Assembly (NCBI GenBank): GCA_016784445.1
Contig: JADHUR010000003.1
Coordinates: 2,590 to 66,589, forward strand
Direction of reading: 5' to 3'
Length of the DNA stretch: 64,000 bases
Origin: Patescibacteria group bacterium
GTDB lineage: Bacteria > Patescibacteriota > Patescibacteriia > UBA1558
Shown here: positions 1-64,000 of the stretch, in pieces
Position numbering within the stretch: the stretch's first letter is position 1
Layout of the letters: each line of letters begins with the position of its first letter
Notes under the pieces: generated by a model
The model's database searches: none
Told to the model about the DNA's origin: nothing
Seen by the model: only the letters and a program-made list of their open reading frames with translations
Program-made: the position numbers and the translations under genes

Positions 1-1
1 A

Positions 2-175
2 ACAGATGCATCAATAGTTATTGCAAGTGTTAAACCACCTAGAGTAGAAGAAGTAGCTACTCCTTCTGAGACTGAAGAAGTTGCTGAAGGCGAAGAATCT
101 GCTGAAGGTGAAGCTAAAGAAGGTGAAGAAGCAAAACCTGAAGGTGAAGATAAGAAGGAAGAGAAGAAAGACTAA
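2..175 (+). CDS. 3' end of an upstream gene (partial); Glu/Lys-rich acidic C-terminal tail, product unknown
   Basis: Open frame from the window edge (..TDASIVIASVKPPRVEEVATPSETEEVAEGEESAEGEAKEGEEAKPEGEDKKEEKKD*) ending at TAA 173-175, 2 nt before the next start codon. Not in the ORF track because it has no start in the window. Confidence 0.35.
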   Translation, partial: TDASIVIASVKPPRVEEVATPSETEEVAEGEESAEGEAKEGEEAKPEGEDKKEEKKD

Positions 176-177
176 TA

Positions 178-1176
178 ATGAAGAGAATTATACCCAATCT
201 TTGGGCATACATATTAATAGTGCTAACAGTTATACTGCTAGCACTATTATTTTTATTCATTATTGGTCCAGTTAATTGGCCACAGACAGAGGAAGTTGTT
301 TATATAGATAATGTAAAAATTGAAAGTTATGTAAAGGCTAATTATTTAAATATTATGTTAGATAATTCATCTATTGCCATGCCTCAAGCAGGTCTTGAGA
401 AAGCAATAGTTGTTTATGAAGCATTAATTGAGGGTGGTTTTACAAGACTTATGGCTGTATTTAATTCGGAAGATTTGCCAGAAGAAATAGGGCCTATAAG
501 ATCTGCACGTCCTTATTTTTTGACTTTAGCAGATGATTGGCAAGGGACATATTGGCATGCTGGTGGAAGCCCTCAAGCACTTAATAGTTTAAAGAATGAA
601 GATTGGAATTTTGTAGATATTAATGAAATTAGTTATCAGGGTATATATTTTTATAGAGATCATTCTTTTATTAATTCACATAATCTTTTTACTAGAGAAG
701 AACTTATTCAAACTGCATTAGCTAAATATGAGGTAGAGGATGAAATTGATTATCTTTGGGAAATCAAAGCTGATTTGCAGGAAGATTATAGAACTAAAGA
801 AAATAAGTATATACATATACCATATACGCAAGGAGCTAATGATGTATATTGGTTTTATAATAGAGAGTTTAATTCTTGGGAAAGATTTATAGGAGATGAT
901 CAGCAATATTATATTAATGGTGATTCAATACTTGCTAAGAATGTAATTGTTTTGATTGTAGAAACAAGGCTTATAGATATTGAAAGACTTGGTATGGATA
1001 TTATTGGTAATGGAGAAGCATTTTTATTCAGAGATGGCCAAAAACAAGAAATTACATGGAAAAAAGATAGAGATGGTAGCTTAGAGTTAATATCTGGGCA
1101 AAGACCAGTACAGTTAAATTATGGACAAACATGGGTTCAGATATTGCCACAATACCTTAAACTCGAGTATAATTAA
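178..1176 (+). CDS. Membrane-anchored secreted protein, DUF3048 (YerB-like) family candidate
   Basis: 332 aa. N-terminal TM/signal anchor (IIPNLWAYILIVLTVILLALLFLFII). Central region EGGFTRLMAVFNSED...GPIRSARPYF resembles the conserved core of DUF3048 lipoproteins. Family assignment is from memory. Confidence 0.45.
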   Translation: MKRIIPNLWAYILIVLTVILLALLFLFIIGPVNWPQTEEVVYIDNVKIESYVKANYLNIMLDNSSIAMPQAGLEKAIVVYEALIEGGFTRLMAVFNSEDLPEEIGPIRSARPYFLTLADDWQGTYWHAGGSPQALNSLKNEDWNFVDINEISYQGIYFYRDHSFINSHNLFTREELIQTALAKYEVEDEIDYLWEIKADLQEDYRTKENKYIHIPYTQGANDVYWFYNREFNSWERFIGDDQQYYINGDSILAKNVIVLIVETRLIDIERLGMDIIGNGEAFLFRDGQKQEITWKKDRDGSLELISGQRPVQLNYGQTWVQILPQYLKLEYN

Positions 1177-1181
1177 TATAT

Positions 1182-1682
1182 ATGGGAGATAATTCTGGCA
1201 ATGGCCAAACAATAAGTAAGATATTAATGATTGCAGTTATGATAGCCGCAGTTATTTTTGGTGCTTCTTATATGAATAATAGATGGGGCAAACTTAGAGA
1301 TATACGTAGACAAAGTGATGCGCAATCAATTGTTAAAGCTTTAGATTTTTACTATTCACAATATGGTCATTATCCAGAAGTTGAAGATGATGATGGTGAT
1401 GGTTGGGATAAGAGTAATGATATGACAGGTGTTAACTTTCTAGATAAATTAGTAATCACTGGCTATTTAACAGCCGTACCTTTTGATCCTGTGAATGATG
1501 AAATATTCTATTATCGTTACAAGAAATTTATGAAAGGTGAATATGGTTGTGATGATGACTTTTATGTATTCCAAATAGCTAGGTTTGAGAGTAATGAGAA
1601 TTCTTTAGGACATGGGAGCTGTCCAAATTTAGATTGGACTAAGATTGCACCACTAGGGTTTACAGTAATGACATTGGAATAA
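1182..1682 (+). CDS. Small membrane protein with pilin/pseudopilin-like fold motif but no canonical prepilin signal
   Basis: 166 aa. One N-terminal hydrophobic helix, then RDIRRQSDAQSIVKALDFYYSQYGHYPE, which is the R-x-D-x-R-x-SD..I..AL..YY...G.YP signature of GspG/type IV pilin globular heads. Lacks the G|F-T-L-I-E processing site. Confidence 0.35.
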   Translation: MGDNSGNGQTISKILMIAVMIAAVIFGASYMNNRWGKLRDIRRQSDAQSIVKALDFYYSQYGHYPEVEDDDGDGWDKSNDMTGVNFLDKLVITGYLTAVPFDPVNDEIFYYRYKKFMKGEYGCDDDFYVFQIARFESNENSLGHGSCPNLDWTKIAPLGFTVMTLE

Positions 1683-1703
1683 GAAATTATATTATAAAAT
1701 GAA

Positions 1704-1737
1704 AAGCCCTGGCTATATTATAGCTAGGGTTTTTTTA
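1704..1737. terminator. Bidirectional intrinsic terminator between convergent genes
   Basis: agccctggcta-tatta-tagctagggt hairpin followed by T7. The complementary strand gives a hairpin plus U-tract as well. Sits between the + gene ending at 1682 and the - gene ending at 1777. Confidence 0.6.
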
Positions 1738-1776
1738 GACGCTTATGTCCCTGGACATTATATGTCTCCTTACTGG

Positions 1777-2094
1777 TCAGGTTATATTGTCATTAGAAAT
1801 AACCTTTAGATTAATGTCACGAGAAACATCGATCATGTCAATATCTTCTATGGGTATGACATGGTCTTTTTCACCAATTGCTTCATTGCCACTGTCAACA
1901 GTAGCGAGAACCTTAATCCCATTCACCTTAATAGATTTGATGAGACCAGGTACAGAGTCTTGAAAGATGTCTGTATTGGTGCGGTCTTTACGTAATCTGA
2001 TAAAGCCATAAAATGGTGTGTGTTGCTGGGCAAAATTAACTTGCTTGGCAATACTTTCTATGTGCTTTTCTTCAGGGCTTTGTTTGACTTCCAT
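1777..2094 (-). CDS. Hypothetical protein (105 aa), co-oriented downstream of prmC
   Basis: ORF with good coding look, last gene of the prfA-prmC minus-strand operon. No recognisable motif. A PRC-barrel-like fold is only a guess. Confidence 0.35.
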   Translation of the reverse strand: MEVKQSPEEKHIESIAKQVNFAQQHTPFYGFIRLRKDRTNTDIFQDSVPGLIKSIKVNGIKVLATVDSGNEAIGEKDHVIPIEDIDMIDVSRDINLKVISNDNIT

Positions 2095-2156
2095 ATTTAC
2101 CTCACTTTCTTTAAAGAGCTATTTTAACCTTAAGCGGTGAGTTGGGTTTTGTCAAA

Positions 2157-2981
2157 CTAAATTAGTATAATTTTGAGTAATCTTACTTTATTTGTTAAAT
2201 CCTTTATTTCTTCTATAGAGTAATTTGGTAAAAGTCTATTAATAAATATTATTAGAGTTTTAGCTTGCTCAGGGTTTATTTCCAGTAATATATATTCGGG
2301 CTTGTATTCAAGATTTTTAACTTGTTTTAATAGTTTTCTATAGTGATCTAATCCATCAGCTCCAGATAGTAGAGCAGTGCTTGGTTCACGTATAATACTA
2401 GTCTCATTCATTTGTTCTGGCGTTAGATAGGGGAGATTAGCAATTAGAATATCTATTTTAACATTTAAATTAGTTAGCAAATCATTTTGCATGAAATACA
2501 TATTAATATTATGTTTGCTGGCATTTTGTTTTGCTACTTTTAATGCCTTTTTTGATATATCTATCCCCAGGAATGAATTATTTGGAATATGTTTGGCAGT
2601 AGATATTATTAAACAGCCACAACCTGTTCCAATATCTACAATTGCTTTATTGATAGGGTTTATCTTTTTTAATTCATCAATAAATAGTTCAGATTCAGGT
2701 CTTGGTACTAATGTATATTTGTTTACCTTAAAGTCTAGGCCATAGAATTCCTTAGATCCTGTGATATATGCAATGGGATATTGCTTAATTCTTTTGTTTA
2801 TTAATCTATTGTATTTAAGTTGTTGGAATATATTTAGTTTTATATCTGGATTTGCAAGTAAATATGATTTATCTTTTTTTAGAATAGATGAAAGTAAAAC
2901 TTCAGCATCTAAAGAAGCTGAAGTAGAATAGTCATTTAATTTATTTATAGCTTGTATTAAAGCTTTACTGATTGAGTTCAT
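2157..2981 (-). CDS. prmC: Release-factor glutamine N5-methyltransferase PrmC/HemK
   Basis: 274 aa. SAM-binding motif [12 protein letters not shown] and the N(P/L)PY catalytic motif (ANLPYL). Overlaps the prfA stop, which is the classical prfA-prmC arrangement. Confidence 0.8.
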
Positions 2982-4020
2982 TTTCTGCTTTAATTAATGC
3001 ATTTATAATTTCATCAATATCTCCATCTAATATATTATCTAGATTATGTAGAGATAATTTAATACGATGGTCAGTTACTCTATCTTGTGGCCAATTATAT
3101 GTTCTAATCTTTTCACTACGATCTCCAGTACCAATTTGAGATTTTCTAGCAGCTGAATCTTTAGCTCTTTTTTCATCTTCAATTTGTTGCAAGATGCGAG
3201 AACGAAGAACTTGCATTGCTTTTATCTTATTCTGTTGTTGAGATTTTTCATCCTGACAAGTAGCTACAATATTTGTTGGTAAATGCACAATACGTACTGC
3301 TGAATATGTTGTATTGACACTTTGACCACCGTGACCTGATGCACAGTATGTATCTATACGAATATCACTTGGTTCAATTTTAAGATCCACTTCTTCTGCT
3401 TCAGGAAGCACAGCAACAGTTGCTGCTGATGTATGAATACGGCCAGATTTTTCTGTTTCAGGAACACGTTGAACTCTATGAACGCCACTTTCATATTTTA
3501 ATTTACCATATACATTTGTGCCAGCTATTTCAAAGATAATTTCCTTAAAACCACTAAGCTCTGTTCTATTTGAAGATAGAATACTGATTTTCCAATTATT
3601 CTTCTCAGCATAACGTGAATACATTCTAAATAGATTAGCTGCAAATAATGCAGATTCATCACCACCAGTACCTGCCCTAATTTCCATAATGGCATTTTTC
3701 TTATTCAATGGATCTTGAGGCTTTGTTAATTCATCTATAGTTTCTTTGAGATTATTGATATTTGTTTCTAAAGAAATAATCTCTTCCTCCATCATAGTCT
3801 TCATCTCTTCTTCACTTTCTATCTCAATATCTTTCTTTAATTGTTTTAAATTATTTTTGGTATCTATATATTCCTTTACCTTTTCATAAATATTCTTTAC
3901 TTCGGAATATTCCTGAGAAATAGTCTGCAGCTTTTGAGAATCACTAATAATAGCCCGATCTTGAAGACTGACTTCTAATTCTTTGTATTTAGCCTCATAT
4001 TTTGTTAATAAATTCTTCAT
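2965..4020 (-). CDS. prfA: Peptide chain release factor 1
   Basis: 351 aa. GGQ motif ([12 protein letters not shown]). The RF1 block [26 protein letters not shown] carries a PxT-type tripeptide (PET). Confidence 0.9.
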
Positions 4021-4089
4021 AGCTTTATTATAGCTTAAATTAAATAAAAAATCCCCATAGTAAATACGAGGATCTTTATGAATGAGTAG

Positions 4090-4380
4090 TTATTTTTCTT
4101 TACCGGCTTTGTTGACTTTTTTTTCAGCTGCCTTTGCTTTCTTTACTTTTTTACCTTTACGAGTTTTAGCAACCTCTTCTTGTTGTTTAACAATACGTTT
4201 AAATCTGTCAACACGACCAGCTGTATCCATTAGCTTTTGTTTACCTGTATAAAATGGGTGACAATTAGAACATATTTCAACTTTTAGTTCTTTTGAAGTT
4301 GATCCAACTGTAAAACTATTACCACAAGCGCAGGTAACCTTAGCTTTTGCATTATATTCTGGATGTGTATCTTTTTTCAT
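4090..4380 (-). CDS. rpmE: 50S ribosomal protein L31 with Lys-rich C-terminal extension
   Basis: MKKDTHPEY...CxC...[13 protein letters not shown] matches bL31, including the zinc-ribbon cysteines. Confidence 0.85.
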
Positions 4381-4439
4381 GAAATTTTAGTTTAATTTAA
4401 CTTTTCTGTAAGCGAAAGCAGTGTAACATTTGAGAGTAT

Positions 4440-4823
4440 CTATGTCAAGTGCTTAAGTGCCTTAGATTTCTGTGAAATAGCAAATATTCCTAAGATTGTG
4501 ATATATGTTGCTGTGAATTCAGATTGAAGTTGATATTGGTGATTGAATATGGCTGTAATAATCATAGCTACAATTACTATGGTCCAGATTATTACATATA
4601 TTTCTCCATAATGTTTAGATATATATCCTTTATTGCGCCAACGAGCGATTTCTTTACTACCAACATATATTCCTAATATAGAGGCATAAATTACAGCAAT
4701 AGCACTTAAAGTGCCATTAAATTGATTTGGGTAAAAGAACGCAAATACAAAAACTAATAAAGTTAGCCAAGACCAAAAGTTAGTAAAATATTTCCAGAAG
4801 GATAAATTATTTATTTCTGCCAT
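4440..4823 (-). CDS. Integral membrane protein, function unknown
   Basis: 127 aa with four predicted hydrophobic helices. First gene of the minus-strand block, 36 bp from the divergent tag gene. Confidence 0.4.
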   Translation of the reverse strand: MAEINNLSFWKYFTNFWSWLTLLVFVFAFFYPNQFNGTLSAIAVIYASILGIYVGSKEIARWRNKGYISKHYGEIYVIIWTIVIVAMIITAIFNHQYQLQSEFTATYITILGIFAISQKSKALKHLT

Positions 4824-4859
4824 GTATATATTGTATCATATTGTTGGGAGTATATTAAA

Positions 4860-5450
4860 ATGTTATTATTATCTTATATGAAAAAAAGATGTGAATGGCC
4901 TGGAACAGATGATGAAATGATCAAATATCATGACAATATTTGGGGTGTTCCAGTTCACAAAGATAAAGATATATTTAAGTTTCTTGTTTTAGATAGTTTT
5001 CAAGCTGGTCTTTCTTGGAGTATTATTTGGCGAAAAGAAAAAGGTTTTGCTAAAGCCTTTGCTAATTATGATTATATTAAAGTGGCGAAGTTTAACAAAA
5101 GGAAGGTAGAATCACTTCTTAAAGATGTAAATATTATTCGTAATAGGTTAAAGATATTAGCTACTATTTCTAATGCGCAGAAATTTATGGAAATACAGAA
5201 GGAATTTGGTAGTTTTAATAAATATATTTGGCAATTTAGAGATGGCAAGCCAAAAATTAATAAATTAAAGACAATGAAACAGATTCCTACCAGATCTAAA
5301 GAGTCAGATGCTATGAGTAGAGATTTGAAGGATAGGGGATTTAAATTTATTGGCACAACAATTTGTTATGCTTTCATGCAAGGTATTGGTATGATTAATG
5401 ATCATACAATAGATTGTTTTAGATATAAAGAAATTAATAATTTAAAATAA
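4860..5450 (+). CDS. tag: DNA-3-methyladenine glycosylase I (Tag)
   Basis: Match to Tag: KRCEWPGTDDEMIKYHDNIWGVP...FQAGLSWSIIWRKEKGF...GTTICYAFMQGIGMINDH. The true start may be the internal Met at 4878 (MKKRCEW). Confidence 0.85.
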   Translation: MLLLSYMKKRCEWPGTDDEMIKYHDNIWGVPVHKDKDIFKFLVLDSFQAGLSWSIIWRKEKGFAKAFANYDYIKVAKFNKRKVESLLKDVNIIRNRLKILATISNAQKFMEIQKEFGSFNKYIWQFRDGKPKINKLKTMKQIPTRSKESDAMSRDLKDRGFKFIGTTICYAFMQGIGMINDHTIDCFRYKEINNLK

Positions 5451-5454
5451 TACA

Positions 5455-5673
5455 ATGTTTAACAACAGAGTGAACTTCCAATGGCTTAAAAAACACCCTA
5501 ATTGGCATTCAATAATAATTGGTGCTTGTTTAATAATGTTTTGGCGAGCAATTTGGGATTTATTGGATATGTATTTTATGCCTAGCTATCCAATGTGGAG
5601 TAATATTATTCCAGGCGTAATAGCATTATTAGTACTATATTTTAATGATTCACGCTTAAAGGAGATTGAGTAA
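5455..5673 (+). CDS. Small membrane protein (72 aa), hypothetical
   Basis: Two hydrophobic segments, tightly packed after tag. No motif. Confidence 0.3.
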   Translation: MFNNRVNFQWLKKHPNWHSIIIGACLIMFWRAIWDLLDMYFMPSYPMWSNIIPGVIALLVLYFNDSRLKEIE

Positions 5674-5815
5674 TTAGTATTGCCAATATTAATGTTTTAT
5701 GTTAGCATATTGGTACTTATTAAATAAACCACACATTTTAGTTAATAACCTTCCTGCCCAAATAATGGGTTTACGGTTAAAAAAAGGCTAAAATGGAGGA
5801 AAAAGGAAAAAAATT

Positions 5816-6493
5816 ATGTCAGTAGAACTGATCGATTTATTAAAAGCGGGCGTACATTTTGGACATACTAAGTCTAAAAGACACCCATCAATGGAGCCAT
5901 ACATATTTGGCGCTAAACAAGGTATTCACATTATTGATCTTGAGAAGACTCAGTCAATGCTTGATGATGCCGTAAAGTTTGTTCAAGAAATAACTTCTAA
6001 AGGTGGAGTTATTCTTTTTGTTTCTGGAAAGAAACAAGCTAAAGCTATTGTTAAAGAGGCAGCAGAAAAAGCCGGAATGCCATATATTAATACTCGTTGG
6101 CTCGGTGGTACTTTAACTAATTTCAATAATATTATTGATTTAACAAAGAAGTTAAAGCAATTTGAAGAAGAAAAAGTTAAAGGAGCTTGGGAACGTTATA
6201 CCAAGAAAGAAGCATTAGAAAAGGATAGAGAAATTATTCGTCTAAAAGAAATGGTAGAAGGTATTAAGAATATGACTAAATTACCAGATGCTGTATTTAT
6301 TGTAGATATTAAGAAAGATAAGACAGCTCTTGCTGAAGCTTCAAAGAAGAATATTCCAGTTATTGCAATACTTGATACTAATTGTAATAACAAAGATGTA
6401 AAACATATAATTCCTGGTAATGATGACGCAGTAAAGTCTATTACTTTGCTTACAAATGTTATTGCAGATGCTTGCGTAAAGCCAGCAAAATAA
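5816..6493 (+). CDS. rpsB: 30S ribosomal protein S2
   Basis: LLKAGVHFGHTKSKRHPSMEPYIFG..IHIIDL signature. Strong SD (ggagg) upstream. Confidence 0.9.
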   Translation: MSVELIDLLKAGVHFGHTKSKRHPSMEPYIFGAKQGIHIIDLEKTQSMLDDAVKFVQEITSKGGVILFVSGKKQAKAIVKEAAEKAGMPYINTRWLGGTLTNFNNIIDLTKKLKQFEEEKVKGAWERYTKKEALEKDREIIRLKEMVEGIKNMTKLPDAVFIVDIKKDKTALAEASKKNIPVIAILDTNCNNKDVKHIIPGNDDAVKSITLLTNVIADACVKPAK

Positions 6494-6521
6494 TTAATAA
6501 AAATTTTAAAATATAAAAATT

Positions 6522-7103
6522 ATGTCAAAAGATTTAATTAAGGATCTTAGAGCTAAAACTGGTGCAGGTATGAATGATTGTCACCTTGCCCTAAAAGAAA
6601 ATGATAATGATTATGATAAAGCATTATCATGGCTTAGAAAAAAAGGTGAGAAAATAGCTACTAAGAAACAGGATAGAGAGATTAAAGAAGGCTTAATTGA
6701 AGCATATATTCACCCAGGTGGAAAAGTAGGAGTATTACTTGAACTTGGTTGTGAAACAGATTTCGTAGCAAAGACTGATGATTTTAAAAACTTAGCTCAT
6801 GAAATTGCATTGCAAATTGCAGCTACATCTCCAGAGTATATAACTCCAGAAGAAGTTCCAGCTGAACTTATTGAAAAAGAGAAGGATGTATATGCAGAAC
6901 AATTAAAGAAAGAAGGAAAGCCAGCTGAGATGCTAGAAAAGATTATGGCTGGTAAATTAGATAAATTCTATAGTGATATATGTTTATTGAAGCAACCATA
7001 TATTAAAGATGACAGTATGACGATTGAAAAGATGTTAACAGATTCTATTGGTAGAATTGGAGAGAACATTCGTATTGATCGCTTTACTCGTTATTCACTA
7101 TAA
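6522..7103 (+). CDS. tsf: Elongation factor Ts (short form)
   Basis: N-terminal UBA-like IKDLRAKTGAGMNDCHLAL..ALSWLRKKG. 193 aa. Conserved rpsB-tsf order. Confidence 0.85.
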   Translation: MSKDLIKDLRAKTGAGMNDCHLALKENDNDYDKALSWLRKKGEKIATKKQDREIKEGLIEAYIHPGGKVGVLLELGCETDFVAKTDDFKNLAHEIALQIAATSPEYITPEEVPAELIEKEKDVYAEQLKKEGKPAEMLEKIMAGKLDKFYSDICLLKQPYIKDDSMTIEKMLTDSIGRIGENIRIDRFTRYSL

Positions 7104-7105
7104 TC

Positions 7106-7813
7106 ATGGAATTAAAATATACTAAAGTATTATTAAAATTATCTGGCATGGCTGTTGCTAATGACCAGAAAGATTTTGACTTTTCTAAGGTTGAAAAACT
7201 TGTTAAGGAGATTAAAGAGTTACAAAACATGGGTTTGCAGCTTGCTATTGTGATTGGTGGTGGAAATATTATGCGTGGTCGTTCTATTAAAAAAGGTGAG
7301 ATTGATGTGGATAGAGCAGACTATATGGGAATGCTAGCAACCAATATTAATAGCTTAGCACTGGGTGGTATTATGGATAAGCTAGGAGTAGCTAATCAGG
7401 TATTATCTGCTTGGCCAATGAAAGGACTTGTTCCAGAAGCATCTAAAGACAATATGAAGAAATGTTTGAAAGAGAATAAAGTAATCATATTTGGTGGTGG
7501 AACTGGACTTCCTGGTAGATCTACAGATACAACTTCAACTTTAAGAGCAAAAGAGGCTGGTATGGATATTATTCTAAAATCTACAGATGTTGCTGGTGTA
7601 TATGATTCAGATCCACATGAGAATCCAGATGCTAAGATGTATGATAGTTTAACTTATGATATGGCTATTGAGAAGAAATTGAAAGTTATGGATGAATTAG
7701 CATTTAATATGGCAAAAGAGGAAGATATGAAGATTATTGTTTTTGAAATGAAAGAAGGTAATTTAACTAAAGTTGTGTCAGGAGAAAAGATTGGCACTAT
7801 TGTTTCAAATTAA
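7106..7813 (+). CDS. pyrH: Uridylate kinase
   Basis: KVLLKLSGMAV..IVIGGGNIMRG..DVAGVYDSDP motifs of UMP kinase. Follows tsf. Confidence 0.9.
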   Translation: MELKYTKVLLKLSGMAVANDQKDFDFSKVEKLVKEIKELQNMGLQLAIVIGGGNIMRGRSIKKGEIDVDRADYMGMLATNINSLALGGIMDKLGVANQVLSAWPMKGLVPEASKDNMKKCLKENKVIIFGGGTGLPGRSTDTTSTLRAKEAGMDIILKSTDVAGVYDSDPHENPDAKMYDSLTYDMAIEKKLKVMDELAFNMAKEEDMKIIVFEMKEGNLTKVVSGEKIGTIVSN

Positions 7814-8634
7814 TGGATATAATTGAAGTACAATTTACACCTTGGGATCAGATATATTATTTTTCTTATCCCGAGCAAACAGATCATAGTAGAGTTGTGA
7901 TGGGTAATAAGCTAGTTGTAAAGACATCTATTGGTCTTGAACTTGGCACTATTGTAGGTTTGAAGAAACTTAAGGATGAAGAGGTGAAAGCTTTAGAATC
8001 TAAAGATCAACCAGTCGTGCCATTTATTAGAGTTGCTAATGATGATGATATTGCACAAGATGCAAAATCTAATACAGATAATGCTAGTCGGGTTAAATAT
8101 TGTCAGGGGCAAGTTAAGAAACATAAATTAACAATGAAATTAGTAGATTGTCACTGTTCTTTTGATAATAATCGTATTACATTTGCCTTTATTGCAGATG
8201 GTAGAGTAGATTTTAGAGATCTTGTTAAGGAATTAACAAAGCATTTTAAGAAAACCATTCGTTTGCAACAATTAGGTGTTAGAGATGAAGCTAAACTTAC
8301 TGGAGATTTCGGATCATGTGGTTTAAAATTATGTTGCCAGGGGCATTTAAAATCACTTGGAAATGTATCTACTGAATTTGCAAAAGATCAGATGATAGCA
8401 CATAGAGGAAGCGATAGACTATCAGGTCAATGTGGAAGACTTAAATGTTGCCTTGCCTATGAAGAAGATTTTTATAGAGAAGAATTAAAGAATTACCCAA
8501 AGATTGGTGAAAAAGTTAAGACAAAGAGTGGCACGGGTTATGTAATTGGACTTAATATTTTAAGTAAAACCTTTGATGTTAGAATTAAGGATGACAAAAA
8601 AGGTGATGCCATTGTTCAAGTAGATATTAAATAG
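7813..8634 (+). CDS. ricT: PSP1 C-terminal domain protein, RicT/YaaT homologue
   Basis: MKLVDCHCSFDNNRITFAFIADGRVDFRDLVKEL..IRLQQLGVRDEAK..CGLKLCC..AKDQ..SGQCGRLKCCLAYEE closely parallels B. subtilis YaaT (MKLVDVEYTFDNNKLLFYFTADGRVDFRELVK..CGRLMCCLKYE). Start overlaps the pyrH stop (ATGA). Confidence 0.7.
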   Translation: MDIIEVQFTPWDQIYYFSYPEQTDHSRVVMGNKLVVKTSIGLELGTIVGLKKLKDEEVKALESKDQPVVPFIRVANDDDIAQDAKSNTDNASRVKYCQGQVKKHKLTMKLVDCHCSFDNNRITFAFIADGRVDFRDLVKELTKHFKKTIRLQQLGVRDEAKLTGDFGSCGLKLCCQGHLKSLGNVSTEFAKDQMIAHRGSDRLSGQCGRLKCCLAYEEDFYREELKNYPKIGEKVKTKSGTGYVIGLNILSKTFDVRIKDDKKGDAIVQVDIK

Positions 8635-8741
8635 ACTTATATATAAAGGCTACTATTGTTTAAATAGTGGTTTTTTGTTTGACTTTTTTTATTTCCTTAA
8701 AAAAGCTATAATAGATGCAAGATAAATAATATATTACTTAT

Positions 8742-9752
8742 ATGGTTAAAAACAATAAGATTAGAGTAGCTATAAATGGTTTTGGTAGAGTAGGTAGAGC
8801 TGCTTTTAAAGTATTACTTGAAAAGAGGAATATGGAAGTGGTAGCTATTAATGATTTAACAGATGCTGAAACTTTAGCTCATTTATTGAATTATGATACT
8901 ACTTATGGAGTTTCAATGAAAAAGATTAGTTCAACTACTAGTGATATAGTAGTAAATGGTAAGCATTATCCAGTATTAGCTGTAAAAGAACCAACTAAGC
9001 TTCCTTGGAAGAAAATGAAAGTAGATATAGTTTTAGAATGTACCGGTATTTTTAGAACTAGGGAGTTGGCAGGTAAGCATAATAAAGCAGGTGCTAAGAA
9101 AGTTATAATTTCTGCACCAGCTAAAGGTGATGGTGTGGGCACCTTTGTATTGGGTGTAAATGAGAATAGTTATGGTAATGAAAAGGTCATCAACAATGCA
9201 TCATGTACTACTAATTGTGTAGCACCAGTAGCGCAAGTTATGCATAGTAATTTTAAAGTATTAAAAGCTATGATGACGACTATTCACTCATATACAGCTG
9301 ACCAAAGATTACAAGATGCGCCACATAAAGATTTAAGAAGAGCAAGAGCAGCTGCTCAAAATATTGTACCAACAACAACAGGAGCAGCTATTGCTACCAC
9401 AGAAACTATTCCAGAACTTAAAGGTATATTTGATGGTATGGCTATTAGAGTACCAACTATTAATGGCTCATTATCTGACTTTACATTTTTAGTAAATAAG
9501 GATGTAACTGTAGATCAGGTAAATAATGCGATGATAAAAGCAAGTAAATCTCCAAGATTAAAAAATATCTTAGAAGTTACAAATGAGCCAATAGTTTCTT
9601 CCGATATTATTGGTAATCCAGCATCAGCAATTGTAGATTTGAGTTTAACACAAGTTGTTGATGGTAATATGGTAAAGGTTGTAGTTTGGTATGATAATGA
9701 ATGGGGTTATGCAAATCGCTTAGTTGAAATGATTAATCAAGTGAATAAATAA
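8742..9752 (+). CDS. gap: Glyceraldehyde-3-phosphate dehydrogenase
   Basis: NAD-binding INGFGRVGR and the catalytic ASCTTNCVAP motif. 336 aa. Confidence 0.9.
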   Translation: MVKNNKIRVAINGFGRVGRAAFKVLLEKRNMEVVAINDLTDAETLAHLLNYDTTYGVSMKKISSTTSDIVVNGKHYPVLAVKEPTKLPWKKMKVDIVLECTGIFRTRELAGKHNKAGAKKVIISAPAKGDGVGTFVLGVNENSYGNEKVINNASCTTNCVAPVAQVMHSNFKVLKAMMTTIHSYTADQRLQDAPHKDLRRARAAAQNIVPTTTGAAIATTETIPELKGIFDGMAIRVPTINGSLSDFTFLVNKDVTVDQVNNAMIKASKSPRLKNILEVTNEPIVSSDIIGNPASAIVDLSLTQVVDGNMVKVVVWYDNEWGYANRLVEMINQVNK

Positions 9753-9772
9753 TTAATAATTAACAAAAAAAT

Positions 9773-10006
9773 ATGTTTATTGCTATATTTATCTTCATTG
9801 TTGGTTTAGTGTTATTGCTAACTAACTTAGGAGTTCTTGCAACAAGTGTTTGGGATATTGTTTGGCCAGTACTTATAATGGTATTTGCTGTATCTATGTA
9901 CATGCACAAGATGGGTTATTGCAAATGTTGTGGTAAGGGTTCTAAATGTTGTAAGGATGGTGAAGAAAAAGGCCATGGAGATTGCTGTGGTCACGATCAC
10001 AAATAA
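9773..10006 (+). CDS. Small two-TM protein with Cys/His-rich C-terminal tail (putative metal-binding)
   Basis: 77 aa. Two hydrophobic helices, then CKCCGKGSKCCKDGEEKGHGDCCGHDHK (8 Cys and 3 His in 28 residues). Confidence 0.45.
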   Translation: MFIAIFIFIVGLVLLLTNLGVLATSVWDIVWPVLIMVFAVSMYMHKMGYCKCCGKGSKCCKDGEEKGHGDCCGHDHK

Positions 10007-10029
10007 TAGATAATATATTATTATATAAA

Positions 10030-10055
10030 AGAGCTGTATTTACAGCTCTTTTTTA
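10030..10055 (+). terminator. Intrinsic terminator
   Basis: Perfect 9-bp hairpin agagctgta/tacagctct followed by T6. Confidence 0.7.
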
Positions 10056-10070
10056 ATCCACAGGATAGTC

Positions 10071-10105
10071 TTGACGTTTTTTTTCTACGGTTGTAAAGTA
10101 TTATT
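10071..10105 (+). promoter_or_regulatory. Sigma-70-like promoter (TTGACG-17-TAAAGT) driving the downstream non-coding region
   Basis: TTGACG at 10071-10076, a 17-nt spacer, then TAAAGT. No protein gene follows for about 480 nt. Confidence 0.4.
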
Positions 10106-10106
10106 A

Positions 10107-10420
10107 CTGTTCATTTATGGGGAAAGTGGGAGTTTAAGAACAATTAAAAGGAATATTGTGAAGACTTTCATGCTAATTTCCCTAAGAGCAAAAAAAGACG
10201 ATCTTTTAGGATCGTAAGCGGGTGACACAAAGTCATTCAGCAAAAAATGAGGGATACGGCAGGTTATCGAATAGCCTCAACATAACGAGACTTGTAACCA
10301 CGCAGCCCGATTCCCAAATCAGACCCTTGGTATATATTATCGCTTATCGCATTGTTTTCGGCAGATTACGACGTAGAGCAAGATATTATATATCAGGGGT
10401 TTTTCATTTAATAATATAAT
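10107..10420 (+). ncRNA. Candidate structured non-coding RNA of unknown class (GC-enriched island)
   Basis: Local GC is clearly above the genome background, as it is for the rnpB locus, e.g. gcgggtgacac, gggatacggcagg, cgcagcccgattccc. Hairpin gacgatc-ttttag-gatcgt. Bracketed by the promoter at 10071 and two terminator hairpins at 10466-10528. The only ORF here (10222-10419) is low-complexity and Arg-rich, so implausible. Confidence 0.3.
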
Positions 10421-10423
10421 ATT

Positions 10424-10458
10424 TGACAAATATTTTAATACAATATATTATGTATAAA
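10424..10458 (+). promoter_or_regulatory. Sigma-70-like promoter (TTGACA-17-TATTAT) for the M23 peptidase gene
   Basis: Consensus -35 TTGACA, 17-nt spacer, TATTAT, about 125 nt upstream of the start at 10585. Confidence 0.45.
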
Positions 10459-10465
10459 AGTTCAG

Positions 10466-10530
10466 GGTCGCCCATATTGTGGCGATTTTTTCATTTATAT
10501 AATCACAGGGTTTCTGTGATTTTTTTATTA
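10466..10530 (+). terminator. Tandem terminator/attenuator hairpins in the 5' leader of the M23 peptidase gene
   Basis: gggtcgcc-catattgt-ggcgat + T6, then atcacag-ggtttc-ctgtgat + T7 (perfect 7-bp stem). Confidence 0.5.
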
Positions 10531-10584
10531 ACAAAGGGGTTTGTTAAGTCTGCCCTTTAACAACAAAAAAGAAAGGAGCTTGCT

Positions 10585-12906
10585 ATGTTAAGAATCACAG
10601 CAATGCTAGTAATGCTTACAACATTGGTACTTGGTCAGAATTGGCAGCCAGTGTATGAATTATTTAACCCAAGCTATGCGGATCATTTCTATACTATGAA
10701 TTTGTCTGAGGTAGAACAGGCGGTTAATAGTATGGGGTATAGCAATCATGGAGTAAAGTACAAGTGGTCTACCATTGCCTATGGAACAGGTGTACCAATT
10801 TATAGACTATGGCATGATAGTGATCATTTCTATACCACTTCAATTACAGAAAGGAATAATTGTATTAGTAATGGTTATACGGACGAAGGTGTTGTTGGAT
10901 ATTTAAATCCATCCTCGTCTGGTAATTTAGTGCCTTGGCATAGGTATTACCATTCTCAATGGGATGATCATGCTTATCCATCAGATGATGATGATATTCA
11001 AGTCCTGGTTAATGCTGGTTATCAGTCTGAAGGAATTCATGGTTATGCTAGATCTCTAGAACCTGATGAGATTCCCAATGAAGCACCAAATGCAACTTGG
11101 ACCTCGGAAGTGTTTAGTGAGTATTTCTATGAAGAAATTCACTTTACATGGGTAGGTGTGGATGATAATACTGAGCCTGTAGATATTTGGTATCATATTC
11201 AATTAACTGGAAATAGTTCTTTTGATTATTGGACGCCCGACAATTACTTGAATTGTTGGCCTGGAATAGGTAATCATACATTAACTATAACAGCTAGAGA
11301 TTTGGATGGCTTAGAAGATGAAACGCCATTAATTCATAATTTCACAACTGTTGGAAGATCGCCATATGCACCGGTGAATTTATCTACAATAGTAGATAAT
11401 GACTGTATAATCCTTCATTGGGACTCTTTTGATGAAGAAGTGGTTGGTTTTACTATATGGCGAGATTATGACATGGAAATGGCCAATTTACCGCCATCAA
11501 GCAGAGATTATGAGGATGATGGAGTAGAGATAGGTGGAATATACCGTTATGTTGTGGTTGCATATAATCATTATGGATGGACAGATAGTGAACCAATATA
11601 TGTTCAGTTTCAACCTGATATTATTGGTAATGCTATTAGGTTTGACTATCCTGTTGGTTACCCAGATTTTGATGCTAGTTGGTATGATGCACAAAATTAT
11701 GGTTCTGTTCTGGCTGATCCAGTATTATTCCATTCAGGAAATGACTTAAATAAGTTGAGTGGTGATATGGGTGAGATGATACATGCACCAGCAGATGGTA
11801 CCATTGTTTATAAAAACAATGATGCTGCTGGTTGGGGCAGGTGCCTGATAACAAAACATCAGGCTGAATATGGTACATCATTTTCATTTCCTGATGGCAC
11901 TTTTCACGACAAGGTGTATTTTCTATATGCACATTTGGATGAGATAGTTAATTATGAGGATATTGAGATTAATCAAACAATAGTAGAAAGAGGTGAAGTT
12001 ATTGCTACGCTCGGGAATTCTGGTATTACAACTGGACCTCACTTACATATTGAGTGTTGGTCAGATATGCCAGATGGATATCCACTGGGCTATGGATATT
12101 ATACTAATTTACCAGATAATAAGTATGATGTTCTAGAATTTATTTCCACTAATCGTGTCGTTGGTAATTCATATGATTTGTATGTTCATACATATGATGA
12201 TGAATTTGAAGTATTGACAGATTATTGGGAGATAGTACCCGGAGCTCAGGAAATGCAGTATTTGCCACTTGGATATAATAATTATTTATATGTGGCAGAA
12301 ACAATTCAGGATGAGAGTTGTAGATGGACTCTTAATACTCAGCTTATTGGAGAGTATGAATTATCCATATATATTCCTAATCGTCACTATACTGAATCAA
12401 ATGCACATTATGTATTACAGAGAGGAGGCTTTGAAGATTTGGATATATATGTGAACGGCTCTAATTATAGCAATGAATGGGTGAGTATTGGAAATTACTC
12501 TTTCAATAATAGTGAGAGTAATTATTTAATGCTTTATTCAGATAACTCAGAGGCTCCTATTAAAGAAGTATCTGCAGATGCAATCAGATTACATTTCTTA
12601 GGAGATGTAGGGGGTTTTTTATCTGTTGATGAGTCGCAAGACATTCTGATGTCCAATCTATATTGCTATCCCAATCCTTTCAATTCTACTGTTATGATCA
12701 ATTACACATTATCTGTATCAGGAGTTGTAAATCTTTCTGTATACAATATATTAGGTCAAAAGATGGTAACTTTAGTAAATGAATATATTGGTGAAGGAAT
12801 AAGCAGTGTATATTGGCAAGCAGATAATTTATCTAGTGGTATATATTTGGTAGTTTTACGATCTGGTGATTTCAATCAAACCATTAAGGTCAATTATCTT
12901 CGTTAA
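10585..12906 (+). CDS. Secreted M23 (LytM-type) metallopeptidase with T9SS-type C-terminal sorting domain
   Basis: 773 aa. Signal peptide MLRITAMLVMLTTLVLGQ. M23 motifs HSGNDL..(HxxxD), GTIVYKNNDAAGWGRCLITKH, GNSGITTGPHLHIE (HxH). The C-terminal 80 aa YPNPFNSTVMINYTLSVSGVVNLSVYNILGQKMVTLVNEY..SGIYLVVLRSGDFNQTIKVNYLR fit the Por_Secre_tail (T9SS CTD) consensus. Confidence 0.75.
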   Translation: MLRITAMLVMLTTLVLGQNWQPVYELFNPSYADHFYTMNLSEVEQAVNSMGYSNHGVKYKWSTIAYGTGVPIYRLWHDSDHFYTTSITERNNCISNGYTDEGVVGYLNPSSSGNLVPWHRYYHSQWDDHAYPSDDDDIQVLVNAGYQSEGIHGYARSLEPDEIPNEAPNATWTSEVFSEYFYEEIHFTWVGVDDNTEPVDIWYHIQLTGNSSFDYWTPDNYLNCWPGIGNHTLTITARDLDGLEDETPLIHNFTTVGRSPYAPVNLSTIVDNDCIILHWDSFDEEVVGFTIWRDYDMEMANLPPSSRDYEDDGVEIGGIYRYVVVAYNHYGWTDSEPIYVQFQPDIIGNAIRFDYPVGYPDFDASWYDAQNYGSVLADPVLFHSGNDLNKLSGDMGEMIHAPADGTIVYKNNDAAGWGRCLITKHQAEYGTSFSFPDGTFHDKVYFLYAHLDEIVNYEDIEINQTIVERGEVIATLGNSGITTGPHLHIECWSDMPDGYPLGYGYYTNLPDNKYDVLEFISTNRVVGNSYDLYVHTYDDEFEVLTDYWEIVPGAQEMQYLPLGYNNYLYVAETIQDESCRWTLNTQLIGEYELSIYIPNRHYTESNAHYVLQRGGFEDLDIYVNGSNYSNEWVSIGNYSFNNSESNYLMLYSDNSEAPIKEVSADAIRLHFLGDVGGFLSVDESQDILMSNLYCYPNPFNSTVMINYTLSVSGVVNLSVYNILGQKMVTLVNEYIGEGISSVYWQADNLSSGIYLVVLRSGDFNQTIKVNYLR

Positions 12907-12911
12907 ATAAT

Positions 12912-12941
12912 GCCCCCTCTATTAATTTAGAGGGGGTTTTT
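12912..12941 (+). terminator. Intrinsic terminator
   Basis: ccccctcta-ttaattt-agaggggg perfect hairpin followed by T5. Confidence 0.75.
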
Positions 12942-12972
12942 ATATATTTCAATAATTTGCTATAATGCTCCT

Positions 12973-13740
12973 ATGCAAGCAAAGATAATAACAAGCATAG
13001 ACAATGCCAAAGTAAAGCAATTGAAGAAATTGCAGCTTAAAAAGTATCGTAAAGATATGCATATGTTTGTTGTGGAGAATTTAGCTATTATACATGATGC
13101 CTTAAAAGATGGTCATAAATTTGAAGACTTATATATGACAGAGGAGTTTGTAGAAAGTCATATACAGGTATTAGATCAAATATCTAAAAAAGCTGGTATT
13201 AAATCATATTTTCAGATGATAGATAAGATTAATAGAGCTTTTTCAAAATTAGATTCACCATCTGGAATAGCTGCTACATATAGGATGCGAGATATGGAAC
13301 TTCCATTAGATGAGACTTGTATATATTTGAATGGTATTAATGATCCAGGAAATTTAGGTACAATATTTAGATCAGCATTAGCTTTCAATATTAAGAATAT
13401 TATTGTAGATAGTAAGACGGTGGATATATATAATGCGAAGGTTATTAATGCAGCTAAGGATTCATTTTTTAAATTAAATATTATTGAAGATACAGAGGGG
13501 GATTGGTTAAAAAATACAGGCTTACCAATATATACTACTAGTTCACATAAGGGTGAGTCTTTGAAAGAGTTTAAATCAGCAGAGAAATATTGCCTGGTTC
13601 TTGGTAGCGAGGCTCATGGTGTGAGTGATGAAATAATGAAACTTGCTACAGAAAAAATAAAAATAGATATTAGTAAAGATATTGAGTCATTGAATGTAGC
13701 ATCGGCTGCTTCAATATTGTTTTATGAGTTAAATAAATAA
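12973..13740 (+). CDS. SpoU/TrmH-family RNA 2'-O-methyltransferase
   Basis: GINDPGNLGTIFRSALAFNI and LVLGSEAHGVS motifs of the SPOUT methyltransferase class. Confidence 0.75.
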   Translation: MQAKIITSIDNAKVKQLKKLQLKKYRKDMHMFVVENLAIIHDALKDGHKFEDLYMTEEFVESHIQVLDQISKKAGIKSYFQMIDKINRAFSKLDSPSGIAATYRMRDMELPLDETCIYLNGINDPGNLGTIFRSALAFNIKNIIVDSKTVDIYNAKVINAAKDSFFKLNIIEDTEGDWLKNTGLPIYTTSSHKGESLKEFKSAEKYCLVLGSEAHGVSDEIMKLATEKIKIDISKDIESLNVASAASILFYELNK

Positions 13741-13757
13741 CTTTAACTATAATCATT

Positions 13758-13781
13758 CAAGCATGTATGTGCTTGTTTTTT
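13758..13781 (+). terminator. Intrinsic terminator
   Basis: caagca-tgtatg-tgcttg hairpin followed by T6. Confidence 0.55.
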
Positions 13782-13786
13782 AATAC

Positions 13787-13815
13787 TTACATAAAACTGA
13801 CTTTTATGTTATAAT
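13787..13815 (+). promoter_or_regulatory. Promoter with extended -10 (TTACAT-17-TGtTATAAT)
   Basis: Perfect TATAAT at 13810-13815 preceded by TG. In the 230-bp AT-rich gap before the PAS protein gene. Confidence 0.4.
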
Positions 13816-13971
13816 TTATCTATTAAAAGGTAATTTCGCACAATTAACCCATGCTGAGAAACAAAAATAAAATAATTATTAAATTTGTGGCAATTTTAAC
13901 TTATATTCATATTGAATTAAGCGAGTTAACTGATTTTTTTATTACTATCCGTAGGTAGTAGTTTTTTATTT

Positions 13972-14625
13972 ATGATAGATAATTTTGAATCAATACAAGA
14001 AGTTTGGCAATATGTGTCTGAGCCTCTCTTATTAATAGATCATGAGGGTAAAGTAATACTTTGGAGTCTTGGTTGTGAGAAAGAGTTGGGATATAAAGCA
14101 TCTGAAGTACTTACTCGTGGTAAGTGGAGATTTATATTCGCTAGTGATGCAGATAGTGCTGTGATTATGAATGAAATGAGCCCTATTTTAGAAAAGACAT
14201 TTAAAACAAATTTAAGAGACAAAGATAGAAAAGAGTTAATTGCAAAGATAAGTATTAAGGCACATAAGTTATTTACAGATAAGCAACACTATTTTCTGGT
14301 ACATATTGAAAATATTTCACATAAAGATGCCATATCTAATGAACTTGGCAAGGCAAGACTTGAGGCTAAACAAAAAAGTTTAGCTATTAAGAAAGCAACA
14401 GATTTATTAAAGGATAAAGAGCGGCTACTTCTAAGAAATATGGCTGAAACAAAGAAACTTTATCAGCAAGTTAAGAAATCTGAATCAGAATTAAAACAGA
14501 AAACAAATGAGCTTGAGGAAAAGATTAAGGAATTAAATCGTTTTAATAGATTAATGATTGGTAGAGAATTAGAAATGGTAGAGCTTAAAAAGCAAATTAA
14601 AGAATTAAAATCTAAGAATAATTAA
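13972..14625 (+). CDS. PAS-like domain plus coiled-coil protein
   Basis: N-terminal 110 aa with a PAS-like pattern (LLLIDHEGKVILWSLGCEKELGYKASEVLTRGKW). C-terminal 100 aa heptad-rich and Lys/Glu-rich (coiled coil). Confidence 0.4.
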   Translation: MIDNFESIQEVWQYVSEPLLLIDHEGKVILWSLGCEKELGYKASEVLTRGKWRFIFASDADSAVIMNEMSPILEKTFKTNLRDKDRKELIAKISIKAHKLFTDKQHYFLVHIENISHKDAISNELGKARLEAKQKSLAIKKATDLLKDKERLLLRNMAETKKLYQQVKKSESELKQKTNELEEKIKELNRFNRLMIGRELEMVELKKQIKELKSKNN

Positions 14626-14636
14626 TATATAAATAT

Positions 14637-15503
14637 ATGAGACGGCTTATTATTTTGTTTACAATAATATTTTCATCATTATTGTGGTGGGGAGTATATA
14701 CAGTAGATAGCAGCAATCAGAAGACTACGGTGAATTTTTTTCAGGATATGCAGAGAGATATTCTTAGGGTAGCTCAAAGCTCATTAGACAATTGGTTTGA
14801 TGAACAATTATTATTATATCCTGAGATGGATTTAAATAATTTGGGTCAAGAATATTATAGTCAGTTTTCAAGTCCTATATCTCCTGTAACATATGGAGAT
14901 ATTTTTGTTTTCAAAGATGGCGTCCCTATTTTTGATAGTTATAGAATATTTACAGAAAAGTATCCTGATCAGACGATTAAGGAGTTTATGGAAATACAGG
15001 CAGAAACTTATGGTGCAGAGCATTATTATCAATTGGTAGATGAACTTACTAAAAACAGTGAAGGTCAGGGTTGGTGGATTTGGGATGCTCAGAGAAGAGG
15101 GATAGAACAGGCAGCATGGTTGCCATTAACTGTTAATGGTGAGACTTTTATGATTTTACTTACAACTCCAGAAGAACTTGTTTATGATGTAGCATCCGTT
15201 TCACAGAATAAGCTATATTATGTATTTATTGCTAGTATTGCTAATATTTTACTAATATTAGTCTTTATTTTCCTTTACTATTGGCAAGAAAGAAAACTTA
15301 TTGATGCACTTGCTGAATCTGGTTCTGAATCTAAATTGAAAGATATTGAACATGAATTAGAAAAAGCTAAGATAGGATTTGAAAATAAGGCCGAAGAATT
15401 GAAGAAAGTTAATGAGGAGTTAGAATCAGCTATGAATTTATTAATAGATAAAGATTATAAGATTAATGAATTGCAGGATAAATTAAAAGATAAATCAGTT
15501 TAA
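14637..15503 (+). CDS. Two-TM sensor-like membrane protein with extracytoplasmic domain and cytoplasmic coiled coil
   Basis: TM1 at residues 5-22, a 170-aa extracytoplasmic domain, TM2 (YYVFIASIANILLILVFIFLYYW), then a coiled-coil tail. No output domain. Confidence 0.35.
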   Translation: MRRLIILFTIIFSSLLWWGVYTVDSSNQKTTVNFFQDMQRDILRVAQSSLDNWFDEQLLLYPEMDLNNLGQEYYSQFSSPISPVTYGDIFVFKDGVPIFDSYRIFTEKYPDQTIKEFMEIQAETYGAEHYYQLVDELTKNSEGQGWWIWDAQRRGIEQAAWLPLTVNGETFMILLTTPEELVYDVASVSQNKLYYVFIASIANILLILVFIFLYYWQERKLIDALAESGSESKLKDIEHELEKAKIGFENKAEELKKVNEELESAMNLLIDKDYKINELQDKLKDKSV

Positions 15504-17107
15504 TGGTAAAAAGGAGGCAAGGTAAAATACAGAATAGATTATTATTATGGTACATTATTGGATCGCTTGTACCTCTAATCTTTTTGAGTATTGCAGTAAT
15601 ATTCTATCTTGCGCCAGTGACTTCTTGGTCAGGTCTTTTAGATCTTATTGAACATACATTATTGATACCATTGCTTGCTAGTTTTATTCTCATATTAACT
15701 CTTGCAATTATTATTCCTAAGGAGATTACAAAACCTATTAGTAAATTGCAGGCAGCTGTAGATAAAATGGTAATGGGAGATAAGAATGTAATTGTAGACA
15801 TAGATAGTAATGATGAATTAGCTGCTTTAGCAGAAGGTTTTAATAGAATGACTAAAGATATTATAAGTGCAAGAGCTGGACTGCAGGCAGATGTAAAAAG
15901 TAGAACATCAGCACTTCTTAAGTCTAATACTGAATTACAGGATTCTAAGACGGCTATGCTTAATATTTTAGAAGATGTCGAAGCAGAAAAATTTAAAGCA
16001 GAAGAGCAAAGGGCTAAAATTGAGGCAATTATTACTAGTATTGCTGATGGCGTTATTGTCGTAGATAAGAATGCAGATATTATTTTAGTAAATGAGCAGG
16101 TTAAAAAACTTTTACAAATAACAGATAAGGTAATAGGTTCAAATATTTGCGATACCATAAAATTATATGGAGATGATGGTGTTCAAATAAAAATGGATAT
16201 TGGTAAATTCTTAGAAAGTAAGAAAAGTTTAGAGGTTTTTGATAGAACATTAGTAGATAAAAATGGTAGTCAGTATTTAGAGATCAATTTAAGTAAATAT
16301 AAGAATATTGGAGATAAGATAGTCGGTGCGATAATTGTTGTTAGGGATATTACACGTAATGTTGAAATAGATAAGATGAAATCTGAATTTGTATCAGTTG
16401 CATCTCATCAATTACGTACACCACTTTCTGCTGTTCGTTGGTTTCTGGAGATGCTACTGGAGGGGGATTTAGGTAAATTAAATGATGAACAGATAGATGT
16501 CCTTAAAGATGCCTTAGAGTCTAATTCAAGGATGATATCACTTGTTAATGATTTACTTAATGTATCTAGACTAGAAAGTGCTAAAATAAAGGTAGAACCT
16601 ATATTATTAAGTCTTAATTCTCTATTAAAAACTACCCTTAAAGAAGCGACTGTTCTTGCTAAGGAAAAGAAGATAAAGATTAATATAGATGGAGTAGAGG
16701 ATATTGCGAAGATAAAATTGGATAAATCATTAATGAGTCAGATTTTACAGAATTTAATATCTAATGCTATTAAATATTCATCAAATGAAAGTGATATAAT
16801 AGTAACTTTGAAAACTATTGGAAATGAAGTTCAGTTTTCGGTAAAAGATAGTGGCTATGGTATTCCCCTTGGTGAACAGTCAAGAATTTTCGAAAAGTTT
16901 TTTAGAGCAGATAATGTTACACGCATGGAGACTGAAGGTACTGGTTTGGGATTATATATTTCCAAAATTGTAATGGAATTATCTGGTGGTAAAATATGGT
17001 TTGAATCAGAAGAGAGGAAAGGTTCAACATTCTATTTCTCTATACCACTTGAAGGTAGTAAACCAAAAGAAGGAAGCAGAAGCTTAGCTCAAGTAACATC
17101 AAAATAA
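15503..17107 (+). CDS. Sensor histidine kinase (2 TM, HAMP, PAS, HisKA, HATPase_c)
   Basis: H-box SHQLRTPLSAVRWFLEML. N, G1 and G2 boxes (NLISNAIKYS, DSGYGIP, GTGLGLYISK). HAMP-like segment after TM2. Confidence 0.8.
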   Translation: MVKRRQGKIQNRLLLWYIIGSLVPLIFLSIAVIFYLAPVTSWSGLLDLIEHTLLIPLLASFILILTLAIIIPKEITKPISKLQAAVDKMVMGDKNVIVDIDSNDELAALAEGFNRMTKDIISARAGLQADVKSRTSALLKSNTELQDSKTAMLNILEDVEAEKFKAEEQRAKIEAIITSIADGVIVVDKNADIILVNEQVKKLLQITDKVIGSNICDTIKLYGDDGVQIKMDIGKFLESKKSLEVFDRTLVDKNGSQYLEINLSKYKNIGDKIVGAIIVVRDITRNVEIDKMKSEFVSVASHQLRTPLSAVRWFLEMLLEGDLGKLNDEQIDVLKDALESNSRMISLVNDLLNVSRLESAKIKVEPILLSLNSLLKTTLKEATVLAKEKKIKINIDGVEDIAKIKLDKSLMSQILQNLISNAIKYSSNESDIIVTLKTIGNEVQFSVKDSGYGIPLGEQSRIFEKFFRADNVTRMETEGTGLGLYISKIVMELSGGKIWFESEERKGSTFYFSIPLEGSKPKEGSRSLAQVTSK

Positions 17108-17122
17108 TTATAATTTAAATAT

Positions 17123-17506
17123 ATGCCAACAAAGAAGAATCAAAAAGTACTTGTCGTGGAGGATGATCATTTCTTAGCGAAGATTTATAAAATTAAATTA
17201 GCTAAGGAAAATATGGATGCCATAGTATGCTCAGATGGGGCAGAGGCTTTAGAATTAATTAAAAAAGAAAAACCAGCTCTGATATTACTAGATATGGTAT
17301 TACCAGGTATGAATGGTTTTGAAATACTTGAACAATTAAGAAAAGATAAAAGTACTAAGAAAACTCCAGTTATTATTTTATCTAATTTAGGTCAAGATGC
17401 AGATATTGCAAAAGGTAAGGAATTGGGGGTAATTGATTACTTTGTTAAAAGTGATATTTCTATTCATGATGTAGTTAAAAAGATTAAAGAAAATTTAAAT
17501 GGATAA
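17123..17506 (+). CDS. Single-domain response regulator (CheY-like receiver only)
   Basis: 127 aa. KVLVVEDD..phospho-acceptor LLDMVLPGMNG..conserved K (ILSNLG). No DNA-binding output domain. Confidence 0.8.
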   Translation: MPTKKNQKVLVVEDDHFLAKIYKIKLAKENMDAIVCSDGAEALELIKKEKPALILLDMVLPGMNGFEILEQLRKDKSTKKTPVIILSNLGQDADIAKGKELGVIDYFVKSDISIHDVVKKIKENLNG

Positions 17507-19172
17507 TGAAAAGGTAAAAAATATAATAATAGACACTGGGCTTATAACAGAAGCTAAACTTTTAGAATTGGAAAAAAATGCTAAAGAGAAAAAAACTTCT
17601 CTAACAGTGCAGCTTATTAATGAGGGCATTTTATCTGATGAATATTTAGGAGAATTAATAGCAGATAATTTTGGTTGGCGTTATATTAATTTAAAGAATA
17701 CTGCTATTAAAGATGAGGTTTTAAAAACAATACCTGAATTGGTTGCAAAAAAGCAGCAAGCAATACCTTTTAAGATTGAAGGCAATACTATTAAAGTAGC
17801 AATGAATGATCCAGATAATTTAGAATTTATTCATCTATTAGAAAAAAAGAGTGGTAAATTTGTACAGCATTATTTTGCAACAGAAAGTGATATTAAAACA
17901 GCACTTGGTAGATACCGTAAATCAATTACAGAAGAGTTTGATGATATTATTCAGCAGAATGTAGAAGAAGCAAAGCAATCAGTAAAGGCAGAGGATTTAC
18001 CAGTAGTTCGTATAGTAGATACAATTTTGCAATATGCCTATCAAAATGGAGCATCAGATGTACATATTGAACCCTATGAAGGTAAGAGTTTACTTAGGTA
18101 TAGAATAGATGGTCTTTTACATGATGTTATTGATTTACCAAAACGTGTGCACGATTTATTAATAACTCGTATTAAAATATTGTCTCAATTAAGAATAGAT
18201 GAACATAGGGCAGCACAAGATGGTAAGCTTCAATTTATGACTGAAGATGGAAGAGTAGATGTTCGTGTTTCAACTGTTCCAATAACAGAGGGTGAGAAAG
18301 TTGTTATGAGATTATTATCTGCTAAGAATAAACAATATAGATTAGATGACTTAGGTTTTTCAGATAGTGATTTAAAGAAAGTAAATAATGCTATTAAAAG
18401 ACCTCATGGCATGATACTAGCAACTGGACCAACAGGATCTGGTAAAACTACTACACTTTATGCTGTATTGCAGATATTGAATAATAGAGATATTAATATT
18501 TCAACCATTGAAGATCCAGTTGAATATGATATGGAGGGTATTAATCAAATACAAGTTAATAATAAAACAAATTTAACCTTTGCTAATGGTTTAAGATCAC
18601 TTTTAAGACAAGATCCGGATATCATTATGGTTGGAGAAATTAGAGACCCCGAAACTGCTAGTATAGCTGTTAATTCTGCCATGACTGGGCATTTAGTATT
18701 ATCTACACTTCACACCAATGATGCTGCTACAACTATTCCAAGATTTGTAGATATGGGTATTGAACCATTCCTTGTCTCTTCTACGATAAATATTGCTATG
18801 GCACAAAGACTTGTTAGAAAGAATTGTGTTAAATGTTTAGCTAGTTATACTATTTCAAAGGCTGAACTAGCCAAGTCTTTTGATTCTAAGGTGATAGATA
18901 AATCACTGGGTAGTAAAAAGGAATATAGATTATATAAATCAAAGGGTTGTGAGGTTTGTCATAAGTCTGGATACAAGGGTAGAGTGGGACTTTATGAAAT
19001 AATAGAAATGTCTAGAAGTATGAAGGAATTGATTATGAATAAAGCAAATGCAGATGAGATTAAAACTTTAGCAATTAAAGAAGGTATGACGACAATGCTT
19101 GAGGATGGATTACTTAAAGTAGCTAAAGGTATTACCACTATAGAAGAAGTAATGCGAGTATCTAAAGAATAA
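17499..19172 (+). CDS. pilB: Type IV pilus assembly ATPase PilB (GspE family)
   Basis: Walker A ATGPTGSGKTTTLYA. Asp box, His box, the tetracysteine CxxC..CxxC motif and the N-terminal GspE_N domain. Confidence 0.85.
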   Translation: MDNEKVKNIIIDTGLITEAKLLELEKNAKEKKTSLTVQLINEGILSDEYLGELIADNFGWRYINLKNTAIKDEVLKTIPELVAKKQQAIPFKIEGNTIKVAMNDPDNLEFIHLLEKKSGKFVQHYFATESDIKTALGRYRKSITEEFDDIIQQNVEEAKQSVKAEDLPVVRIVDTILQYAYQNGASDVHIEPYEGKSLLRYRIDGLLHDVIDLPKRVHDLLITRIKILSQLRIDEHRAAQDGKLQFMTEDGRVDVRVSTVPITEGEKVVMRLLSAKNKQYRLDDLGFSDSDLKKVNNAIKRPHGMILATGPTGSGKTTTLYAVLQILNNRDINISTIEDPVEYDMEGINQIQVNNKTNLTFANGLRSLLRQDPDIIMVGEIRDPETASIAVNSAMTGHLVLSTLHTNDAATTIPRFVDMGIEPFLVSSTINIAMAQRLVRKNCVKCLASYTISKAELAKSFDSKVIDKSLGSKKEYRLYKSKGCEVCHKSGYKGRVGLYEIIEMSRSMKELIMNKANADEIKTLAIKEGMTTMLEDGLLKVAKGITTIEEVMRVSKE

Positions 19173-19174
19173 TT

Positions 19175-20383
19175 ATGATTTTTACATACATTGTTACAAA
19201 TAAAGACAGTAAAATACAAAAGGGAGAGATTGAAGCTCCAGATAAAGCAACTGCTTTAATGGAACTTAAAAAGCAGGATCTTTTAATTGTAAGAGTAGAT
19301 AAAAAAGTAAAGAGGCAAGCTAAAGAAATATCTTTTGGTGGGGTGAAATTTATAGATAAGGTACTTGTTGCAAGACATTTAGCTATTATGATCAAGTCTG
19401 GCGTTAGTATGGCAGAAGCTTTAGATATTTTAGTAGATCAATCTTCAAATCCAAAACTTAAGACTGTTTTGAAAGATGTTCTTAAGAATGTATTATCTGG
19501 ACACACTTTATCTTCTTCATTGGGAAAGCATAATAAAGTATTTTCAGAGCTCTTTATTAATATGGTAAAAATTGGTGAGACAAGCGGTACATTAGCAGAA
19601 ACATTAGATTATTTGGCAGAAGAGTTAGAGAAAAGTTATGCAATGAAGAAAAAGATTAAAGCGGCTGCTATTTACCCATCTATTATATTAATTGCCACAC
19701 TTGGTCTTTCTTTTGTATTGGTATATTTTATTTTACCAAAAATGATTAAATTATTTGAAACATTAACAGTTGAATTACCAACTTCAACAAAGATATTAAT
19801 AGGCATTGCGAATGCGGCAGAGAATCATGGTTTATTAATGTTAATAATAATTGTAGCTGCTATTATTATTGTGACATATTTACTTAAACAAGAATATGTG
19901 AAGAAATATACACATAAGTTAATATTGAAAATACCGGTATTTGGACATATATCACAGCAATTAAATTTAACCACTTTCAATAGAACGCTTGGTACTTTAT
20001 TAAAAAGTGGAGTACAAGTAGTCGAAGCTTTAACTATTACATCTGGTATTTTAAATAATAGAATGTATAGATCACAAGTATTATTAATAGCTGATGAGGT
20101 TACTAGAGGCCTGTCTTTATCCGAATCATTATCTGCTAAATCTAATAAACTATTTCCTAAGATGTCTACTAGATTATTACAAGTGGGTGAAAAAACAGGT
20201 GAGCTGGAAAATTCTTTAATATATTTAGGAGATTTCTATGGTAAAGAAGTAGATAATATTACTAAGAATTTATCTAATATTTTGGAACCATTATTATTAA
20301 TTGTGATGGGTTTAATGGTTGGTTTTGTAGCTATTTCTATTATTCAGCCAGTTTATCAAATATCTGGTGGTTTAAGAAAATAA
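19175..20383 (+). CDS. pilC: Type IV pilus inner-membrane platform protein PilC (GspF family)
   Basis: 402 aa with two repeated GspF domains and 3 TM helices. Follows pilB. Confidence 0.85.
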   Translation: MIFTYIVTNKDSKIQKGEIEAPDKATALMELKKQDLLIVRVDKKVKRQAKEISFGGVKFIDKVLVARHLAIMIKSGVSMAEALDILVDQSSNPKLKTVLKDVLKNVLSGHTLSSSLGKHNKVFSELFINMVKIGETSGTLAETLDYLAEELEKSYAMKKKIKAAAIYPSIILIATLGLSFVLVYFILPKMIKLFETLTVELPTSTKILIGIANAAENHGLLMLIIIVAAIIIVTYLLKQEYVKKYTHKLILKIPVFGHISQQLNLTTFNRTLGTLLKSGVQVVEALTITSGILNNRMYRSQVLLIADEVTRGLSLSESLSAKSNKLFPKMSTRLLQVGEKTGELENSLIYLGDFYGKEVDNITKNLSNILEPLLLIVMGLMVGFVAISIIQPVYQISGGLRK

Positions 20384-20841
20384 TGTTTTTAAATATCAAA
20401 CAAGGAGGATTTAGTATAGTGCAAGTATTATTGGTATTAGCTATTTTTTTAGTAATAGCAAGTATGGCCATACCATCTTTGTATCAATTTCAAGTTGGAG
20501 CTCAAGTAGATACAGTAGCAGCTGAACTTGGTCAAAGTTTAAGGAGAGCACAATCTAGAGCTATAGTTGGTTATGATAATACAAATTGGGGAGTATATTT
20601 TGAAGAGGATGCTTATACTATATATTCAGGCAATGATTATAATACTAGAAATACCGATAGAGATGAAAGTTATCCATATTCTAATTCTATATTAATTATT
20701 AATGATTTTTCAGATGAGATTGTTTTCACAAGAATTTCTGGACTACCTAGTTCTGAAGGAAACATTACTTTAAGTAATAGTATGAATTCAGATCAGTCGA
20801 CTATAACTATTAATTCTTTAGGAGTAATTGAGTATAGATAA
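20383..20841 (+). CDS. Pseudopilin/minor pilin with Gln at position +5
   Basis: Class III signal KQGG|FSIVQVLLVLAIFLVIA. Mature N-terminus F-S-I-V-Q instead of F-T-L-I-E. Confidence 0.55.
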   Translation: MFLNIKQGGFSIVQVLLVLAIFLVIASMAIPSLYQFQVGAQVDTVAAELGQSLRRAQSRAIVGYDNTNWGVYFEEDAYTIYSGNDYNTRNTDRDESYPYSNSILIINDFSDEIVFTRISGLPSSEGNITLSNSMNSDQSTITINSLGVIEYR

Positions 20842-23791
20842 AATGATAAAGAAAATAAATAATAGAGGTTTTTCTTTAATTGAAGCTATTGTAGCTTTAG
20901 GAGTTTTTGCTTTACTTGCTGCAACTGTTTCGAGTACAGCTGGTCTTGGTTATTTATCTGAGAAGCAAAGCGGAGAAAGAATTATCGCCCAAAATTATTC
21001 AACGGAGGCTATGGAGGCTGTTAAAAGTATTCGTGAAAGGGGTTGGTCAGAACTTTTAATTGGTAATCATGGTTTAGATAAAACTAGTGGTTATTGGGAA
21101 TTTAATGGCACAGAAGATATTATCGGAAATTATACTAGGCAAATTATTATTGCAGCTGTTTATAGAGATCAGGATGGATTAATTGTGCCTGAAGTAGATG
21201 GTAATATAGATAATCACACTAAACTTATAACAGTAATAGTATCTTGGGCATTATCACCTAGTGCTAATAATGAATTAATTATTAATACATACTTAACAAA
21301 TTGGGAAAGTAAAGATTGGTCTCAAACAAATTGGTCAGGAGGAGATAATCAGTCAGAATATTTAGATGAAACTAAATTTTGGGAAGTGAGTGAAGGAATA
21401 GATACTGAAACCATTGGAGAGGTTAAACTTGCAACAGTTGGTGCCATTCCTAGTCCTTATGCCTTATTGATGCATATGGACGGTCCACGTTATAAAGCTA
21501 CAGACATTATAGATAATAATAATTTCAGTGATTATTCTGGAATAAGTCCAGATATTATTTGGCCAAATTGGACTGAAACAGGTTTGGGTTCAGAGACAGA
21601 TAGTATTACTGGGCAACAAGGACAAGCTGCTGAAATTAGTTTTGATTGGTGGCTAGGCCTTGGTGGTATAGAGCAAACATCTATCCCAGTAGAAGGGGAT
21701 ACAACTTATCAGATAGCTTTTTATCTTAAGGGAGATATCTCATATTTTAGTTTTACAATTAAGGATGATGAAAATAATTATTTAAAATCTGATGGAAATT
21801 GGAGCACTTGGTTTAGTACAAATTATGTAAACACATCAGAGGATTGGACGCAGTTTAATACAAGCTTTACTACACGTAGCGGTATTACGAGTATTGATTT
21901 GAGCCTATCAGGACTTGCAGCCAGTTCAGATCAATGGTTTGCAGTTGATGAAATTAGTTTATCTAGAGAAGTAGTATATGATGATGGTCCATTTGGTAAT
22001 CATGGTTATAAATTACCCGATGATAATGATGGACCAAATTATGAAACAGGAAATTTTGCAGATGGACTAAATTTTGATGGAGCTGTGGGTATAGATAATG
22101 GCGATGCAGTTATTATTCCTTCAGCAGATAGTTTAAATATAGTATCAGCTATTACATTAGAAGCTTGGATATATCCAGAAAATATTGGTAATGAGGATAG
22201 AGAAATTGTAAACAAATGGTCTTGGACTAGTGGGGATTATAGATCTTATAGATTAACGGTAACTGGTGCAGATAAATTGGAATTTGCTTTAAGTAGCGAT
22301 GGAGGTACTGGTAATGGGCATGAGTATACGGTTATAAGTGGTAGTAAAATAAATGTTAATGAATGGCAGCATGTGGTTGGCACATATAATGGTACAGAAA
22401 TGAAAGTGTATATTAATAGTAATGAAGAGGGCTCAACTTCATATAATGGTGGTATTTTTAATAGTGGTGAAAATAGTAATGTTATGATTGGTTCAATAGA
22501 TAATAATTTAAATAATAATCATAGATTTGAGGGTATAATAGATGAAGTATCTATTGAGAATATTGCTTTGAGTGAGACAGAAGTTTTTGATCATTTTACA
22601 AATTCTCCACTAACTCCAGAGGCTATTATTACTTGGACATCACCAGTTCCAGAGGGAACATTTATGGTAGATAAGAAAGTAGCAGGAATGCATGTAATTG
22701 GTGATTATCTATATCTAGCCTTGCTTGAAAAGAAAAGAGTAGAGGTCTTTGATTTATCTACGAGTGCTACAGAGCCAGTTTCTTTAGGATTAATTATTAC
22801 AACCGGTAAGTCTGAGGATGTATTTACTTATGGTAATTATATTTATGTTATGACGGATAATGCTAGTCCTGGTTTGGAAATTTATCAATATACTAGTACG
22901 CCTATAGATGCAGTTTTTGTGGGGGATATAAACTTGAGTACAGCTCCAAGTGGTTTATGGATTGATGGAGATATTATGTATATAGCTTTGCAAAGTAATG
23001 AAGTGGAAGTTTATAGTTTATTAGCAGACCCCCTTATACCAATATCTCTTGGTAATTTTTCAACTGTGAGCGATACAACAGATATTACAATTTATGGAGA
23101 CTATGCTTATGTAAGTTTAGATAATGATATTCAAGCTATGCAAGTATTTGATATATCATTAGATCCTAGTAATCCAAGCTCAACAGATATTGTTGGAGCT
23201 ATAGATACTCCAATTGGTATTACATCTAGAGAAGGATATTTATTCTTGGTAACTGGAGGAGCTAGTCGTAAAGTTCTTGTCTATGATATTTATGAGATTC
23301 CAGCAAATCCGGCCGCAATAGGTGATTTAGATATTGCAGATAATGGTTGGGACATGGCAACTAGAGGAAGTTATTTATATATAGGTTTAGGTGGAAGTAG
23401 TAAGGGTGTTCAGGTTTTTGATATGACATTTATGCTTGCAGGAGGTGCTGGACAGTCTAATTATGAAGTATATGGTAGTTTAGAATCTTCTGCTTTTGAT
23501 ACTACTTCTACTTCAGGTTTTAATTTTATATCTTGGTCAGAAATGTTACCATCTGCCGAAGAAAATGTTCGTGTTCAAATAAAGACAGCAGATACTTTAC
23601 TTGGACTTGACTCTGCAATTTGGTCAGGTGCTAGTGGTAATGGAACATACTATGATGATGGTATTGAAAATATTATACCAATTATATCTAGTCATAATGG
23701 AGATAGATATATAAAATATATGGTTCATTTATATGGCTCTGGTGATGACACTCCTATTATGACAGATATTAATATTAATTATACTCCTTGA
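20828..23791 (+). CDS. Giant pilin-like protein (987 aa) with LamG/ConA-like domain and LVIVD beta-propeller repeats
   Basis: Prepilin N-terminus NNRG|FSLIEAIVALGVFALLA. Middle region WSWTSGDYRSYRLTV..EWQHVVGTYNGTEMKVYING is typical of Laminin_G_3. C-terminal half has at least 6 repeats of G(D/N)Y(A/L)Y(V/L)..(V/I)(F/Y)D(I/L)S (LVIVD repeat). Confidence 0.65.
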   Translation: MSIDKMIKKINNRGFSLIEAIVALGVFALLAATVSSTAGLGYLSEKQSGERIIAQNYSTEAMEAVKSIRERGWSELLIGNHGLDKTSGYWEFNGTEDIIGNYTRQIIIAAVYRDQDGLIVPEVDGNIDNHTKLITVIVSWALSPSANNELIINTYLTNWESKDWSQTNWSGGDNQSEYLDETKFWEVSEGIDTETIGEVKLATVGAIPSPYALLMHMDGPRYKATDIIDNNNFSDYSGISPDIIWPNWTETGLGSETDSITGQQGQAAEISFDWWLGLGGIEQTSIPVEGDTTYQIAFYLKGDISYFSFTIKDDENNYLKSDGNWSTWFSTNYVNTSEDWTQFNTSFTTRSGITSIDLSLSGLAASSDQWFAVDEISLSREVVYDDGPFGNHGYKLPDDNDGPNYETGNFADGLNFDGAVGIDNGDAVIIPSADSLNIVSAITLEAWIYPENIGNEDREIVNKWSWTSGDYRSYRLTVTGADKLEFALSSDGGTGNGHEYTVISGSKINVNEWQHVVGTYNGTEMKVYINSNEEGSTSYNGGIFNSGENSNVMIGSIDNNLNNNHRFEGIIDEVSIENIALSETEVFDHFTNSPLTPEAIITWTSPVPEGTFMVDKKVAGMHVIGDYLYLALLEKKRVEVFDLSTSATEPVSLGLIITTGKSEDVFTYGNYIYVMTDNASPGLEIYQYTSTPIDAVFVGDINLSTAPSGLWIDGDIMYIALQSNEVEVYSLLADPLIPISLGNFSTVSDTTDITIYGDYAYVSLDNDIQAMQVFDISLDPSNPSSTDIVGAIDTPIGITSREGYLFLVTGGASRKVLVYDIYEIPANPAAIGDLDIADNGWDMATRGSYLYIGLGGSSKGVQVFDMTFMLAGGAGQSNYEVYGSLESSAFDTTSTSGFNFISWSEMLPSAEENVRVQIKTADTLLGLDSAIWSGASGNGTYYDDGIENIIPIISSHNGDRYIKYMVHLYGSGDDTPIMTDININYTP

Positions 23792-24282
23792 TGAAAAGAA
23801 ATCAGTCAGGCTTAACTTTAATAGAAATTATCATATATGTAACAATTGTTTCTATGATTTTAACTGTAGCTATATTTTTTGCATGGGATGTAATTGGTGG
23901 ACAGACTAAAAGCTATATAATAACGGAAGTTAATCAAAATAGTAGATTTATTATTAGTACAATAAGTAAAGATATACGTCAGGCTAATACTTTAAATTCA
24001 GTCTCAGAGACTGTTTTAGATATAGATTTACTTTCAGGAGATAATATTGTATATACCTTTGATAATTTAGCAAATACTATAAGTAGACAGGCAAATGCAG
24101 GGGATATAATAGTTTTAAATAGTGCAGTTGTAAATGTAATGGGTATTTGGGAAGACCTTTCTACAATGCAAGCAAGCGCTATAGGATTGGATATAACAAT
24201 TACATATAATTCAGAATCTGGTCATTCAGATTGGGAATCAACATTATCTACAGAAACTTCTTTTAATTTAAATTTACAATGA
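23788..24282 (+). CDS. Minor pilin (prepilin-type N-terminus)
   Basis: NQSG|LTLIEIIIYVTIVSMIL with Glu+5. 164 aa. Confidence 0.55.
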   Translation: MMKRNQSGLTLIEIIIYVTIVSMILTVAIFFAWDVIGGQTKSYIITEVNQNSRFIISTISKDIRQANTLNSVSETVLDIDLLSGDNIVYTFDNLANTISRQANAGDIIVLNSAVVNVMGIWEDLSTMQASAIGLDITITYNSESGHSDWESTLSTETSFNLNLQ

Positions 24283-24647
24283 TGAATCAACAAGGAATGA
24301 TAGCATTAATATCTATATTGGTAATTAGTTCAGTGGTTCTTACTATTACTATTTCTTTGAGTTGGTATTCAACGGCAGAATTGCAAATGTCTTGGTGGGC
24401 AAATAAATCAGAGGTAGCTTATGAATTAGCAATATCTTGCATGGAAGAGGGTTTAAATGATTTACGTTTAGATTGGACAAATGTAAGTAAAGAGCTATCA
24501 ATTGACGGAGATTCATGTATAATTAATATTGAAACAACTGTAGATAATGCTACAGTTATATCTACTGCTACTGTAGGGGATTTAACAAGATCAATTATTG
24601 TAGTAGTAGATGATTCTTTAGAATTTACTTCTTGGCAAGAAAATTAA
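24279..24647 (+). CDS. PilX-like minor pilin
   Basis: QQGMIALISILVISSVVLTITISL matches the PilX_N hydrophobic N-terminus. 122 aa. Confidence 0.4.
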   Translation: MMNQQGMIALISILVISSVVLTITISLSWYSTAELQMSWWANKSEVAYELAISCMEEGLNDLRLDWTNVSKELSIDGDSCIINIETTVDNATVISTATVGDLTRSIIVVVDDSLEFTSWQEN

Positions 24648-26659
24648 TGGCAAAATTAAACAGCTTTATAGCATTAGATGTCTCGGACAACTCTTTGCAG
24701 GTAATGGAATGTCAAAGAGATTTTTGGGGACGCTATATAATTAAAAAAATTAATAGACTCGCTCTTGAAAGAGGAACTATTGTTAATGGTGAGATTAAGA
24801 ATGCAAATGCATTGCTAAAGGCGATTAAGAAACTTTTAAAAACAGCCAAACCCTCTGCTATTAGCACTAATAACTGTTTTTTATCTATACCTGAAAATAA
24901 AGTATTTACACATATATTTCATGTACCAATAGATTTAAAGAATGATGATATTGAAGATTTCTTACTTAATCAATCGGAAGGTATTATTCCTTTCAATAGA
25001 GAAACTGTTATTTCAGATTATGAAGTTGTTGAGGTGACAGCTAAAGAGAAGATAATATTTTATGCAGCTGCTCCTCAAAAGCTCGTAAATGATATTTTAG
25101 CTATTTTAAAGCAAGTAAAGCTTAATGTATTATTGATTGAATTAGAATCACTTAGTTCTGCTAGGTCACTTCTTTCAAAAGCAGCAATTAAGGATGCTAA
25201 TATGATAATAGATATCGGTGGTAATTTTTCCAATATTGCTATTTATGATAAACAGGGTTTAAAGTTGACAGTAAGTATACCTCTGGCGGGTAATCAATTT
25301 ACAAAAGAGATACGTTCTAAAACAAAATTGACAATCGCAAAGGCTACTGAATTAAAGATGAAAAAGGGTTTAACAAGTACTAATAAAAAAGGTGTTAAAG
25401 CCCTGCAGGACAGTTTAGATAAAATAATTGAAGAAATATTGAGGTCAGCTAAATACTTTGAAGAAATATCAGGTCAAAAGATAAAAAAGATAATATTAGT
25501 CGGCGGATCTGCTAAAATGCCTGGAATTATTGAATACTTGACTGGTAAGACAGGACTTATTGTTGAGCTGGGTAATCCATGGCATAGATTAAAAAAGAGT
25601 CCAGAGGTCTTAAAATTGTTCACCAAGAGACAAGGAATATTATATTCAACAGTAATAGGTTTAATGTTAAGAGGTAAGTATAAAGACTATAGGAAGGGAA
25701 TTAATTTAATTCCATCAGGAGACAAAAGGAAAAATATAATTCAATTAAGTAGTGGCAGTAAAGGAGATTGGGTAAAATATATTATATTTGCCGCGATTGT
25801 TATTGTCTTTGTTCTATTAATTGTTTTTAAGGATACTATCAGGGGAGATGAACCTATTGTCAAAACAAAACCTGTAAATATTATTGAACAATCCATACCA
25901 ATGATCATTAGTTATAATACAGAAGTAGAAGATGATTTAAATATTGGTAGAATTGGAGGAGAGATTATTGAACGCACTGGTGAAGCAATAGTGCCATGGC
26001 AGGGTGTGACAACTGATCAGTTAACTGTACTCGCAGATGATCATTTGATTGTATATAATAATTCAGATGAAGATATAACGCTTATTGTAAAATCAAGACT
26101 TGCCTTAAATGAGGAAATATATTATCTAGAGGAGCCATTACATTTAACACCAAGTGAGTCAAAAGTTGTGAAGTTAATTGGAGACAATGGGGATATTATC
26201 CTAAAAGAAGGTATATATAAATTTATTGCTTTATCAGATCAAAGGCAGGAGTTAATATATGGTCAAAAAGAAAATGAGGTACAAATTATACCACCAGAGC
26301 AAATTAGCCAGATAGATATTACGAGTATTATTTCTCTTCAAGAAAGTTTAAGACAAATAACTCAAATTAATTCATATAATGAGTTAGAAGACGATATATA
26401 TATGGATGAACCTATTAAATCTCAAGTTATAGGTATAAAATATATTAATATGGGGGATAAGCAAGTGGGCATAAAGATGATAGCATCTTATCAATGGCTT
26501 AAACTTAATAGAGATGACTTAGTAATAGTTGCCTCTAATAAATTAAATAATACAGAAATTATAGAGAAATTAGATATGGCTGTATTTAAGGTAATGAAGC
26601 AATCTTTTAATGAAGCAGAACAAGTAGTTAATGTTGATGTAATGCTGTCAGTTTATTAA
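24632..26659 (+). CDS. pilM: PilM-PilN fusion with an additional 270-aa extracytoplasmic C-terminal domain
   Basis: N-terminal 350 aa actin-like ATPase fold (IALDVSDNSLQVMEC.., IIDIGGNFSNIAIYD, ILVGGSAKMPGI). Single TM WVKYIIFAAIVIVFVLLIVF (PilN-like), then an uncharacterised domain. Confidence 0.7.
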   Translation: MARKLMAKLNSFIALDVSDNSLQVMECQRDFWGRYIIKKINRLALERGTIVNGEIKNANALLKAIKKLLKTAKPSAISTNNCFLSIPENKVFTHIFHVPIDLKNDDIEDFLLNQSEGIIPFNRETVISDYEVVEVTAKEKIIFYAAAPQKLVNDILAILKQVKLNVLLIELESLSSARSLLSKAAIKDANMIIDIGGNFSNIAIYDKQGLKLTVSIPLAGNQFTKEIRSKTKLTIAKATELKMKKGLTSTNKKGVKALQDSLDKIIEEILRSAKYFEEISGQKIKKIILVGGSAKMPGIIEYLTGKTGLIVELGNPWHRLKKSPEVLKLFTKRQGILYSTVIGLMLRGKYKDYRKGINLIPSGDKRKNIIQLSSGSKGDWVKYIIFAAIVIVFVLLIVFKDTIRGDEPIVKTKPVNIIEQSIPMIISYNTEVEDDLNIGRIGGEIIERTGEAIVPWQGVTTDQLTVLADDHLIVYNNSDEDITLIVKSRLALNEEIYYLEEPLHLTPSESKVVKLIGDNGDIILKEGIYKFIALSDQRQELIYGQKENEVQIIPPEQISQIDITSIISLQESLRQITQINSYNELEDDIYMDEPIKSQVIGIKYINMGDKQVGIKMIASYQWLKLNRDDLVIVASNKLNNTEIIEKLDMAVFKVMKQSFNEAEQVVNVDVMLSVY

Positions 26660-26668
26660 TAGTATAAA

Positions 26669-26697
26669 TTGTCAATATTGTAAAAAAATGCTATACT
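26669..26697 (+). promoter_or_regulatory. Strong sigma-70 promoter for the major pilin (TTGTCA-17-TGcTATACT)
   Basis: -35 TTGTCA at 26669-74, 17-nt spacer, extended -10 TGcTATACT at 26689-97. About 105 nt upstream of the pilin start. Confidence 0.55.
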
Positions 26698-26803
26698 ATT
26701 AGTGTATAGATTTGAAATAGTCTAATTTATATATTTTAATTTGATTTAACTAATTTACTCTAGCATCTCTGGTGCTAACGGTAACTAAAGAAAGTTTAAC
26801 ACC

Positions 26804-27268
26804 ATGAAAAAAGGTTTTACTTTGATTGAGTTGTTAATAGTAATTGGTATTATTGCTATTTTGGCAGCTCTAACATTTGTAGCGGTTGATCCTGCTACAC
26901 GTTTTGCAGAAGCAAGAAATGCTGAACGTTGGTCTGCTGCTAATTCAGTACTAAATGCAGTACTAAAATTCCAAGTAGACAATGATGGTACTATGCCAGC
27001 TGCTATTGATGCAGTTGCAGGTAGTGCTCAAGTATTAGGAACAGCAGCAAGTGGCTGTGATGCAACATGTACAGCTGAAACAACAGTTGCAGCTTGTGTA
27101 GATTTAAGTGGAGATTTGGTAACAGCTTATTTGGCTGCTATCCCACAAGATCCTTCAACTGGTACAGCCGCTAACTCAGATTACTACATAAACGTAGATG
27201 CTAATAATCGTCTAAGTGTTGGTGCTTGTGATCCTGAACTATCTGAAACTATCGTAACTCAGAGATAA
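26804..27268 (+). CDS. pilA: Type IV major pilin candidate (PilA-like)
   Basis: MKKG|FTLIELLIVIGIIAILAAL. Ala/Thr-rich head with two Cys pairs (disulfide loops). Own strong promoter and terminator. Confidence 0.75.
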   Translation: MKKGFTLIELLIVIGIIAILAALTFVAVDPATRFAEARNAERWSAANSVLNAVLKFQVDNDGTMPAAIDAVAGSAQVLGTAASGCDATCTAETTVAACVDLSGDLVTAYLAAIPQDPSTGTAANSDYYINVDANNRLSVGACDPELSETIVTQR

Positions 27269-27285
27269 TATATCTTGTTTATAGA

Positions 27286-27316
27286 AAGACTTCTATTTTC
27301 AATAGGAGTCTTTTTT
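27286..27316 (+). terminator. Intrinsic terminator after the major pilin gene
   Basis: aagacttctatt-ttca-aataggagtctt (12 bp, 1 mismatch) followed by T6. Confidence 0.65.
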
Positions 27317-27330
27317 GTTATAATATACTT

Positions 27331-28293
27331 ATGAAAAAGAAAATATTATGCATTGGTAGTGTATTGCAAGAGATTATATACAATACAGATAATGCGGATG
27401 TTTTAACTCAGTATCAATCTGGAGGGAAGAATAAATATATTGCCTTTAATTTTGGATCTAAAATTTCAAGTAATGAAGTTTGGAGATCTTTTGGTGGTGG
27501 AGCTATGAATAGTTCTGCTACTTTTAAATCTATGGGAATAATACCTATTCCTATTTCAATTGTTGGTGATGATCTTATGGGAAGTGCTATTCAAAGATAT
27601 TTAAGTAAATCTGGTATTAGCACTAAATATATTAAGAGTAATAATACAGCAAGTACAGCTTTTAGCTTTATATTAAATTTACCGAAAGCTTCAGAACATA
27701 TTATTTTAGTATCACAAGGTATATTAAAGGATTTTAAGTTTAGTGATTATTCTTTAACTAGAGAGAAAGTAGAGTGGATATATTTAACTTCATTAAGGGG
27801 TCAATATTCAGCATATAATATTCGTTTAATATTTAATTTAGTAAGAAAGAAGAAATTTAAAGTATTTTGGAATCCAGGACAACAGCAAATAGAGAATTTT
27901 GATATTTATACAAAATATTTAGGACAAGTAGATATGCTTTCAGTAAATATTGATGAGGCAAAAGATATTAATAAGAAACTTAAATTAGGGGCATATTCTG
28001 CTGTAAAACTAGCAAATAAATTACTAGAATATGGTTGTAAACATATATTAATAACAGGAGATAAAAAAGGTGTTAGCTATTTTAGTGGACAGGAGAAATA
28101 TATACAGGCAGCAAAGAAAATTAAGGTAATAAATACTACCGGTGCAGGAGATGCATTTAATGCAGGTTTTTTAAGTGCATATATGTACAATGAAGATATT
28201 AAAGCAGCTTTAGAATTTGGGGTTCGAAATGCATCAGCAGTATTACAAACAATGGGAGCTCATGAAGGAGTATTAAAGAAAAAAGACTTATGA
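27331..28293 (+). CDS. PfkB-family carbohydrate kinase (ribokinase-like)
   Basis: N-terminal GG motif (FGGGAMNSSA) and C-terminal TGAGDAFNAGFL anion-hole motif. Confidence 0.7.
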   Translation: MKKKILCIGSVLQEIIYNTDNADVLTQYQSGGKNKYIAFNFGSKISSNEVWRSFGGGAMNSSATFKSMGIIPIPISIVGDDLMGSAIQRYLSKSGISTKYIKSNNTASTAFSFILNLPKASEHIILVSQGILKDFKFSDYSLTREKVEWIYLTSLRGQYSAYNIRLIFNLVRKKKFKVFWNPGQQQIENFDIYTKYLGQVDMLSVNIDEAKDINKKLKLGAYSAVKLANKLLEYGCKHILITGDKKGVSYFSGQEKYIQAAKKIKVINTTGAGDAFNAGFLSAYMYNEDIKAALEFGVRNASAVLQTMGAHEGVLKKKDL

Positions 28294-28871
28294 AAGAAGT
28301 ATTAATAGAAGTGTCGGCTAGACATTTACACGTATCTAAAGAGGATTTCGCAACTTTATTTGGTAAAGAAGACTTAACTAAGTTTAGAGATATATCTCAA
28401 CCAAAACATTTTGCAGCAGAGGAAACTGTAACTTTAGTTGGGCCTAAGAATAAAATAGAGAATGTCCGTATATTAGGACCCTTTAGAGATCAGACGCAAA
28501 TTGAACTTTCTAAAACGGACTGCTTTTTTTTAGGAATAGAAGCACCACTTCGCTTATCCGGAGATTTAAAGAGTTCAGGAAAAGTAAAAGTAATTGGTCC
28601 AGCAGGTGAGATTGATCTTGAGTCTGGTGTTATTGTAGCACTTAGACATTTACATATATCTACAGAGAAAGCTAAAGAGTGGAATTTAGAACAGGGGCAA
28701 AGTATAAGTATTAAAGTTGGCGATGGAGATAAGGGTGATATTAAAGATATGATCTTTGATGAGATAATTGTAAGATCAGGTGATGGATATAATACTTCAT
28801 GTCATATAGATACAGATGAGGCTAATGCAGCTAATATTAATAAATCAACAATGGGAGTAATAATAGAATAA
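28290..28871 (+). CDS. PduL-type phosphate acyltransferase (phosphotransacetylase function)
   Basis: Two PduL half-domains with the paired motifs VSARHLHVS and VALRHLHIS, each followed by a G-rich segment. Immediately upstream of ackA. Confidence 0.65.
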   Translation: MKEVLIEVSARHLHVSKEDFATLFGKEDLTKFRDISQPKHFAAEETVTLVGPKNKIENVRILGPFRDQTQIELSKTDCFFLGIEAPLRLSGDLKSSGKVKVIGPAGEIDLESGVIVALRHLHISTEKAKEWNLEQGQSISIKVGDGDKGDIKDMIFDEIIVRSGDGYNTSCHIDTDEANAANINKSTMGVIIE

Positions 28872-30004
28872 TGAATAAATATATATTAACTTTAAATGCG
28901 GGCAGTGCTACTTTGAAGGTAGCTATTTTTTCTAATGACTTACAACCAATTTTAACAGCTCAAGTTGAAAAGATAGGACAAGCTGGTAGTTTTTTACAAA
29001 TTATTTCTAAAGGAAATGATATTAGTATAAAGAAAAGGATGTCTAATCATACTGCAGCATTTAAGACATTATTTAAATTATTAGATAGGGATATTATAAA
29101 TAATATTAATATAGTTGGACATAGAGTAGTTCATGGAGGAATATATTATAGTAGTCCAGTTAAAATTGATAAGACAGTTATTAATAATATTAAGAAATTA
29201 AGTGATTTAGCACCACTTCATAATCCTAAGAACTTAGCTGTTATTATAGCTGCTAAGAAGCTATTATCTAATATTAATCATTTCGCTGTTTTTGATACTG
29301 CATTTCATCAAACGATTCCAGCTTATGCTTATTTATACTCATTACCTATTAAAGTAAGTAATCAATATAATATTAGAAAATATGGTTTTCATGGAATGTC
29401 ACATCAATACTGCATGCAGGAAGCTACTAAGAAGTTAAAGAAGCCTGCAAATTCACTTAATCTAATTACTGTACACTTAGGAAATGGTGCGAGTATTACT
29501 GCAATTAAAAATGGTAAATCAGTAGACACTTCAATGGGATTCACGCCACTTGCAGGACTTACTATGGGAACAAGAGTGGGAGACATTGATCCTGGCATAA
29601 TTTTCTATCTTTTAAGCAAAGGTGTGAATTATAAAAAATTAGATAAAATATTTAATAATGAATCTGGTATTAAAGGTTTATTTGGCTCACAGGATTTAAG
29701 GGATGTATTAATAACAGCTGGATATAAGATTCCAGGGTATACAAAACCTTCATCTATTAAAGGAATAAAGAAACAAGCTCAACTTACTTTAGATATATTT
29801 ATTTATGATATTTTAAGATATATTTATACATATTTAGGTGTATTAAAAGATGTAGATGCTATTGTATTCACAGGAGGAATTGGAGAGAGAAATGCAGATA
29901 TACGTAAGCTCATTATCAAGGGCAGTAATTACAAAGGAAAGACAATGGTTATTAAAGCTAATGAAGAATTAATGATGGCCAGTTTAATAAAGAATAAGAG
30001 ATGA
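28871..30004 (+). CDS. ackA: Acetate kinase
   Basis: [15 protein letters not shown] (ADENOSINE motif), [30 protein letters not shown]. Confidence 0.85.
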
Positions 30005-31146
30005 AGCAAATATTATACATACTGAGTTTTTTAATTCTACTATTACCGGGAGTAGTTTTTGCAGTAGATTATGATTTGTCTGTTAGTAGTTCAGATATAT
30101 CTTTTTCAGAGAATCTTTTAATCGCAGGCGATACTGTCCGTATATATGCAACTGTACATAATGTAGGTTCTCAGGATGTTCGTGGGTATATAACTTTCTT
30201 TCAAGGTTCTGCTGTTATTGATGATTCGCAAATATTATCTATTAGACCTGGAAGTAAATCTGATGCTTGGGTAGATTTTGTAGTACCAAGTAGCGAGTTC
30301 AATATTTTAGCTCGTATACAAGGTACAACACCAGCAGATCAGAACTCAAATAATGATCAAGCATTAACAGCTTTAATAAGACCAGATATAGATACAGATA
30401 GAGATGGTATTGCTAATGCAATAGATCCTGATGATGATAATGATGGCCTAACAGATATTCAAGAAAGAGCGGGAGGCACTGATCCATTAAAGGTAGATAC
30501 AGATGATGATGGTTCAAATGATAAAGTAGATATTTTTCCATTAGATCCTAATGAGAAGATGGATTCAGATAATGATGGTATTGGTAATAATGCGGACCCA
30601 GATGATGATAATGATGGACTTACAGATATAGAGGAGGATATTAATGGAACAGATCCATTAAAGGCAGATACAGACGGTGATGGAGTAAATGATAAGGAAG
30701 ATAATTATCCACTAGATTCTAGTCGCTTTGAAATTGCTAGAGATATTTTTGAACCAACAGATAATGAAGATGAAGATATTCAAGAGGTAGAAACTGGTAA
30801 TGAAACATTACTAGATATTATAAGTGATGAGGTGGATAAGATTAAAGATAGTGATTCTGATGATTTAATCAAACATGAAAAAGTATTATCTATTGATGGT
30901 CCAAAAGTAGATGAAAGTAATGAAAATAATAATATCTTAGATTTAATTACTAATTGGTGGTTTTGGTTAACAATTAGTGGTATAATTCTATTAATAATAG
31001 TTGTTTACTATATCTATATAATCATTGTTAATCGCAATGTCGAAGGATTTGAAGAAACAATGCCAATATTAAAAGAAGCTAAAAAAGTTAAATCTAATAG
31101 AGAACCGGAAATATTAGATTTACGTAAAATTAAAAGAAAAAAGTGA
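30001..31146 (+). CDS. Surface protein with CARDB-like N-domain, thrombospondin type-3-like Ca-binding repeats and C-terminal TM anchor
   Basis: Signal peptide. [22 protein letters not shown] and [22 protein letters not shown] (DxDxDG repeats). C-terminal [27 protein letters not shown] plus a basic tail. Confidence 0.5.
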
Positions 31147-32186
31147 GGGAACTTCTAACAGGAAATGATGTAGTAGTAAGAGCCGCATTGAATGCGGGTG
31201 CTTTGGGTTATGCGGGTTATCCAATAACGCCAACTACAGAAATAATGACTGCCTGGAATAGCGCCTCTATTAAAGATAAGAATTTGAGGTTTTTACAAAC
31301 AGAAGATGAAATGTCTGCTGGCTTTGTAACCATTGGTATGATTATGGGAGGCCTTAAAGCTTTTACAGCTACCGGAGGTCCTGGTAATGTACTGATGCAA
31401 GATCCTCTTAATATGGTAGAAAATATGCGTATCCCTTTTGTTGCTGTCATTGGTCAAAGAGGTGGACCATCCACTGGTTCTGTCATATATTCGCAGCAGG
31501 AAGTCATTTTAACAGGCTGGGGAGGTAATTCTGAAGGATATAGAGTTGTATACTCACCAATGAATATACAAGAGCTTTATGATTATACAATTAAAGCATT
31601 TAATACTGCTTGGACATATAGATTCCCAACACTTGTTCTAACTGATGGTTATGTTGTTAAAACCAGGCAAGAAGTTAATATATATAAACCAAAGAAAATA
31701 GTTAAATCATATCCATTATTATTAAAGTCTGAAAAACGTAATCCAAAGAAAGAATCAAATTATGTAAATTTATCAAATACCTTTGTTACTGAAGAAGAAG
31801 CATTTGAAGCAAATAAAGTATTAATGGATGACTTAATGAAAATGAAACCTAAAGTTGTTGAGTCAGAACTATATAAGAAGGGGAGTATTAATACCTTAGT
31901 GATTGCTCATGGTCTTGTTGCTGGAGCTGTTAAAGAAGCTATTAATACAGATGGTAAGAAAATGAAATTTGGCATGCTAAGACCAATTACTTTAAATCCA
32001 TTTCCAGATATTGCTTTAAAGAAGGCATTAAAAGGAATTAAGAAAATTATTATTGTAGAATCAGCTCATAATCAGCTTCTAAAACTTGTTAAAGAAGCTC
32101 TTTATGGTTTAAATATTCCAATTAAACATTATGGTCGACCAGGCCTTGGTGTTACACCTGAAGAAATATTAAAATTAATTAAATAA
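31143..32186 (+). CDS. porA: 2-oxoacid:ferredoxin oxidoreductase alpha subunit (POR/VOR type)
   Basis: GTG start. [28 protein letters not shown] is the conserved N-terminal core of OFOR alpha subunits. Confidence 0.75.
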
Positions 32187-32188
32187 TT

Positions 32189-32677
32189 ATGAAATTTAAT
32201 AACAAAGGTTTTACATTATTAGAGCTATTAGTGGTAATAGCCATCATTGGACTTTTAAGTACTATTGCTGTTACGTCTTTGAATTCTGCTAGGGTAAAGG
32301 CAAGGGATACAAAACGTCTTGGTGATATGAAAGCTATTCAAACAGCGCAAGAATTTTACTTTGATGAAAATAATACTTATGGATGTTTGGTTAAAGGAGC
32401 TGTTAGTGCATGTAGTGACTTAGATAATTATATGAATCTTGATACTGTTAAGGATGGAAGATGGGCTGATGGTGATAAATGTACCAATACTACAGTGGTA
32501 GCGGGATATGCAGTAACGGATTGCGATTATGCCTTTGCTGTTCCTAATGCAGGGGAAGGTTATAAAGTAGTTTTTTATTTAGAGGGTGCATCTAGTGCCG
32601 GAAATACAGCAGCAACTTTGTGTGGCGTGACGGCTCAAGGTCTTCAATGTCCAGTTGTAGCATATGTAGCACCATAA
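32189..32677 (+). CDS. Type IV pilin-like protein embedded in the OFOR operon
   Basis: NNKG|FTLLELLVVIAIIGLLSTIAV, then ARVKARDTKRLGDMKAIQTAQEFYF (pseudopilin alpha1 signature). Four Cys in the head domain. Confidence 0.7.
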   Translation: MKFNNKGFTLLELLVVIAIIGLLSTIAVTSLNSARVKARDTKRLGDMKAIQTAQEFYFDENNTYGCLVKGAVSACSDLDNYMNLDTVKDGRWADGDKCTNTTVVAGYAVTDCDYAFAVPNAGEGYKVVFYLEGASSAGNTAATLCGVTAQGLQCPVVAYVAP

Positions 32678-32690
32678 TAATTAAATTTAA

Positions 32691-33440
32691 ATGACAAATT
32701 TAAAAATCCCAAAATGTTGGAAAGTTTCATCTAAACCACATAATTTCTGTGCTGGTTGTGGTTATCCTTTAATGTATAAAGCATTAGGATACAATATAGA
32801 TGAACTTAAAATTCAGAATAATACCTTTGTTGGGTTAGATATTGGTTGTGCTTTGCTTTCTTGGGATTTCTTAAATGTAGATACTATGCAAACCCATCAT
32901 GGTAGAACTATACCAGTTGTTGTTGGGCTTAAGAAAACTAAGCCTAAAGCAGTAGGCATTGCAATAGTTGGAGATGGTGGTGGTTATGCAATTGGAGCAC
33001 AGCATTTAATTAATGCACGTATGCGTAATGAACCTATTACGGTAATTGTTATCAATAATGCTGTATATGGCATGACAGGTGGTCAAGAGGCACCAACCTC
33101 ATTACCAGGCCAAAAGACATCTACAACAGTAGCTGGGGCAGATTCACACCTTATACAAGGTCCTAGAATGTTATCTGAGATGCTGGATGAGGAGGTATAT
33201 ATTGCAAGAACTTCAGTAGATAATCCGGTACAAATGAAAAACTATATCCGTAAAGCCTTAGAGTGGCAAATAAATAATAATGGATTCTCACTGGTTGAAG
33301 TATTATCTTTTTGTCCAACTAATTGGCATACAGATGCTAAGGAAACAAGAGAGTTTTTAAATAGAATGAAAAAGCAGTATCCAGTCGGTGAATTTAAAGC
33401 TGCAAAACGTAAACCTAAAGAAGATGCATCACTTGAATAG
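32691..33440 (+). CDS. porB: 2-oxoacid:ferredoxin oxidoreductase beta subunit (TPP-binding)
   Basis: FCAGCGYP.., VGDGGGYAIGAQHLINA.., INNAVYGMTGGQ TPP-binding motifs. Confidence 0.8.
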   Translation: MTNLKIPKCWKVSSKPHNFCAGCGYPLMYKALGYNIDELKIQNNTFVGLDIGCALLSWDFLNVDTMQTHHGRTIPVVVGLKKTKPKAVGIAIVGDGGGYAIGAQHLINARMRNEPITVIVINNAVYGMTGGQEAPTSLPGQKTSTTVAGADSHLIQGPRMLSEMLDEEVYIARTSVDNPVQMKNYIRKALEWQINNNGFSLVEVLSFCPTNWHTDAKETREFLNRMKKQYPVGEFKAAKRKPKEDASLE

Positions 33441-33972
33441 AAAATTAAATATTTGTATAGCTGGAGAAGGTGGCCAAGGTGCTCAATCGGTTGCTAAGAT
33501 TATTGTAAATGCTGCCTATGCTCAGAAAGTACCCGTTGCTTATGTTCCAAATTATGGTGTAGAGCAAAGGGGTGGTGTTTCTATTGCTTTTGTACGTTTA
33601 TCTCCAGAGCCAATCTCTTATCCTAAATTTGATAAGGCAGATATAATGGTATTATTATCTGATAGATCTGTAGATAGGGTTAAGCAACATATTGGTCCAA
33701 ATACAAATGTATTTTACAATAAAGATTTTGTAGATAGAAAATTACCTAAAAAATATATTGGTTATAATTTTAATAAACAAGCTCAAGAGATGGGTAGTAC
33801 AAGACTATTTAATATGATAGTTCTTGGTCTTGTTGTTAAAACTATGGATTCAATTCCACTTCAGACAATTATTAATCATGCACATAAGAAATTTGCGAGT
33901 AAATATACAGCTAAACCTGAAATGAAAAAACTCAATGAAGAAGCTATTAAATATGGATATAATTTAGTATGA
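33424..33972 (+). CDS. porG: 2-oxoacid:ferredoxin oxidoreductase gamma subunit
   Basis: ICIAGEGGQGAQSVAKII.. motif of the OFOR gamma subunit. Start taken at the Met that overlaps the beta stop by 17 nt. The ORF track's longer start at 33388 is less likely. Confidence 0.7.
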   Translation: MHHLNRKLNICIAGEGGQGAQSVAKIIVNAAYAQKVPVAYVPNYGVEQRGGVSIAFVRLSPEPISYPKFDKADIMVLLSDRSVDRVKQHIGPNTNVFYNKDFVDRKLPKKYIGYNFNKQAQEMGSTRLFNMIVLGLVVKTMDSIPLQTIINHAHKKFASKYTAKPEMKKLNEEAIKYGYNLV

Positions 33973-34256
33973 AGGTAAAAAAAGATTTTAAAACATATAG
34001 AAAAGAGAATAAAGAGATGATTTATGATAATCATTTAGATTTATGTAAGAGTTGTGGTCTTTGTATTGAATTTTGTCCAGTTAATTGTATTAAATATCAT
34101 GAAAAGAATTTAGGTAGATTTGGTAGTCCAGCCATTGATGCAGATTTAGATATTTGTATTAAATGCGGCATGTGTGAGCGTATTTGTCCAGATGCTGCTA
34201 TTAGTATAGAAATAAAGAAAGCCAGAGCTAAGAAAGAGAAAGTTGTTAATAAATAG
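33969..34256 (+). CDS. porD: 2-oxoacid:ferredoxin oxidoreductase delta subunit (2x[4Fe-4S] ferredoxin)
   Basis: Two CxxCxxCxxxCP motifs (CKSCGLCIEFCP, CIKCGMCERICP). Confidence 0.75.
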   Translation: MKVKKDFKTYRKENKEMIYDNHLDLCKSCGLCIEFCPVNCIKYHEKNLGRFGSPAIDADLDICIKCGMCERICPDAAISIEIKKARAKKEKVVNK

Positions 34257-34267
34257 CTAAGTAAATA

Positions 34268-34296
34268 TTGACAGTACTTAGCGAGGTGCTAAACTA
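34268..34296 (+). promoter_or_regulatory. Candidate promoter for the small peptide gene (TTGACA-16-TAAACT)
   Basis: Consensus -35 TTGACA at 34268-73. Weaker -10. Confidence 0.35.
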
Positions 34297-34363
34297 AAAT
34301 TAGCTTATTAAAAAATTAATATTGTTTATTAGAATAGTACATATCCAAGAAAGGTGACTCAAC

Positions 34364-34453
34364 ATGGATAAGAAGAAAAAAAAGACCGCAAAACAGGTCA
34401 AAAAACGCGTAAAAGTACGCATTGGTAAGGGTAGTTGCAGTATTTGTGATTAA
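34364..34453 (+). CDS. Candidate RiPP precursor peptide (29 aa, Lys-rich leader, C-terminal GSCSICD)
   Basis: ATG preceded by aaaggtga SD. Translates to MDKKKKKTAKQVKKRVKVRIGKGSCSICD*. Sits 70 nt upstream of a radical-SAM/SPASM enzyme, with a hairpin between them. Shorter than the 60-aa cutoff of the ORF track. Confidence 0.5.
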   Translation: MDKKKKKTAKQVKKRVKVRIGKGSCSICD

Positions 34454-34471
34454 CTCTTAAGGAACAAAAGA

Positions 34472-34499
34472 GGGGGAGAATCTAAGATTCTTCCCCTTT
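34472..34499 (+). terminator. Strong hairpin with weak U-tract between peptide and maturase genes (attenuator-like partial terminator)
   Basis: ggggagaatc-taa-gattcttcccc (11 bp, one G.U) followed by TTT. Confidence 0.45.
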
Positions 34500-34522
34500 A
34501 ACACTCAAAAAGGAGGGTAAAG

Positions 34523-35608
34523 ATGGATTGTCAAGAGAATACACCTCGTTTAGAGGTTGAGACTGATGAGACTATTTATGAAATAGAGTTTGGTCAAGTT
34601 CAGATTGAAATAACTGGACGATGCAATATGAGTTGTCAGCACTGCAGAGCATCACATCAGGTAAAAAGAGACATGCCGATAGAGCAGATTGTGAAAATAA
34701 TGAAATTTGCACGTCAGTTTAGCCCAAATTATAAAGAGGTTATTCTTTCGGGAGGGGAACCTTTACTTCACAATGACTTCACTAGAGTATTACAAGAAGT
34801 TCGCCATAGTGGCGGTGATTCCATAACTTTAACTACAAATGGTTACATGTTAGATGAATCACACTTGGATTCAATCCGTAGCTTAGAATTTGAACGTTTT
34901 GTTCTGTCAGTAAGTATTGATAATTTAAGGTCTTCTCTGCATGATGAGTTTCGCATGAAAGCTGGTGCATTTGATAAAGCTGTTAATGCTTTAAAGATGG
35001 TTGCTTATAGCGACATTCCACACTTAATTCCATCAATGCGTTCTACCATTCAGGCTCAGCAGATTGCCGAGATGGAGGAAATGGTCGTCTTTGCTGACAC
35101 TCTTGGTTGTAAGAGAGTATCATTTTCTGCAATTCATCCAGCCGGAAAAGCAATAACAAGGGATGATTTGTGGATGAATGTAGAACAAAAACGTTCTTTT
35201 TTGAAGGAGGTTTATCGATTGAAAGAAGTATTTCCTCATATTAATGTTACAACCAATGATCCTCTTAAATGCTTGCTCCGAGGCAAGAGTGATCTTGGAC
35301 ATTCAGAGGAATTAGTTTTTGATGGTTGCGGTGCTGCAGCAATAACATTTAATGTGGATTGCAGTGGTAACATGACCCCATGTGCATTACTCAATATTCC
35401 AATGATGAATACTTTTGCCTTAACGATTGAGGAAATGAATGAAGCCTATAGTAGTAGTGACATTGTTAGGAATATGCTAGAGATGAATTTAAGTGGTAAG
35501 TGTGGTGCCTGTGAATTGAAATATCAATGTGGAGGTTGTCGTGCACGAGCACTGATTCAGAATGGAGATTATCTAGCAGAGGATTCGCACTGTTGGATTA
35601 ATGTTTAA
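34523..35608 (+). CDS. Radical SAM/SPASM-domain peptide-modifying enzyme
   Basis: CNMSCQHC (Cx3Cx2C), GGEPLL motif. C-terminal SPASM cysteines CGAAAITFNVDCSGNMTPC and CGACELKYQCGGCRARA. Strong SD aaggaggg. Confidence 0.8.
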   Translation: MDCQENTPRLEVETDETIYEIEFGQVQIEITGRCNMSCQHCRASHQVKRDMPIEQIVKIMKFARQFSPNYKEVILSGGEPLLHNDFTRVLQEVRHSGGDSITLTTNGYMLDESHLDSIRSLEFERFVLSVSIDNLRSSLHDEFRMKAGAFDKAVNALKMVAYSDIPHLIPSMRSTIQAQQIAEMEEMVVFADTLGCKRVSFSAIHPAGKAITRDDLWMNVEQKRSFLKEVYRLKEVFPHINVTTNDPLKCLLRGKSDLGHSEELVFDGCGAAAITFNVDCSGNMTPCALLNIPMMNTFALTIEEMNEAYSSSDIVRNMLEMNLSGKCGACELKYQCGGCRARALIQNGDYLAEDSHCWINV

Positions 35609-35661
35609 ATATAAGGGTTGAGCTTTCAAAAAGTTTGACCCTTATTTTTTTATTATAGTAT

Positions 35662-36144
35662 ATGATGTATAATGATTCTATGAATCAAAGTTTACAGAAT
35701 TTTATAGCAAAAAAATACATAAAACCTGGCAAGGCATTAGATCTAGGTGCTGGTCAGTTTGAAGATGTGAAAGGATTAAGTAAACTTGGGTGGAAAGCTG
35801 AAGGTGTAGATATTAATATGGGAGTTAATCTTGAAGAGTCCTTTTTATCCAAGGAGAAACCGTTTGATTTAGTTTATTCAAACTATCTCATACATAAGTT
35901 AAAAAATTTAGAAGTGTTTATCGAGACTATTTATAATAATTTAACAGAGGGTGGATATTTCTTTATACATACTTTTGATAAGTCAGATGAGAATAGTAAA
36001 TCCGAACTAACGGGAGATCTTTTAATGAAGTTGCTTATTAATAGAGGCTTTAAAGATATTAAAGTTGGGCTATTTGATAAGTATGATGATGCAGAGGGTC
36101 ATCAGCATATGCATAAAATTTTGGAAGTAACTGGTAAAAAATAG
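35662..36144 (+). CDS. Small class I SAM-dependent methyltransferase
   Basis: Motif I ALDLGAGQFEDV and motif II/III spacing. 160 aa. Same transcription unit as the rSAM gene. Confidence 0.6.
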   Translation: MMYNDSMNQSLQNFIAKKYIKPGKALDLGAGQFEDVKGLSKLGWKAEGVDINMGVNLEESFLSKEKPFDLVYSNYLIHKLKNLEVFIETIYNNLTEGGYFFIHTFDKSDENSKSELTGDLLMKLLINRGFKDIKVGLFDKYDDAEGHQHMHKILEVTGKK

Positions 36145-36294
36145 TATCAGTGAAAATAAATTATATTGTAGAAAAATCACACGATACAGAGGAGGATGAG
36201 GAGTATTTACTTAAATTGAAGGTAATGTTGGAAAAATTAGAAGAATTAGTTGAAAAATAGTGAAGTTTATAAATACTTAATATCCTGGTATAAT

Positions 36295-36318
36295 AAGAGT
36301 TGCTAATACAACTCTTTT
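36295..36318 (+). terminator. Hairpin + T-tract closing the rSAM-MTase unit (overlaps an extended -10 TGgTATAAT at 36286-36294)
   Basis: agagttg-ctaata-caactct followed by T5. Confidence 0.5.
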
Positions 36319-36324
36319 TAATTT

Positions 36325-36756
36325 ATGAACAATTTGGAAAAGCCTAAAATGAATAAGGAAATATATGTTGATCCTCGTCACGAGGAGCACGCTTTTGATT
36401 TACCATTTTGGCGGGATAATAAAAAGCTATGGGCTTTGGAGGTTCCAGTTGAGAGTATGGATATCAGTGAATTAATATGGATGTTAGATATACCTCATTG
36501 GGAAGATAAAGAAGGTAATATTGTCATTAAGCCGCAGGATGTTATAGATAATCCAGACAACTATCCATTTCATAAAGATAAGATTAATGAATGCGATACG
36601 TCATATCCAATAGATATTATGAAAAATAAATTGAGTGAGTGGAGAATACTAGACGGACTTCATCGTTATGTGAAATTGATAATGGAGGGTATAACAACAA
36701 TTAAAGTAAGGAAAATTCCACCTGAGATGATTCATCTAACAGCTAAAGAAAAGTAA
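36325..36756 (+). CDS. Hypothetical protein with ParB/Srx-like DGxHR motif
   Basis: 143 aa. ..SEWRILDGLHRYVKLIMEG.. resembles the DG(H/x)HR catalytic motif of ParB-like nuclease/sulfiredoxin folds. Confidence 0.3.
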   Translation: MNNLEKPKMNKEIYVDPRHEEHAFDLPFWRDNKKLWALEVPVESMDISELIWMLDIPHWEDKEGNIVIKPQDVIDNPDNYPFHKDKINECDTSYPIDIMKNKLSEWRILDGLHRYVKLIMEGITTIKVRKIPPEMIHLTAKEK

Positions 36757-36757
36757 T

Positions 36758-38476
36758 ATGAAATGGAATCTAGCTAAAGCTATTACAAGTAAAGAACTTG
36801 AACAATATCCGGAAGTTAATCCGGTTGTTTTGCAATTATTATTTAATAGGAATCTGCAAGACCAGGAAGAGTTAGATGAATTTATGACACCAGAATATTC
36901 TCAAGATATTCATGATCCATATTTATTTAATGACATGCAAAAGGCTGTAGATAGGCTTATTAAAGCAAGAAAGAATAAAGAGAAGGTTTGTATATTTGGA
37001 GATTATGATGTTGATGGCGTTTGTGGTTCAGTAGTTCTTGCCTCTGCTTTAAAAGAGCTAGGAATAAACTATTTTAGCTATATTCCTCATAGAGATAAAG
37101 AAGGTTATGGTTTAAATGAACTAGCAGTAAATAGAATATCTAAAGAGAAAGCGGATTTAATCATTACAGTAGATTGTGGTATTAGTAATTCTGATGAAGT
37201 AATACTTGCAAAGAAGTTGGGAATAGATACTATTATTACAGATCATCATGATATGCCTAAAGTATTACCAGATACAGTTGCTACTATTCATTGTCGGCTT
37301 CCTGGTGAGAATTATCCTTTTAAGATGCTATCTGGTGGTGGTACTGCTTTTAAGCTAGCTCAAGGACTATTTAGAGCTAAGGAATTTAAACTTAAGGAGA
37401 AAGATATTGAGTCAAAGGAGAAATGGCTTCTCGATTTAGTCGCTCTTAGCACTATTGGTGATATGATGACACTTGTGGGTGAGAATAGAACATTTGTTAA
37501 ATATGGACTAGTTGTATTACAAAAAACTAAAAGACTTGGACTTCAAAAACTATATGAAGGTGCTGGTATTGAGAAAGATAAGATTAGCACGCAAGTAGTT
37601 GGATGGCAGATTAATCCTAGAATAAATGCAGCTGGAAGACTAGAACATGCAAATCTTGCTTTTGATTTACTGACAACAGAGAATGTAGAACAAGCCATTA
37701 TGATGGCCCATCTTTTAAATCAAAGTAATATTGCAAGGCAAAAAGCTACTGAAAGTTCTGTAACAGATGCACTTAATCAAATAAATAAAGAATATGAGGA
37801 AGATGAAGTTCCTAAACAAGCTTTGGTTGTATTTTCTGAAGATTGGCCAGCCGGTATTGTAGGACTAGTTGCTGGTAGACTTGCTCGTAAATACTATAGA
37901 CCAGTTTATGCAATTACAAAGGTTGGTAACAAATATACTGGATCAGGAAGAGGTATTACTGGATTTGATGTTACAGAGGCACTTCATAATTCAGCAAAAC
38001 TTTTAATGAAATTTGGTGGTCATGTCGGAGCTTGTGGTTTTTCTTTAGAACCAGAGAATTTAGTTAATTTTAAAAAAGAGTTGGAGAAATATTCAAATAA
38101 AGAGCTTAGTAAGATAGATTTAATACCTAGTATTGAAGTAGAGGCTGAAATAGATTTAAAGGATTTTACATGGGAACTATTTGAGGCTATTGAAAAGTTT
38201 GAACCATTTGGAGAGGGTAATGAAGAGCCTAATTTCTTAATTAAAGGAGTTAATGTTAAAGATTGGAAGACAGTTGGTTCTGATAGTAAGCATTTGCGTC
38301 TATTTTTAAATAAAGACGGAATGAGTCGTAAAGCTATTGCCTTTGGACTTGGTGAATGGGCTAAGGAATTAAAATTAAATAGTCTGGTAGATATAATATG
38401 TAAAATAGGAGTTAATGAATGGAATGGTAATAGAGAATTACAAATGACTATTCAAGATATGAGAATAATTAAATAA
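36758..38476 (+). CDS. recJ: Single-stranded-DNA-specific exonuclease RecJ
   Basis: DHH motifs: DYDVDGVCG, ITVDCGI, ITDHHD. DHHA1 GGHxxAAG-like GGHVGACGFS. Confidence 0.85.
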   Translation: MKWNLAKAITSKELEQYPEVNPVVLQLLFNRNLQDQEELDEFMTPEYSQDIHDPYLFNDMQKAVDRLIKARKNKEKVCIFGDYDVDGVCGSVVLASALKELGINYFSYIPHRDKEGYGLNELAVNRISKEKADLIITVDCGISNSDEVILAKKLGIDTIITDHHDMPKVLPDTVATIHCRLPGENYPFKMLSGGGTAFKLAQGLFRAKEFKLKEKDIESKEKWLLDLVALSTIGDMMTLVGENRTFVKYGLVVLQKTKRLGLQKLYEGAGIEKDKISTQVVGWQINPRINAAGRLEHANLAFDLLTTENVEQAIMMAHLLNQSNIARQKATESSVTDALNQINKEYEEDEVPKQALVVFSEDWPAGIVGLVAGRLARKYYRPVYAITKVGNKYTGSGRGITGFDVTEALHNSAKLLMKFGGHVGACGFSLEPENLVNFKKELEKYSNKELSKIDLIPSIEVEAEIDLKDFTWELFEAIEKFEPFGEGNEEPNFLIKGVNVKDWKTVGSDSKHLRLFLNKDGMSRKAIAFGLGEWAKELKLNSLVDIICKIGVNEWNGNRELQMTIQDMRIIK

Positions 38477-38481
38477 AATAT

Positions 38482-38898
38482 ATGAGTCATAAACATTTAA
38501 ATTTATTTACAGACGGTGGTTCGAGAGGTAATCCTGGACCAGGGGCATGTGGTTATATTATTAAAACAGATGATGGTAAAATCATTGATTCAGGTAATAA
38601 GTATTTAGGAGAGTGTACAAATAATCAAGCAGAGTATCAGGGGTTAATTTTAGGTTTATCTAAAGTCAAAGAAATGAATACGGAAGCTTTATCTGTCTTT
38701 ATGGATAGTGAGCTTATTATTAAACAACTTTTAAGAGAGTATAAAGTGAAGGATAAGATACTTGCTACTCTTTTTGTTAAAGCTTGGAATTTAGGATTAG
38801 ATTTTAAGAAAACAGACTTTAAGCATGTAGCTAGAGAACTAAATAAGGAAGCGGATGCTGAAGTGAATAAAGCTTTAGATCAGCAAAATTTAGCTTAA
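38482..38898 (+). CDS. rnhA: RNase H (RNase HI-like, RVT_3 type)
   Basis: LFTDGGSRGNPGPGACGY..NNQAEYQGLILGL..D(x)E catalytic pattern. Confidence 0.65.
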   Translation: MSHKHLNLFTDGGSRGNPGPGACGYIIKTDDGKIIDSGNKYLGECTNNQAEYQGLILGLSKVKEMNTEALSVFMDSELIIKQLLREYKVKDKILATLFVKAWNLGLDFKKTDFKHVARELNKEADAEVNKALDQQNLA

Positions 38899-38956
38899 TT
38901 TAAGCATAATTATAACATTGTCATATCAATGTTTTTATGTTATATTAGCACAAGTT

Positions 38957-39979
38957 ATGAAAGAAATAGATACCAACAAATGGGGGATTATTGGACATGA
39001 TAATATAATTTCCTATCTTCGTGTTAGTTTAGAGAGTCATAAGTTTGCTCATGCATATTTAATGGCTGGTCCAGCGCATTTGGGCAAAAAAACTGTTTCA
39101 GGTAAATTTGTTCAAACATTACTGTGCGAGAAGTATATAGAAGATATTAGTGATGATTTAGTACCATGTGGCGCATGTCAGTCATGTAAACATTTAAATA
39201 AGGGTATGCATCCAGATTATTATAGGCTGGAATTGCAGGAAGATAAAAAAAATATATCAATTGAGCAGGTAAGAGATTGGCAAAGACAATTACAGCACAA
39301 ATCTTTTTTAACAAAGTATAAGATTGGATTAATAGTAGGTGCAGAGCATTTATCGATTGAGGCTGCTAATGCACTTCTTAAAACTATTGAAGAGCCAGTT
39401 GGTAATACGATTATTATTCTTATAACAGATGATATAAATCTATTATTACCAACAATAGTATCTCGTAGCCAGGTTTTAAAGTTTAGCTTGGTTTCAGATG
39501 AAACTATATATGATTATTTACAAATGAGAGATTTAGAACATAAAAGTATTCGAGATATTGCTAAATTATCTTTTGGGCTACCAGGTAGGGCTATTGAATA
39601 TTTAAATAATATAAAGCTTCTTGAAGAGAATAAGGCAGAGGTTAAAGAAATAGTAGACTTAATGTCAAAACCAGCTCATGATAGACTAGCTTATTTACAA
39701 AAAATATTTCAGAAACAGGATTTTATAAATTCTCAAAGAATTGCTGATGATATTATGAATAATTTCCTATTAATTACTAGAGAATTATTACTTCACAAAG
39801 AGAATTCAGATAATTGGTATAGATTGGGTTTTGTAGAAGAGGAACTTAAAACTATGGCAAATAATATAGATAAAGATCAGATTATATCTATGATAGACAA
39901 AGTGTATACATGGAAAGATAAAGTTAAACAGAATGCTAGCCCTTTGTTATTTACTGAAGATTTATTTTTAAGTATTTAA
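38957..39979 (+). CDS. holB: DNA polymerase III delta-prime subunit
   Basis: HAYLMAGPAHLGKKT (degenerate Walker A), zinc module CxxC..CxxC, SRSQ sensor. Start set at MKEIDTNKWG, downstream of the track's upstream Met. Confidence 0.7.
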   Translation: MKEIDTNKWGIIGHDNIISYLRVSLESHKFAHAYLMAGPAHLGKKTVSGKFVQTLLCEKYIEDISDDLVPCGACQSCKHLNKGMHPDYYRLELQEDKKNISIEQVRDWQRQLQHKSFLTKYKIGLIVGAEHLSIEAANALLKTIEEPVGNTIIILITDDINLLLPTIVSRSQVLKFSLVSDETIYDYLQMRDLEHKSIRDIAKLSFGLPGRAIEYLNNIKLLEENKAEVKEIVDLMSKPAHDRLAYLQKIFQKQDFINSQRIADDIMNNFLLITRELLLHKENSDNWYRLGFVEEELKTMANNIDKDQIISMIDKVYTWKDKVKQNASPLLFTEDLFLSI

Positions 39980-39983
39980 ATAT

Positions 39984-41036
39984 ATGAGAAATATTAAATT
40001 TTTAATATTATTATTACTAATTGGTATATTTACTACTGGTTGTTTTATAAAAGTTGGTACTTCACCGGTTGGTAAACATGGCGGTGTTTTTGTATCTGAA
40101 GATGCAGGACTTAATTGGGCAAATATATCTAGACTATTATCAGTTGCAGAAAATGCTTCTTTTCTTGGTACAGATATATCAACTATGACTTATGACCCGC
40201 AGGTAAGTTCTACAATTTATGCAGGCACAGTAAAGAATGGTATTTTCTATACATTGGATAGTGGTCGTAGCTGGACACAAACTCTTACAACAGTTGGCAC
40301 TATTTATGATGTAGCCGTTCATCCATATAATAAATGTAATGTATTTGCAGCAACGGGTGGTCAATTATATAGAACATTAGATTGTGCTCGCACTTGGCAG
40401 CCTGTATTGCTTGAGACTAGACCAGATGAAATATTAAACAGATTGGCAATAGATGATAGTGATAGTCCAGTATTATATGCTGGATCTAATATGGGAGCTT
40501 TATATAAATCATTAGACAGAGGTGAATCTTGGCAGTCAATACAATTTTTTGAGTCAGGAGTTGCTGAAATATTAATCGCATCAGATGACTATAATGATAT
40601 ATATATTGGTTTATTTGAAGATGGAATTATGAAATCTACTAATAGAGGAGCAAGTTTTGTAAGTATTACTGAGGATTTACATAAGAAGTATTCTGGATTT
40701 GCAGATTTTCATAAACTTGTAATATCTGAGGAAGATAATAGCCTTGTTTATGCAAATACTTATAGCATTGCAAAATCATATGATGGTGGTAATACATGGA
40801 AGCTTATTAATTTATTAACTCCACCAAGATCTGTATATATTTATGGGCTAGCCGTATCTTCATTAAATAGTGATGTAATATATTACACTTCACATGATAC
40901 GGTATATAAATCTATTGATGGGGGTGCTAATTGGACAACAACAAGCATGCCAACTTCAAAGGTTTTAGATGATTTATTAATTAGTCCTACAAATGATAGT
41001 CTTATCTATGGTGGGGCAGCAAATAAAGTTAAATAA
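39984..41036 (+). CDS. BNR/Asp-box repeat beta-propeller lipoprotein (Ycf48/sialidase-like fold)
   Basis: Lipobox ..FTTGC. At least five S/D-x-G-x-(T/S)-W repeats (SGRSWTQT, CARTWQP, DRGESWQS, DGGNTWKL, DGGANWTT). Confidence 0.6.
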   Translation: MRNIKFLILLLLIGIFTTGCFIKVGTSPVGKHGGVFVSEDAGLNWANISRLLSVAENASFLGTDISTMTYDPQVSSTIYAGTVKNGIFYTLDSGRSWTQTLTTVGTIYDVAVHPYNKCNVFAATGGQLYRTLDCARTWQPVLLETRPDEILNRLAIDDSDSPVLYAGSNMGALYKSLDRGESWQSIQFFESGVAEILIASDDYNDIYIGLFEDGIMKSTNRGASFVSITEDLHKKYSGFADFHKLVISEEDNSLVYANTYSIAKSYDGGNTWKLINLLTPPRSVYIYGLAVSSLNSDVIYYTSHDTVYKSIDGGANWTTTSMPTSKVLDDLLISPTNDSLIYGGAANKVK

Positions 41037-41049
41037 TTAAAAACAATAT

Positions 41050-41607
41050 ATGTCACAAGAATATGCAGCTGAATTAAAAGAGCAAAATGAAAAGGTTTTA
41101 GAATATTTGCAAGGAGAGTTCAAAAATATTAAAACTGGTAGAGCTACACCTTCATTGGTGGAGAATATTAATATTGAAAGTTATGGCATACAAATGCCAC
41201 TTTTACAATTAGCATCAGTTACAGCTCCAGAACCAAATGTTTTGATGGTAAAACCTTGGGATAAGAATAATAGTAAAGATATTAATAAAGCATTATCTTC
41301 ATCAGACTTAGGAGCATCTGTGAGCATGGATGATGATATGATTGTTCTTCGTTTCGCTTCGATTACGGAAGAAAGAAGACTTGAGCTTGTTAAAAAGATT
41401 AAAGAAAAAGCTGAACAGGCTAAAATTAAAGTTCGTGGTAATAGAGATAAGATTAGAGCAATAACCACTGAAGAAGCTAAGGAAAAGGAAATTTCTGAAG
41501 ATGAAAAACATACACGCTTTGAAGATATTGATAAGATGACAAAAGAGATGAACGATAAGATAAAAGAAGCGTCAGATAAGAAAGAGCAAGAAATAATGTC
41601 AATTTAA
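41050..41607 (+). CDS. frr: Ribosome recycling factor
   Basis: RRF match: ..KTGRATPSLVENINIESYG..LLQLASVTAPEPNVLMVKPWDK. Confidence 0.85.
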   Translation: MSQEYAAELKEQNEKVLEYLQGEFKNIKTGRATPSLVENINIESYGIQMPLLQLASVTAPEPNVLMVKPWDKNNSKDINKALSSSDLGASVSMDDDMIVLRFASITEERRLELVKKIKEKAEQAKIKVRGNRDKIRAITTEEAKEKEISEDEKHTRFEDIDKMTKEMNDKIKEASDKKEQEIMSI

Positions 41608-41608
41608 T

Positions 41609-42709
41609 ATGTTCTTTACTATAATTACATTTGCAATTGTACTTGCTGTTATTGTCCTTGTTCATGAATGGGGTCATTTTACAGCTGCTCGTATATTTGG
41701 TGTTAAGGTGGAAGAGTTCGGTTTTGGCTTTCCACCACGTATTTGGGGCAAGAAAAAAGGTGATACCACTTATTCTTTAAATTGGATACCACTTGGTGGT
41801 TTTGTAAAAATTAAGGGTGAAGGTGGAGAAAATAAAGATGATAAAGATAGTTTCTCACATCAAGCTGCTTGGAAGCGTGCAGTAATTTTATGTGCGGGTG
41901 TATTTATGAATATAGTGCTTGCAATTGTACTTCTTAGCATTGGCTTTATGATTGGACTACCTTCTGTTGTTGAGGATGATATGTCTGGAATAGCTGTTTC
42001 GGATCAGAAGATACAAATCGTTGAAGTAAGTCCTGAGACAGTAGCAAGTAGCTTAGATCTTAAAGCAGGGGATGAGATACTTACAATTGACAATCAAAAT
42101 TTTGAGTCTACATTAGCCATGACTGAATATATTAAAAATGATGAAGATGGAATTTTAAATATTGAAATAGCACGTTTGTCTGGTAATCATTCAGTGATTG
42201 CAGATCTTACAGATATTGAGCCAAAAGTATTAGGGGTATATTTAGCAGATACTGGACTTGTTAAATATCCTTGGTGGCAAGCAATTATAAATGGTTTTAA
42301 AGCTACTTGGTTTATTCTTGTGCAAATAGTTGTAGCTTTCTATTCATTACTTAAATCTTTAATACTTGGTACAGGTTCATCATTAGAAGTAGCAGGTCCT
42401 GTTGGAGTAGCAGTAATTACAGGACAGATGGCTAGGCTTGGAATAGCTCACTTATTACAATTTACAGCATTATTTTCATTAAATCTGGCTGTAATTAATA
42501 TTGTTCCATTTCCAGCACTCGATGGTGGTAGATTATTATTTGTTGGTATTGAAAAACTAAGACGTAAGCCAAATAATGAAACAATAGAAACGGTTATACA
42601 TAATATTGGATTTATTATTCTTTTATTATTAATTTTTGTAATTACATATAAGGATATTGCAAAATATAGTGGTCAGATAATGGGTGCTATTGGAAGGTTA
42701 TTTAGTTAA
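41609..42709 (+). CDS. rseP: RseP-family site-2 zinc metalloprotease with PDZ domain
   Basis: HEWGHFTAAR (HExxH). PDZ segment. C-terminal LDGG motif (ALDGGRLLF). Confidence 0.8.
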   Translation: MFFTIITFAIVLAVIVLVHEWGHFTAARIFGVKVEEFGFGFPPRIWGKKKGDTTYSLNWIPLGGFVKIKGEGGENKDDKDSFSHQAAWKRAVILCAGVFMNIVLAIVLLSIGFMIGLPSVVEDDMSGIAVSDQKIQIVEVSPETVASSLDLKAGDEILTIDNQNFESTLAMTEYIKNDEDGILNIEIARLSGNHSVIADLTDIEPKVLGVYLADTGLVKYPWWQAIINGFKATWFILVQIVVAFYSLLKSLILGTGSSLEVAGPVGVAVITGQMARLGIAHLLQFTALFSLNLAVINIVPFPALDGGRLLFVGIEKLRRKPNNETIETVIHNIGFIILLLLIFVITYKDIAKYSGQIMGAIGRLFS

Positions 42710-43005
42710 TGAATTTTAAAGTAAATGCAAAATTACAATACCCCTGGGAAAGATTATTACAGAATGCAGGTTATCATTTACATAGAGATAGTTATGTAAA
42801 AAGATTGAGTGGAGATTTCTACCCGAGATTTCATGTATATATGAAGAATGAAACAGAAGACTTCATTGAACTCAATGTACATCTTGATCAAAGAAGAGGT
42901 GTTCATGAGGGAGTAACCGCTCATGCAGGTGAATATGATAGCCCTATTGTTATTGAGGAGGCAGAGCGCTTAAAGTCTATCTTCGCAAATAATATAATCA
43001 ATTAA
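42709..43005 (+). CDS. Hypothetical protein (98 aa)
   Basis: ORF with ATGA overlap to rseP. No motif. Confidence 0.3.
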   Translation: MNFKVNAKLQYPWERLLQNAGYHLHRDSYVKRLSGDFYPRFHVYMKNETEDFIELNVHLDQRRGVHEGVTAHAGEYDSPIVIEEAERLKSIFANNIIN

Positions 43006-43013
43006 ATTAATAT

Positions 43014-44261
43014 ATGAAACAATCTAAATATTTTATTAAAACAGTAAAAGATATAGCAGCCGATGAAGTTGCTATTAATGCTCAGCTTTTAACAAAAGCG
43101 GGGTATATAGATAAATTAATGGCTGGAGTATATTCATATTTACCACTTGGCGTTAGAGTTCTTAATAATATTAAGCAAATAGTTCGTGAAGAAATGGAAA
43201 AAGTTGGTGGTAATGAAGTTCTAATGCCAGCTTTACAACCAAAGTCATTATGGTCAGAAACAGGTAGATGGGATGAGATTAAAGATGTTCTTTTTCAATT
43301 TAAAGGTAGAGGTGGAACAGATATGTGTCTAGGGCCTACACATGAAGAGAATGTAGTAGATATAGCTAGAAAAAGAGTTTCTTCATATAAAGATTTACCA
43401 TTTGCTCTATTTCAAATACAAGATAAGTTTAGAAATGAACCAAGGGCTAAAAATGGACTTTTAAGAGGTAGAGAATTCTCAATGAAAGATTTATATAGCT
43501 TTCATACAGATATAGAAGATTTAAGAACTTATTATGATAAAGTAAAACAAGCATATTTAAATATGTATGAAAGACTTGGAATGCCAGTTATAGCAGTTGA
43601 GGCATCTGGTGGTTCTTTTTCTAAAGAATTTTCACATGAGTTTCAAACATTAACAGCATCAGGTGAAGATACTGTCTTTCACTGTAGTTGTGGTTGGGCT
43701 CAGAATAAAGAAATTGCTAAAGTTAAAAAAGGTGCTAAATGTCCAGCCTGTGGTGATGGAGTGGTGATGATGAGTAAAGGAATAGAAGTTGGTAATATAT
43801 TTAAATTAAATCAGAAATATTCTAAGACTATGAATTTAATGTTTACTACTGCAGAGGGTAAACAAGAGAATGTATTTATGGGTTGTTATGGTTTTGGCGT
43901 ATCTCGAGCAATTGGTGCTATAGTTGAAATATCTCATGATAAAGACGGAATTATATGGCCAAAGAATGTCACACCTTTTCAAGTTCATCTATTATCTTTA
44001 GGAACAGATAATAAGGTATTAGAAGAAGCAGAAGAAGTATATAAAAAATTAAAGAAGGAGAATATTGATGTATTATATGATGATAGAGATGAATCTGTTG
44101 GTGTAAAATTAAAAGAAGCAGATTTAATTGGTATTCCATTGAGACTTATTGTAAGTAATAAGACAAATGGTTTAATTGAATATAAAGAAAGAGCATCAGA
44201 TGATGCTCGTAAAGTAGCTGTAGATGATGTAATTAAACTGGTTAAGAAATATTATGTTTAA
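43014..44261 (+). CDS. proS: Prolyl-tRNA synthetase, short form lacking the INS editing domain
   Basis: Class II motifs: motif 2 FRNEPRAKNGLLRGREFSMKDLYSFH, motif 3 GCYGFGVSRA. Cys cluster CSCGW..CPACGDG. Confidence 0.8.
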   Translation: MKQSKYFIKTVKDIAADEVAINAQLLTKAGYIDKLMAGVYSYLPLGVRVLNNIKQIVREEMEKVGGNEVLMPALQPKSLWSETGRWDEIKDVLFQFKGRGGTDMCLGPTHEENVVDIARKRVSSYKDLPFALFQIQDKFRNEPRAKNGLLRGREFSMKDLYSFHTDIEDLRTYYDKVKQAYLNMYERLGMPVIAVEASGGSFSKEFSHEFQTLTASGEDTVFHCSCGWAQNKEIAKVKKGAKCPACGDGVVMMSKGIEVGNIFKLNQKYSKTMNLMFTTAEGKQENVFMGCYGFGVSRAIGAIVEISHDKDGIIWPKNVTPFQVHLLSLGTDNKVLEEAEEVYKKLKKENIDVLYDDRDESVGVKLKEADLIGIPLRLIVSNKTNGLIEYKERASDDARKVAVDDVIKLVKKYYV

Positions 44262-45303
44262 AAAATTATTTAGACAATTATCTAAAGATATGGGTATAGA
44301 TTTGGGTACAACCAATACTCTTGTTTATGTTAAAGATAAAGGTCTAATTATTAATGAACCATCTATTGTTGCATTAAATAATAGAACTGATCAAATACTT
44401 GCTGTTGGTGAAGAAGCACAGCGTATGATTGGTAAAGCACCTGCATATATATCTGTAACAAGACCAATTATTGCAGGAATTATTTCAGATTTTGAAGTAA
44501 CAGAGAAAATGATAAAACATTTTATTGATAGGGTGCATAGAGAAAGTAATTCATTATTACCAAGGCCAAGAGTAATTATTGGTATTCCATTAGATGTTAC
44601 TGAAGTAGAAAGAAAAGCTGTAGAAGATGCTACAATGGGTGCTGGTGGTTCAGAGGTGTATTTAGTAGAACAACCTATGGCAGCAGCAATTGGAGCACGC
44701 ATGCCCATACAAGAACCTATTGGTAATATGATAGTACAACTTGGTGGTGGTACTACAGAAGTTGCTGTTATATCACTAGGTGGTATTGTAACCTTTACAT
44801 CACTTAAACATGGTGGTTTAAAATTGGACCAGAATATTATTCAGTATATTAGAGAGAATTTCAATTTATTACTTGGGGAAAGAACAGCAGAAGATGTAAA
44901 GAAAAATCTAGGAAATGTATTTCTAGAAGGTGCATCTAAAGAACAAAAGGTTCGTGGTAGAGATTTATATACAGGACTTCCTAGAGAGGTAGATGTGTCT
45001 GCTGCTCAAATTAAAGAAGCAATTATTGGAGATATTAGAGAATTAATTGAACATATTAGAGATACTTTAGAAAAAACTCCCCCAGAGCTTGTTGCTGAGA
45101 TTTACCAGAAAGGTATTATTCTATCTGGTGGCGGTGCATTATTGGGGGGTTTAGATAAATTAATTGCTAAAGAATTAAAGATTCCAGTTAAAGTAACAGA
45201 TGATCCATTAACATCAGTTGTTCGTGGTACAGGTCTTATCATGGAAGATTTTGATAATTTGAAAGATATATTATTACCACCTGCGGGTGATATGATTAAT
45301 TAA
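44254..45303 (+). CDS. mreB: Rod-shape protein MreB
   Basis: GIDLGTTNTLVYV, actin-fold phosphate motifs. Followed by mreC and mreD. Confidence 0.85.
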   Translation: MFKKLFRQLSKDMGIDLGTTNTLVYVKDKGLIINEPSIVALNNRTDQILAVGEEAQRMIGKAPAYISVTRPIIAGIISDFEVTEKMIKHFIDRVHRESNSLLPRPRVIIGIPLDVTEVERKAVEDATMGAGGSEVYLVEQPMAAAIGARMPIQEPIGNMIVQLGGGTTEVAVISLGGIVTFTSLKHGGLKLDQNIIQYIRENFNLLLGERTAEDVKKNLGNVFLEGASKEQKVRGRDLYTGLPREVDVSAAQIKEAIIGDIRELIEHIRDTLEKTPPELVAEIYQKGIILSGGGALLGGLDKLIAKELKIPVKVTDDPLTSVVRGTGLIMEDFDNLKDILLPPAGDMIN

Positions 45304-45304
45304 T

Positions 45305-46099
45305 ATGATAACTGGCGTTTCTAGAACAGTATTGATCATTAGTATTATTGTAGCACTACTTATCCTACATTATGCTAATCTATTAAAATGGGTGGAAACA
45401 CCTCTTTTAAATATTTTAGCTCCTGTACAAAAAACAGTATATGGAGGTGGTTCTTCAAATTATGGCTTTTTATATAATTATACTCAATGTGATAATTTAG
45501 CAGGTGAAAATGAGACATTGCAAAGTCTTTTGACAACAAAAGATATTGATCAAATGGAACTCTCTGAGCTTAAGCGTGAGAATGAATATTTAAGAGAGGA
45601 ATTAGAGTTTATCAAAAGAGAGGGTAGTAATGTTTTAATTACACATATTATTAGTAAGCCATTACTGCAAAATGATTTATTTATTATAGATAAAGGAAGT
45701 GATGATGGTATTAAAGTTGGTCAACCGGTACTTGCTGATCAAGGAGTACTTATAGGAAAGATATTTGCGGTAGAGAAATATCAGGCAAGCGTATCTCTAT
45801 TATCTAATAGTAATTCAACTGTAGCTGTTACTTTAAATAATAATACTCATACTCAAGGTGTGGTTCAAGGTAGTATGGGCTTGAGTCTTCTTATGGATTT
45901 AATTCCACCAGAGGAGATTATTAATTTAGATGATTTAGTATTCACATCAGGACTTGAAGATTTGATTGGGCAAAATTATTTAATTGGTAAAATAGTAAAT
46001 ATTTTATCTGGTGAGACAGAGCTATATCAGAAAGCAGAAGTTATTCCTAGTATTGATTATAGGCAATTACGTATTTTAACAGTTGTTTTATCTGAATAA
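45305..46099 (+). CDS. mreC: Rod-shape protein MreC
   Basis: N-terminal TM, coiled coil, C-terminal beta domain. Position between mreB and mreD. Confidence 0.6.
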   Translation: MITGVSRTVLIISIIVALLILHYANLLKWVETPLLNILAPVQKTVYGGGSSNYGFLYNYTQCDNLAGENETLQSLLTTKDIDQMELSELKRENEYLREELEFIKREGSNVLITHIISKPLLQNDLFIIDKGSDDGIKVGQPVLADQGVLIGKIFAVEKYQASVSLLSNSNSTVAVTLNNNTHTQGVVQGSMGLSLLMDLIPPEEIINLDDLVFTSGLEDLIGQNYLIGKIVNILSGETELYQKAEVIPSIDYRQLRILTVVLSE

Positions 46100-46605
46100 T
46101 GAGATGGATTAATTACAGTTTGCTAATAATAGGCATTTACTTATTGGTAGTATTGCAAACAGCTTTTTTTACCGCTTGGGGAATTTGGGGTGCTATGATG
46201 CACCCTGTTTTATGGTCTATAATATATTTTAATTTCTTTTCTAAAAAGAATTTATGGCTACTTATTATACTGGGTGGTTTTATGTTAGATATTGTAGGTT
46301 TAAGTTTTGGTATGCATTTAATTGCATTGGCTATTTCAGCTATGTTTTTAAATTTCGTACATCGTTATCATTTAGCAATTAGTAATTTATTTAGCTGGAT
46401 ATTGAGTAGTTTAGCTGGAATTATTTCCTATTTATTTGCATTATTCATATTGAATCATAGTGTAGGAATAATTTGGCAATGGCCAGAGATAGCAGCTCTA
46501 TCCTGGGAAAGAGCATTTATGTTTACATTCCTTAATTTAATTGCTCTTATTATAATTTTCGCTTTCTATAAATTATATATATACATTTCAAATGTCAGAA
46601 GATAA
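46099..46605 (+). CDS. mreD: Rod-shape protein MreD (polytopic membrane protein)
   Basis: 168 aa with 5 TM helices, by position after mreC. Confidence 0.5.
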   Translation: MRWINYSLLIIGIYLLVVLQTAFFTAWGIWGAMMHPVLWSIIYFNFFSKKNLWLLIILGGFMLDIVGLSFGMHLIALAISAMFLNFVHRYHLAISNLFSWILSSLAGIISYLFALFILNHSVGIIWQWPEIAALSWERAFMFTFLNLIALIIIFAFYKLYIYISNVRR

Positions 46606-48529
46606 TTATGACCCTTTTTCGGTTCAAATAAAGGGCGGTAAAATTAAAGATAGAAGAGTGGGCTCTACAGAAAGATTTTCTTCTGAAGATGGTTTTGTAA
46701 TGGCAGATGATGATAGTAATGTTCAAATGGGACCAGTTATAGAAAACTATTATTTAAGAATGGCTTTAATATTACTATTTATTGTTTTTACAGTACTTGG
46801 TTTTAGAGTATTCTATTTACAGATAATTAAAGGGGATGAGTTTAGAGGACTAGCTGAGGGTAATCGTATTAGACTTCAAAGAATATTACCGAATAGAGGT
46901 ATTATATATGATAATCATGGAAAACAAATGGTTCGTAATATCCCATCCTTTTCTATTAGATTTGTGCCAGCAGATTTACCCAAAGGTGAGGAGCTGGACA
47001 ATGTATTAGAAATAATAGCTAGTACAACTGGTAAAGAGTTTATTGAGTTAAAAGAACTCATTACCAATACTTCAGAGTATTCATATATACAATCTAGTTT
47101 AGTTGAAGATATTAATTATGAGCAAGCTGTTAATTTACGAATTAAAGCATCTATTTGGTCTGGAATACATATTATAGAAACAGCTAAGCGTGAATATATG
47201 CTAGGTAATACTTTTAGTCATTTACTTGGATACCTTGGAAAGATAACAGAAAATGAGGCTATTGATTTACCCGAAGATTATGAACTTATTGACTATATTG
47301 GTAAAACGGGCATTGAAAGATCATATGAGAAAGAACTTAGAGGTATTGTTGGAAAAAAGCAAGTTGAAGTAGATGCACTAGGTAAAGAAACTAAGATATT
47401 AGCAGAACAAGAAGCTATAAAAGGTAATAATATTCATCTATACATTGATGCAGACTTGCAAGTAAAATTATCTGAAATAGTTGCTAAAACATTGAATAAT
47501 AGAAATGTAGATAAAGCAGCTGGAATTATTATAAACCCTCAAAATGGTGGTATTATGGCAATGTCTTCATTCCCAGAATTTGATAATAATATATTTTCTA
47601 AAAGTATTAGCCAGGAGCAATATGAAGCAGTATTTACAGGAGATGATAGGCCGCTGTTTAATAGAACTTTAAGTGGTCAATATCCTTCAGGATCTATTAT
47701 TAAGCCACTAGTTGCATCAGCTGCTCTTGATGAAGGTATTATTGATCGTAATACAAGCTTTTTGAGTACTGGTGGAATATATTATGATATTTGGTTTTTT
47801 CCAGATTGGAAAGCAGGTGGTCATGGTCAAACAAATGTAATAAAAGCACTTGCTGAATCGGTTAATACATTTTTTTATATAATAGGTATTGAAGAATATG
47901 ATGGTAGAGAAGGCTTAGGTTTGGATAAAATGCTTAGCTATATGCATTCTTATGGCTTGAGTCAGTATACAGGAGTGGATATATCCGGGGAACAAATGGG
48001 GTTTTTGCCAGACAGATATTGGAAATGGGAAGAAAGAGATGAACCTTGGTATCCTGGAGATACAATGCACCTCGCAATTGGCCAGGGAGATATTCTAGTA
48101 ACACCAATTCAAATGGCTAACTATATAGCAGCTATTGCTAATGGTGGTATATTATATAGTCCACATTTAGTTAAACAGATTGTTGATTCTGAAACAGGAG
48201 CTGTAGTAATGTCCGCGCCTCAAGTTCTTAATGAAGATTTTATATCAAGTGCTAGTTTAGATATTGTTAGAGAAGGTATGAGGTCAGCTGTAACAACGGG
48301 GTCTGCTAGAAGAATATATTCAGAAGATTATACAGCTGCTGGTAAAACAGGTACAGCTCAGGTTGGTGGCAATGCTAAACCACATTCTTGGTTTGTCGGC
48401 TTTGCTCCATATGATAATCCTGAGATAGCTTGGGCAATGCTAGTAGAGAATGGGGGAGACGGTAGTGATACAGCGGTACAAATTATGGATGAAGTACTAG
48501 ATTGGTACTTTATTAATACGAAAAATTAG
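46592..48529 (+). CDS. mrdA: Penicillin-binding protein 2 (elongasome transpeptidase)
   Basis: SxxK (SGSIIKP), SxN (SVN), KTGTA. N-terminal TM and dimerisation domain. Confidence 0.8.
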   Translation: MSEDNYDPFSVQIKGGKIKDRRVGSTERFSSEDGFVMADDDSNVQMGPVIENYYLRMALILLFIVFTVLGFRVFYLQIIKGDEFRGLAEGNRIRLQRILPNRGIIYDNHGKQMVRNIPSFSIRFVPADLPKGEELDNVLEIIASTTGKEFIELKELITNTSEYSYIQSSLVEDINYEQAVNLRIKASIWSGIHIIETAKREYMLGNTFSHLLGYLGKITENEAIDLPEDYELIDYIGKTGIERSYEKELRGIVGKKQVEVDALGKETKILAEQEAIKGNNIHLYIDADLQVKLSEIVAKTLNNRNVDKAAGIIINPQNGGIMAMSSFPEFDNNIFSKSISQEQYEAVFTGDDRPLFNRTLSGQYPSGSIIKPLVASAALDEGIIDRNTSFLSTGGIYYDIWFFPDWKAGGHGQTNVIKALAESVNTFFYIIGIEEYDGREGLGLDKMLSYMHSYGLSQYTGVDISGEQMGFLPDRYWKWEERDEPWYPGDTMHLAIGQGDILVTPIQMANYIAAIANGGILYSPHLVKQIVDSETGAVVMSAPQVLNEDFISSASLDIVREGMRSAVTTGSARRIYSEDYTAAGKTGTAQVGGNAKPHSWFVGFAPYDNPEIAWAMLVENGGDGSDTAVQIMDEVLDWYFINTKN

Positions 48530-48553
48530 ATACGAATAATGCGAAAAAAGAAA

Positions 48554-48584
48554 AGAGACGTACAATGTTTGTACGTCTCTTTTG
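48554..48584. terminator. Bidirectional intrinsic terminator
   Basis: Perfect 11-bp hairpin agagacgtaca-atgtt-tgtacgtctct flanked by an A-tract and a T-tract. Between mrdA (+) and the convergent minus gene. Confidence 0.75.
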
Positions 48585-48599
48585 AGTTGTTTTTTTGTT

Positions 48600-48842
48600 C
48601 TACTTTGATGTAGGTACGAGTTTGAGCCAGCGTTTACTGACAAGCTCGTAGTTGATAACGCCCAGGATTCCACCAGCAATCATTCCAATAATTGGATTGG
48701 TATAGAAATATCCTATACCAGCACCAATCATTGCATCGACTGCACAGAGCAGACGAATATCTGAGTGGATTTCCACAAAGATGTAGCGGATAAGTTTGGC
48801 AATTTTCATAAAGAAAGTACTGATCGCTTTGATAGCTGTCAT
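48600..48842 (-). CDS. Small membrane protein (80 aa), hypothetical
   Basis: Gly-rich TM (GAGIGYFYTNPIIGMIAGGILGV). Co-transcribed with the upstream minus gene. Confidence 0.35.
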   Translation of the reverse strand: MTAIKAISTFFMKIAKLIRYIFVEIHSDIRLLCAVDAMIGAGIGYFYTNPIIGMIAGGILGVINYELVSKRWLKLVPTSK

Positions 48843-48893
48843 GGTATAGTTAGGAAAATTACCAATAAGCTTGATGCTCAGCTTGAACCCATC

Positions 48894-49397
48894 TCAGATA
48901 GCCATTGGTAGCCAATAGAATACTATACCAAGTGGACTAACCAGGTATAGCATCATCAACAAACTATAGTCTCGCTCTTCAGAATTTGTATCTATAATTA
49001 GATATAGACATCCGATGCCGTAGAAAAGCACGATAGCAGCCATTGCATTAACTGAGGAATTTGAAATAGATTCAACAAGAATAATGATGCACAAACTCAT
49101 ACCAATAATTGCGGTAAAGAAATGTGTTAACAGCATAATGAATATTAACCCAATAGCCAATGTTTTAACTGGAAGTATAAAAAGTGCCTTCCATTCATCT
49201 GCGTTTATTTCCACAATTGATTTCCACCCAGATTTGAACGCTGCAACAACAACTTCAAATTCATAGGATAGGTAACCGATCAAACCACCGATGATGGCAC
49301 CTAGCCACCAAATGGAGGAGGGTATGCTCATGGCAGTAATGGTGCCAATTCCAGCTCCCAGAGCTGTTGCTAGTAAAACCTTCAATGAGTTACTCAT
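48894..49397 (-). CDS. Polytopic membrane protein (167 aa), hypothetical
   Basis: Four hydrophobic helices. First helix is Gly-zipper-like and similar to that of the downstream 80-aa ORF. Confidence 0.4.
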   Translation of the reverse strand: MSNSLKVLLATALGAGIGTITAMSIPSSIWWLGAIIGGLIGYLSYEFEVVVAAFKSGWKSIVEINADEWKALFILPVKTLAIGLIFIMLLTHFFTAIIGMSLCIIILVESISNSSVNAMAAIVLFYGIGCLYLIIDTNSEERDYSLLMMLYLVSPLGIVFYWLPMAI

Positions 49398-49582
49398 TTT
49401 AGTCTCCTTTTTAATTTAAGACGTTATATTGTTGTAAAGATCAATGGTATATGATAGCATATATTTAATATTTTGTCAAGAACTTCATTGACAAGTAATC
49501 TAGTACAAACTATTATATATGTATATAAATATAGCAGTTACTGCTATGTTTTTATTAAGCAAAAATGTAGTATAATTAATAT

Positions 49583-50038
49583 ATGTCAGATCAAAAGTTA
49601 TTAACACAAGAAGGATCAGATAGGCTCAAGGCTGAACTTGAGACTCTTAAGGCAAAAAGATCAGGTATTACTGAGAAGATATCACTAGCTAGAGATTTAG
49701 GAGATTTATCTGAGAATGCTGAATATCATGAAGCAAGAGATCAGCAAGGGTTTAATGAGGGTCGTATTCTAGAAATAGAGACCCTACTTCGTGATGCTAA
49801 AGTTGTAGAAAAAGTGTCTTCTTCACTTGTTGGAATTGGTTCAAGGATTAAAGTTAAAAGTATAGATAGAGAAATGGAATATACAATTGTTGGGGCAACT
49901 GAAGCAGATCCAACTCAAGGTAAAATTTCTTGTGAATCACCACTTGGTGTATCTTTTTTAGGAAAGAAATTAAATGAAGAAGTAGAAGTTGAAATACCAA
50001 ATGGTAGGATTAAGTATACAATAATTTCTATAGCATAA
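49583..50038 (+). CDS. greA: Transcription elongation factor GreA
   Basis: [33 protein letters not shown] coiled-coil finger with acidic tip. FKBP-like C-domain. Confidence 0.85.
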
Positions 50039-50039
50039 T

Positions 50040-51053
50040 ATGTTTGTAAAAAAGATTGGTATAGATTTAGGTACAACATACACTTTAGTCCACGTTCCAA
50101 AGCGTGGTATTATTATCAATGAGCCATCAGTGGTTGCTATTTCTGTTGTAGATAAAAAAGTATTAGCTGTTGGTGATGAAGCCAAAGAGATGCTTGGTAG
50201 AACGCCAGATAGTATTATTGCTCAAAGACCTTTACGTAATGGAGTTATCGCAGATTATAAAACAACAGAGTCAATGCTAAAGTACTTTATTAATAAAGCC
50301 ATGGGTGGTGTTAGACTATTTAGACCAGAAGTTATGATTGCAGTTCCAGGTGGTATAACATCTACAGAAAGAAGGGCTGTAATTGATGCTACTATGGCAG
50401 CTGGTGCAAAAGCTGCATATATTATTAAAGAACCAATAGCAGCCGCTATTGGAGCAGATATTCCTATTGGATCAGCATCTGGTCACATGATTGTAGATAT
50501 TGGTGGTGGGACTTCAGAAATTGCTGTTATATCCTTAGGTGGAATAGTAGCAAATAATTCAGTAAGAATTGGTGGTAATAAATTCGATACGGCTATTACT
50601 GAATATGTACGTAAGAAATATGGCTTAGCTATTGGTGAAAGAACAGCAGAAGCAATTAAGATTGAAATAGGCTCTGCTATGTATTTAGAAAAAGATGAGA
50701 GATTATCTATGGAAGTAAAAGGAAGGGATATGATAACAGGACTGCCAAGAGTTATATCTGTTGACTCCGAAGATGTTACAGAAGCACTTCAGGCGGATTT
50801 GCAGGGGATTATAAATGCAGTAAAACAAGTATTATTCAATACACCACCGGAACTTTCTGCAGATGTTATGGATAAAGGAATGGTATTATCTGGTGGTAGT
50901 TCACTTCTTAGAAATATGGATAAACTATTATCTCAAGCAACAGGAGTACCTGCCTATGTAGCAGATGATTCACTTTTATGTGTAGCCAAAGGTACTGGAA
51001 TAGCACTTGATAATTTAGATTCATATAAGCGAAGTATATTAGCAACTAAGTAA
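50040..51053 (+). CDS. Second MreB-like actin homologue (Mbl-like paralogue)
   Basis: [38 protein letters not shown]. About 50% identical to the mreB at 44254 by eye. Confidence 0.8.
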
Positions 51054-51058
51054 GCTTT

Positions 51059-52147
51059 ATGATAATTGGTTTAGAAGCCAGCCGGGCCAATAAGAAACAA
51101 AAGACCGGTACAGAGTGGTATGCTTGGCATCTATTTGAGCAGTTTAAAGAAATAGATCAGGATAATAGTTTTATTATTTATCATAATAATGATTTAACAG
51201 ATGATTTAGCTGAAGCACCAGCTAATTTTTTATTTAAGCAAATTAAGTGGCCATTTAGAAAATTTTGGACTCATATTTGTTTAAGCTTCGAATTACTTCT
51301 TCATCCTGTAGATAAATTATTTTTTTCCAATGCCGTTCCATTAATAACTCGAGGAGAAGTGATAGCTACTATTCATGATTTAGGATTTATTAAAAATCCA
51401 GAGCTTTATCATCCTTTAGAAAGAGTTTATCAGAAAGTGTCACACAATATCGCTATAAAAAGAGCAGATAAAATTTTAGCTATCTCAGAAGCTACTAAAG
51501 CAGATATTATTAAGTATTATCCTAAGGCTGAAAGTAAGATAAAAGTGATATATAATGGTTGGGACGATAAGGAGTTTAAACCAATTACTGAGGATAAGAA
51601 ACAGTTTATTAAACATAAATATAATCTTCCAGATAGATATTTATTATATATTGGCAGAATAGAAACCAAGAAGAATATACAGAATTTGGTAAAAGGTTTT
51701 AATACTATTAAAGATAGCTCATGGCCCTTGGTACTTGCTGGTAGACCGGGAAATTATGGCTTTGATGAGATTAAGAAATTAGCTGGTAATAATAAGAAGA
51801 TAATATTTTTAGGATATATACCTCAAGAAGATTATAAGCTTCTTATTGGAGCAGCTAGTATATTCGTATTTCCATCTAAATTTGAAGGTTTTGGAATTCC
51901 AATACTTGAAGCGATGGGATCTGGCGTGCCTGTATTATGTTCAGACATTCCAGTATTACATGAGGTGGGTGGAGATGCAGCAGTATTTTTTGATCCGGAT
52001 AGTGTAGAGGACATTGCTATGAATATAGATATGTTGATAAGAGGCAGTGCTAAAAGACAAGAATTAATAAAGCTAGGATTAGATAAATCTAGAGAGTTTT
52101 CTTGGGAGAAATGTGCTAAAGAGACATTAAAGTATATATTAAGCTAG
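51059..52147 (+). CDS. Glycosyltransferase family 4
   Basis: C-terminal GT4 motif FPSKFEGFGIPILEAMGSGVPVLCSD. Confidence 0.75.
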   Translation: MIIGLEASRANKKQKTGTEWYAWHLFEQFKEIDQDNSFIIYHNNDLTDDLAEAPANFLFKQIKWPFRKFWTHICLSFELLLHPVDKLFFSNAVPLITRGEVIATIHDLGFIKNPELYHPLERVYQKVSHNIAIKRADKILAISEATKADIIKYYPKAESKIKVIYNGWDDKEFKPITEDKKQFIKHKYNLPDRYLLYIGRIETKKNIQNLVKGFNTIKDSSWPLVLAGRPGNYGFDEIKKLAGNNKKIIFLGYIPQEDYKLLIGAASIFVFPSKFEGFGIPILEAMGSGVPVLCSDIPVLHEVGGDAAVFFDPDSVEDIAMNIDMLIRGSAKRQELIKLGLDKSREFSWEKCAKETLKYILS

Positions 52148-52185
52148 TATTGACAAAAACAGGTAAAATGTAGTATATTAACAAC

Positions 52186-52579
52186 GCTTGAGAGGGCTAA
52201 GCGATTGCTTCCCATTTGGGGAGAGGAAAGTCCGAACACCATTTTCGTCCTTTTTTAAAGGGTGGATAGTCGGTAATGCCGACCATTTCTAATTTATTAG
52301 GAATAGAACAAGTGCAGCAGAAAATAGACCAGCCTGATTTTCAGGTGATGGGTGAAACGGTGGTAATTCCGAAAGGGATTTATTGGCCTACAGGTCGATA
52401 GTAAGAGACCACCAGTGATTATGGCGACATAGTCAGCTAGGTAAACTTTTATCCGGTGCAAGCCTGAATAGGATCCCGTTTAGGGATCGGGTAAGGCGCT
52501 AATGAACGCAGTGAGCAATCATTGTGTCTAGATAGATAATCGCTCTCGACAGAATTCGGCTTATCGGCTCTCTTCAAGC
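52186..52579 (+). ncRNA. rnpB: RNase P RNA, bacterial type A
   Basis: Conserved blocks: AGGAAAGTCCGaaC (P4 5' half), GGTGAAACGGTGGTAA, GGTAAGAGaCCACC, GGTAAACTT, GCAAGCCTGAATAGG, and 3' ACAGAAttCGGCTTATCGGCTC (P4 3' half). P1 pairing gcttgagag/ctcttcaagc. GC-rich island. Promoter-like TTGACA at 52149. Confidence 0.88.
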
Positions 52580-52599
52580 ATTTTTAGTTTAAATAAAAT

Positions 52600-53988
52600 A
52601 TGAAAAAATTTGATTTGGTATTTAATGCCATATTAGTTCCAATAGATTATCTAGTATTATTGGGTGCTGCTGTGGCTAGTTATTTCTTACGTTTTGAAAG
52701 TTTTGTAACTCAAATTAGACCAGTCATATTTGATATGTCATTGCGTGAATATTTAGCAATTGTATATATTATATTAATAGCATGTATTGCTATTTTTATT
52801 TTGTCTGGATTATATTCATTTAGAAGAAAAGCATTGTGGGAAGAATTAAGATTAGCTTTATTTGCAGTTTCAACAGCAACACTTATTATTATTATTGCTT
52901 TCTTTTTTGATGCTAATTTCTTTTCTTCAAGATTCATAGTACTTGCTTTCTGGGTATTTGCTATTTTATTTATATCTATAGAAAGAATACTTGTATTCTT
53001 TATTAAAAAATCCTTTTATTTTAATGGTTATGGTGTAAAACGAGTAGTTGTTATTGGTGAAGATAATAATACTTTAAATTTAATAGGTACTATAAAAAGA
53101 TATCCAAGCTTTGGATTCAGAGTTGTTGAACATTTAAAAATGTTTACGGATAAAGAAGCAGATTACTTAACATCTTTAAGGTCTAAAACAATAATTGACG
53201 AGATTATACAAGGTGGTGTTAATCTGCCACTTGATCAGAAAGAAGCACTCTTAAATTATTGTCAGGAGAATCAATTGGGATTTAAATATATAGCATCTTT
53301 ATTACAAACGAAGATGATTAATTTTACTATCAGCACAATGAATGGTGTGCCTATGGTAGAAATTAGGCATACTAGACTTGATGGTTGGGGTAGAATTATT
53401 AAAAGATTTTATGATATTATATTGTCTTTTATTGGCTGTATTATTTTAATACCAATAAGTTTAATACTTGGCCTTATTATAAAACTCAATAGTCATGGAC
53501 CAGTTTTTGTTAAATTGCAAAGAGTTGGTATAAAGGGTAATATGTTTAACCTATATAAATTCAGATCAATGGTAGATAAAGCTCACTCTATGAAAGAAGA
53601 TATGATGGATCAAAATGAGAGACAAGATGGACCATTATTTAAGATGAAAAAGGATCCAAGAGTAACTAGTATTGGTAAATTTATACGTAAATGGAGTATA
53701 GATGAATTGCCACAATTATTTAATGTTTTAAAGGGAGATATGTCCATGGTTGGTCCTCGCCCACATGAACCTGCAGAGGTAGCACGTTATGAGAATTCAC
53801 AAAGAAAATTACTTACTATAAAACCAGGTATTACTGGCATGGCACAGGTGTCTGGTAGATCAGATCTTCAATTCGAAGAAGAAGTTAAATTAGATTCATA
53901 TTATATAGAGAATTGGTCAGTACTTCTTGATATGCAAATATTTATTAAAACAATTTGGGTAGTACTTTTAAGAAAGGGTTCTGCATAA
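52600..53988 (+). CDS. Polyprenyl-phosphate glycosyl-1-phosphate transferase (WbaP/EpsB-type initiating sugar transferase)
   Basis: Four to five N-terminal TM helices. C-terminal bacterial sugar-transferase domain with ELPQLFNVLKGDMSMVGPRP. Confidence 0.8.
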   Translation: MKKFDLVFNAILVPIDYLVLLGAAVASYFLRFESFVTQIRPVIFDMSLREYLAIVYIILIACIAIFILSGLYSFRRKALWEELRLALFAVSTATLIIIIAFFFDANFFSSRFIVLAFWVFAILFISIERILVFFIKKSFYFNGYGVKRVVVIGEDNNTLNLIGTIKRYPSFGFRVVEHLKMFTDKEADYLTSLRSKTIIDEIIQGGVNLPLDQKEALLNYCQENQLGFKYIASLLQTKMINFTISTMNGVPMVEIRHTRLDGWGRIIKRFYDIILSFIGCIILIPISLILGLIIKLNSHGPVFVKLQRVGIKGNMFNLYKFRSMVDKAHSMKEDMMDQNERQDGPLFKMKKDPRVTSIGKFIRKWSIDELPQLFNVLKGDMSMVGPRPHEPAEVARYENSQRKLLTIKPGITGMAQVSGRSDLQFEEEVKLDSYYIENWSVLLDMQIFIKTIWVVLLRKGSA

Positions 53989-55094
53989 TGAAGGTAGCCC
54001 TTGCACATGATTATCTTTTTCAAAATGGCGGTGCAGAACGTGTAGTACTTGCCATGCATGAGCTTTTTCCTAAAGCCCCCCTTTATGTTCTTATAAATGC
54101 TTTAAGTAAATCTAAAGATTGGCAGGGTATAAAAACAAAGACATCTTTCTTACAAAAGATGCCTGGTTCTAAAAAACACTTACAATTCTATCTATCTTTA
54201 ATGCCTCTTGCATGGGAGAGCTTTAATTTTACAGATTATGATATTGTTTTATCTTCAACATCAAACCTTGCTAAAGGTTTAATTACTCCAGCTAAAGGTT
54301 TACATATTTGCTATTGTCATACGCCAACCAGATATCTTTGGGATGGTACTCATTCATATGTAGATAATCTTCATTATCCTAGAATTATAAAAAAAATATT
54401 ACCACTTGTATTACATAAATTAAGATTATGGGATTTATTTGCAGCCCAAAGAGTAGATCATTTCATTGCTAATTCCAAATATATTTCTAGACAGATTAAG
54501 AAATACTATAATAGAGAATCTGTTATTATATATCCACCAGTGGAAGTAGATAATTATTCTATCTCAAGTGAGATAAAAGATTATTATGTCCTTGTTAGCA
54601 GATTAAGACCATATAAGAAAGTAGATATAGCTGTTAGAGCTTTTAATGAATTGGGTTTACCACTTATTATTATTGGCAGCGGAGATGAATTAAAGAGACT
54701 TAAAAAGATTGCTAAAGCAAATATTACATTTTTAGGAGAAGTTGATGAAGAGACAAAGATTAAATATGTGCAGGAAGCAAAAGCTTTTATACATCCACAG
54801 GTTGAAGACTTTGGTATATCTGCAGTAGAGGCTATGGCAGCAGGTAGGCCTGTTATTGCATTTGATGGTGGGGGAGCTAGAGAAACAGTTATAGATAATA
54901 TTACGGGCGTATTGTTTTCTGAACAATCATGGGAAACATTAGTATATACAGTTTTAAACTTTGATCATACTAAATTTGATCCGTCAATTATTCGCGAACA
55001 TGCTTTAAAGTTTTCAGTTAAGAGATTTCAAGATGAAATTAAGGAATATGTAGATAAGGCATGGCAAAATTTTAATAATCAACGACTACTATAA
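53988..55094 (+). CDS. Glycosyltransferase family 4
   Basis: MKVALAHDYLF.. N-domain. C-terminal E..E motif region. Start set at the ATG overlapping the upstream stop (TAATG), not the track's 53955. Confidence 0.7.
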   Translation: MKVALAHDYLFQNGGAERVVLAMHELFPKAPLYVLINALSKSKDWQGIKTKTSFLQKMPGSKKHLQFYLSLMPLAWESFNFTDYDIVLSSTSNLAKGLITPAKGLHICYCHTPTRYLWDGTHSYVDNLHYPRIIKKILPLVLHKLRLWDLFAAQRVDHFIANSKYISRQIKKYYNRESVIIYPPVEVDNYSISSEIKDYYVLVSRLRPYKKVDIAVRAFNELGLPLIIIGSGDELKRLKKIAKANITFLGEVDEETKIKYVQEAKAFIHPQVEDFGISAVEAMAAGRPVIAFDGGGARETVIDNITGVLFSEQSWETLVYTVLNFDHTKFDPSIIREHALKFSVKRFQDEIKEYVDKAWQNFNNQRLL

Positions 55095-55187
55095 TATGAA
55101 AACATTAATTCTGTTTATCGAGCTATTTATTGCTTCAAGTGCTGGTATGGGCCTTGGTTGGATACTTTATAGTATAACTATATAATA

Positions 55188-56279
55188 ATGCGAATAGGAG
55201 TAGATTTAAGGTCACTGCAAGAAAAACAGAAGGCTGGTATTAGTCGTTATGTCTTGCAGCTTTGTAAAGCTATTACTAGTCAAGATAGAGATAATGAATA
55301 TTATTTCTATTTTAATACATTTAGAAAAATTAAATATCCAGAATTTACCAAGCAGGGTATTATTGTACATACGCGTATACCATCTAGAATATTTAATTTT
55401 TGTGCAAGATTTTTAAAACTTATAGCTTGGGATAAAAAAAATAACTTGGATGTATTTTGGCAGCCAAGTTTTAATTTTATTCATTTATCAAAAGATGTAA
55501 AAAAAGTATTAACTGTTCATGATTTGTCATGGCTTATAAATAGAAAATGGTATAGCTATAAAATGTATTTCTGGCATATTCTTGCAGGTATTCCTAAGCA
55601 AGTAAAGCAAGCAGATAAAGTTATAGCTGTTTCAAAAAGTACAGCCTCAGATATTAATTTTTTCTATTCAAAACCAGCAGATAAGATTAAAATTATTTAC
55701 TCAGGAATAAATAGGGAAGTATTTAATAATAATGATTGCTCTATTTTAAATTTACCTGAAAAATATTTATTATTCATCGGAACAGTTGAGCCAAGAAAAA
55801 ATATCTTAGGAATAATACAAGCAATGGAATTAGTTTTAAGTAAAGAAAAGTATAAAGATATACATTTAGTAATAATGGGAGCGAGTGGTTGGTCAAATAA
55901 AGAAGTATATAAAGCAATAAGAAATAGTAAGCATAGAGACAAATTTCATTATGTTGGTTATACTACTAATAGAGAAAGAGATTGCTATATTAAAAATAGC
56001 TTAGCTCTCATTTGGCCTTCATTCTATGAGGGTTTTGGTCATCCACCATTAGAGGCTTTGTATAATGGCAAGCCAGTAATAGCTAGCTATAGCTCATCTT
56101 TACCAGAGGTTATAAAAGATAATGGAATATTAGTAGATCCATATAATATTACGGAAATAAAAGAGGCCATTCTAAATATATTAGATAATGATATGAATAT
56201 TGATGTAAATTTAGAAGCCTATGACTGGAATAAGGCAGCTAGTTACTATATTAAAGTATTTAATAGTTTTAAAAAATGA
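55188..56279 (+). CDS. Glycosyltransferase family 4
   Basis: GT-B fold with PSFYEGFGHPPLEALYNGKPVIAS motif. Confidence 0.7.
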   Translation: MRIGVDLRSLQEKQKAGISRYVLQLCKAITSQDRDNEYYFYFNTFRKIKYPEFTKQGIIVHTRIPSRIFNFCARFLKLIAWDKKNNLDVFWQPSFNFIHLSKDVKKVLTVHDLSWLINRKWYSYKMYFWHILAGIPKQVKQADKVIAVSKSTASDINFFYSKPADKIKIIYSGINREVFNNNDCSILNLPEKYLLFIGTVEPRKNILGIIQAMELVLSKEKYKDIHLVIMGASGWSNKEVYKAIRNSKHRDKFHYVGYTTNRERDCYIKNSLALIWPSFYEGFGHPPLEALYNGKPVIASYSSSLPEVIKDNGILVDPYNITEIKEAILNILDNDMNIDVNLEAYDWNKAASYYIKVFNSFKK

Positions 56280-57400
56280 AAATAGGTATTGATGCTAGAA
56301 TGTATGGGCCTCAGTCACGTGGACTGGGAAGATATGTACAAAAACTAGTAGACAATTTAGTAGCAATAGATAGTATAAATACTTACTATATTTTATTATC
56401 CCCAGAAAATTGGGATCAATTTCACCCTAAGAATAAGAACTTTATTAAAGTACTTATTAGATCACATTGGTATAGTATTGCTGAACAGATATTTGTTCCT
56501 ATCAAGCTTTGGCGTTTAAAGCTAGACTTAATGCATTTTCCACATTTTAATGTGCCATTACTATATAGAAAGAAATTTATGGTGACTATTCATGATTTAA
56601 TTGTTTCACATTATCCAGATAGCAGAGCTACTACATTACCAAAGTGGTTATACAATTTGAAACTCATGGCATATAGGCTTGTTGTAAGACATGCCATTGT
56701 TAATTCATATAAAATATTAGCTGTGTCTCAATTTACAAAACAAGATATTGAAAGATATTATCCAAGAGTTGCAGATAAAATAGAAGTAACATATGAAGGT
56801 TTTTCTGTTGAACATGGAAAGAGTCATAGAATAGACCTTGAGAAAGAATATGGTATTACTAAGCCTTATCTATTACATATAGGTGCTGCTTATCCACATA
56901 AGAATCTGTATAGATTATTACAGGCTTGGAAATTAAGCCAGGCTCAGCTCAAGAATAATTATCAGCTGGTAATTGCAGGGCGTAAGGATTTTTTTATGAA
57001 CCGCCTATCTCAAGAAGCGATAAATTTAAAATTAGATGAAAATGTTCTATTCTTAGGATTTGTTCCAGATGAACATTTAGCATCACTTTATCAATTTTCA
57101 ATTGCTTATGTATTCCCATCTTTTATAGAAGGATTTGGCTTACCAGCTATTGAAGCACAAAGTTATGGAGTACCTGTACTTGCTGCGAATAATTCATCAC
57201 TGCCAGAAGTACTTGGGAATTCAGCATTATATTTCGATCCCTTTAATATAAATGATATCAGTAAGACAGTTCAGAAAATTATTACAGATGAAGATTTAAA
57301 AGAAAAATTAAAGAACTTAGGTTATAAGAACTATATACGATTTGATTGGCAGGGGATGGCGAAGCAGGTGAAAAGAGTATATGAATATTTAGGAAAGTAA
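56276..57400 (+). CDS. Glycosyltransferase family 4
   Basis: FPSFIEGFGLPAIEAQSYGVPVLAANNSSLPEV motif. Confidence 0.7.
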   Translation: MKIGIDARMYGPQSRGLGRYVQKLVDNLVAIDSINTYYILLSPENWDQFHPKNKNFIKVLIRSHWYSIAEQIFVPIKLWRLKLDLMHFPHFNVPLLYRKKFMVTIHDLIVSHYPDSRATTLPKWLYNLKLMAYRLVVRHAIVNSYKILAVSQFTKQDIERYYPRVADKIEVTYEGFSVEHGKSHRIDLEKEYGITKPYLLHIGAAYPHKNLYRLLQAWKLSQAQLKNNYQLVIAGRKDFFMNRLSQEAINLKLDENVLFLGFVPDEHLASLYQFSIAYVFPSFIEGFGLPAIEAQSYGVPVLAANNSSLPEVLGNSALYFDPFNINDISKTVQKIITDEDLKEKLKNLGYKNYIRFDWQGMAKQVKRVYEYLGK

Positions 57401-57401
57401 A

Positions 57402-57429
57402 AACCCCATCTATTAAGACGGGGTTTTTT
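57402..57429. terminator. Intrinsic terminator closing the glycan operon (convergent with the next minus gene)
   Basis: aaccccatc-tattaa-gacggggtt followed by T6. Confidence 0.7.
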
Positions 57430-57454
57430 AAAACCTAGTTTAAGACTAGTAGCA

Positions 57455-57850
57455 TCACTGGTCAGTTGCAAGGGCAAGAGCTAATTTGTAACTCTTGTTT
57501 TTGTAGAAGGCATAGGCAGTGAAGAATATTTCTACTGCAATGATTACTACAGCAATTAAACCTGCAATCGTGGTTGTTATCAAGGATAGAATTGGTGTGT
57601 ATTCATAACCAACATAAATACTTGTTACGAGAAAGACAGATGCTATCCATAAAGATAGGTAAATGAATGCCATATTGAATATGGTTGTAAATATTCTTGG
57701 TAATACATCGAATATGCTAAGTGCCATTGACACCAGGAATAAACTTAAGATAATTCCGAATACACGAGAATCAACTTCGAAGATATACACTGGTGATTTA
57801 GCTACCCAAACAAGATAGGGAGCAATTACGTCAAGAATAAACTGTTGCAT
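57455..57850 (-). CDS. Polytopic membrane protein (131 aa), hypothetical
   Basis: Four hydrophobic helices. Minus strand. SD-like ggaggt upstream at about 57855. Confidence 0.35.
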   Translation of the reverse strand: MQQFILDVIAPYLVWVAKSPVYIFEVDSRVFGIILSLFLVSMALSIFDVLPRIFTTIFNMAFIYLSLWIASVFLVTSIYVGYEYTPILSLITTTIAGLIAVVIIAVEIFFTAYAFYKNKSYKLALALATDQ

Positions 57851-57934
57851 TATTAACCTCCTAAGGTTTTATATGGTTTTTTTTATGTACTAAGTTATAA
57901 TAACTGTATATCACATTTACTATATTTTGTCAAT

Positions 57935-57966
57935 AGTAAAAAAAACCCTACTGAAGTAGGGTTTTT
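57935..57966 (-). terminator. Intrinsic terminator for the minus-strand gene ending at 57982
   Basis: aaccctac-tgaa-gtagggtt hairpin with flanking A8 and T5 tracts. Confidence 0.65.
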
Positions 57967-57981
57967 GTTAAATAGCGTGTT

Positions 57982-58455
57982 TTAATCACTGAAATCAAAT
58001 GCATCAAACAGATCTGATAGCATCTTTTGAGCATTAGATAGCTCAAGAGCTTGAGGTTCTGTAATTTGCTTTTTGTAGTACGCATACATGAGAACAAGGC
58101 ATTCATCTCCGAGTTCAGGCAGGCCAGAAAAGCCAATACAGGTGCCATTTGGCAGTCGTACGCTACCGCCCCAATGATTTTTCTCTTCATCACGCGTTTC
58201 GTAGGATGCATTGGTTTTTGGAAATTTTACCAGTCTTGCAATCTTTTCTTGGGCAAAAATACAATATTTCTGCATTTTGTCGTTTGGGACATTACCAATC
58301 GGTAATACAGCGAGCTCATTGAAAAGATCATTTCCTTGATCAGGATTAATGGCAATAAAGCCACCAGTCTTGTCATTGTCAAATCTTTTGTTAATGAGTT
58401 GAAACATTCTCAAGAGAACACCATGATCTCTTGCTAAAACTTCATATGCGTTCAT
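57982..58455 (-). CDS. Hypothetical cytoplasmic protein (157 aa)
   Basis: ORF with slightly GC-richer composition. No TM and no recognised motif. Confidence 0.35.
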   Translation of the reverse strand: MNAYEVLARDHGVLLRMFQLINKRFDNDKTGGFIAINPDQGNDLFNELAVLPIGNVPNDKMQKYCIFAQEKIARLVKFPKTNASYETRDEEKNHWGGSVRLPNGTCIGFSGLPELGDECLVLMYAYYKKQITEPQALELSNAQKMLSDLFDAFDFSD

Positions 58456-58614
58456 TAGGACCTCCTTAAGGTATGACTTTTATTGATTATTAAATGTACT
58501 ATTAGTAGATTAATTTAGTATATATTTAGATAATTGTCAAGGATAGCTGTGTATTAATCTATCTTGCACATTTATAATTTACATGCTAAACTGTTCTTAC
58601 TTTTTAGAAATAGA

Positions 58615-60300
58615 ATGGCAATTAAACAAAGTTTAACAAGGAAAAAAGTTTGGTTAACATTTGCTGGAATAGTGATTCTAGCAATTTTTTCTGTTTTAAC
58701 TGTTTTTCCTAATTTGCCATCAAGTATTCCTGGTAATGAATGGTTTAATAAATTTGCACCAAAACTCGGCCTAGATTTACAAGGTGGAGCACATTTAATC
58801 TATGAAGGGGAAGTAGAAAATTTATCTTCAGAGGACACCGGTGCTGCTATGGAGGGTGTTAGGGATGTTATTGAGAGAAGAGTTAATGCATTTGGAGTTT
58901 CTGAGCCTATTGTACAGGTTAGTGGTAATAATAGATTGATTGTAGAGTTAGCTGGTGTATTTGATATCAATGAAGCTATTAAACAAATAGGTGAGACACC
59001 ATTATTAGAATTTAAAGAGCAAAATCCAGAAGCTTCTGCTGCTCCAGAACTTACAGAAGAGCAACAAGCTGAAATGGATGCATATAATGCTCAGGCAGAG
59101 ATTAGTGCTAAAGATATACTTGCTAGAGTAAATTCTGGTGAAGATTTTAGTACACTTGCTGCTCAATTTTCTGAAGATCCAGGATCTAAAGATAATGGTG
59201 GAGATTTAGGATTCACAAAGAAGGGTGCTTTTGTACCAGAATTCGAAGAAGCTTTATGGAATAATTTAGAAGTTGGACAAGTATCAGCTGAACCAATTAA
59301 AACACAATTTGGTTATCATATAATTAAAAAAGATGAAATAAGAGGTGAAGGGGAAGAACAGGAAGTGAAGGCTAGTCATATATTGGTTTCTATAAAGTCG
59401 ATTTATGATTATGCACCTCCAGTTGATCAATGGTTGCCTGCAGAACTTACTGGTAAACATTTAAAGAGATCAGAAGTTATATTTGATCCTCAAACTGGCG
59501 CGCCTACTGTTAGTTTAACTTTCAATGATGAAGGTAAAGATTTATTTGCTATAATTACAGCTAGAAATATTAATAGACCAGTAGCTATTTTCCTTGATGG
59601 TTCAGCAATTTCTGTTCCAACAGTGAATGATACTATAACTCAAGGTGAGGCTATTATTTCAGGAAACTTTGACTTACAAGAAGCAAAATTACTTGCACAA
59701 CGTTTAAATGCTGGTGCATTACCTATTTCTATTACACTGATTAGTGAACAGACAGTTGGACCTACACTTGGTCAAATATCTTTAAATAAGAGTTTGCAAG
59801 CAGGACTTATTGGTTTAATGCTAGTTGCTCTATTTATGCTTATATTCTATAGATTACCTGGACTTCTAGCAGTTATAGCACTTGCTATCTATACGGCTAT
59901 AGCTCTTGCTATCTTTGTATTATGGCCTATTACATTAACACTAGCTGGTATTGCTGGATTTATTCTATCTATTGGTATGGCGGTTGATGCAAATGTACTT
60001 ATTTTTGAAAGAATGAGAGAAGAGCTTAGAAATGAAAAGCCACTAGCATCTGCTATTGAAGATGGTTTTATAAGAGCTTGGGCATCTATTAGAGATTCAA
60101 ATATTTCAAGTTTAATTACTTGTTTCATATTAATCTGGTTTGGTAGTGGAGTTATTAAAGGTTTTGCTTTAACATTAGGTATTGGTATTCTTGTTTCAAT
60201 GTTTTCCGCTATAATTATTACCAGAACATTTTTAAGAATGCTATCTAAAGTATTAGCTAAAAAGAGTATGTGGTGGTTTAATGCTTCAATAAAGAAATAA
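58615..60300 (+). CDS. secD: Protein translocase subunit SecD with an inserted parvulin-like (PpiC) PPIase domain
   Basis: SecD N-terminus and LGLDLQGGAHLIYE. C-terminal 6-TM RND-like bundle. The periplasmic head contains ..FSTLAAQFSEDPGSKDNGGDLGFTKKGAFVPEFEEALWNNLEVGQVSAEPIKTQFGYHIIKK.. (parvulin signature). Start taken at MAIKQS (58615), not the track's 58564. Confidence 0.75.
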   Translation: MAIKQSLTRKKVWLTFAGIVILAIFSVLTVFPNLPSSIPGNEWFNKFAPKLGLDLQGGAHLIYEGEVENLSSEDTGAAMEGVRDVIERRVNAFGVSEPIVQVSGNNRLIVELAGVFDINEAIKQIGETPLLEFKEQNPEASAAPELTEEQQAEMDAYNAQAEISAKDILARVNSGEDFSTLAAQFSEDPGSKDNGGDLGFTKKGAFVPEFEEALWNNLEVGQVSAEPIKTQFGYHIIKKDEIRGEGEEQEVKASHILVSIKSIYDYAPPVDQWLPAELTGKHLKRSEVIFDPQTGAPTVSLTFNDEGKDLFAIITARNINRPVAIFLDGSAISVPTVNDTITQGEAIISGNFDLQEAKLLAQRLNAGALPISITLISEQTVGPTLGQISLNKSLQAGLIGLMLVALFMLIFYRLPGLLAVIALAIYTAIALAIFVLWPITLTLAGIAGFILSIGMAVDANVLIFERMREELRNEKPLASAIEDGFIRAWASIRDSNISSLITCFILIWFGSGVIKGFALTLGIGILVSMFSAIIITRTFLRMLSKVLAKKSMWWFNASIKK

Positions 60301-60301
60301 T

Positions 60302-61201
60302 ATGTTTAATATAATTGGTAAAAGAAAATATTGGTTTGGACTTTCAACAGTACTTGTTGCATTGAGTATTATTGCCATTTTAGTATTTGGTTTAAATTAT
60401 GGCATAGACTTTACTGGTGGTAGTATTATGGAATTAGAGTTAGTAGACGCTAGTTTAGATAATGCAGAAGTAGATCAAATATTAACAGATTTAGAAATTA
60501 CAGAGTCAGTTATTCAACCAGCTGGAGATAATACATTACTTATCCGTACCGGTCATTTAACAGAACAGCAACATAATCAAATATTTACTAATTTAGAGAC
60601 TAAGGTTATTCAGCAAGAGGGAAGTATTACTCAGCTTAGATATGATTCTATTGGACCAACAATTGGTAAAGAATTAAAAGGTAAAGCAATGACATCTTTA
60701 TTTGTTGTAATGCTTGCTATAGTTGCATATATTGCATTTGCATTTAGAAAAGTTTCTTTTCCAGTCGCTTCTTGGAAATATGGCTTGTCAGCAATAGTTG
60801 CACTTGCTCATGATGTAATTATTACGGTTGGATTATTTAGTGTTCTAGGATATTATTTTAATTTTCAAGTAGATACTCTATTTGTTACAGCCTTGCTTAC
60901 TATTATGGGATTTTCTGTTCACGATACTATTGTTACTTTTGATAGAACTCGTGAGAATTTATTCCGTACACATGATTTAACATTTGCACAAATTGTAAAT
61001 ACTAGTATTAATGAAACAATTGTTCGTTCATTGAATACTTCACTTACAACATTACTTGTACTAGTATCTGTATATTTCTTTGGTGGTGTTTCTATACAAC
61101 AGTTTATATTAACAATGATATTCGGTATTATTATTGGTACTTATTCATCTATATTCCTAGCAAGTCCACTATTAATGGTTTGGTATAAGCTAAAGCAATA
61201 G
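60302..61201 (+). CDS. secF: Protein translocase subunit SecF
   Basis: GIDFTGGSIMELE, six-TM bundle. Follows secD. Confidence 0.85.
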   Translation: MFNIIGKRKYWFGLSTVLVALSIIAILVFGLNYGIDFTGGSIMELELVDASLDNAEVDQILTDLEITESVIQPAGDNTLLIRTGHLTEQQHNQIFTNLETKVIQQEGSITQLRYDSIGPTIGKELKGKAMTSLFVVMLAIVAYIAFAFRKVSFPVASWKYGLSAIVALAHDVIITVGLFSVLGYYFNFQVDTLFVTALLTIMGFSVHDTIVTFDRTRENLFRTHDLTFAQIVNTSINETIVRSLNTSLTTLLVLVSVYFFGGVSIQQFILTMIFGIIIGTYSSIFLASPLLMVWYKLKQ

Positions 61202-61223
61202 GGAATTAATAGGTATTAATATA

Positions 61224-61249
61224 ATGACCCGTTTTTGGGTCATTTTTTG
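61224..61249 (+). terminator. Intrinsic terminator after secDF
   Basis: atgaccc-gttttt-gggtcat followed by T6. Confidence 0.7.
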
Positions 61250-61391
61250 TTTGTTTGGTTCTAGCCCTTGACAGTATTGGATATAATTGGTAATCTATAG
61301 AAGATATTGACTTTTACTAGAAAAAATGCTATATTTTATTTATATTAGCTTTTAGTCTATATCTTGCTTAAATAAAATAATACACAAGATT

Positions 61392-62516
61392 ATGAGTAAT
61401 TTAGACACTACAAATTCAATTTTAGATAAGGTTATTTCCTCACAAACAGCTGAGGATATTGCTAATTTTGAACCTAGTTCAATTTTAAATCTATTATTTT
61501 CCGCTCTTTCAGAGAGAGAGAGGGATGTTATTGTCCATAGATATGGTTTAGATGAGAAAGAGGCTAAAACATTAGAAGAAATTGGTAAACTATTCGATGT
61601 TACACGTGAGCGTATTCGTCAGATTGAAAATAGTACTATTAAGAAAATACGTAATCATCCTGAAATTGAAGCTAGTTTAAAGCCTGTTGAGAATATGATC
61701 TCAGATATTTTAGAAGAACATGGTGGTGTTATGAGAGAAGATTCTCTATATGAAAATATTTTAAATTACGGTACTACTAGAAATATAGATAGAGCTGCTA
61801 CTTCATTTATTATCTCAAAATTACTTGATCATAAATTAGATAAGGTTGTTAAAGACAAGAGAATGCATGATAGTTGGAAGCTACCAACTGCAGAAGTAGG
61901 TTTTGTTGAAGATTTAATTGATGATTTAGTAGAAATATTAAAAGATAGAGATGAACCGCTTGCACGTAGAAATATATTAGAAAAAATGCAAAATCGTCCT
62001 ATTAATGAAAAGTATGCTAATCGTGTAAATGAAAAGGCAGTTAATAATGCACTAGACTTAACAAATAAGATTAATAGTAATCCTTTTGATGAATGGGGAC
62101 TAGCAAATTGGAGATCAATCAAACCAAAGAGAATGAATGATAAGATTTCTATTGTTATGCGAAAAACAGGTAAGCCATTACATTTCACTGAAATTGCAGA
62201 AAAGATTAATGAAGCTAAGTTTGATAATAAAACAGCCTATCCAGCAACTATACATAATGAATTAATATTGGATGAACAGTATGTACTTGTGGGACGTGGT
62301 ATTTATGCATTAAAAGAATGGGGTTTTCAACCAGGAGTTGTAGCAGATGTTATAACTGCAGTTATGAATGAATCAGGAAAACCAATGACTAAAAATGAGA
62401 TTGTAGAAAAGGTGTTAGAAAAGAGAATGGTAAAACAAAGTACTATTCAATTAGCACTTATGAATAAAAAAAGATTCAAACGCATTGAGCGTAATAAATA
62501 TTGGATCGCAGATTAA
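61392..62516 (+). CDS. Sigma-70 region-4-like HTH protein with C-terminal HARE-HTH-like winged-helix domain(s)
   Basis: N-terminus [50 protein letters not shown] matches sigma70 region 4.2. No regions 2 or 3. C-terminus [25 protein letters not shown] resembles the HARE-HTH / RNAP delta-subunit N-domain. Confidence 0.45.
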
Positions 62517-62644
62517 TTAAAATAAAAATAAAGCAATAGGGCAGATGCTTGCTGCCTACTTACTTTATAGATTGCACCCCCATGCAGCTATATATCGATT
62601 TATCATATTTTGAATATTTAGGAAGTCTATCCGTTCCCCACATT

Positions 62645-64000
62645 ATGTGGGAGTTGTTCATATCAGGCGGATGGATTTTTTTTATTATCATTTTGTTATG
62701 GTTTCTATGGGAAGAGTGGATAATTGCTAGACAAGATAAATGGATGTCAGACAAGAAATTTACACTTCTTGCTATAGATGTACCTAAAGATAATGAGCAG
62801 TCTCCAATGGCAGTTGAGCAAATGATGACAAATTTAGCTGGTGCACATGCACCATATAGTAAATGGGAATTATGGTGGGAAGGTGCTGTTCAATTATGTT
62901 TTTCACTGGAAATTGTTTCCATAGATGGATATATACAATTTTTAATTAGAACTCCAGATTTCTTAAGAGATATGGTAGAAGCAGCTGTTTATGCTCAATA
63001 CCCAGAAGCTGAAATTACCGAAGTAGAAGATTATGTAGATTCTATTCCAGATATATATCCAAATGATACACATAATTTTTGGGGTTCTGAACTTGAACAA
63101 GTTAAACATTGGGCTTATCCAATTAGAACATATAAAGAATTTGAACACGGACTTACTCAAGAGCTTAAAGATCCGATGGCAGCACTTCTAGAAATGTTTT
63201 CAAGACTTGGTAAGGGAGAGCAGGCTTGGTTTCAAATAATTGTTAAACCAGGAGACTATAGTTGGCAGGGTAAAGGTAAGGCTGTAGTAGATAAAATGAT
63301 GGGTAAGGCGCCAAAGATTACAACTGGACCATTCGGAGCAGCTGCTGGTGCAATTGCATCAGAAGCAGCCGCTTGGGGCGTCGAAGCTACTAATTCACTA
63401 TTTGGTACACAACTTGAAATTGGGGCAGACAGTACTCCACAAGATGATTCAATGTCTATGTTTAAAATGTCACCACTAACAAGACATACTTTAGAAATGG
63501 TAGAAAGAAAAATAGCTAAAGAAGGATTTGAATGTAAGATCAGACTGGTATATGTAGCGGAGAAGGCTGCTTGGAAAAAAGCACAAAGAGTTGGTACTTT
63601 CTTTTCTGTTGTTAAGCAATTCGGTTCATCTAATGGTAATTCTTTTAAACCATCTAAGGCAGCAACAGTTAAAGCTAATTATCTATTTGCTGAACAAAGA
63701 AAGATTATTAAAACAAATAAATTAGCCGATGCATATAAATCACGTTCTTCATGGAAAGGTATGCCTACCTTTGTATTAAATTCTGAGGAACTTGCTACAC
63801 TTTATCATTTCCCAGCATTTACTATCAAAGCACCTCTTCTTAAGAGAACAGAAGCCAAGAAAGGCGAGCCGCCTTCATCACTCCCTATGGATGCAGATAA
63901 TCCATTAATAGTTCCAGATGAAGCAGTGGTAGTAAAAAAGCCTCAAGAAAAAGAAGAATCTAAACAATATTTACCAGACAGTTTAAAGGATTATGATTTT
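62645..64000 (+). CDS. Large membrane-anchored protein, 5' portion (at least 451 aa, continues past the window end)
   Basis: Uninterrupted frame from the ATG at 62645 (MWELFISGGWIFFIIILLWFLWEEW.., one N-terminal TM) to position 64000. Absent from the ORF track because no stop lies in the window. No recognisable motif. Confidence 0.45.
   Translation, partial: MWELFISGGWIFFIIILLWFLWEEWIIARQDKWMSDKKFTLLAIDVPKDNEQSPMAVEQMMTNLAGAHAPYSKWELWWEGAVQLCFSLEIVSIDGYIQFLIRTPDFLRDMVEAAVYAQYPEAEITEVEDYVDSIPDIYPNDTHNFWGSELEQVKHWAYPIRTYKEFEHGLTQELKDPMAALLEMFSRLGKGEQAWFQIIVKPGDYSWQGKGKAVVDKMMGKAPKITTGPFGAAAGAIASEAAAWGVEATNSLFGTQLEIGADSTPQDDSMSMFKMSPLTRHTLEMVERKIAKEGFECKIRLVYVAEKAAWKKAQRVGTFFSVVKQFGSSNGNSFKPSKAATVKANYLFAEQRKIIKTNKLADAYKSRSSWKGMPTFVLNSEELATLYHFPAFTIKAPLLKRTEAKKGEPPSSLPMDADNPLIVPDEAVVVKKPQEKEESKQYLPDSLKDYDF

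What the first reader, a model, noticed from the sequence alone, without database searches (positions are those of the whole stretch)
10585..12906. M23 peptidoglycan hydrolase carrying a T9SS-type C-terminal sorting domain in a T4P-rich, CPR-like context
The 773-aa secreted protein has clear LytM/M23 catalytic motifs (HxxxD, HxH) and a C-terminal 80 residues that match the Por_Secre_tail consensus (YPNPFN..VYN.LGQ..SGIY..L). That consensus is diagnostic of type IX secretion cargo in Bacteroidota/FCB-group bacteria. No T9SS component is visible here, and the rest of the window (pilin density, tiny genes, fermentative core) looks Patescibacteria-like. Either this lineage is FCB-affiliated, or the domain was acquired horizontally and is used differently. 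In an episymbiont-like organism, a secreted M23 endopeptidase could be a weapon against host peptidoglycan.
Basis: partly seen in the sequence, partly recalled or inferred. Interest (0 to 1): 0.55.

Follow-up and report, generated by a model that had tools for sequence, protein, structure and literature searches.

The report
CPR cell-wall hydrolase with T9SS tail
A tiny-genome Candidatus Komeilibacteria (CPR) bacterium carries a conserved, secreted cell-wall-cutting enzyme whose tail is a true homologue of the type IX secretion sorting domain, a signal otherwise tied to double-membraned Bacteroidota-type bacteria, so it is probably used differently here.

Summary
ORF 10585-12906 (+) encodes a 773-aa protein. 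It has a signal peptide, DUF5648 (glycan-binding propeller), FN3/Ig-like spacers, an M23 peptidase with a complete active site (H383, D387, H450, H486, H488), Golvesin_C, and a type A T9SS C-terminal domain (CTD) that scores above the curated cutoffs (PF18962 35.6 bits, cutoff 27; TIGR04183 40.9, cutoff 23).

The window is collinear with a named Candidatus Komeilibacteria genome, so the lineage is CPR, not FCB. The gene is not a chimera: eight independent contigs carry the identical protein, all three displayed in the same context. It is not a recent transfer either: codon usage is native, and full-length orthologues at 41-92% identity lie directly downstream of gap in every Komeilibacteria genome examined. 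The CTD motifs are invariant across the family. Its nearest relatives are CTDs of FCB-type bacteria, one of them next to a PorV gene.

The closest outside relative of the whole architecture sits in a high-GC, CTD-using bacterium, which suggests ancient capture. No T9SS gene and no second CTD protein occur in about 130 kb of non-redundant Komeilibacteria DNA. I could not scan a whole genome, so absence of T9SS is inferred, not shown.

Verdict: a lineage-specific variant of a modular M23 lysin or autolysin. Moderate interest.

The parts
10423..10451 (+). Near-consensus sigma-70-type promoter (TTGACA, 17 nt spacer, TATTAT) dedicated to this gene
   Evidence: Scores 11 of 12 in the consensus scan. 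The -35 TTGACA is invariant in all six orthologous Komeilibacteria loci.
10464..10489 (+). First hairpin plus T-run in the 5' leader, starting a few bases after the predicted transcription start
   Evidence: Terminator-like hit. The sequence is conserved in all six orthologous loci, but no pair shows a double compensatory change. Its role (mRNA 5' stabiliser or attenuator) is inferred.
10501..10521 (+). Second hairpin plus T-run in the 5' leader
   Evidence: Conserved only in the closer relatives L014 and, partly, L004.
10573..10578 (+). Shine-Dalgarno sequence AAGGAG, 6 nt upstream of the ATG
   Evidence: Read directly from the sequence. A GGAG core is conserved in the alignment.
10585..12906 (+). 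Complete CDS, 773 aa: modular M23 peptidoglycan endopeptidase with a type A CTD
10585..10635 (+). Predicted Sec signal peptide (aa 1-17), with cleavage ...VLG|QNW leaving an N-terminal Gln
   Evidence: Read from the sequence; helix at 2-16 in the model. A small residue at -1 and Gln at +1 occur in all 8 full-length orthologues. No signal-peptide predictor was available.
10648..11049 (+). DUF5648 domain (aa 22-155), three beta-beta-alpha-beta repeats; probable glycan-recognition module
   Evidence: PF18885, 99.6 bits. Model pLDDT about 82-91 with three repeats. Described as a three-bladed propeller and as the receptor-binding domain of BSAP-2 and BSAP-3, which target the O-antigen (bioRxiv 10.1101/2025.01.06.631476). 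Treated as a putative cell-wall-binding domain in a GH25 endolysin (bioRxiv 10.64898/2026.04.26.720912).
11077..11619 (+). Two FN3/Ig-like beta-sandwich spacer domains (aa about 165-345)
   Evidence: All-beta in the model. Foldseek hits are dominated by tandem FN3 arrays. A weak fn3 Pfam hit is recorded for orthologue P0002.
11731..12063 (+). Peptidase M23 catalytic domain (aa 383-493): H383/D387/H488 inferred Zn ligands, H450/H486 inferred catalytic residues
   Evidence: PF01551, 50.8 bits, above the 28.7 cutoff. All five residues are invariant in 10 sequences. They align to the motifs of solved M23 enzymes. The ligand and catalytic roles are assigned by analogy with LytM/lysostaphin, from my own knowledge.
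12277..12594 (+). Golvesin_C beta-sandwich domain (aa 565-670); always follows M23 in this wider family
   Evidence: PF25275, 60.7 bits. The M23+Golvesin_C pair recurs in outside relatives.
12667..12903 (+). Type A T9SS-family C-terminal domain (aa 695-773), a seven-stranded beta-sandwich
   Evidence: PF18962 35.6 bits and TIGR04183 40.9 bits. A profile of the family's CTDs hits 5361 CTD proteins. The CTD-only model has pLDDT 90.2 and seven strands. TM is 0.62-0.66 (normalised by target length) to the stand-alone solved CTDs of NucA, RemA and mirolase; chains carrying the PorZ and PorU C-terminal domains are also among the matches.
12912..12937 (+). Strong intrinsic terminator (10-bp stem, 6 GC pairs, T-run) directly after the stop codon; the gene is monocistronic
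9773..10006 (+). Small LiaI/LiaF-like transmembrane protein (77 aa) with a Cys/His-rich tail; a syntenic neighbour between gap and the M23 gene. Whether it belongs functionally is unknown
   Evidence: The tail is conserved only in the closer relative L004.

Best explanation
This is a core, vertically inherited gene of Candidatus Komeilibacteria (CPR/Patescibacteria). It encodes a Sec-exported, modular zinc endopeptidase of family M23 that cuts peptide cross-links in peptidoglycan.

Domain order: signal peptide, DUF5648 propeller (surface-glycan recognition), two FN3/Ig spacers, M23 catalytic domain, Golvesin_C beta-sandwich, type A T9SS-family CTD.

Origin (inferred): the gene, or at least its tail, was captured long ago from a CTD-using FCB-type diderm, became fixed at the base of the Komeilibacteria clade that carries it, and has since been kept under purifying selection.

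Mechanism (inferred):
- The protein crosses the single membrane through Sec; SecD and SecF are encoded in the window.
- Patescibacteria are thought to lack an outer membrane, and no T9SS gene was seen. So the CTD most likely does not act as a T9SS export signal here.
- It more likely acts as a terminal beta-sandwich that retains or positions the enzyme, either on the cell's own surface or on the envelope it attacks.
- DUF5648 and Golvesin_C would supply glycan targeting, and M23 does the cutting.

Whether the substrate is the organism's own wall (growth and division) or a host's wall is unresolved. I put it at roughly even odds.

Shown: the domain content, an intact active site, the lineage, synteny, selection, and the FCB-type affinity of the CTD.
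Inferred: the export route, the absence of T9SS, the role of the CTD, and the target.
For: Domains and active site.

CPR identity of the window:
- Collinear with the 860-kb contig of Komeilibacteria isolate KTG4t2parc1; rpsB 91%, gap 89%, pilB 91% identical.
- Taxonomy.

Not a chimera: eight contigs carry the identical protein, and the three displayed (from three samples) show the same context, with 0 nt differences in the gene.

Vertical inheritance:
- Orthologues at 41-92% identity are found only in Komeilibacteria. The four species-representative genomes that carry the family, out of the 185,579 species genomes scanned, are all Komeilibacteria.
- The gene lies directly downstream of gap in every locus that reaches upstream.
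- Native codon usage.

Selection:
- dN/dS is 0.12 for the whole gene. The CTD's dN (0.032) equals that of the other domains.
- The CTD motifs are invariant across the family.

The CTD is FCB-type:
- The named hits of the CTD profile are Ignavibacteriaceae and Calditrichaeota.
- The nearest CTD (P0039, 52% identity) lies within 5 kb of a PorV gene and a TonB-dependent receptor.
- Fold.

Donor hint: P0062 has the same order (DUF5648, Ig x3, M23, Golvesin_C), lies in a 50-61% GC contig, and directly follows a CTD-bearing gene.

No T9SS context:
- No second CTD ORF in the window or in the Komeilibacteria loci, while the FCB control contigs L016 and L017 were detected.
- No T9SS Pfam family among the called genes.
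- The type IV pilus cluster has PilB, PilC and PilM but no secretin domain.

Targeting role of DUF5648.

The protein evolves faster than its neighbours (70% vs 84-91% identity), as surface proteins tend to do.
Against: - No complete Komeilibacteria genome could be scanned for PorV, PorU, SprA, GldKLMN or outer-membrane biogenesis genes. I examined about 130 kb of non-redundant Komeilibacteria DNA, of which 64 kb comes from this organism.
- Across lineages whose whole proteins are only about 42% identical, each CTD stays close to the canonical FCB consensus. Some are closer to FCB CTDs than to each other. That is what one would expect if a specific CTD-recognising partner still exists, although the reference set was biased towards consensus-like sequences.
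- The conserved residues may simply be structural.
- There is no experimental evidence for activity, export, processing or localisation.
Confidence: 0.6

Rival explanations
1. Host-directed lysin that mimics host cargo. Komeilibacteria would live on FCB-type hosts that have a T9SS. The CTD would dock the secreted enzyme onto the host's surface-exposed CTD receptor and sortase (PorV/PorU), DUF5648 would bind host surface glycan, and M23 would breach host peptidoglycan at the contact site.
For: - The CTD stays canonical and FCB-like across deep divergence.
- The nearest CTD comes from a genome that encodes PorV.
- DUF5648 is the receptor-binding domain of the toxins BSAP-2 and BSAP-3, which target the O-antigen of other cells.
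- Between two strains at about 95% nt identity, the N-terminal 450 aa show twice the background dS and about five times the background dN, and the upstream region cannot be aligned. That suggests allelic turnover of the targeting part.
- The window is rich in type IV pilus genes.
- Peptidase and lysozyme homologues are essential for epibiotic growth of a cultured Saccharibacterium (cited in PMC12102498).
Against: - No host is known for Komeilibacteria.
- An external enzyme would still have to cross the host outer membrane to reach peptidoglycan.
- dN/dS is 0.09-0.14 in every domain, so there is no sign of positive selection.
- That exogenous CTDs bind PorV from outside the cell is my own extrapolation.
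- I have no co-occurrence data.
Confidence: 0.1
2. Housekeeping autolysin with a relic tail. The enzyme is the lineage's space-making or daughter-cell-separating DD-endopeptidase, like MepM or ShyA. The CTD would be an inherited leftover that serves at most as a generic Ig-like spacer.
For: - It is a single-copy, core, syntenic gene next to housekeeping genes.
- The window encodes the organism's own wall machinery: PBP2 by Pfam, and MreB x2, MreC and MreD by my reading of the translations.
- NCBIfam gives weak similarity to MepM, NlpD and ShyA.
- M23+Golvesin_C relatives in another small-gene lineage are likewise syntenic with aaRS genes and carry no CTD.
Against: - A relic should decay. Instead the CTD motifs are invariant in all full-length members down to 41% identity, and its dN equals that of the catalytic domain.
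- The architecture, with two glycan-binding modules and long spacers, is much more elaborate than typical housekeeping M23 enzymes.
Confidence: 0.2
3. Ordinary T9SS cargo. Komeilibacteria, unlike other CPR, would possess an outer membrane and a (possibly reduced) T9SS encoded elsewhere in the genome.
For: - The CTD passes every sequence and fold test for type A CTDs.
- The Sec signal peptide with Gln at +1 resembles Bacteroidota secreted proteins (the 'Q-rule' is from my own knowledge).
- I could not scan a whole genome.
Against: - Patescibacteria are proposed to lack an outer membrane (PMC12102498).
- The genome is about 0.86 Mb, whereas a T9SS needs ten or more genes, including a very large translocon (own knowledge).
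- Only one CTD-bearing family was seen, and no T9SS gene, in all Komeilibacteria DNA held.
- The pilus cluster has no secretin.
- T9SS is described as confined to Bacteroidetes (PMC11611037 abstract).
Confidence: 0.07
4. Artefact: an FCB gene mis-assembled or mis-binned into a CPR contig.
For: The gene's GC is slightly higher than its neighbours' (0.354 vs a mean of 0.318), and a 578-bp non-coding gap lies upstream.
Against: - Eight independent contigs carry the identical protein; the three displayed come from three samples and show the same context.
- The same context occurs in single-contig Komeilibacteria assemblies of 860 kb and 487 kb.
- GC3 and codon usage are within the native range.
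- The GC excess comes from amino-acid composition (1.3% Lys, 11% Tyr+Trp), which the pilins in the window share.
Confidence: 0.01

Closest known systems
Type A CTD cargo proteins of the type IX secretion system (e.g. the RemA, NucA, mirolase and gingipain CTDs; NCBIfam TIGR04183, Pfam PF18962)
   Same: - The C-terminal 80 residues are a true homologue: above both curated cutoffs, same conserved positions, seven-strand beta-sandwich, extreme C-terminal location, and an N-terminal Sec signal.
- Weak tail-only hits to the T9SS-dependent M36 and M6-like protease families.
   Different: - The host lineage is CPR, which is thought to have a single membrane.
- No T9SS machinery is seen in the DNA available.
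- It is the only CTD-bearing family seen in the Komeilibacteria DNA held.
- The passenger is an M23 peptidoglycan hydrolase.
Modular M23 bacteriolysins and autolysins (lysostaphin, LytM, zoocin A; the solved lytic endopeptidase 8s3m)
   Same: M23 fold motifs HxxxD, a central His and HxH are present. The layout is a catalytic domain plus separate targeting domains, and the protein is secreted.
   Different: - The targeting modules are DUF5648 and Golvesin_C rather than SH3b, LysM or the zoocin target-recognition domain.
- Much longer (773 aa), with FN3/Ig spacers and a T9SS-type tail.
- Sequence similarity to solved M23 enzymes is low (E about 1e-3 to 1e-5).
Housekeeping M23 DD-endopeptidases and activators (MepM, ShyA, NlpD, EnvC, DipM)
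   Same: Weak NCBIfam similarity over the M23 core. It is a single-copy core gene in a genome that makes its own peptidoglycan.
   Different: All scores are far below the equivalog cutoffs (22-26 bits against 311-700). There is no LysM or coiled-coil domain. Unlike NlpD and EnvC, the active site is intact.
P0062-type proteins (DUF5648, Ig x3, M23, Golvesin_C, PKD, dockerin-like tail) from a high-GC, CTD-using bacterium
   Same: Same domain order from the N-terminus through Golvesin_C. 35% identity over M23+Golvesin_C, and the best match outside the family (E = 5.9e-37).
   Different: - It ends in a PKD domain and a dockerin-like tail instead of a CTD.
- 1184 aa.
- Its contig is 50-61% GC, with a DGR cassette and a CTD-bearing neighbour gene.
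BSAP-2 and BSAP-3 (Bacteroidales secreted antimicrobial proteins) and a GH25 endolysin carrying DUF5648
   Same: DUF5648 is fused to an envelope-damaging effector and is used, or proposed to be used, for recognising glycan on the target cell.
   Different: The effector there is a pore-forming MACPF domain or a muramidase, and DUF5648 is C-terminal. Here DUF5648 is N-terminal and the effector is M23.

Membership tests
Peptidase family M23 (LytM/lysostaphin-type metalloendopeptidases) | Match to the family profile above the curated cutoff | tested here: met
   PF01551, 50.8 bits against a cutoff of 28.7, residues 383-493.
Peptidase family M23 (LytM/lysostaphin-type metalloendopeptidases) | Zn-binding and catalytic motifs HxxxD and HxH, plus the central catalytic His | tested here: met
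   H383, D387, H450, H486 and H488 are invariant in 10 of 10 family members. They align to FHpGvD, gH and HLHLE of the solved M23 enzyme 8s3m, and to the GPHLH motif of 4rny, 5j1l and 9gy1.
Peptidase family M23 (LytM/lysostaphin-type metalloendopeptidases) | Hydrolysis of peptidoglycan peptide bridges | not testable with these tools
   Needs zymography or muropeptide analysis of the recombinant domain.
T9SS type A C-terminal sorting domain (TIGR04183 / PF18962) | Match to both curated profiles above their cutoffs, at the extreme C-terminus | tested here: met
   TIGR04183 40.9 bits against 23; PF18962 35.6 bits against 27; residues 695-769 of 773. There was no hit to the type B / CHU_C model.
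T9SS type A C-terminal sorting domain (TIGR04183 / PF18962) | Conserved CTD motifs at the same positions as in bona fide CTDs (PNPF-type motif, the G of the central strand, the GxY motif, the C-terminal Lys) | tested here: met
   In an alignment with 66 CTD proteins, mostly FCB-type, the invariant or nearly invariant columns are Y-P-N-P-F-N, I, Y, L-G, G, S-G-x-Y and K, and all are present in the window protein. The same positions are invariant within the Komeilibacteria family.
T9SS type A C-terminal sorting domain (TIGR04183 / PF18962) | Seven-stranded Ig-like beta-sandwich fold | tested here: met
   The CTD-only model has pLDDT 90.2 and seven strands. Top Foldseek matches include T9SS substrate CTDs (8glk_D, 8gl6_D, 8gl8_D, 8qb1_A) at TM 0.62-0.66 normalised by target length, plus the longer chains 5m11 (PorZ) and 6za2 (PorU), which carry C-terminal CTDs. 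E-values are weak (2e-3 to 3e-2) and generic Ig domains score similarly.
Functional T9SS cargo (a protein exported and sorted by a type IX secretion system) | N-terminal Sec signal peptide for the first export step | tested here: met
   The sequence shows an n-region (R3), a hydrophobic core and a small residue at -1, conserved in 8 full-length orthologues. No dedicated predictor was available.
Functional T9SS cargo (a protein exported and sorted by a type IX secretion system) | T9SS machinery (SprA, PorV, PorU, GldK/L/M/N, PorT and others) encoded in the same genome | tested here: inconclusive
   None appears in the 64-kb window or in the other Komeilibacteria loci held, about 130 kb non-redundant in all (Pfam lists; translations). 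That is at most about 7% of any one genome. A whole-genome scan was not possible with these tools.
Functional T9SS cargo (a protein exported and sorted by a type IX secretion system) | Diderm envelope with an outer membrane to cross and anchor to | not testable with these tools
   The literature proposes that Patescibacteria lack an outer membrane (PMC12102498). The pilus cluster in the window has no secretin domain. There are no direct data for Komeilibacteria.
Functional T9SS cargo (a protein exported and sorted by a type IX secretion system) | Several different cargo proteins per genome sharing the CTD | tested here: inconclusive
   CTD profiles found only this one ORF per Komeilibacteria locus, while the two FCB control contigs gave 1 and 2 CTD ORFs within 11-16 kb. 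Only a fraction of each genome was sampled.
Candidatus Komeilibacteria (Patescibacteria/CPR) as the source lineage | Collinearity and high identity of housekeeping genes with named genomes | tested here: met
   19 consecutive genes are collinear with JBLYPX010000001.1. The housekeeping genes among them (for example prfA, rpmE, rpsB, tsf, pyrH, gap, pilB, pilC) are 84-94% identical; prmC (63%), the gspH-like pilin (70%) and the M23 gene itself (70%) are lower. Record titles and taxonomy agree.

The most novel reading that the evidence does not exclude
The CTD is molecular mimicry. A CPR episymbiont secretes a lysin whose tail imitates the sorting signal of its host's own type IX secretion cargo. 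The host's surface PorV/PorU system would then capture the enzyme, and might even covalently anchor it, on the host cell, while DUF5648 reads the host glycan and M23 opens the wall. A related reading the data also allow: Komeilibacteria run a previously unknown, outer-membrane-independent pathway for recognising or anchoring CTDs.
Probability: 0.1. Interest if true: 0.85.

Novelty: new variant of a known kind. Interest (0 to 1): 0.45.

Why it matters
The type A CTD is treated as diagnostic of type IX secretion, a system described as confined to Bacteroidota-type diderms. Here a canonical CTD is fixed and kept under purifying selection in a clade of a CPR candidate phylum with genomes under 1 Mb, a group believed to have no outer membrane.

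If the machinery really is absent, two things follow:
- CTD hits alone should not be read as evidence of T9SS in metagenome annotation. NCBI already names these proteins 'T9SS type A sorting domain-containing'.
- The domain must have a second function, such as retention, partner binding or host mimicry.

It also singles out one conserved, strongly promoted, surface-directed peptidoglycan hydrolase as a concrete candidate for how this uncultured lineage remodels its own wall or a host's. It can be tested with recombinant protein.

Tried and rejected
1. Recent horizontal transfer or a chimera: rejected. GC3 z = 1.46 and codon-usage rank 42 of 56; identical gene in independent assemblies; conserved synteny.

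2. Searching for other CTD-bearing CPR proteins with the CTD alone or with a CTD profile. These searches returned only short proteins or fragments of at most about 180 aa, and the named ones were FCB-type. They could not show whether Komeilibacteria have further cargo.

3. Full-length Foldseek search. It was swamped by tandem FN3 receptors and told me only that the spacers are FN3/Ig-like.

4. I first read the context of P0062 (DGR cassette, FGE-sulfatase proteins) as CPR-like. That was wrong. The contig is 50-61% GC and encodes a CTD protein. I corrected this in the notebook.

5. One or several CTD acquisitions within the family? All-against-all BLAST shows three or four CTD subgroups, each closer to FCB CTDs than to the other subgroups. 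The FCB set had been chosen for similarity to the family profile, so the test is biased and the question stays open.

6. The low dS in the CTD (0.08) looked like a nucleotide-level constraint. It rests on only 4 synonymous differences in about 53 synonymous sites, so it is not informative by itself. Residues 451-773 as a whole sit at the genome background (dS 0.19 against about 0.20-0.27 in neighbouring genes), and it is the first 450 codons that are unusually diverged.

7. Rfam on the upstream intergenic region: nothing near any gathering score.

8. Leader hairpin: conserved, but with no compensatory changes.

9. Literature: no paper links T9SS or its CTD to CPR, and nothing is published on the KTG4t2 genomes or on Golvesin_C in peptidoglycan enzymes.

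10. The lineage of the argS-linked M23+Golvesin_C relatives (P0064, P0069, P0078; 52% GC, with a DUF5671 neighbour) could not be named.

Full report
**1. The observation**

The ORF at 10585-12906 (+) exists as described: 773 aa, ATG start. Its domains:

| Domain | Residues | Score | Curated cutoff |
|---|---|---|---|
| DUF5648 (PF18885) | 22-155 | 99.6 bits | 25 |
| Peptidase_M23 (PF01551) | 383-493 | 50.8 bits | 28.7 |
| Golvesin_C (PF25275) | 565-670 | 60.7 bits | 31.6 |
| Por_Secre_tail (PF18962) | 695-766 | 35.6 bits | 27 |
| T9SS type A sorting domain (TIGR04183) | 695-769 | 40.9 bits | 23 |

The remaining NCBIfam hits are of two kinds. Some are tail-only matches to T9SS-dependent proteases. 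The others are weak matches of the M23 core to MepM, NlpD, ShyA and DipM, far below their cutoffs.

**2. Anatomy**

- The N-terminus, MLRITAMLVMLTTLVLG|QNWQP, reads as a Sec signal peptide.
- An AlphaFold2 model built from the ten-sequence family alignment has moderate confidence (mean pLDDT 68). It shows three beta-beta-alpha-beta repeats at residues 20-156, all-beta domains at about 165-345, the M23 core, a beta-sandwich at 530-671, and seven strands at 692-771.
[quoted passage not shown] It is the receptor-binding domain of the Bacteroidales toxins BSAP-2 and BSAP-3, which target the O-antigen (bioRxiv 10.1101/2025.01.06.631476). It is also a putative cell-wall-binding domain in a GH25 prophage endolysin (bioRxiv 10.64898/2026.04.26.720912).
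- The full-length Foldseek search returned tandem FN3 arrays, which fits spacer domains.
- A CTD-only model, built on 67 sequences, is confident (pLDDT 90.2, seven strands). Its top structural matches include solved T9SS substrate CTDs at TM about 0.6-0.66: NucA 8glk_D, RemA 8gl6_D and mirolase 8qb1, plus chains carrying the PorZ and PorU C-terminal domains. Generic Ig domains score similarly.

*Active site.* In the family alignment H383, D387, H450, H486 and H488 are invariant. They align with the HxxxD, His and HxH motifs of solved M23 enzymes.

*Expression signals.* The gene has its own near-consensus promoter at 10423-10451, and the -35 box is invariant in six orthologous loci. A conserved hairpin with a T-run begins a few bases into the leader. 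There is an AAGGAG ribosome-binding site and a strong terminator at 12912-12937.

**3. What organism**

The window is collinear, gene for gene, with the 860-kb contig of 'Candidatus Komeilibacteria bacterium isolate KTG4t2parc1'. Protein identities include RpsB 91%, GAPDH 89%, PilB 91% and RF1 87%. The NCBI lineage is Patescibacteria group, Parcubacteria group, Candidatus Komeiliibacteriota. The reading 'FCB-affiliated lineage' is therefore refuted.

**4. Real and native**

- The identical protein is on eight contigs. The three shown come from three different samples, have zero nucleotide differences in the gene, and show the same neighbours.
- GC3 (0.241) is 1.46 SD above the mean of the window's genes. 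Synonymous codon usage ranks 42nd of 56 in distance from the rest.
- The slightly raised GC reflects amino-acid composition (1.3% Lys, 11% Tyr+Trp). The pilins of the window share this composition.

**5. Family and history**

- Full-length relatives with the same four Pfam domains range from 92% down to 41% identity. Every one that carries a name is from Komeilibacteria.
- A scan of 185,579 species genomes found four carriers, all Komeilibacteria.
- In every locus that reaches upstream, the gene follows gap directly, usually with a small LiaF-like membrane protein in between. The downstream neighbour varies.
- This is the pattern of a vertically inherited core gene that evolves faster than its neighbours: 70% identity against 84-91% in the closest genome, and 42-49% against about 71% for gap in the distant ones.

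*Selection.* Against the strain that is about 95% identical in nucleotides (L014), dN/dS is 0.12 overall. The CTD's dN (0.032) is the same as in the other domains. Neighbouring genes give dS 0.20-0.27. Residues 451-773 sit at that background (dS 0.19). The first 450 codons have dS 0.46 and dN 0.051, and the intergenic DNA upstream of the promoter cannot be aligned at all. I read this as allelic or recombinational turnover of the targeting and catalytic half against a stable C-terminal half (inference).

**6. Where the pieces come from**

*The core.* An exhaustive phmmer search with the M23+Golvesin_C core against 1.84 billion representative proteins gave 1257 hits at E <= 1e-3, and only six at E <= 1e-30. 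Outside the family, the pair M23+Golvesin_C recurs without any Por_Secre_tail.
- The best outside match, P0062 (E = 5.9e-37), has the same order: DUF5648, three Ig-like domains, M23, Golvesin_C. It ends in a PKD domain and a dockerin-like tail.
- Its contig is 50-61% GC. The gene directly upstream ends in a strong type A CTD, 89 bits against my broad CTD profile.
- A second group (P0064, P0069, P0078) is syntenic downstream of argS, in a 52% GC small-gene lineage that I could not name.

*The CTD.* A profile of the family's CTDs hits 5361 proteins. The named ones are Ignavibacteriaceae and Calditrichaeota. The single closest CTD (P0039, 52% identity) lies within 5 kb of a TonB-dependent receptor and a PorV gene.

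*Most economical history (inference).* An ancestor of the Komeilibacteria clade that carries the gene captured a modular lysin gene, or at least its tail, from a CTD-using diderm of the FCB kind. I could not decide between one and several CTD acquisitions. The family's CTDs fall into subgroups that are each closer to FCB CTDs than to each other, but my FCB set was biased towards consensus-like sequences.

**7. Is there a T9SS?**

- Two CTD profiles, one family-specific and one broad, found no second CTD ORF in the window or in any Komeilibacteria locus. The two FCB control contigs were detected with one and two CTD ORFs.
- No T9SS Pfam family appears among the called genes or in my reading of the remaining translations.
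- The type IV pilus cluster has PilB, PilC, pseudopilins, a 987-aa LamG pilin and a PilM fusion, but no secretin.
- No paper links T9SS or its CTD with CPR.
- All of this is suggestive only. I sampled about 130 kb of non-redundant Komeilibacteria DNA and could not scan a whole genome. The complete contig to scan is named under next steps.

**8. Mechanism**

*Shown:* a secreted-type, multi-domain protein with an intact M23 active site, two probable glycan-binding modules and a canonical CTD, conserved under purifying selection in a CPR lineage.

*Inferred:*
- It is exported through Sec; SecD and SecF are in the window.
- The CTD is not a T9SS signal here. It more likely retains or positions the enzyme.
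- DUF5648 and Golvesin_C target a surface glycan, and M23 cleaves peptidoglycan cross-links.

Self target versus host target cannot be decided.
- For a housekeeping role: the core, syntenic, single-copy status, and the organism's own PBP2/MreBCD wall machinery.
- For a host-directed role: the elaborate targeting architecture, the toxin and endolysin precedents for DUF5648, the fast-evolving N-terminal half, and the precedent that peptidase and lysozyme homologues are essential for epibiotic growth of a Saccharibacterium (PMC12102498).

The persistence of canonical CTD motifs over deep divergence argues against a decaying relic. It leaves room for a specific partner, either endogenous or on a T9SS-bearing host.

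**9. Comparison and novelty**

By every sequence criterion the protein is a member of peptidase family M23, and its tail is a member of the type A CTD family. I do not file it as functional T9SS cargo, because the defining machinery and envelope could not be shown. The available evidence and the literature point the other way.

NCBI's pipeline already labels some of these proteins 'T9SS type A sorting domain-containing protein [Candidatus Komeilibacteria bacterium]', so the domain call itself is not new. The following are new, to my knowledge and within the searched literature:
- the clade-wide conservation;
- the native status of the gene;
- the full architecture;
- the likely diderm origin.

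I rate it a new variant of a known kind, of moderate interest. It would rise sharply if a whole-genome scan confirmed that no T9SS is present and a partner for the CTD were found.

Noticed in passing
window 10060-10420 (compare L014 1-500): The non-coding stretch upstream of the promoter cannot be aligned between two strains that are otherwise about 95% identical in nucleotides. In L014 a unit of about 100 nt, ending in a TTGACA promoter-like box, occurs twice (about 147-245 and 408-510). There is also a terminator-like hairpin on the minus strand at 10215-10198. This could be a strain-variable insertion or recombination hot spot, or a small RNA locus.
   Followed up: partly
window 10585-11934 (codons 1-450 of the M23 gene): Between the window and L014, dS is 0.46 and dN 0.051. 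Neighbouring genes give dS 0.20-0.27 and dN 0.006-0.019, and codons 451-773 are at background. This suggests recombinational replacement of the part encoding DUF5648, the Ig spacers and M23.
   Followed up: partly
window 10464-10489: A hairpin plus T-run starting only about 5-10 nt after the predicted transcription start is conserved in all six Komeilibacteria orthologous loci, but without compensatory changes. It may be a 5' mRNA-stabilising stem or an attenuator for a potentially self-lytic enzyme.
   Followed up: partly
window 10636-10638 (Gln18): All eight full-length orthologues have a small residue followed by Gln at the predicted signal-peptidase site ([GCAS]|Q-x-W-Q). This resembles the Bacteroidota 'Q-rule' for secreted proteins (own knowledge). 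The relative P0062 has Ala-Asp there instead. It may be a trace of the gene's origin.
   Followed up: no
window 9773-10006: A 77-aa LiaI/LiaF-like membrane protein with a C-terminal Cys/His-rich tail (CKCCGKGSKCCKDGEEKGHGDCCGHDHK) sits between gap and the zinc enzyme. The membrane part is conserved. The metal-binding-looking tail is kept in the 70%-identity relative (L004) but not in a more distant one (L005).
   Followed up: partly
window 32189-32677: A type IV pilin-like gene (N-terminal FTLLELLVV motif) lies between what read as the alpha (31143-32186) and beta (32691-33440) subunit genes of a 2-oxoacid:ferredoxin oxidoreductase. The assignments come from my reading of the translations only.
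   Followed up: no
window 20828-23791: A 987-aa pilin-like protein has an N-terminal methylation motif followed by CBM_4_9, Laminin_G_3 and LVIVD repeats. It looks like an adhesin-tipped minor pilin in the PilB-PilC cluster, and it is conserved in the Komeilibacteria relatives.
   Followed up: partly
window 34523-36756: Three consecutive genes have the highest GC3 in the window (0.25-0.31 against a mean of 0.19), and two rank among the most atypical in codon usage. They read as a radical-SAM/SPASM-like protein, a methyltransferase-like protein and a ParB-like protein with a DGLHRY motif. This may be a small transferred islet.
   Followed up: no
window 30001-31146: A secreted or membrane-anchored protein with bacterial thrombospondin type 3 (TSP3) calcium-binding repeats sits between an acetate-kinase-like gene and the oxidoreductase genes. 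TSP3 repeats also follow M23+Golvesin_C in several outside relatives: P0063, P0064 and P0067.
   Followed up: no
window 52189-52579: Bacterial class A RNase P RNA, 182.6 bits, full length. No tRNA gene occurs in the whole 64 kb.
   Followed up: no
window 44254-45303 and 50040-51053: Two MreB-like paralogues occur within 6 kb, the first followed by MreC-, MreD- and PBP2-like genes (PBP2 confirmed by Pfam; the others read from translations). So this small-genome organism keeps an elongasome and makes its own peptidoglycan.
   Followed up: no
L012 5237-11435: Next to P0062, the high-GC contig carries a diversity-generating retroelement (HRDC, bAvd, reverse transcriptase) flanked by two caspase-like (C14) proteins with FGE-sulfatase/C-type-lectin-fold C-termini, which are the likely variable targets.
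   Followed up: no
L013, L018, L019 (P0064, P0078, P0069): A separate orthologous group of M23+Golvesin_C proteins has a conserved N-terminal 'KKNPTNE..GI.WGV..GFVRWRAY' region. It always lies downstream of argS in a valS-tyrS-argS neighbourhood, on contigs of up to 897 kb (L013 is about 52% GC). The lineage is not identified.
   Followed up: partly

Follow-up and report, generated by a model that had tools for sequence, protein, structure and literature searches.

In the freyrasin system, a Cys-containing peptide, PapA, is modified by the radical SAM (rSAM)/SPASM enzyme PapB, whose natural motif is Cys-X3-Asp/Glu with the Cys N-terminal to the acid, and which also uses C-terminal carboxylates. 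The cassette described here resembles this system in pairing an rSAM/SPASM enzyme with a Cys-containing peptide and in having a peptide core, C-x-x-C-D, that is literally C-X3-D. It also includes peptide variants that end in Asn, Ser or Arg, which match the use of C-terminal carboxylates by PapB. Unlike PapB, which carries an RRE and relies on a leader containing a conserved Asn, the cassette enzyme is without an RRE; in addition, PapA contains six motifs and the cassette peptide only one. Moreover, PapA/PapB is found in Paenibacillus rather than in CPR bacteria and DPANN archaea, and has no counterpart to the dedicated methyltransferase of the cassette. The SCIFF systems (CteA/CteB and Tte1186a/Tte1186) are likewise minimal pairs of a peptide and an rSAM/SPASM enzyme without an exporter; as in the cassette, the peptide is highly conserved throughout a lineage and is distributed in a way that speaks against an antimicrobial role, and CteB is among the nearest folds to the cassette enzyme. 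However, SCIFF peptides carry six Cys within approximately 45 residues, a criterion that a peptide with two Cys does not meet, and CteB bears an N-terminal RRE and belongs to a lineage of Clostridia, not CPR.

The anSME enzymes share with the cassette enzyme a compact size (~360–370 aa), the lack of an RRE, action on Cys, and eight SPASM Cys that would fully ligate two auxiliary clusters, in a C-x2-C-x5-C-x2/3-C...C spacing. Nevertheless, identity to the anSME structures is just 17–18%, the anSME motif C/S-x-P/A-x-R is absent from the peptide, whose S-C-x-I-C-D core contains no Pro/Ala-x-Arg, and the loci have no linked sulfatase but instead a genetically coupled small peptide. In the mycofactocin (MftA/MftC) and PQQ (PqqA/PqqE) pathways, as in the cassette, a small peptide with a short, invariant core at or close to its C-terminus is paired with an rSAM/SPASM enzyme, which in these pathways modifies the core; their product is conserved and housekeeping-like rather than a variable antibiotic, as the cassette product would be. 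Unlike these pathways, the cassette has no RRE chaperone (MftB/PqqD), peptidase or downstream tailoring oxidoreductase, and its core is based on Cys, not on Val-Tyr or Glu-Tyr; a substrate of the MftC type ends in Gly-Val-Tyr, whereas the cassette peptides end in C-D/N/S. Finally, GeoRSP, NirJ2 and AhbD are RRE-less SPASM enzymes, as is the cassette enzyme, and supply its highest-scoring curated models, although CPR bacteria offer no tetrapyrrole context for NirJ/AhbD, and the companion genes of GeoRSP are absent from the cassette loci.

The cassette was recognized in the window, by which we mean the whole stretch of 64,000 nucleotides that was analyzed. A preliminary description had reported a 90-nt ORF, a Shine-Dalgarno sequence, a hairpin with a weak T-tract, an rSAM gene and a methyltransferase gene, all of which are indeed present there at the positions given for them, within the following arrangement:

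34268–34295, forward strand: candidate sigma-70-like promoter, TTGACA-16 nt-TAAACT with an extended TG (10 of 12 matches; weak evidence)
34350–34357, forward strand: Shine-Dalgarno sequence of the peptide gene, AAAGGTGA, 6 nt 5′ of the ATG
34364–34453, forward strand: precursor-like peptide gene (90 nt, 29 aa) with a variable, Lys-rich N-terminus and a conserved C-terminal KVRIGKGSCSICD-stop
34469–34499, forward strand: G-rich hairpin of 14 bp with a 3-nt loop and a weak T-tract, between the peptide and enzyme genes
34512–34516, forward strand: Shine-Dalgarno sequence of the rSAM gene, GGAGG, located 3′ of the hairpin in CPR loci
34523–35608, forward strand: radical SAM/SPASM enzyme (361 aa) without an RRE and with an acidic N-terminal beta-hairpin
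35611–35645, forward strand: terminator-like hairpin with a T-run in the rSAM/methyltransferase gap, 16 pairs followed by TTTTTTATTA
35662–36144, forward strand: small class-I SAM methyltransferase (PF13489; listed ORF of 160 aa), dedicated to the cassette

The 29-codon ORF encodes MDKKKKKTAKQVKKRVKVRIGKGSCSICD. Its exact sequence is absent from a collection of 15 billion proteins, as expected from the earlier statement that the gene is unannotated, while its neighbors are annotated (MBL7022065.1 and MBL7022066.1); the peptide has no NCBIfam match, the SCIFF peptide model TIGR03973 included. Among its relatives, which are 19–50 residues long, conservation is confined to the last 12–13 residues, with the core R-I-G-K-G-S-C-x-I-C-D-stop and two Cys in nearly all members. 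The leader had been called poly-Lys, which suits the Lys-rich window peptide, but the N-terminus is variable and not always basic across the relatives. Pairwise codon comparisons gave 731 synonymous versus 75 non-synonymous differences, indicative of strong purifying selection; the position of the stop is fixed, with all three stop codons in use; and a Shine-Dalgarno sequence, mostly AAAGGAGG, precedes each of 44 distinct bacterial peptide genes. These data show that the peptide gene is real and is translated under selection. The alternative of a fortuitous ORF next to an anSME-like enzyme, which had been disfavored from the outset, is rejected by this selection and the Shine-Dalgarno sequences together with the hairpin conservation and charge co-variation described below. 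The possibility that the motif forms the tail of a larger protein or is fused to an enzyme was also excluded, as an exhaustive search of 1.8 billion proteins, using a profile built from orthologues, found the motif only in stand-alone peptides of 28–61 aa. A lone match of 833 aa was confined to the Lys-rich portion of the profile, which aligned to eight repeated segments.

The peptide, the rSAM/SPASM enzyme and the small methyltransferase recur together in ~100 loci of ultra-small symbiotic bacteria (CPR/Patescibacteria), and some DPANN archaea possess a reduced version without the methyltransferase. As had been proposed for checking, the neighborhoods of the rSAM homologues were compared, and a conserved small ORF ending in C-x-x-C-D, the cognate peptide, adjoins the orthologous rSAM gene in 16 of 16 genome loci and approximately 69 of 70 metagenome loci, always as a single copy. 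The absence of such an ORF from related genomes, which had been named beforehand as refuting the proposal, is thus not borne out, and recurrence in essentially all orthologous loci goes well beyond chance. In one locus (L097) the enzyme gene precedes the peptide gene, so the linkage is independent of an upstream position. Loci L018–L024 (from Gallionellaceae and others) were left out as unrelated rSAM enzymes, being similar only in the rSAM core at ~25% identity. The methyltransferase, which had been presented as part of the cassette, is truly linked to it but is not universal, adjoining 62 of 98 loci. Across these 98 loci no further gene recurs besides the methyltransferase: no other small conserved neighbor, and no peptidase, transporter or exporter, immunity gene, RRE or ATP-grasp gene. 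The linkage of peptide, rSAM enzyme and methyltransferase is established, as is the class of the enzyme, and the recurrence of the same set in ~100 loci indicates a real and apparently undescribed peptide-modification system. No earlier published description of the cassette was found; the string RIGKGSC occurred in no paper, and no paper ties SPASM/rSAM RiPPs of this type to Patescibacteria/CPR.

Three other associations were considered and set aside. Immediately upstream of the window cassette are genes for the alpha, beta, gamma and delta subunits of a 2-oxoacid:ferredoxin oxidoreductase (POR). This position, emphasized in the preliminary description, is incidental, since the adjacency occurs only in the window, which rules out a functional POR/OFOR link such as that of a cofactor maturase resembling the rSAM maturase of tungsten oxidoreductases. 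CPR graspetide clusters sometimes include a SPASM enzyme and a methyltransferase, yet no ATP-grasp gene recurs with the cassette, excluding a tie to these clusters. A role in anti-phage defense was likewise dismissed, PADLOC giving generic rSAM-core similarity to viperins and nothing more.

The proposal of a candidate RiPP locus is supported in the form of a RiPP-like reading by the conserved pairing of peptide and rSAM enzyme, which satisfies the generic criterion of a ribosomal precursor genetically linked to its modifying enzyme; two further features looked for in such clusters, a leader peptidase and an exporter, do not recur in the 98 loci. The absence of both an RRE and a leader peptidase is unusual for RiPPs and counts against this reading. 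A conventional, secreted antimicrobial RiPP, i.e. a sactipeptide or ranthipeptide bacteriocin, would account for the layout of peptide, hairpin and rSAM/SPASM gene, and membranes could be the target of a cationic peptide. Nevertheless, it is very improbable that the cassette makes such a product: the core hardly changes across lineages in which enzyme identity falls to 43–57%, whereas bacteriocin cores diversify, the peptide is single-copy, and no transporter, immunity or protease gene is recurrent, the same reasoning that has been used against an antimicrobial role of SCIFF. Given an invariant core, present in one copy with no export, immunity or protease genes alongside, the product most likely has a conserved cellular or host-interaction role. 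By analogy, we argue for a conserved function resembling those of SCIFF or of cofactors such as mycofactocin, which fits better than that of a typical antimicrobial RiPP.

The expression signals of the locus are unequally supported. The TTGACA promoter claimed earlier is present as a sequence, but hexamers of this kind are not enriched in the AT-rich region (9 found versus 10.5 expected), making the promoter the weakest element of the layout. In contrast, terminator-like sites are enriched (4 versus 0.6 expected). Folding of the complete peptide–enzyme intergenic region yields −24.6 kcal/mol (z = −6.7), although its hairpin received no intrinsic-terminator score from the terminator scanner. 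A stable structure was detected in 52 of 53 distinct bacterial-type intergenic regions versus 0 of 8 archaeal-type regions, with its position kept and its sequence not. Thus, the placement of a hairpin between peptide and maturase holds for the bacterial cassettes but not for the archaeal type, and the attenuator role ascribed to it has not been shown. Arrest peptides such as TnaC have conserved residues concentrated at the C-terminus. The small ORF might then be a cis-regulatory leader or arrest peptide that, together with the hairpin as attenuator, governs rSAM expression and has no functional product, inasmuch as it lies upstream in nearly all loci with the hairpin 3′ of it and its conserved residues are gathered at the C-terminus. 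We regard this as scarcely credible, given that archaeal-type loci retain the peptide without the hairpin, the order is reversed in L097, the rSAM gene has its own strong Shine-Dalgarno sequence, no Rfam element or riboswitch is found in the leader or intergenic region, and the peptide co-varies with the protein sequence of the enzyme and obeys a carboxylate rule (see below) that has no regulatory rationale.

The enzyme passes the tests for the radical SAM superfamily (PF04055, 77.3 bits versus a threshold of 29.5) and for SPASM (TIGR04085, 34.2 bits versus a cutoff of 27, residues 235–361), in agreement with the motifs that had been read from the gene, i.e. Cx3Cx2C, GGEPLL and a full set of SPASM Cys. 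The cluster motif C34-x3-C38-x2-C41 is invariant in 25 homologues, as are eight further Cys (C250, C269, C287, C327, C330, C336, C339 and C357), which are arranged as C269-x12-G282-x4-C287, C327-x2-C330-x5-C336-x2-C339 and C357, plus C250. This follows the SPASM pattern used for comparison, CX9-15GX4C ... CX2CX5CX3C ... C, except that the last pair is separated by x2 rather than x3. Only ~25 residues, forming two short beta-strands, precede the rSAM core, and neither a fused nor a discrete RRE (PqqD-like) was found, with no match to PF05402. Although RiPP systems typically have an RRE, they do not all require one. The conserved N-terminal feature is instead an acidic beta-hairpin at residues ~9–25, RLEVETDETIYEIEFGQ. 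An AF2 model of the enzyme (pLDDT 91) has as its nearest folds SuiB (TM 0.76), followed by SkfB, CteB, anSME and PqqE, at 17–21% identity, all of which are peptide or protein maturases. Of the profile comparisons suggested beforehand, those with PF04055 and the SPASM model were thus satisfied, and the enzyme fell below the cutoff of every curated equivalog. The best full-length models were GeoRSP (TIGR04303, 146 bits), NirJ2 (TIGR04055, 137.6 bits) and AhbD (TIGR04545, 126.2 bits), whose cutoffs of 400, 500 and 500 exclude membership. Scores for PapB (NF047865, 74.2 bits versus 340), MftC (TIGR03962, 74.2 versus 265) and PqqE (64 versus 381) were also insufficient, and the SCIFF maturase model TIGR03974 gave 15.5 bits on the SPASM half versus a cutoff of 425, outside the top 25 full-length matches. 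With the best matches being GeoRSP, NirJ2 and AhbD, all far below cutoff, sequence similarity gives no pointer to thioether chemistry.

Indirect evidence on the chemistry comes from the peptide core. A carboxylate-bearing residue occupies position Cys1+4 in 71 of 75 distinct peptides. The peptide ends in C-x-x-C-D/E in 49 of the 75, and the motif is internal in 3; where the residue at Cys1+4 is not acidic, it is always the last residue (19/19), and where the peptide continues past this position the residue is Asp (3/3). These three internal cases represent only about two independent lineages, and neither this rule nor the charge co-variation was corrected for shared ancestry. The core meets the Cys-X3-Asp/Glu criterion for a PapB-type substrate, known ranthipeptide acceptors match the D/N/S set at Cys1+4, and the rule lends indirect support to a thioether of the PapB/ranthipeptide type, such as the Cys-to-Asp linkage suggested beforehand, a chemistry that is inferred and not shown. 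The same substrate-enzyme pair might instead produce a sactionine (C-alpha) thioether, an MftC-like oxidative decarboxylation or cross-linking of the C-terminal residue, a thio-oxazole, an epimerized form of the conserved Ile, or a small redox cofactor or metal-binding group derived from the CxxC-D end. The best HMM matches are to SPASM enzymes of the decarboxylase type (GeoRSP, NirJ2, AhbD), not to PapB or SCIFF maturases, the core shares its invariance with the cofactor precursors PqqA and MftA, and its C-terminal location in 68 of 75 distinct peptides resembles MftA; moreover, CxxC is a classical redox and metal-binding motif. These alternatives remain possible but unlikely, since all equivalog scores are far below cutoff, the cofactor-pathway companions (peptidase, RRE chaperone, oxidoreductase) are not recurrent, and a sub-branch of peptides (L067, L071 and L079) carries 4–8 extra residues after Cys-Asp, which argues against a strict need for a free C-terminus.

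The peptide and enzyme also match in charge: that of the peptide strand and that of the N-terminal hairpin of the enzyme are inversely correlated (Spearman rho = −0.62, 42 distinct pairs), and the only three peptides whose strand is net neutral are found with the three enzymes that have a non-acidic hairpin (net 0 to +1). Such co-variation indicates binding at most, not turnover, and is compatible with the peptide being an accessory partner (a CxxC metal or Fe-S mini-subunit, an electron donor or a chaperone) of an enzyme that acts on some other protein or small molecule. The invariance of CxxC, the absence of leader-cleavage machinery and an enzyme that is anSME-like in size and without an RRE are consistent with such a partnership, which we nonetheless find improbable. 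A simple ligand would hardly account for the carboxylate rule, no gene for an alternative substrate is conserved nearby, the close structural relatives all use peptide or protein substrates that are encoded nearby or have Cys motifs, and uncoupling of expression by the hairpin suggests an excess of peptide, as is typical of substrates.

The methyltransferase belongs to class I (PF13489, 53.4 bits versus 27). Alignment suggests that its true start is likely the ATG at 35680, yielding the family length of 154 aa. The family is tight, is labeled CPR only, occurs on rSAM-bearing contigs and has invariant L-D-L-G-A-G, D50 and D142...H147-x-H149-x-H151 motifs. Its AF2 model (pLDDT 95) shows a generic TehB/JHAMT/BioC-like fold, with class-I methyltransferases at TM 0.7–0.77; the fold is uninformative about the target atom, as the structural neighbors methylate O, N, S or Te. 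Approximately one-third of the loci lack the gene, as do all those of the archaeal type; the core function therefore does not require methylation.

We consider it probable that these genes form a self-contained, RiPP-like peptide-modification cassette specific to CPR/Patescibacteria, with a reduced form in some DPANN archaea, that operates as follows. The ribosomal peptide of 19–50 residues would be the substrate of the adjacent RRE-less enzyme, its conserved amphipathic strand (K/R)-V-(K/R)-V-R-I-G-K-G probably docking on the acidic N-terminal beta-hairpin (LEVETE..IYEIEF), so that the C-terminal S-C-x-I-C-D would lie in the active site. As for the chemistry, an intramolecular thioether of the ranthipeptide type is the most likely: the 5′-deoxyadenosyl radical would remove a hydrogen from the carbon beside the Cys1+4 carboxylate (Asp C-beta, or that of the C-terminal residue) and formation of a C-S bond to a Cys thiol would then close a Cys-X3-Asp ring, in a PapB-like fashion. 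In most bacterial versions the dedicated methyltransferase would subsequently methylate the product at an unknown position, and the intergenic hairpin probably provides a high ratio of peptide to enzyme expression. Substrate status, docking mode, thioether chemistry, methylation and biological role are all inferences, direct evidence of peptide modification being absent.

Two large surveys of rSAM-RiPP systems select by association with an RRE or with an ABC transporter; the cassette is associated with neither, and gene prediction usually passes over its peptide, which accounts for how it could have escaped notice. It gives enzymology a compact SPASM maturase without an RRE, whose substrate combines recognition and core within 13 residues. 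A more speculative and rather doubtful extension is that the cassette makes a lineage-defining peptide-derived molecule, perhaps a Cys-based redox cofactor, metal chelator or host-interaction factor with a thioether-locked CxxC-Asp end, which CPR and DPANN episymbionts have retained or exchanged despite extreme genome reduction, and whose RRE-independent SPASM enzyme recognizes it through a minimal acidic beta-hairpin. If true, both the product, of a cofactor or effector class, and the mode of leader recognition would be new, going beyond another ranthipeptide. For CPR biology, the cassette supplies a conserved marker peptide that is detectable by MS. The genomes of CPR/Patescibacteria and DPANN are tiny and retain very few biosynthetic capacities; that a 12-residue core remains invariant in such genomes while its enzyme diverges to ~43% identity, and that it is present also in DPANN, suggests that it is likely important for the episymbiotic lifestyle.

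The small ORF at 34364-34453 is a gene. The features listed in the preliminary description are all present in the window at their positions, and the locus is laid out as follows.

34268-34295, promoter-like TTGACA-16-TAAACT
6 nt 5′ of the peptide ORF, AAAGGTGA (Shine-Dalgarno)
34364-34453, peptide ORF of 29 codons, MDKKKKKTAKQVKKRVKVRIGKGSCSICD
34469-34499, 14-bp hairpin 3′ of the peptide ORF
between this hairpin and the radical SAM gene, GGAGG
34523-35608, radical SAM gene, 361 aa
35611-35645 (+), strong terminator-like hairpin with T-run, between the radical SAM stop and the methyltransferase start
35662-36144, small methyltransferase gene

As anticipated when a peptide-enzyme locus was proposed, homologous radical SAM (rSAM) genes are preceded by a same-strand small ORF ending ...(K/R)(V/I)xVRIGKGSC(S/C/A)ICD-stop in 16 of 16 genome loci, which comprise all species-representative loci having upstream DNA. 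Each genome locus has exactly one copy, and the 64-kb window holds no second. Of 80 further metagenome loci, 70 had at least 150 nt of upstream sequence; the strict pattern matched in 60 of these, divergent versions occur in nine of the other ten, and the tenth is truncated. The divergent ends include GKGACGICS, MGKGACTCCCQY and SGKHACGRCSD, one peptide gene lies downstream of its enzyme, and in one sub-branch the peptide extends 4-8 residues past Cys-Asp (e.g. ...CRTCDSNGPPTK). Divergent cassettes are found at the homologous loci L067, L071, L079, L095 and L097, the last with its peptide gene (4664-4804, +; ...KAGQDYCDRCS) 3′ of an enzyme of 45% identity. Core codons differ by 731 synonymous versus 75 non-synonymous pairwise changes, with the latter limited to the ‘x’ position and wobble positions saturated, and the stop codon is fixed in position with TAA, TAG and TGA all in use. 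A Shine-Dalgarno sequence, mostly AAAGGAGG, precedes 44 of 44 distinct bacterial peptide genes. Peptides span 19-50 aa (median 27), with an N-terminus that differs widely in length and composition across orthologues (net charge -10 to +14). In the window, its Lys-rich start contains an A8 run (AAGAAGAAAAAAAAG, 34372-34386), the kind of tract at which slippage readily occurs.

In 52 of the 53 distinct intergenic regions from bacterial loci, peptide and enzyme are set apart by a stable hairpin (median -24.4 kcal/mol), conserved in position and not in sequence; the entire window region folds at -24.6 kcal/mol (z = -6.7), and its hairpin was not scored in a terminator scan because the T-tract is weak. 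The TTGACA promoter-like site is likewise present, but equivalent hexamer pairs are equally common in shuffled sequence, making it the weakest element of the locus. Four subunits of a 2-oxoacid:ferredoxin oxidoreductase (POR) are indeed encoded 5′ of the cassette, but this adjacency was found in the window alone among the loci compared. The POR operon, normally contiguous, is interrupted here by a type IV pilin-like gene (32189-32677, +; 162 aa, N-terminus MKFNNKGFTLLELLVVIAIIGLL...) between the alpha (31143-32186) and beta (32691-33440) subunit genes. Downstream of the methyltransferase lie a 36-aa acidic ORF (36150-36260, +) and a 143-aa ORF (36325-36756, +) with only a weak SbnI/ParB-like N-terminal match (E = 0.014); both are probably unrelated to the cassette, since neither recurs in other loci.

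The enzyme carries PF04055, and its C-terminal third passes the curated SPASM model (34.2 versus 27 bits), in keeping with its initial assignment. Its close homologues number more than 120 (57-74% identity), and every one derives from Patescibacteria/CPR or DPANN-labelled MAGs. The invariant cysteines (C34/C38/C41 plus C250, C269, C287, C327, C330, C336, C339 and C357) suffice to ligate two auxiliary clusters fully, as in anSME. The enzyme nonetheless falls far under the cutoff of every curated equivalog in NCBIfam release 20 (score/cutoff in bits: GeoRSP 146/400, NirJ2 138/500, AhbD 126/500, PapB 74/340, MftC 74/265, PqqE 64/381). Its AF2 model (pLDDT 91) is closest in Foldseek to SkfB, SuiB (TM 0.76), CteB, anSME and PqqE, all peptide or protein maturases, at 17-21% identity, and it belongs to none of these families. 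A second rSAM protein (387 aa, PF04055; 7885-9045, +), which clusters with the cassette enzyme by BLAST, is encoded ~2.8 kb 3′ of the cassette on one Patescibacteria contig (L010), past a double response-regulator gene.

Because just two short beta-strands precede the barrel in the model, the enzyme has no RRE. Its N-terminal hairpin, RLEVETEDxIYEIEFGQ, is nearly invariant, and hairpin charge anticorrelates with that of the seven peptide residues before I-G (Spearman rho -0.62, 42 distinct pairs); three net-neutral peptide strands match three enzymes with a non-acidic hairpin (net 0 to +1). This suggests that the peptide strand docks directly on the enzyme hairpin, which would substitute for an RRE in substrate recognition.

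A second regularity is found four residues past the first cysteine (Cys1+4), where the residue bears a carboxylate in 71 of 75 distinct peptides: 49 have a terminal Asp or Glu, 19 a terminal Asn, Ser or Arg offering the alpha-carboxylate only, and three an internal Asp beyond which the peptide continues. Where this residue is non-acidic, it is the last one in 19 of 19 cases. PapB, whose natural motif is Cys-X3-Asp/Glu, forms a thioether to the carbon adjoining the carboxylate and takes C-terminal carboxylates too; the thiol-carboxylate pairing that it requires is seen in the cassette peptides, and their Asp, Asn and Ser resemble known ranthipeptide acceptors. Neither the carboxylate rule nor the charge co-variation was corrected for phylogeny; both reach beyond guilt by association. 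Peptide and enzyme are probably substrate and maturase. We favor, though with low confidence in this exact chemistry, a single ranthipeptide-type thioether that the rSAM would make near the peptide C-terminus, with methylation to follow.

When all ORFs of 98 loci were clustered, only the rSAM (98) and the small methyltransferase (62) recurred; the next commonest neighbors were IleRS (7), another methyltransferase (5) and a GNAT (5), and no recurrent peptidase, transporter, PqqD/RRE or ATP-grasp was found among these clusters. The methyltransferase gene lies directly 3′ of the rSAM gene or directly 5′ of the peptide gene. Its products form a tight family (~154 aa) under CPR labels only, on contigs shared with the rSAM, and their identity (44-62%) keeps step with rSAM divergence. 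By alignment with homologues, the window start is likely the ATG at 35680 rather than 35662, giving a predicted 154 aa, and the hairpin at 35611-35645 implies that the gene may be transcribed separately or via read-through. Structurally, the protein is a small class-I methyltransferase of generic fold. Close to its C-terminus, an invariant D...G-H-K-H-W-H-K motif (H-x-H-x-H; D142, H147, H149, H151) falls outside the standard class-I motifs; it is unexplained and could bind a metal or the substrate.

Cassette loci labelled DPANN (L006, L007, L009, L013 and L015; also L047, L052, L054, L056, L089 and L102) follow a different plan. Peptide and rSAM are retained at five genome loci that carry Woesearchaeota or Nanoarchaeota labels, and archaeal-type loci lack the methyltransferase, the hairpin (0 of 8 distinct intergenic regions) and Shine-Dalgarno sites (0 of 7 peptide genes). 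A GNAT replaces the methyltransferase in two of the five, and several DPANN-labelled loci have a RimJ/RimL-like GNAT (PF13302) directly downstream. L007 encodes an archaeal-type PheRS beta subunit scoring over its cutoff, and L013 a TrmB-like regulator, with a protein from the cluster of this regulator also encoded at L009. In a crude neighbor-joining tree that included three archaeal rSAMs, these group as a single clade inside the CPR sequences. This placement suggests, without proving, that the cassette moved between domains, from CPR to DPANN, and thus between episymbiont lineages.

The window peptide is absent from a 15-billion-protein collection and matches no Pfam or NCBIfam model (release 20 contains none for it); its relatives, where called, are unnamed or ‘hypothetical’ and without a Pfam domain. 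When 1.8 billion representative proteins were searched exhaustively with an HMM, every occurrence of the motif was in a small stand-alone peptide, and a literature search found neither the motif in published papers nor anything connecting such a system with CPR. Large rSAM-RiPP compendia choose by RRE or ABC-transporter association, and the cassette has neither. We rate it a variant, apparently undescribed, of the rSAM/SPASM-modified peptide systems.

Were the product a bacteriocin, it would have to be reconciled with a core that stays invariant though the enzyme diverges to ~43% identity, a single-copy gene and the absence of export, immunity and protease genes. These features argue instead for a conserved role of the cassette product, by the reasoning already published for SCIFF in Clostridia.
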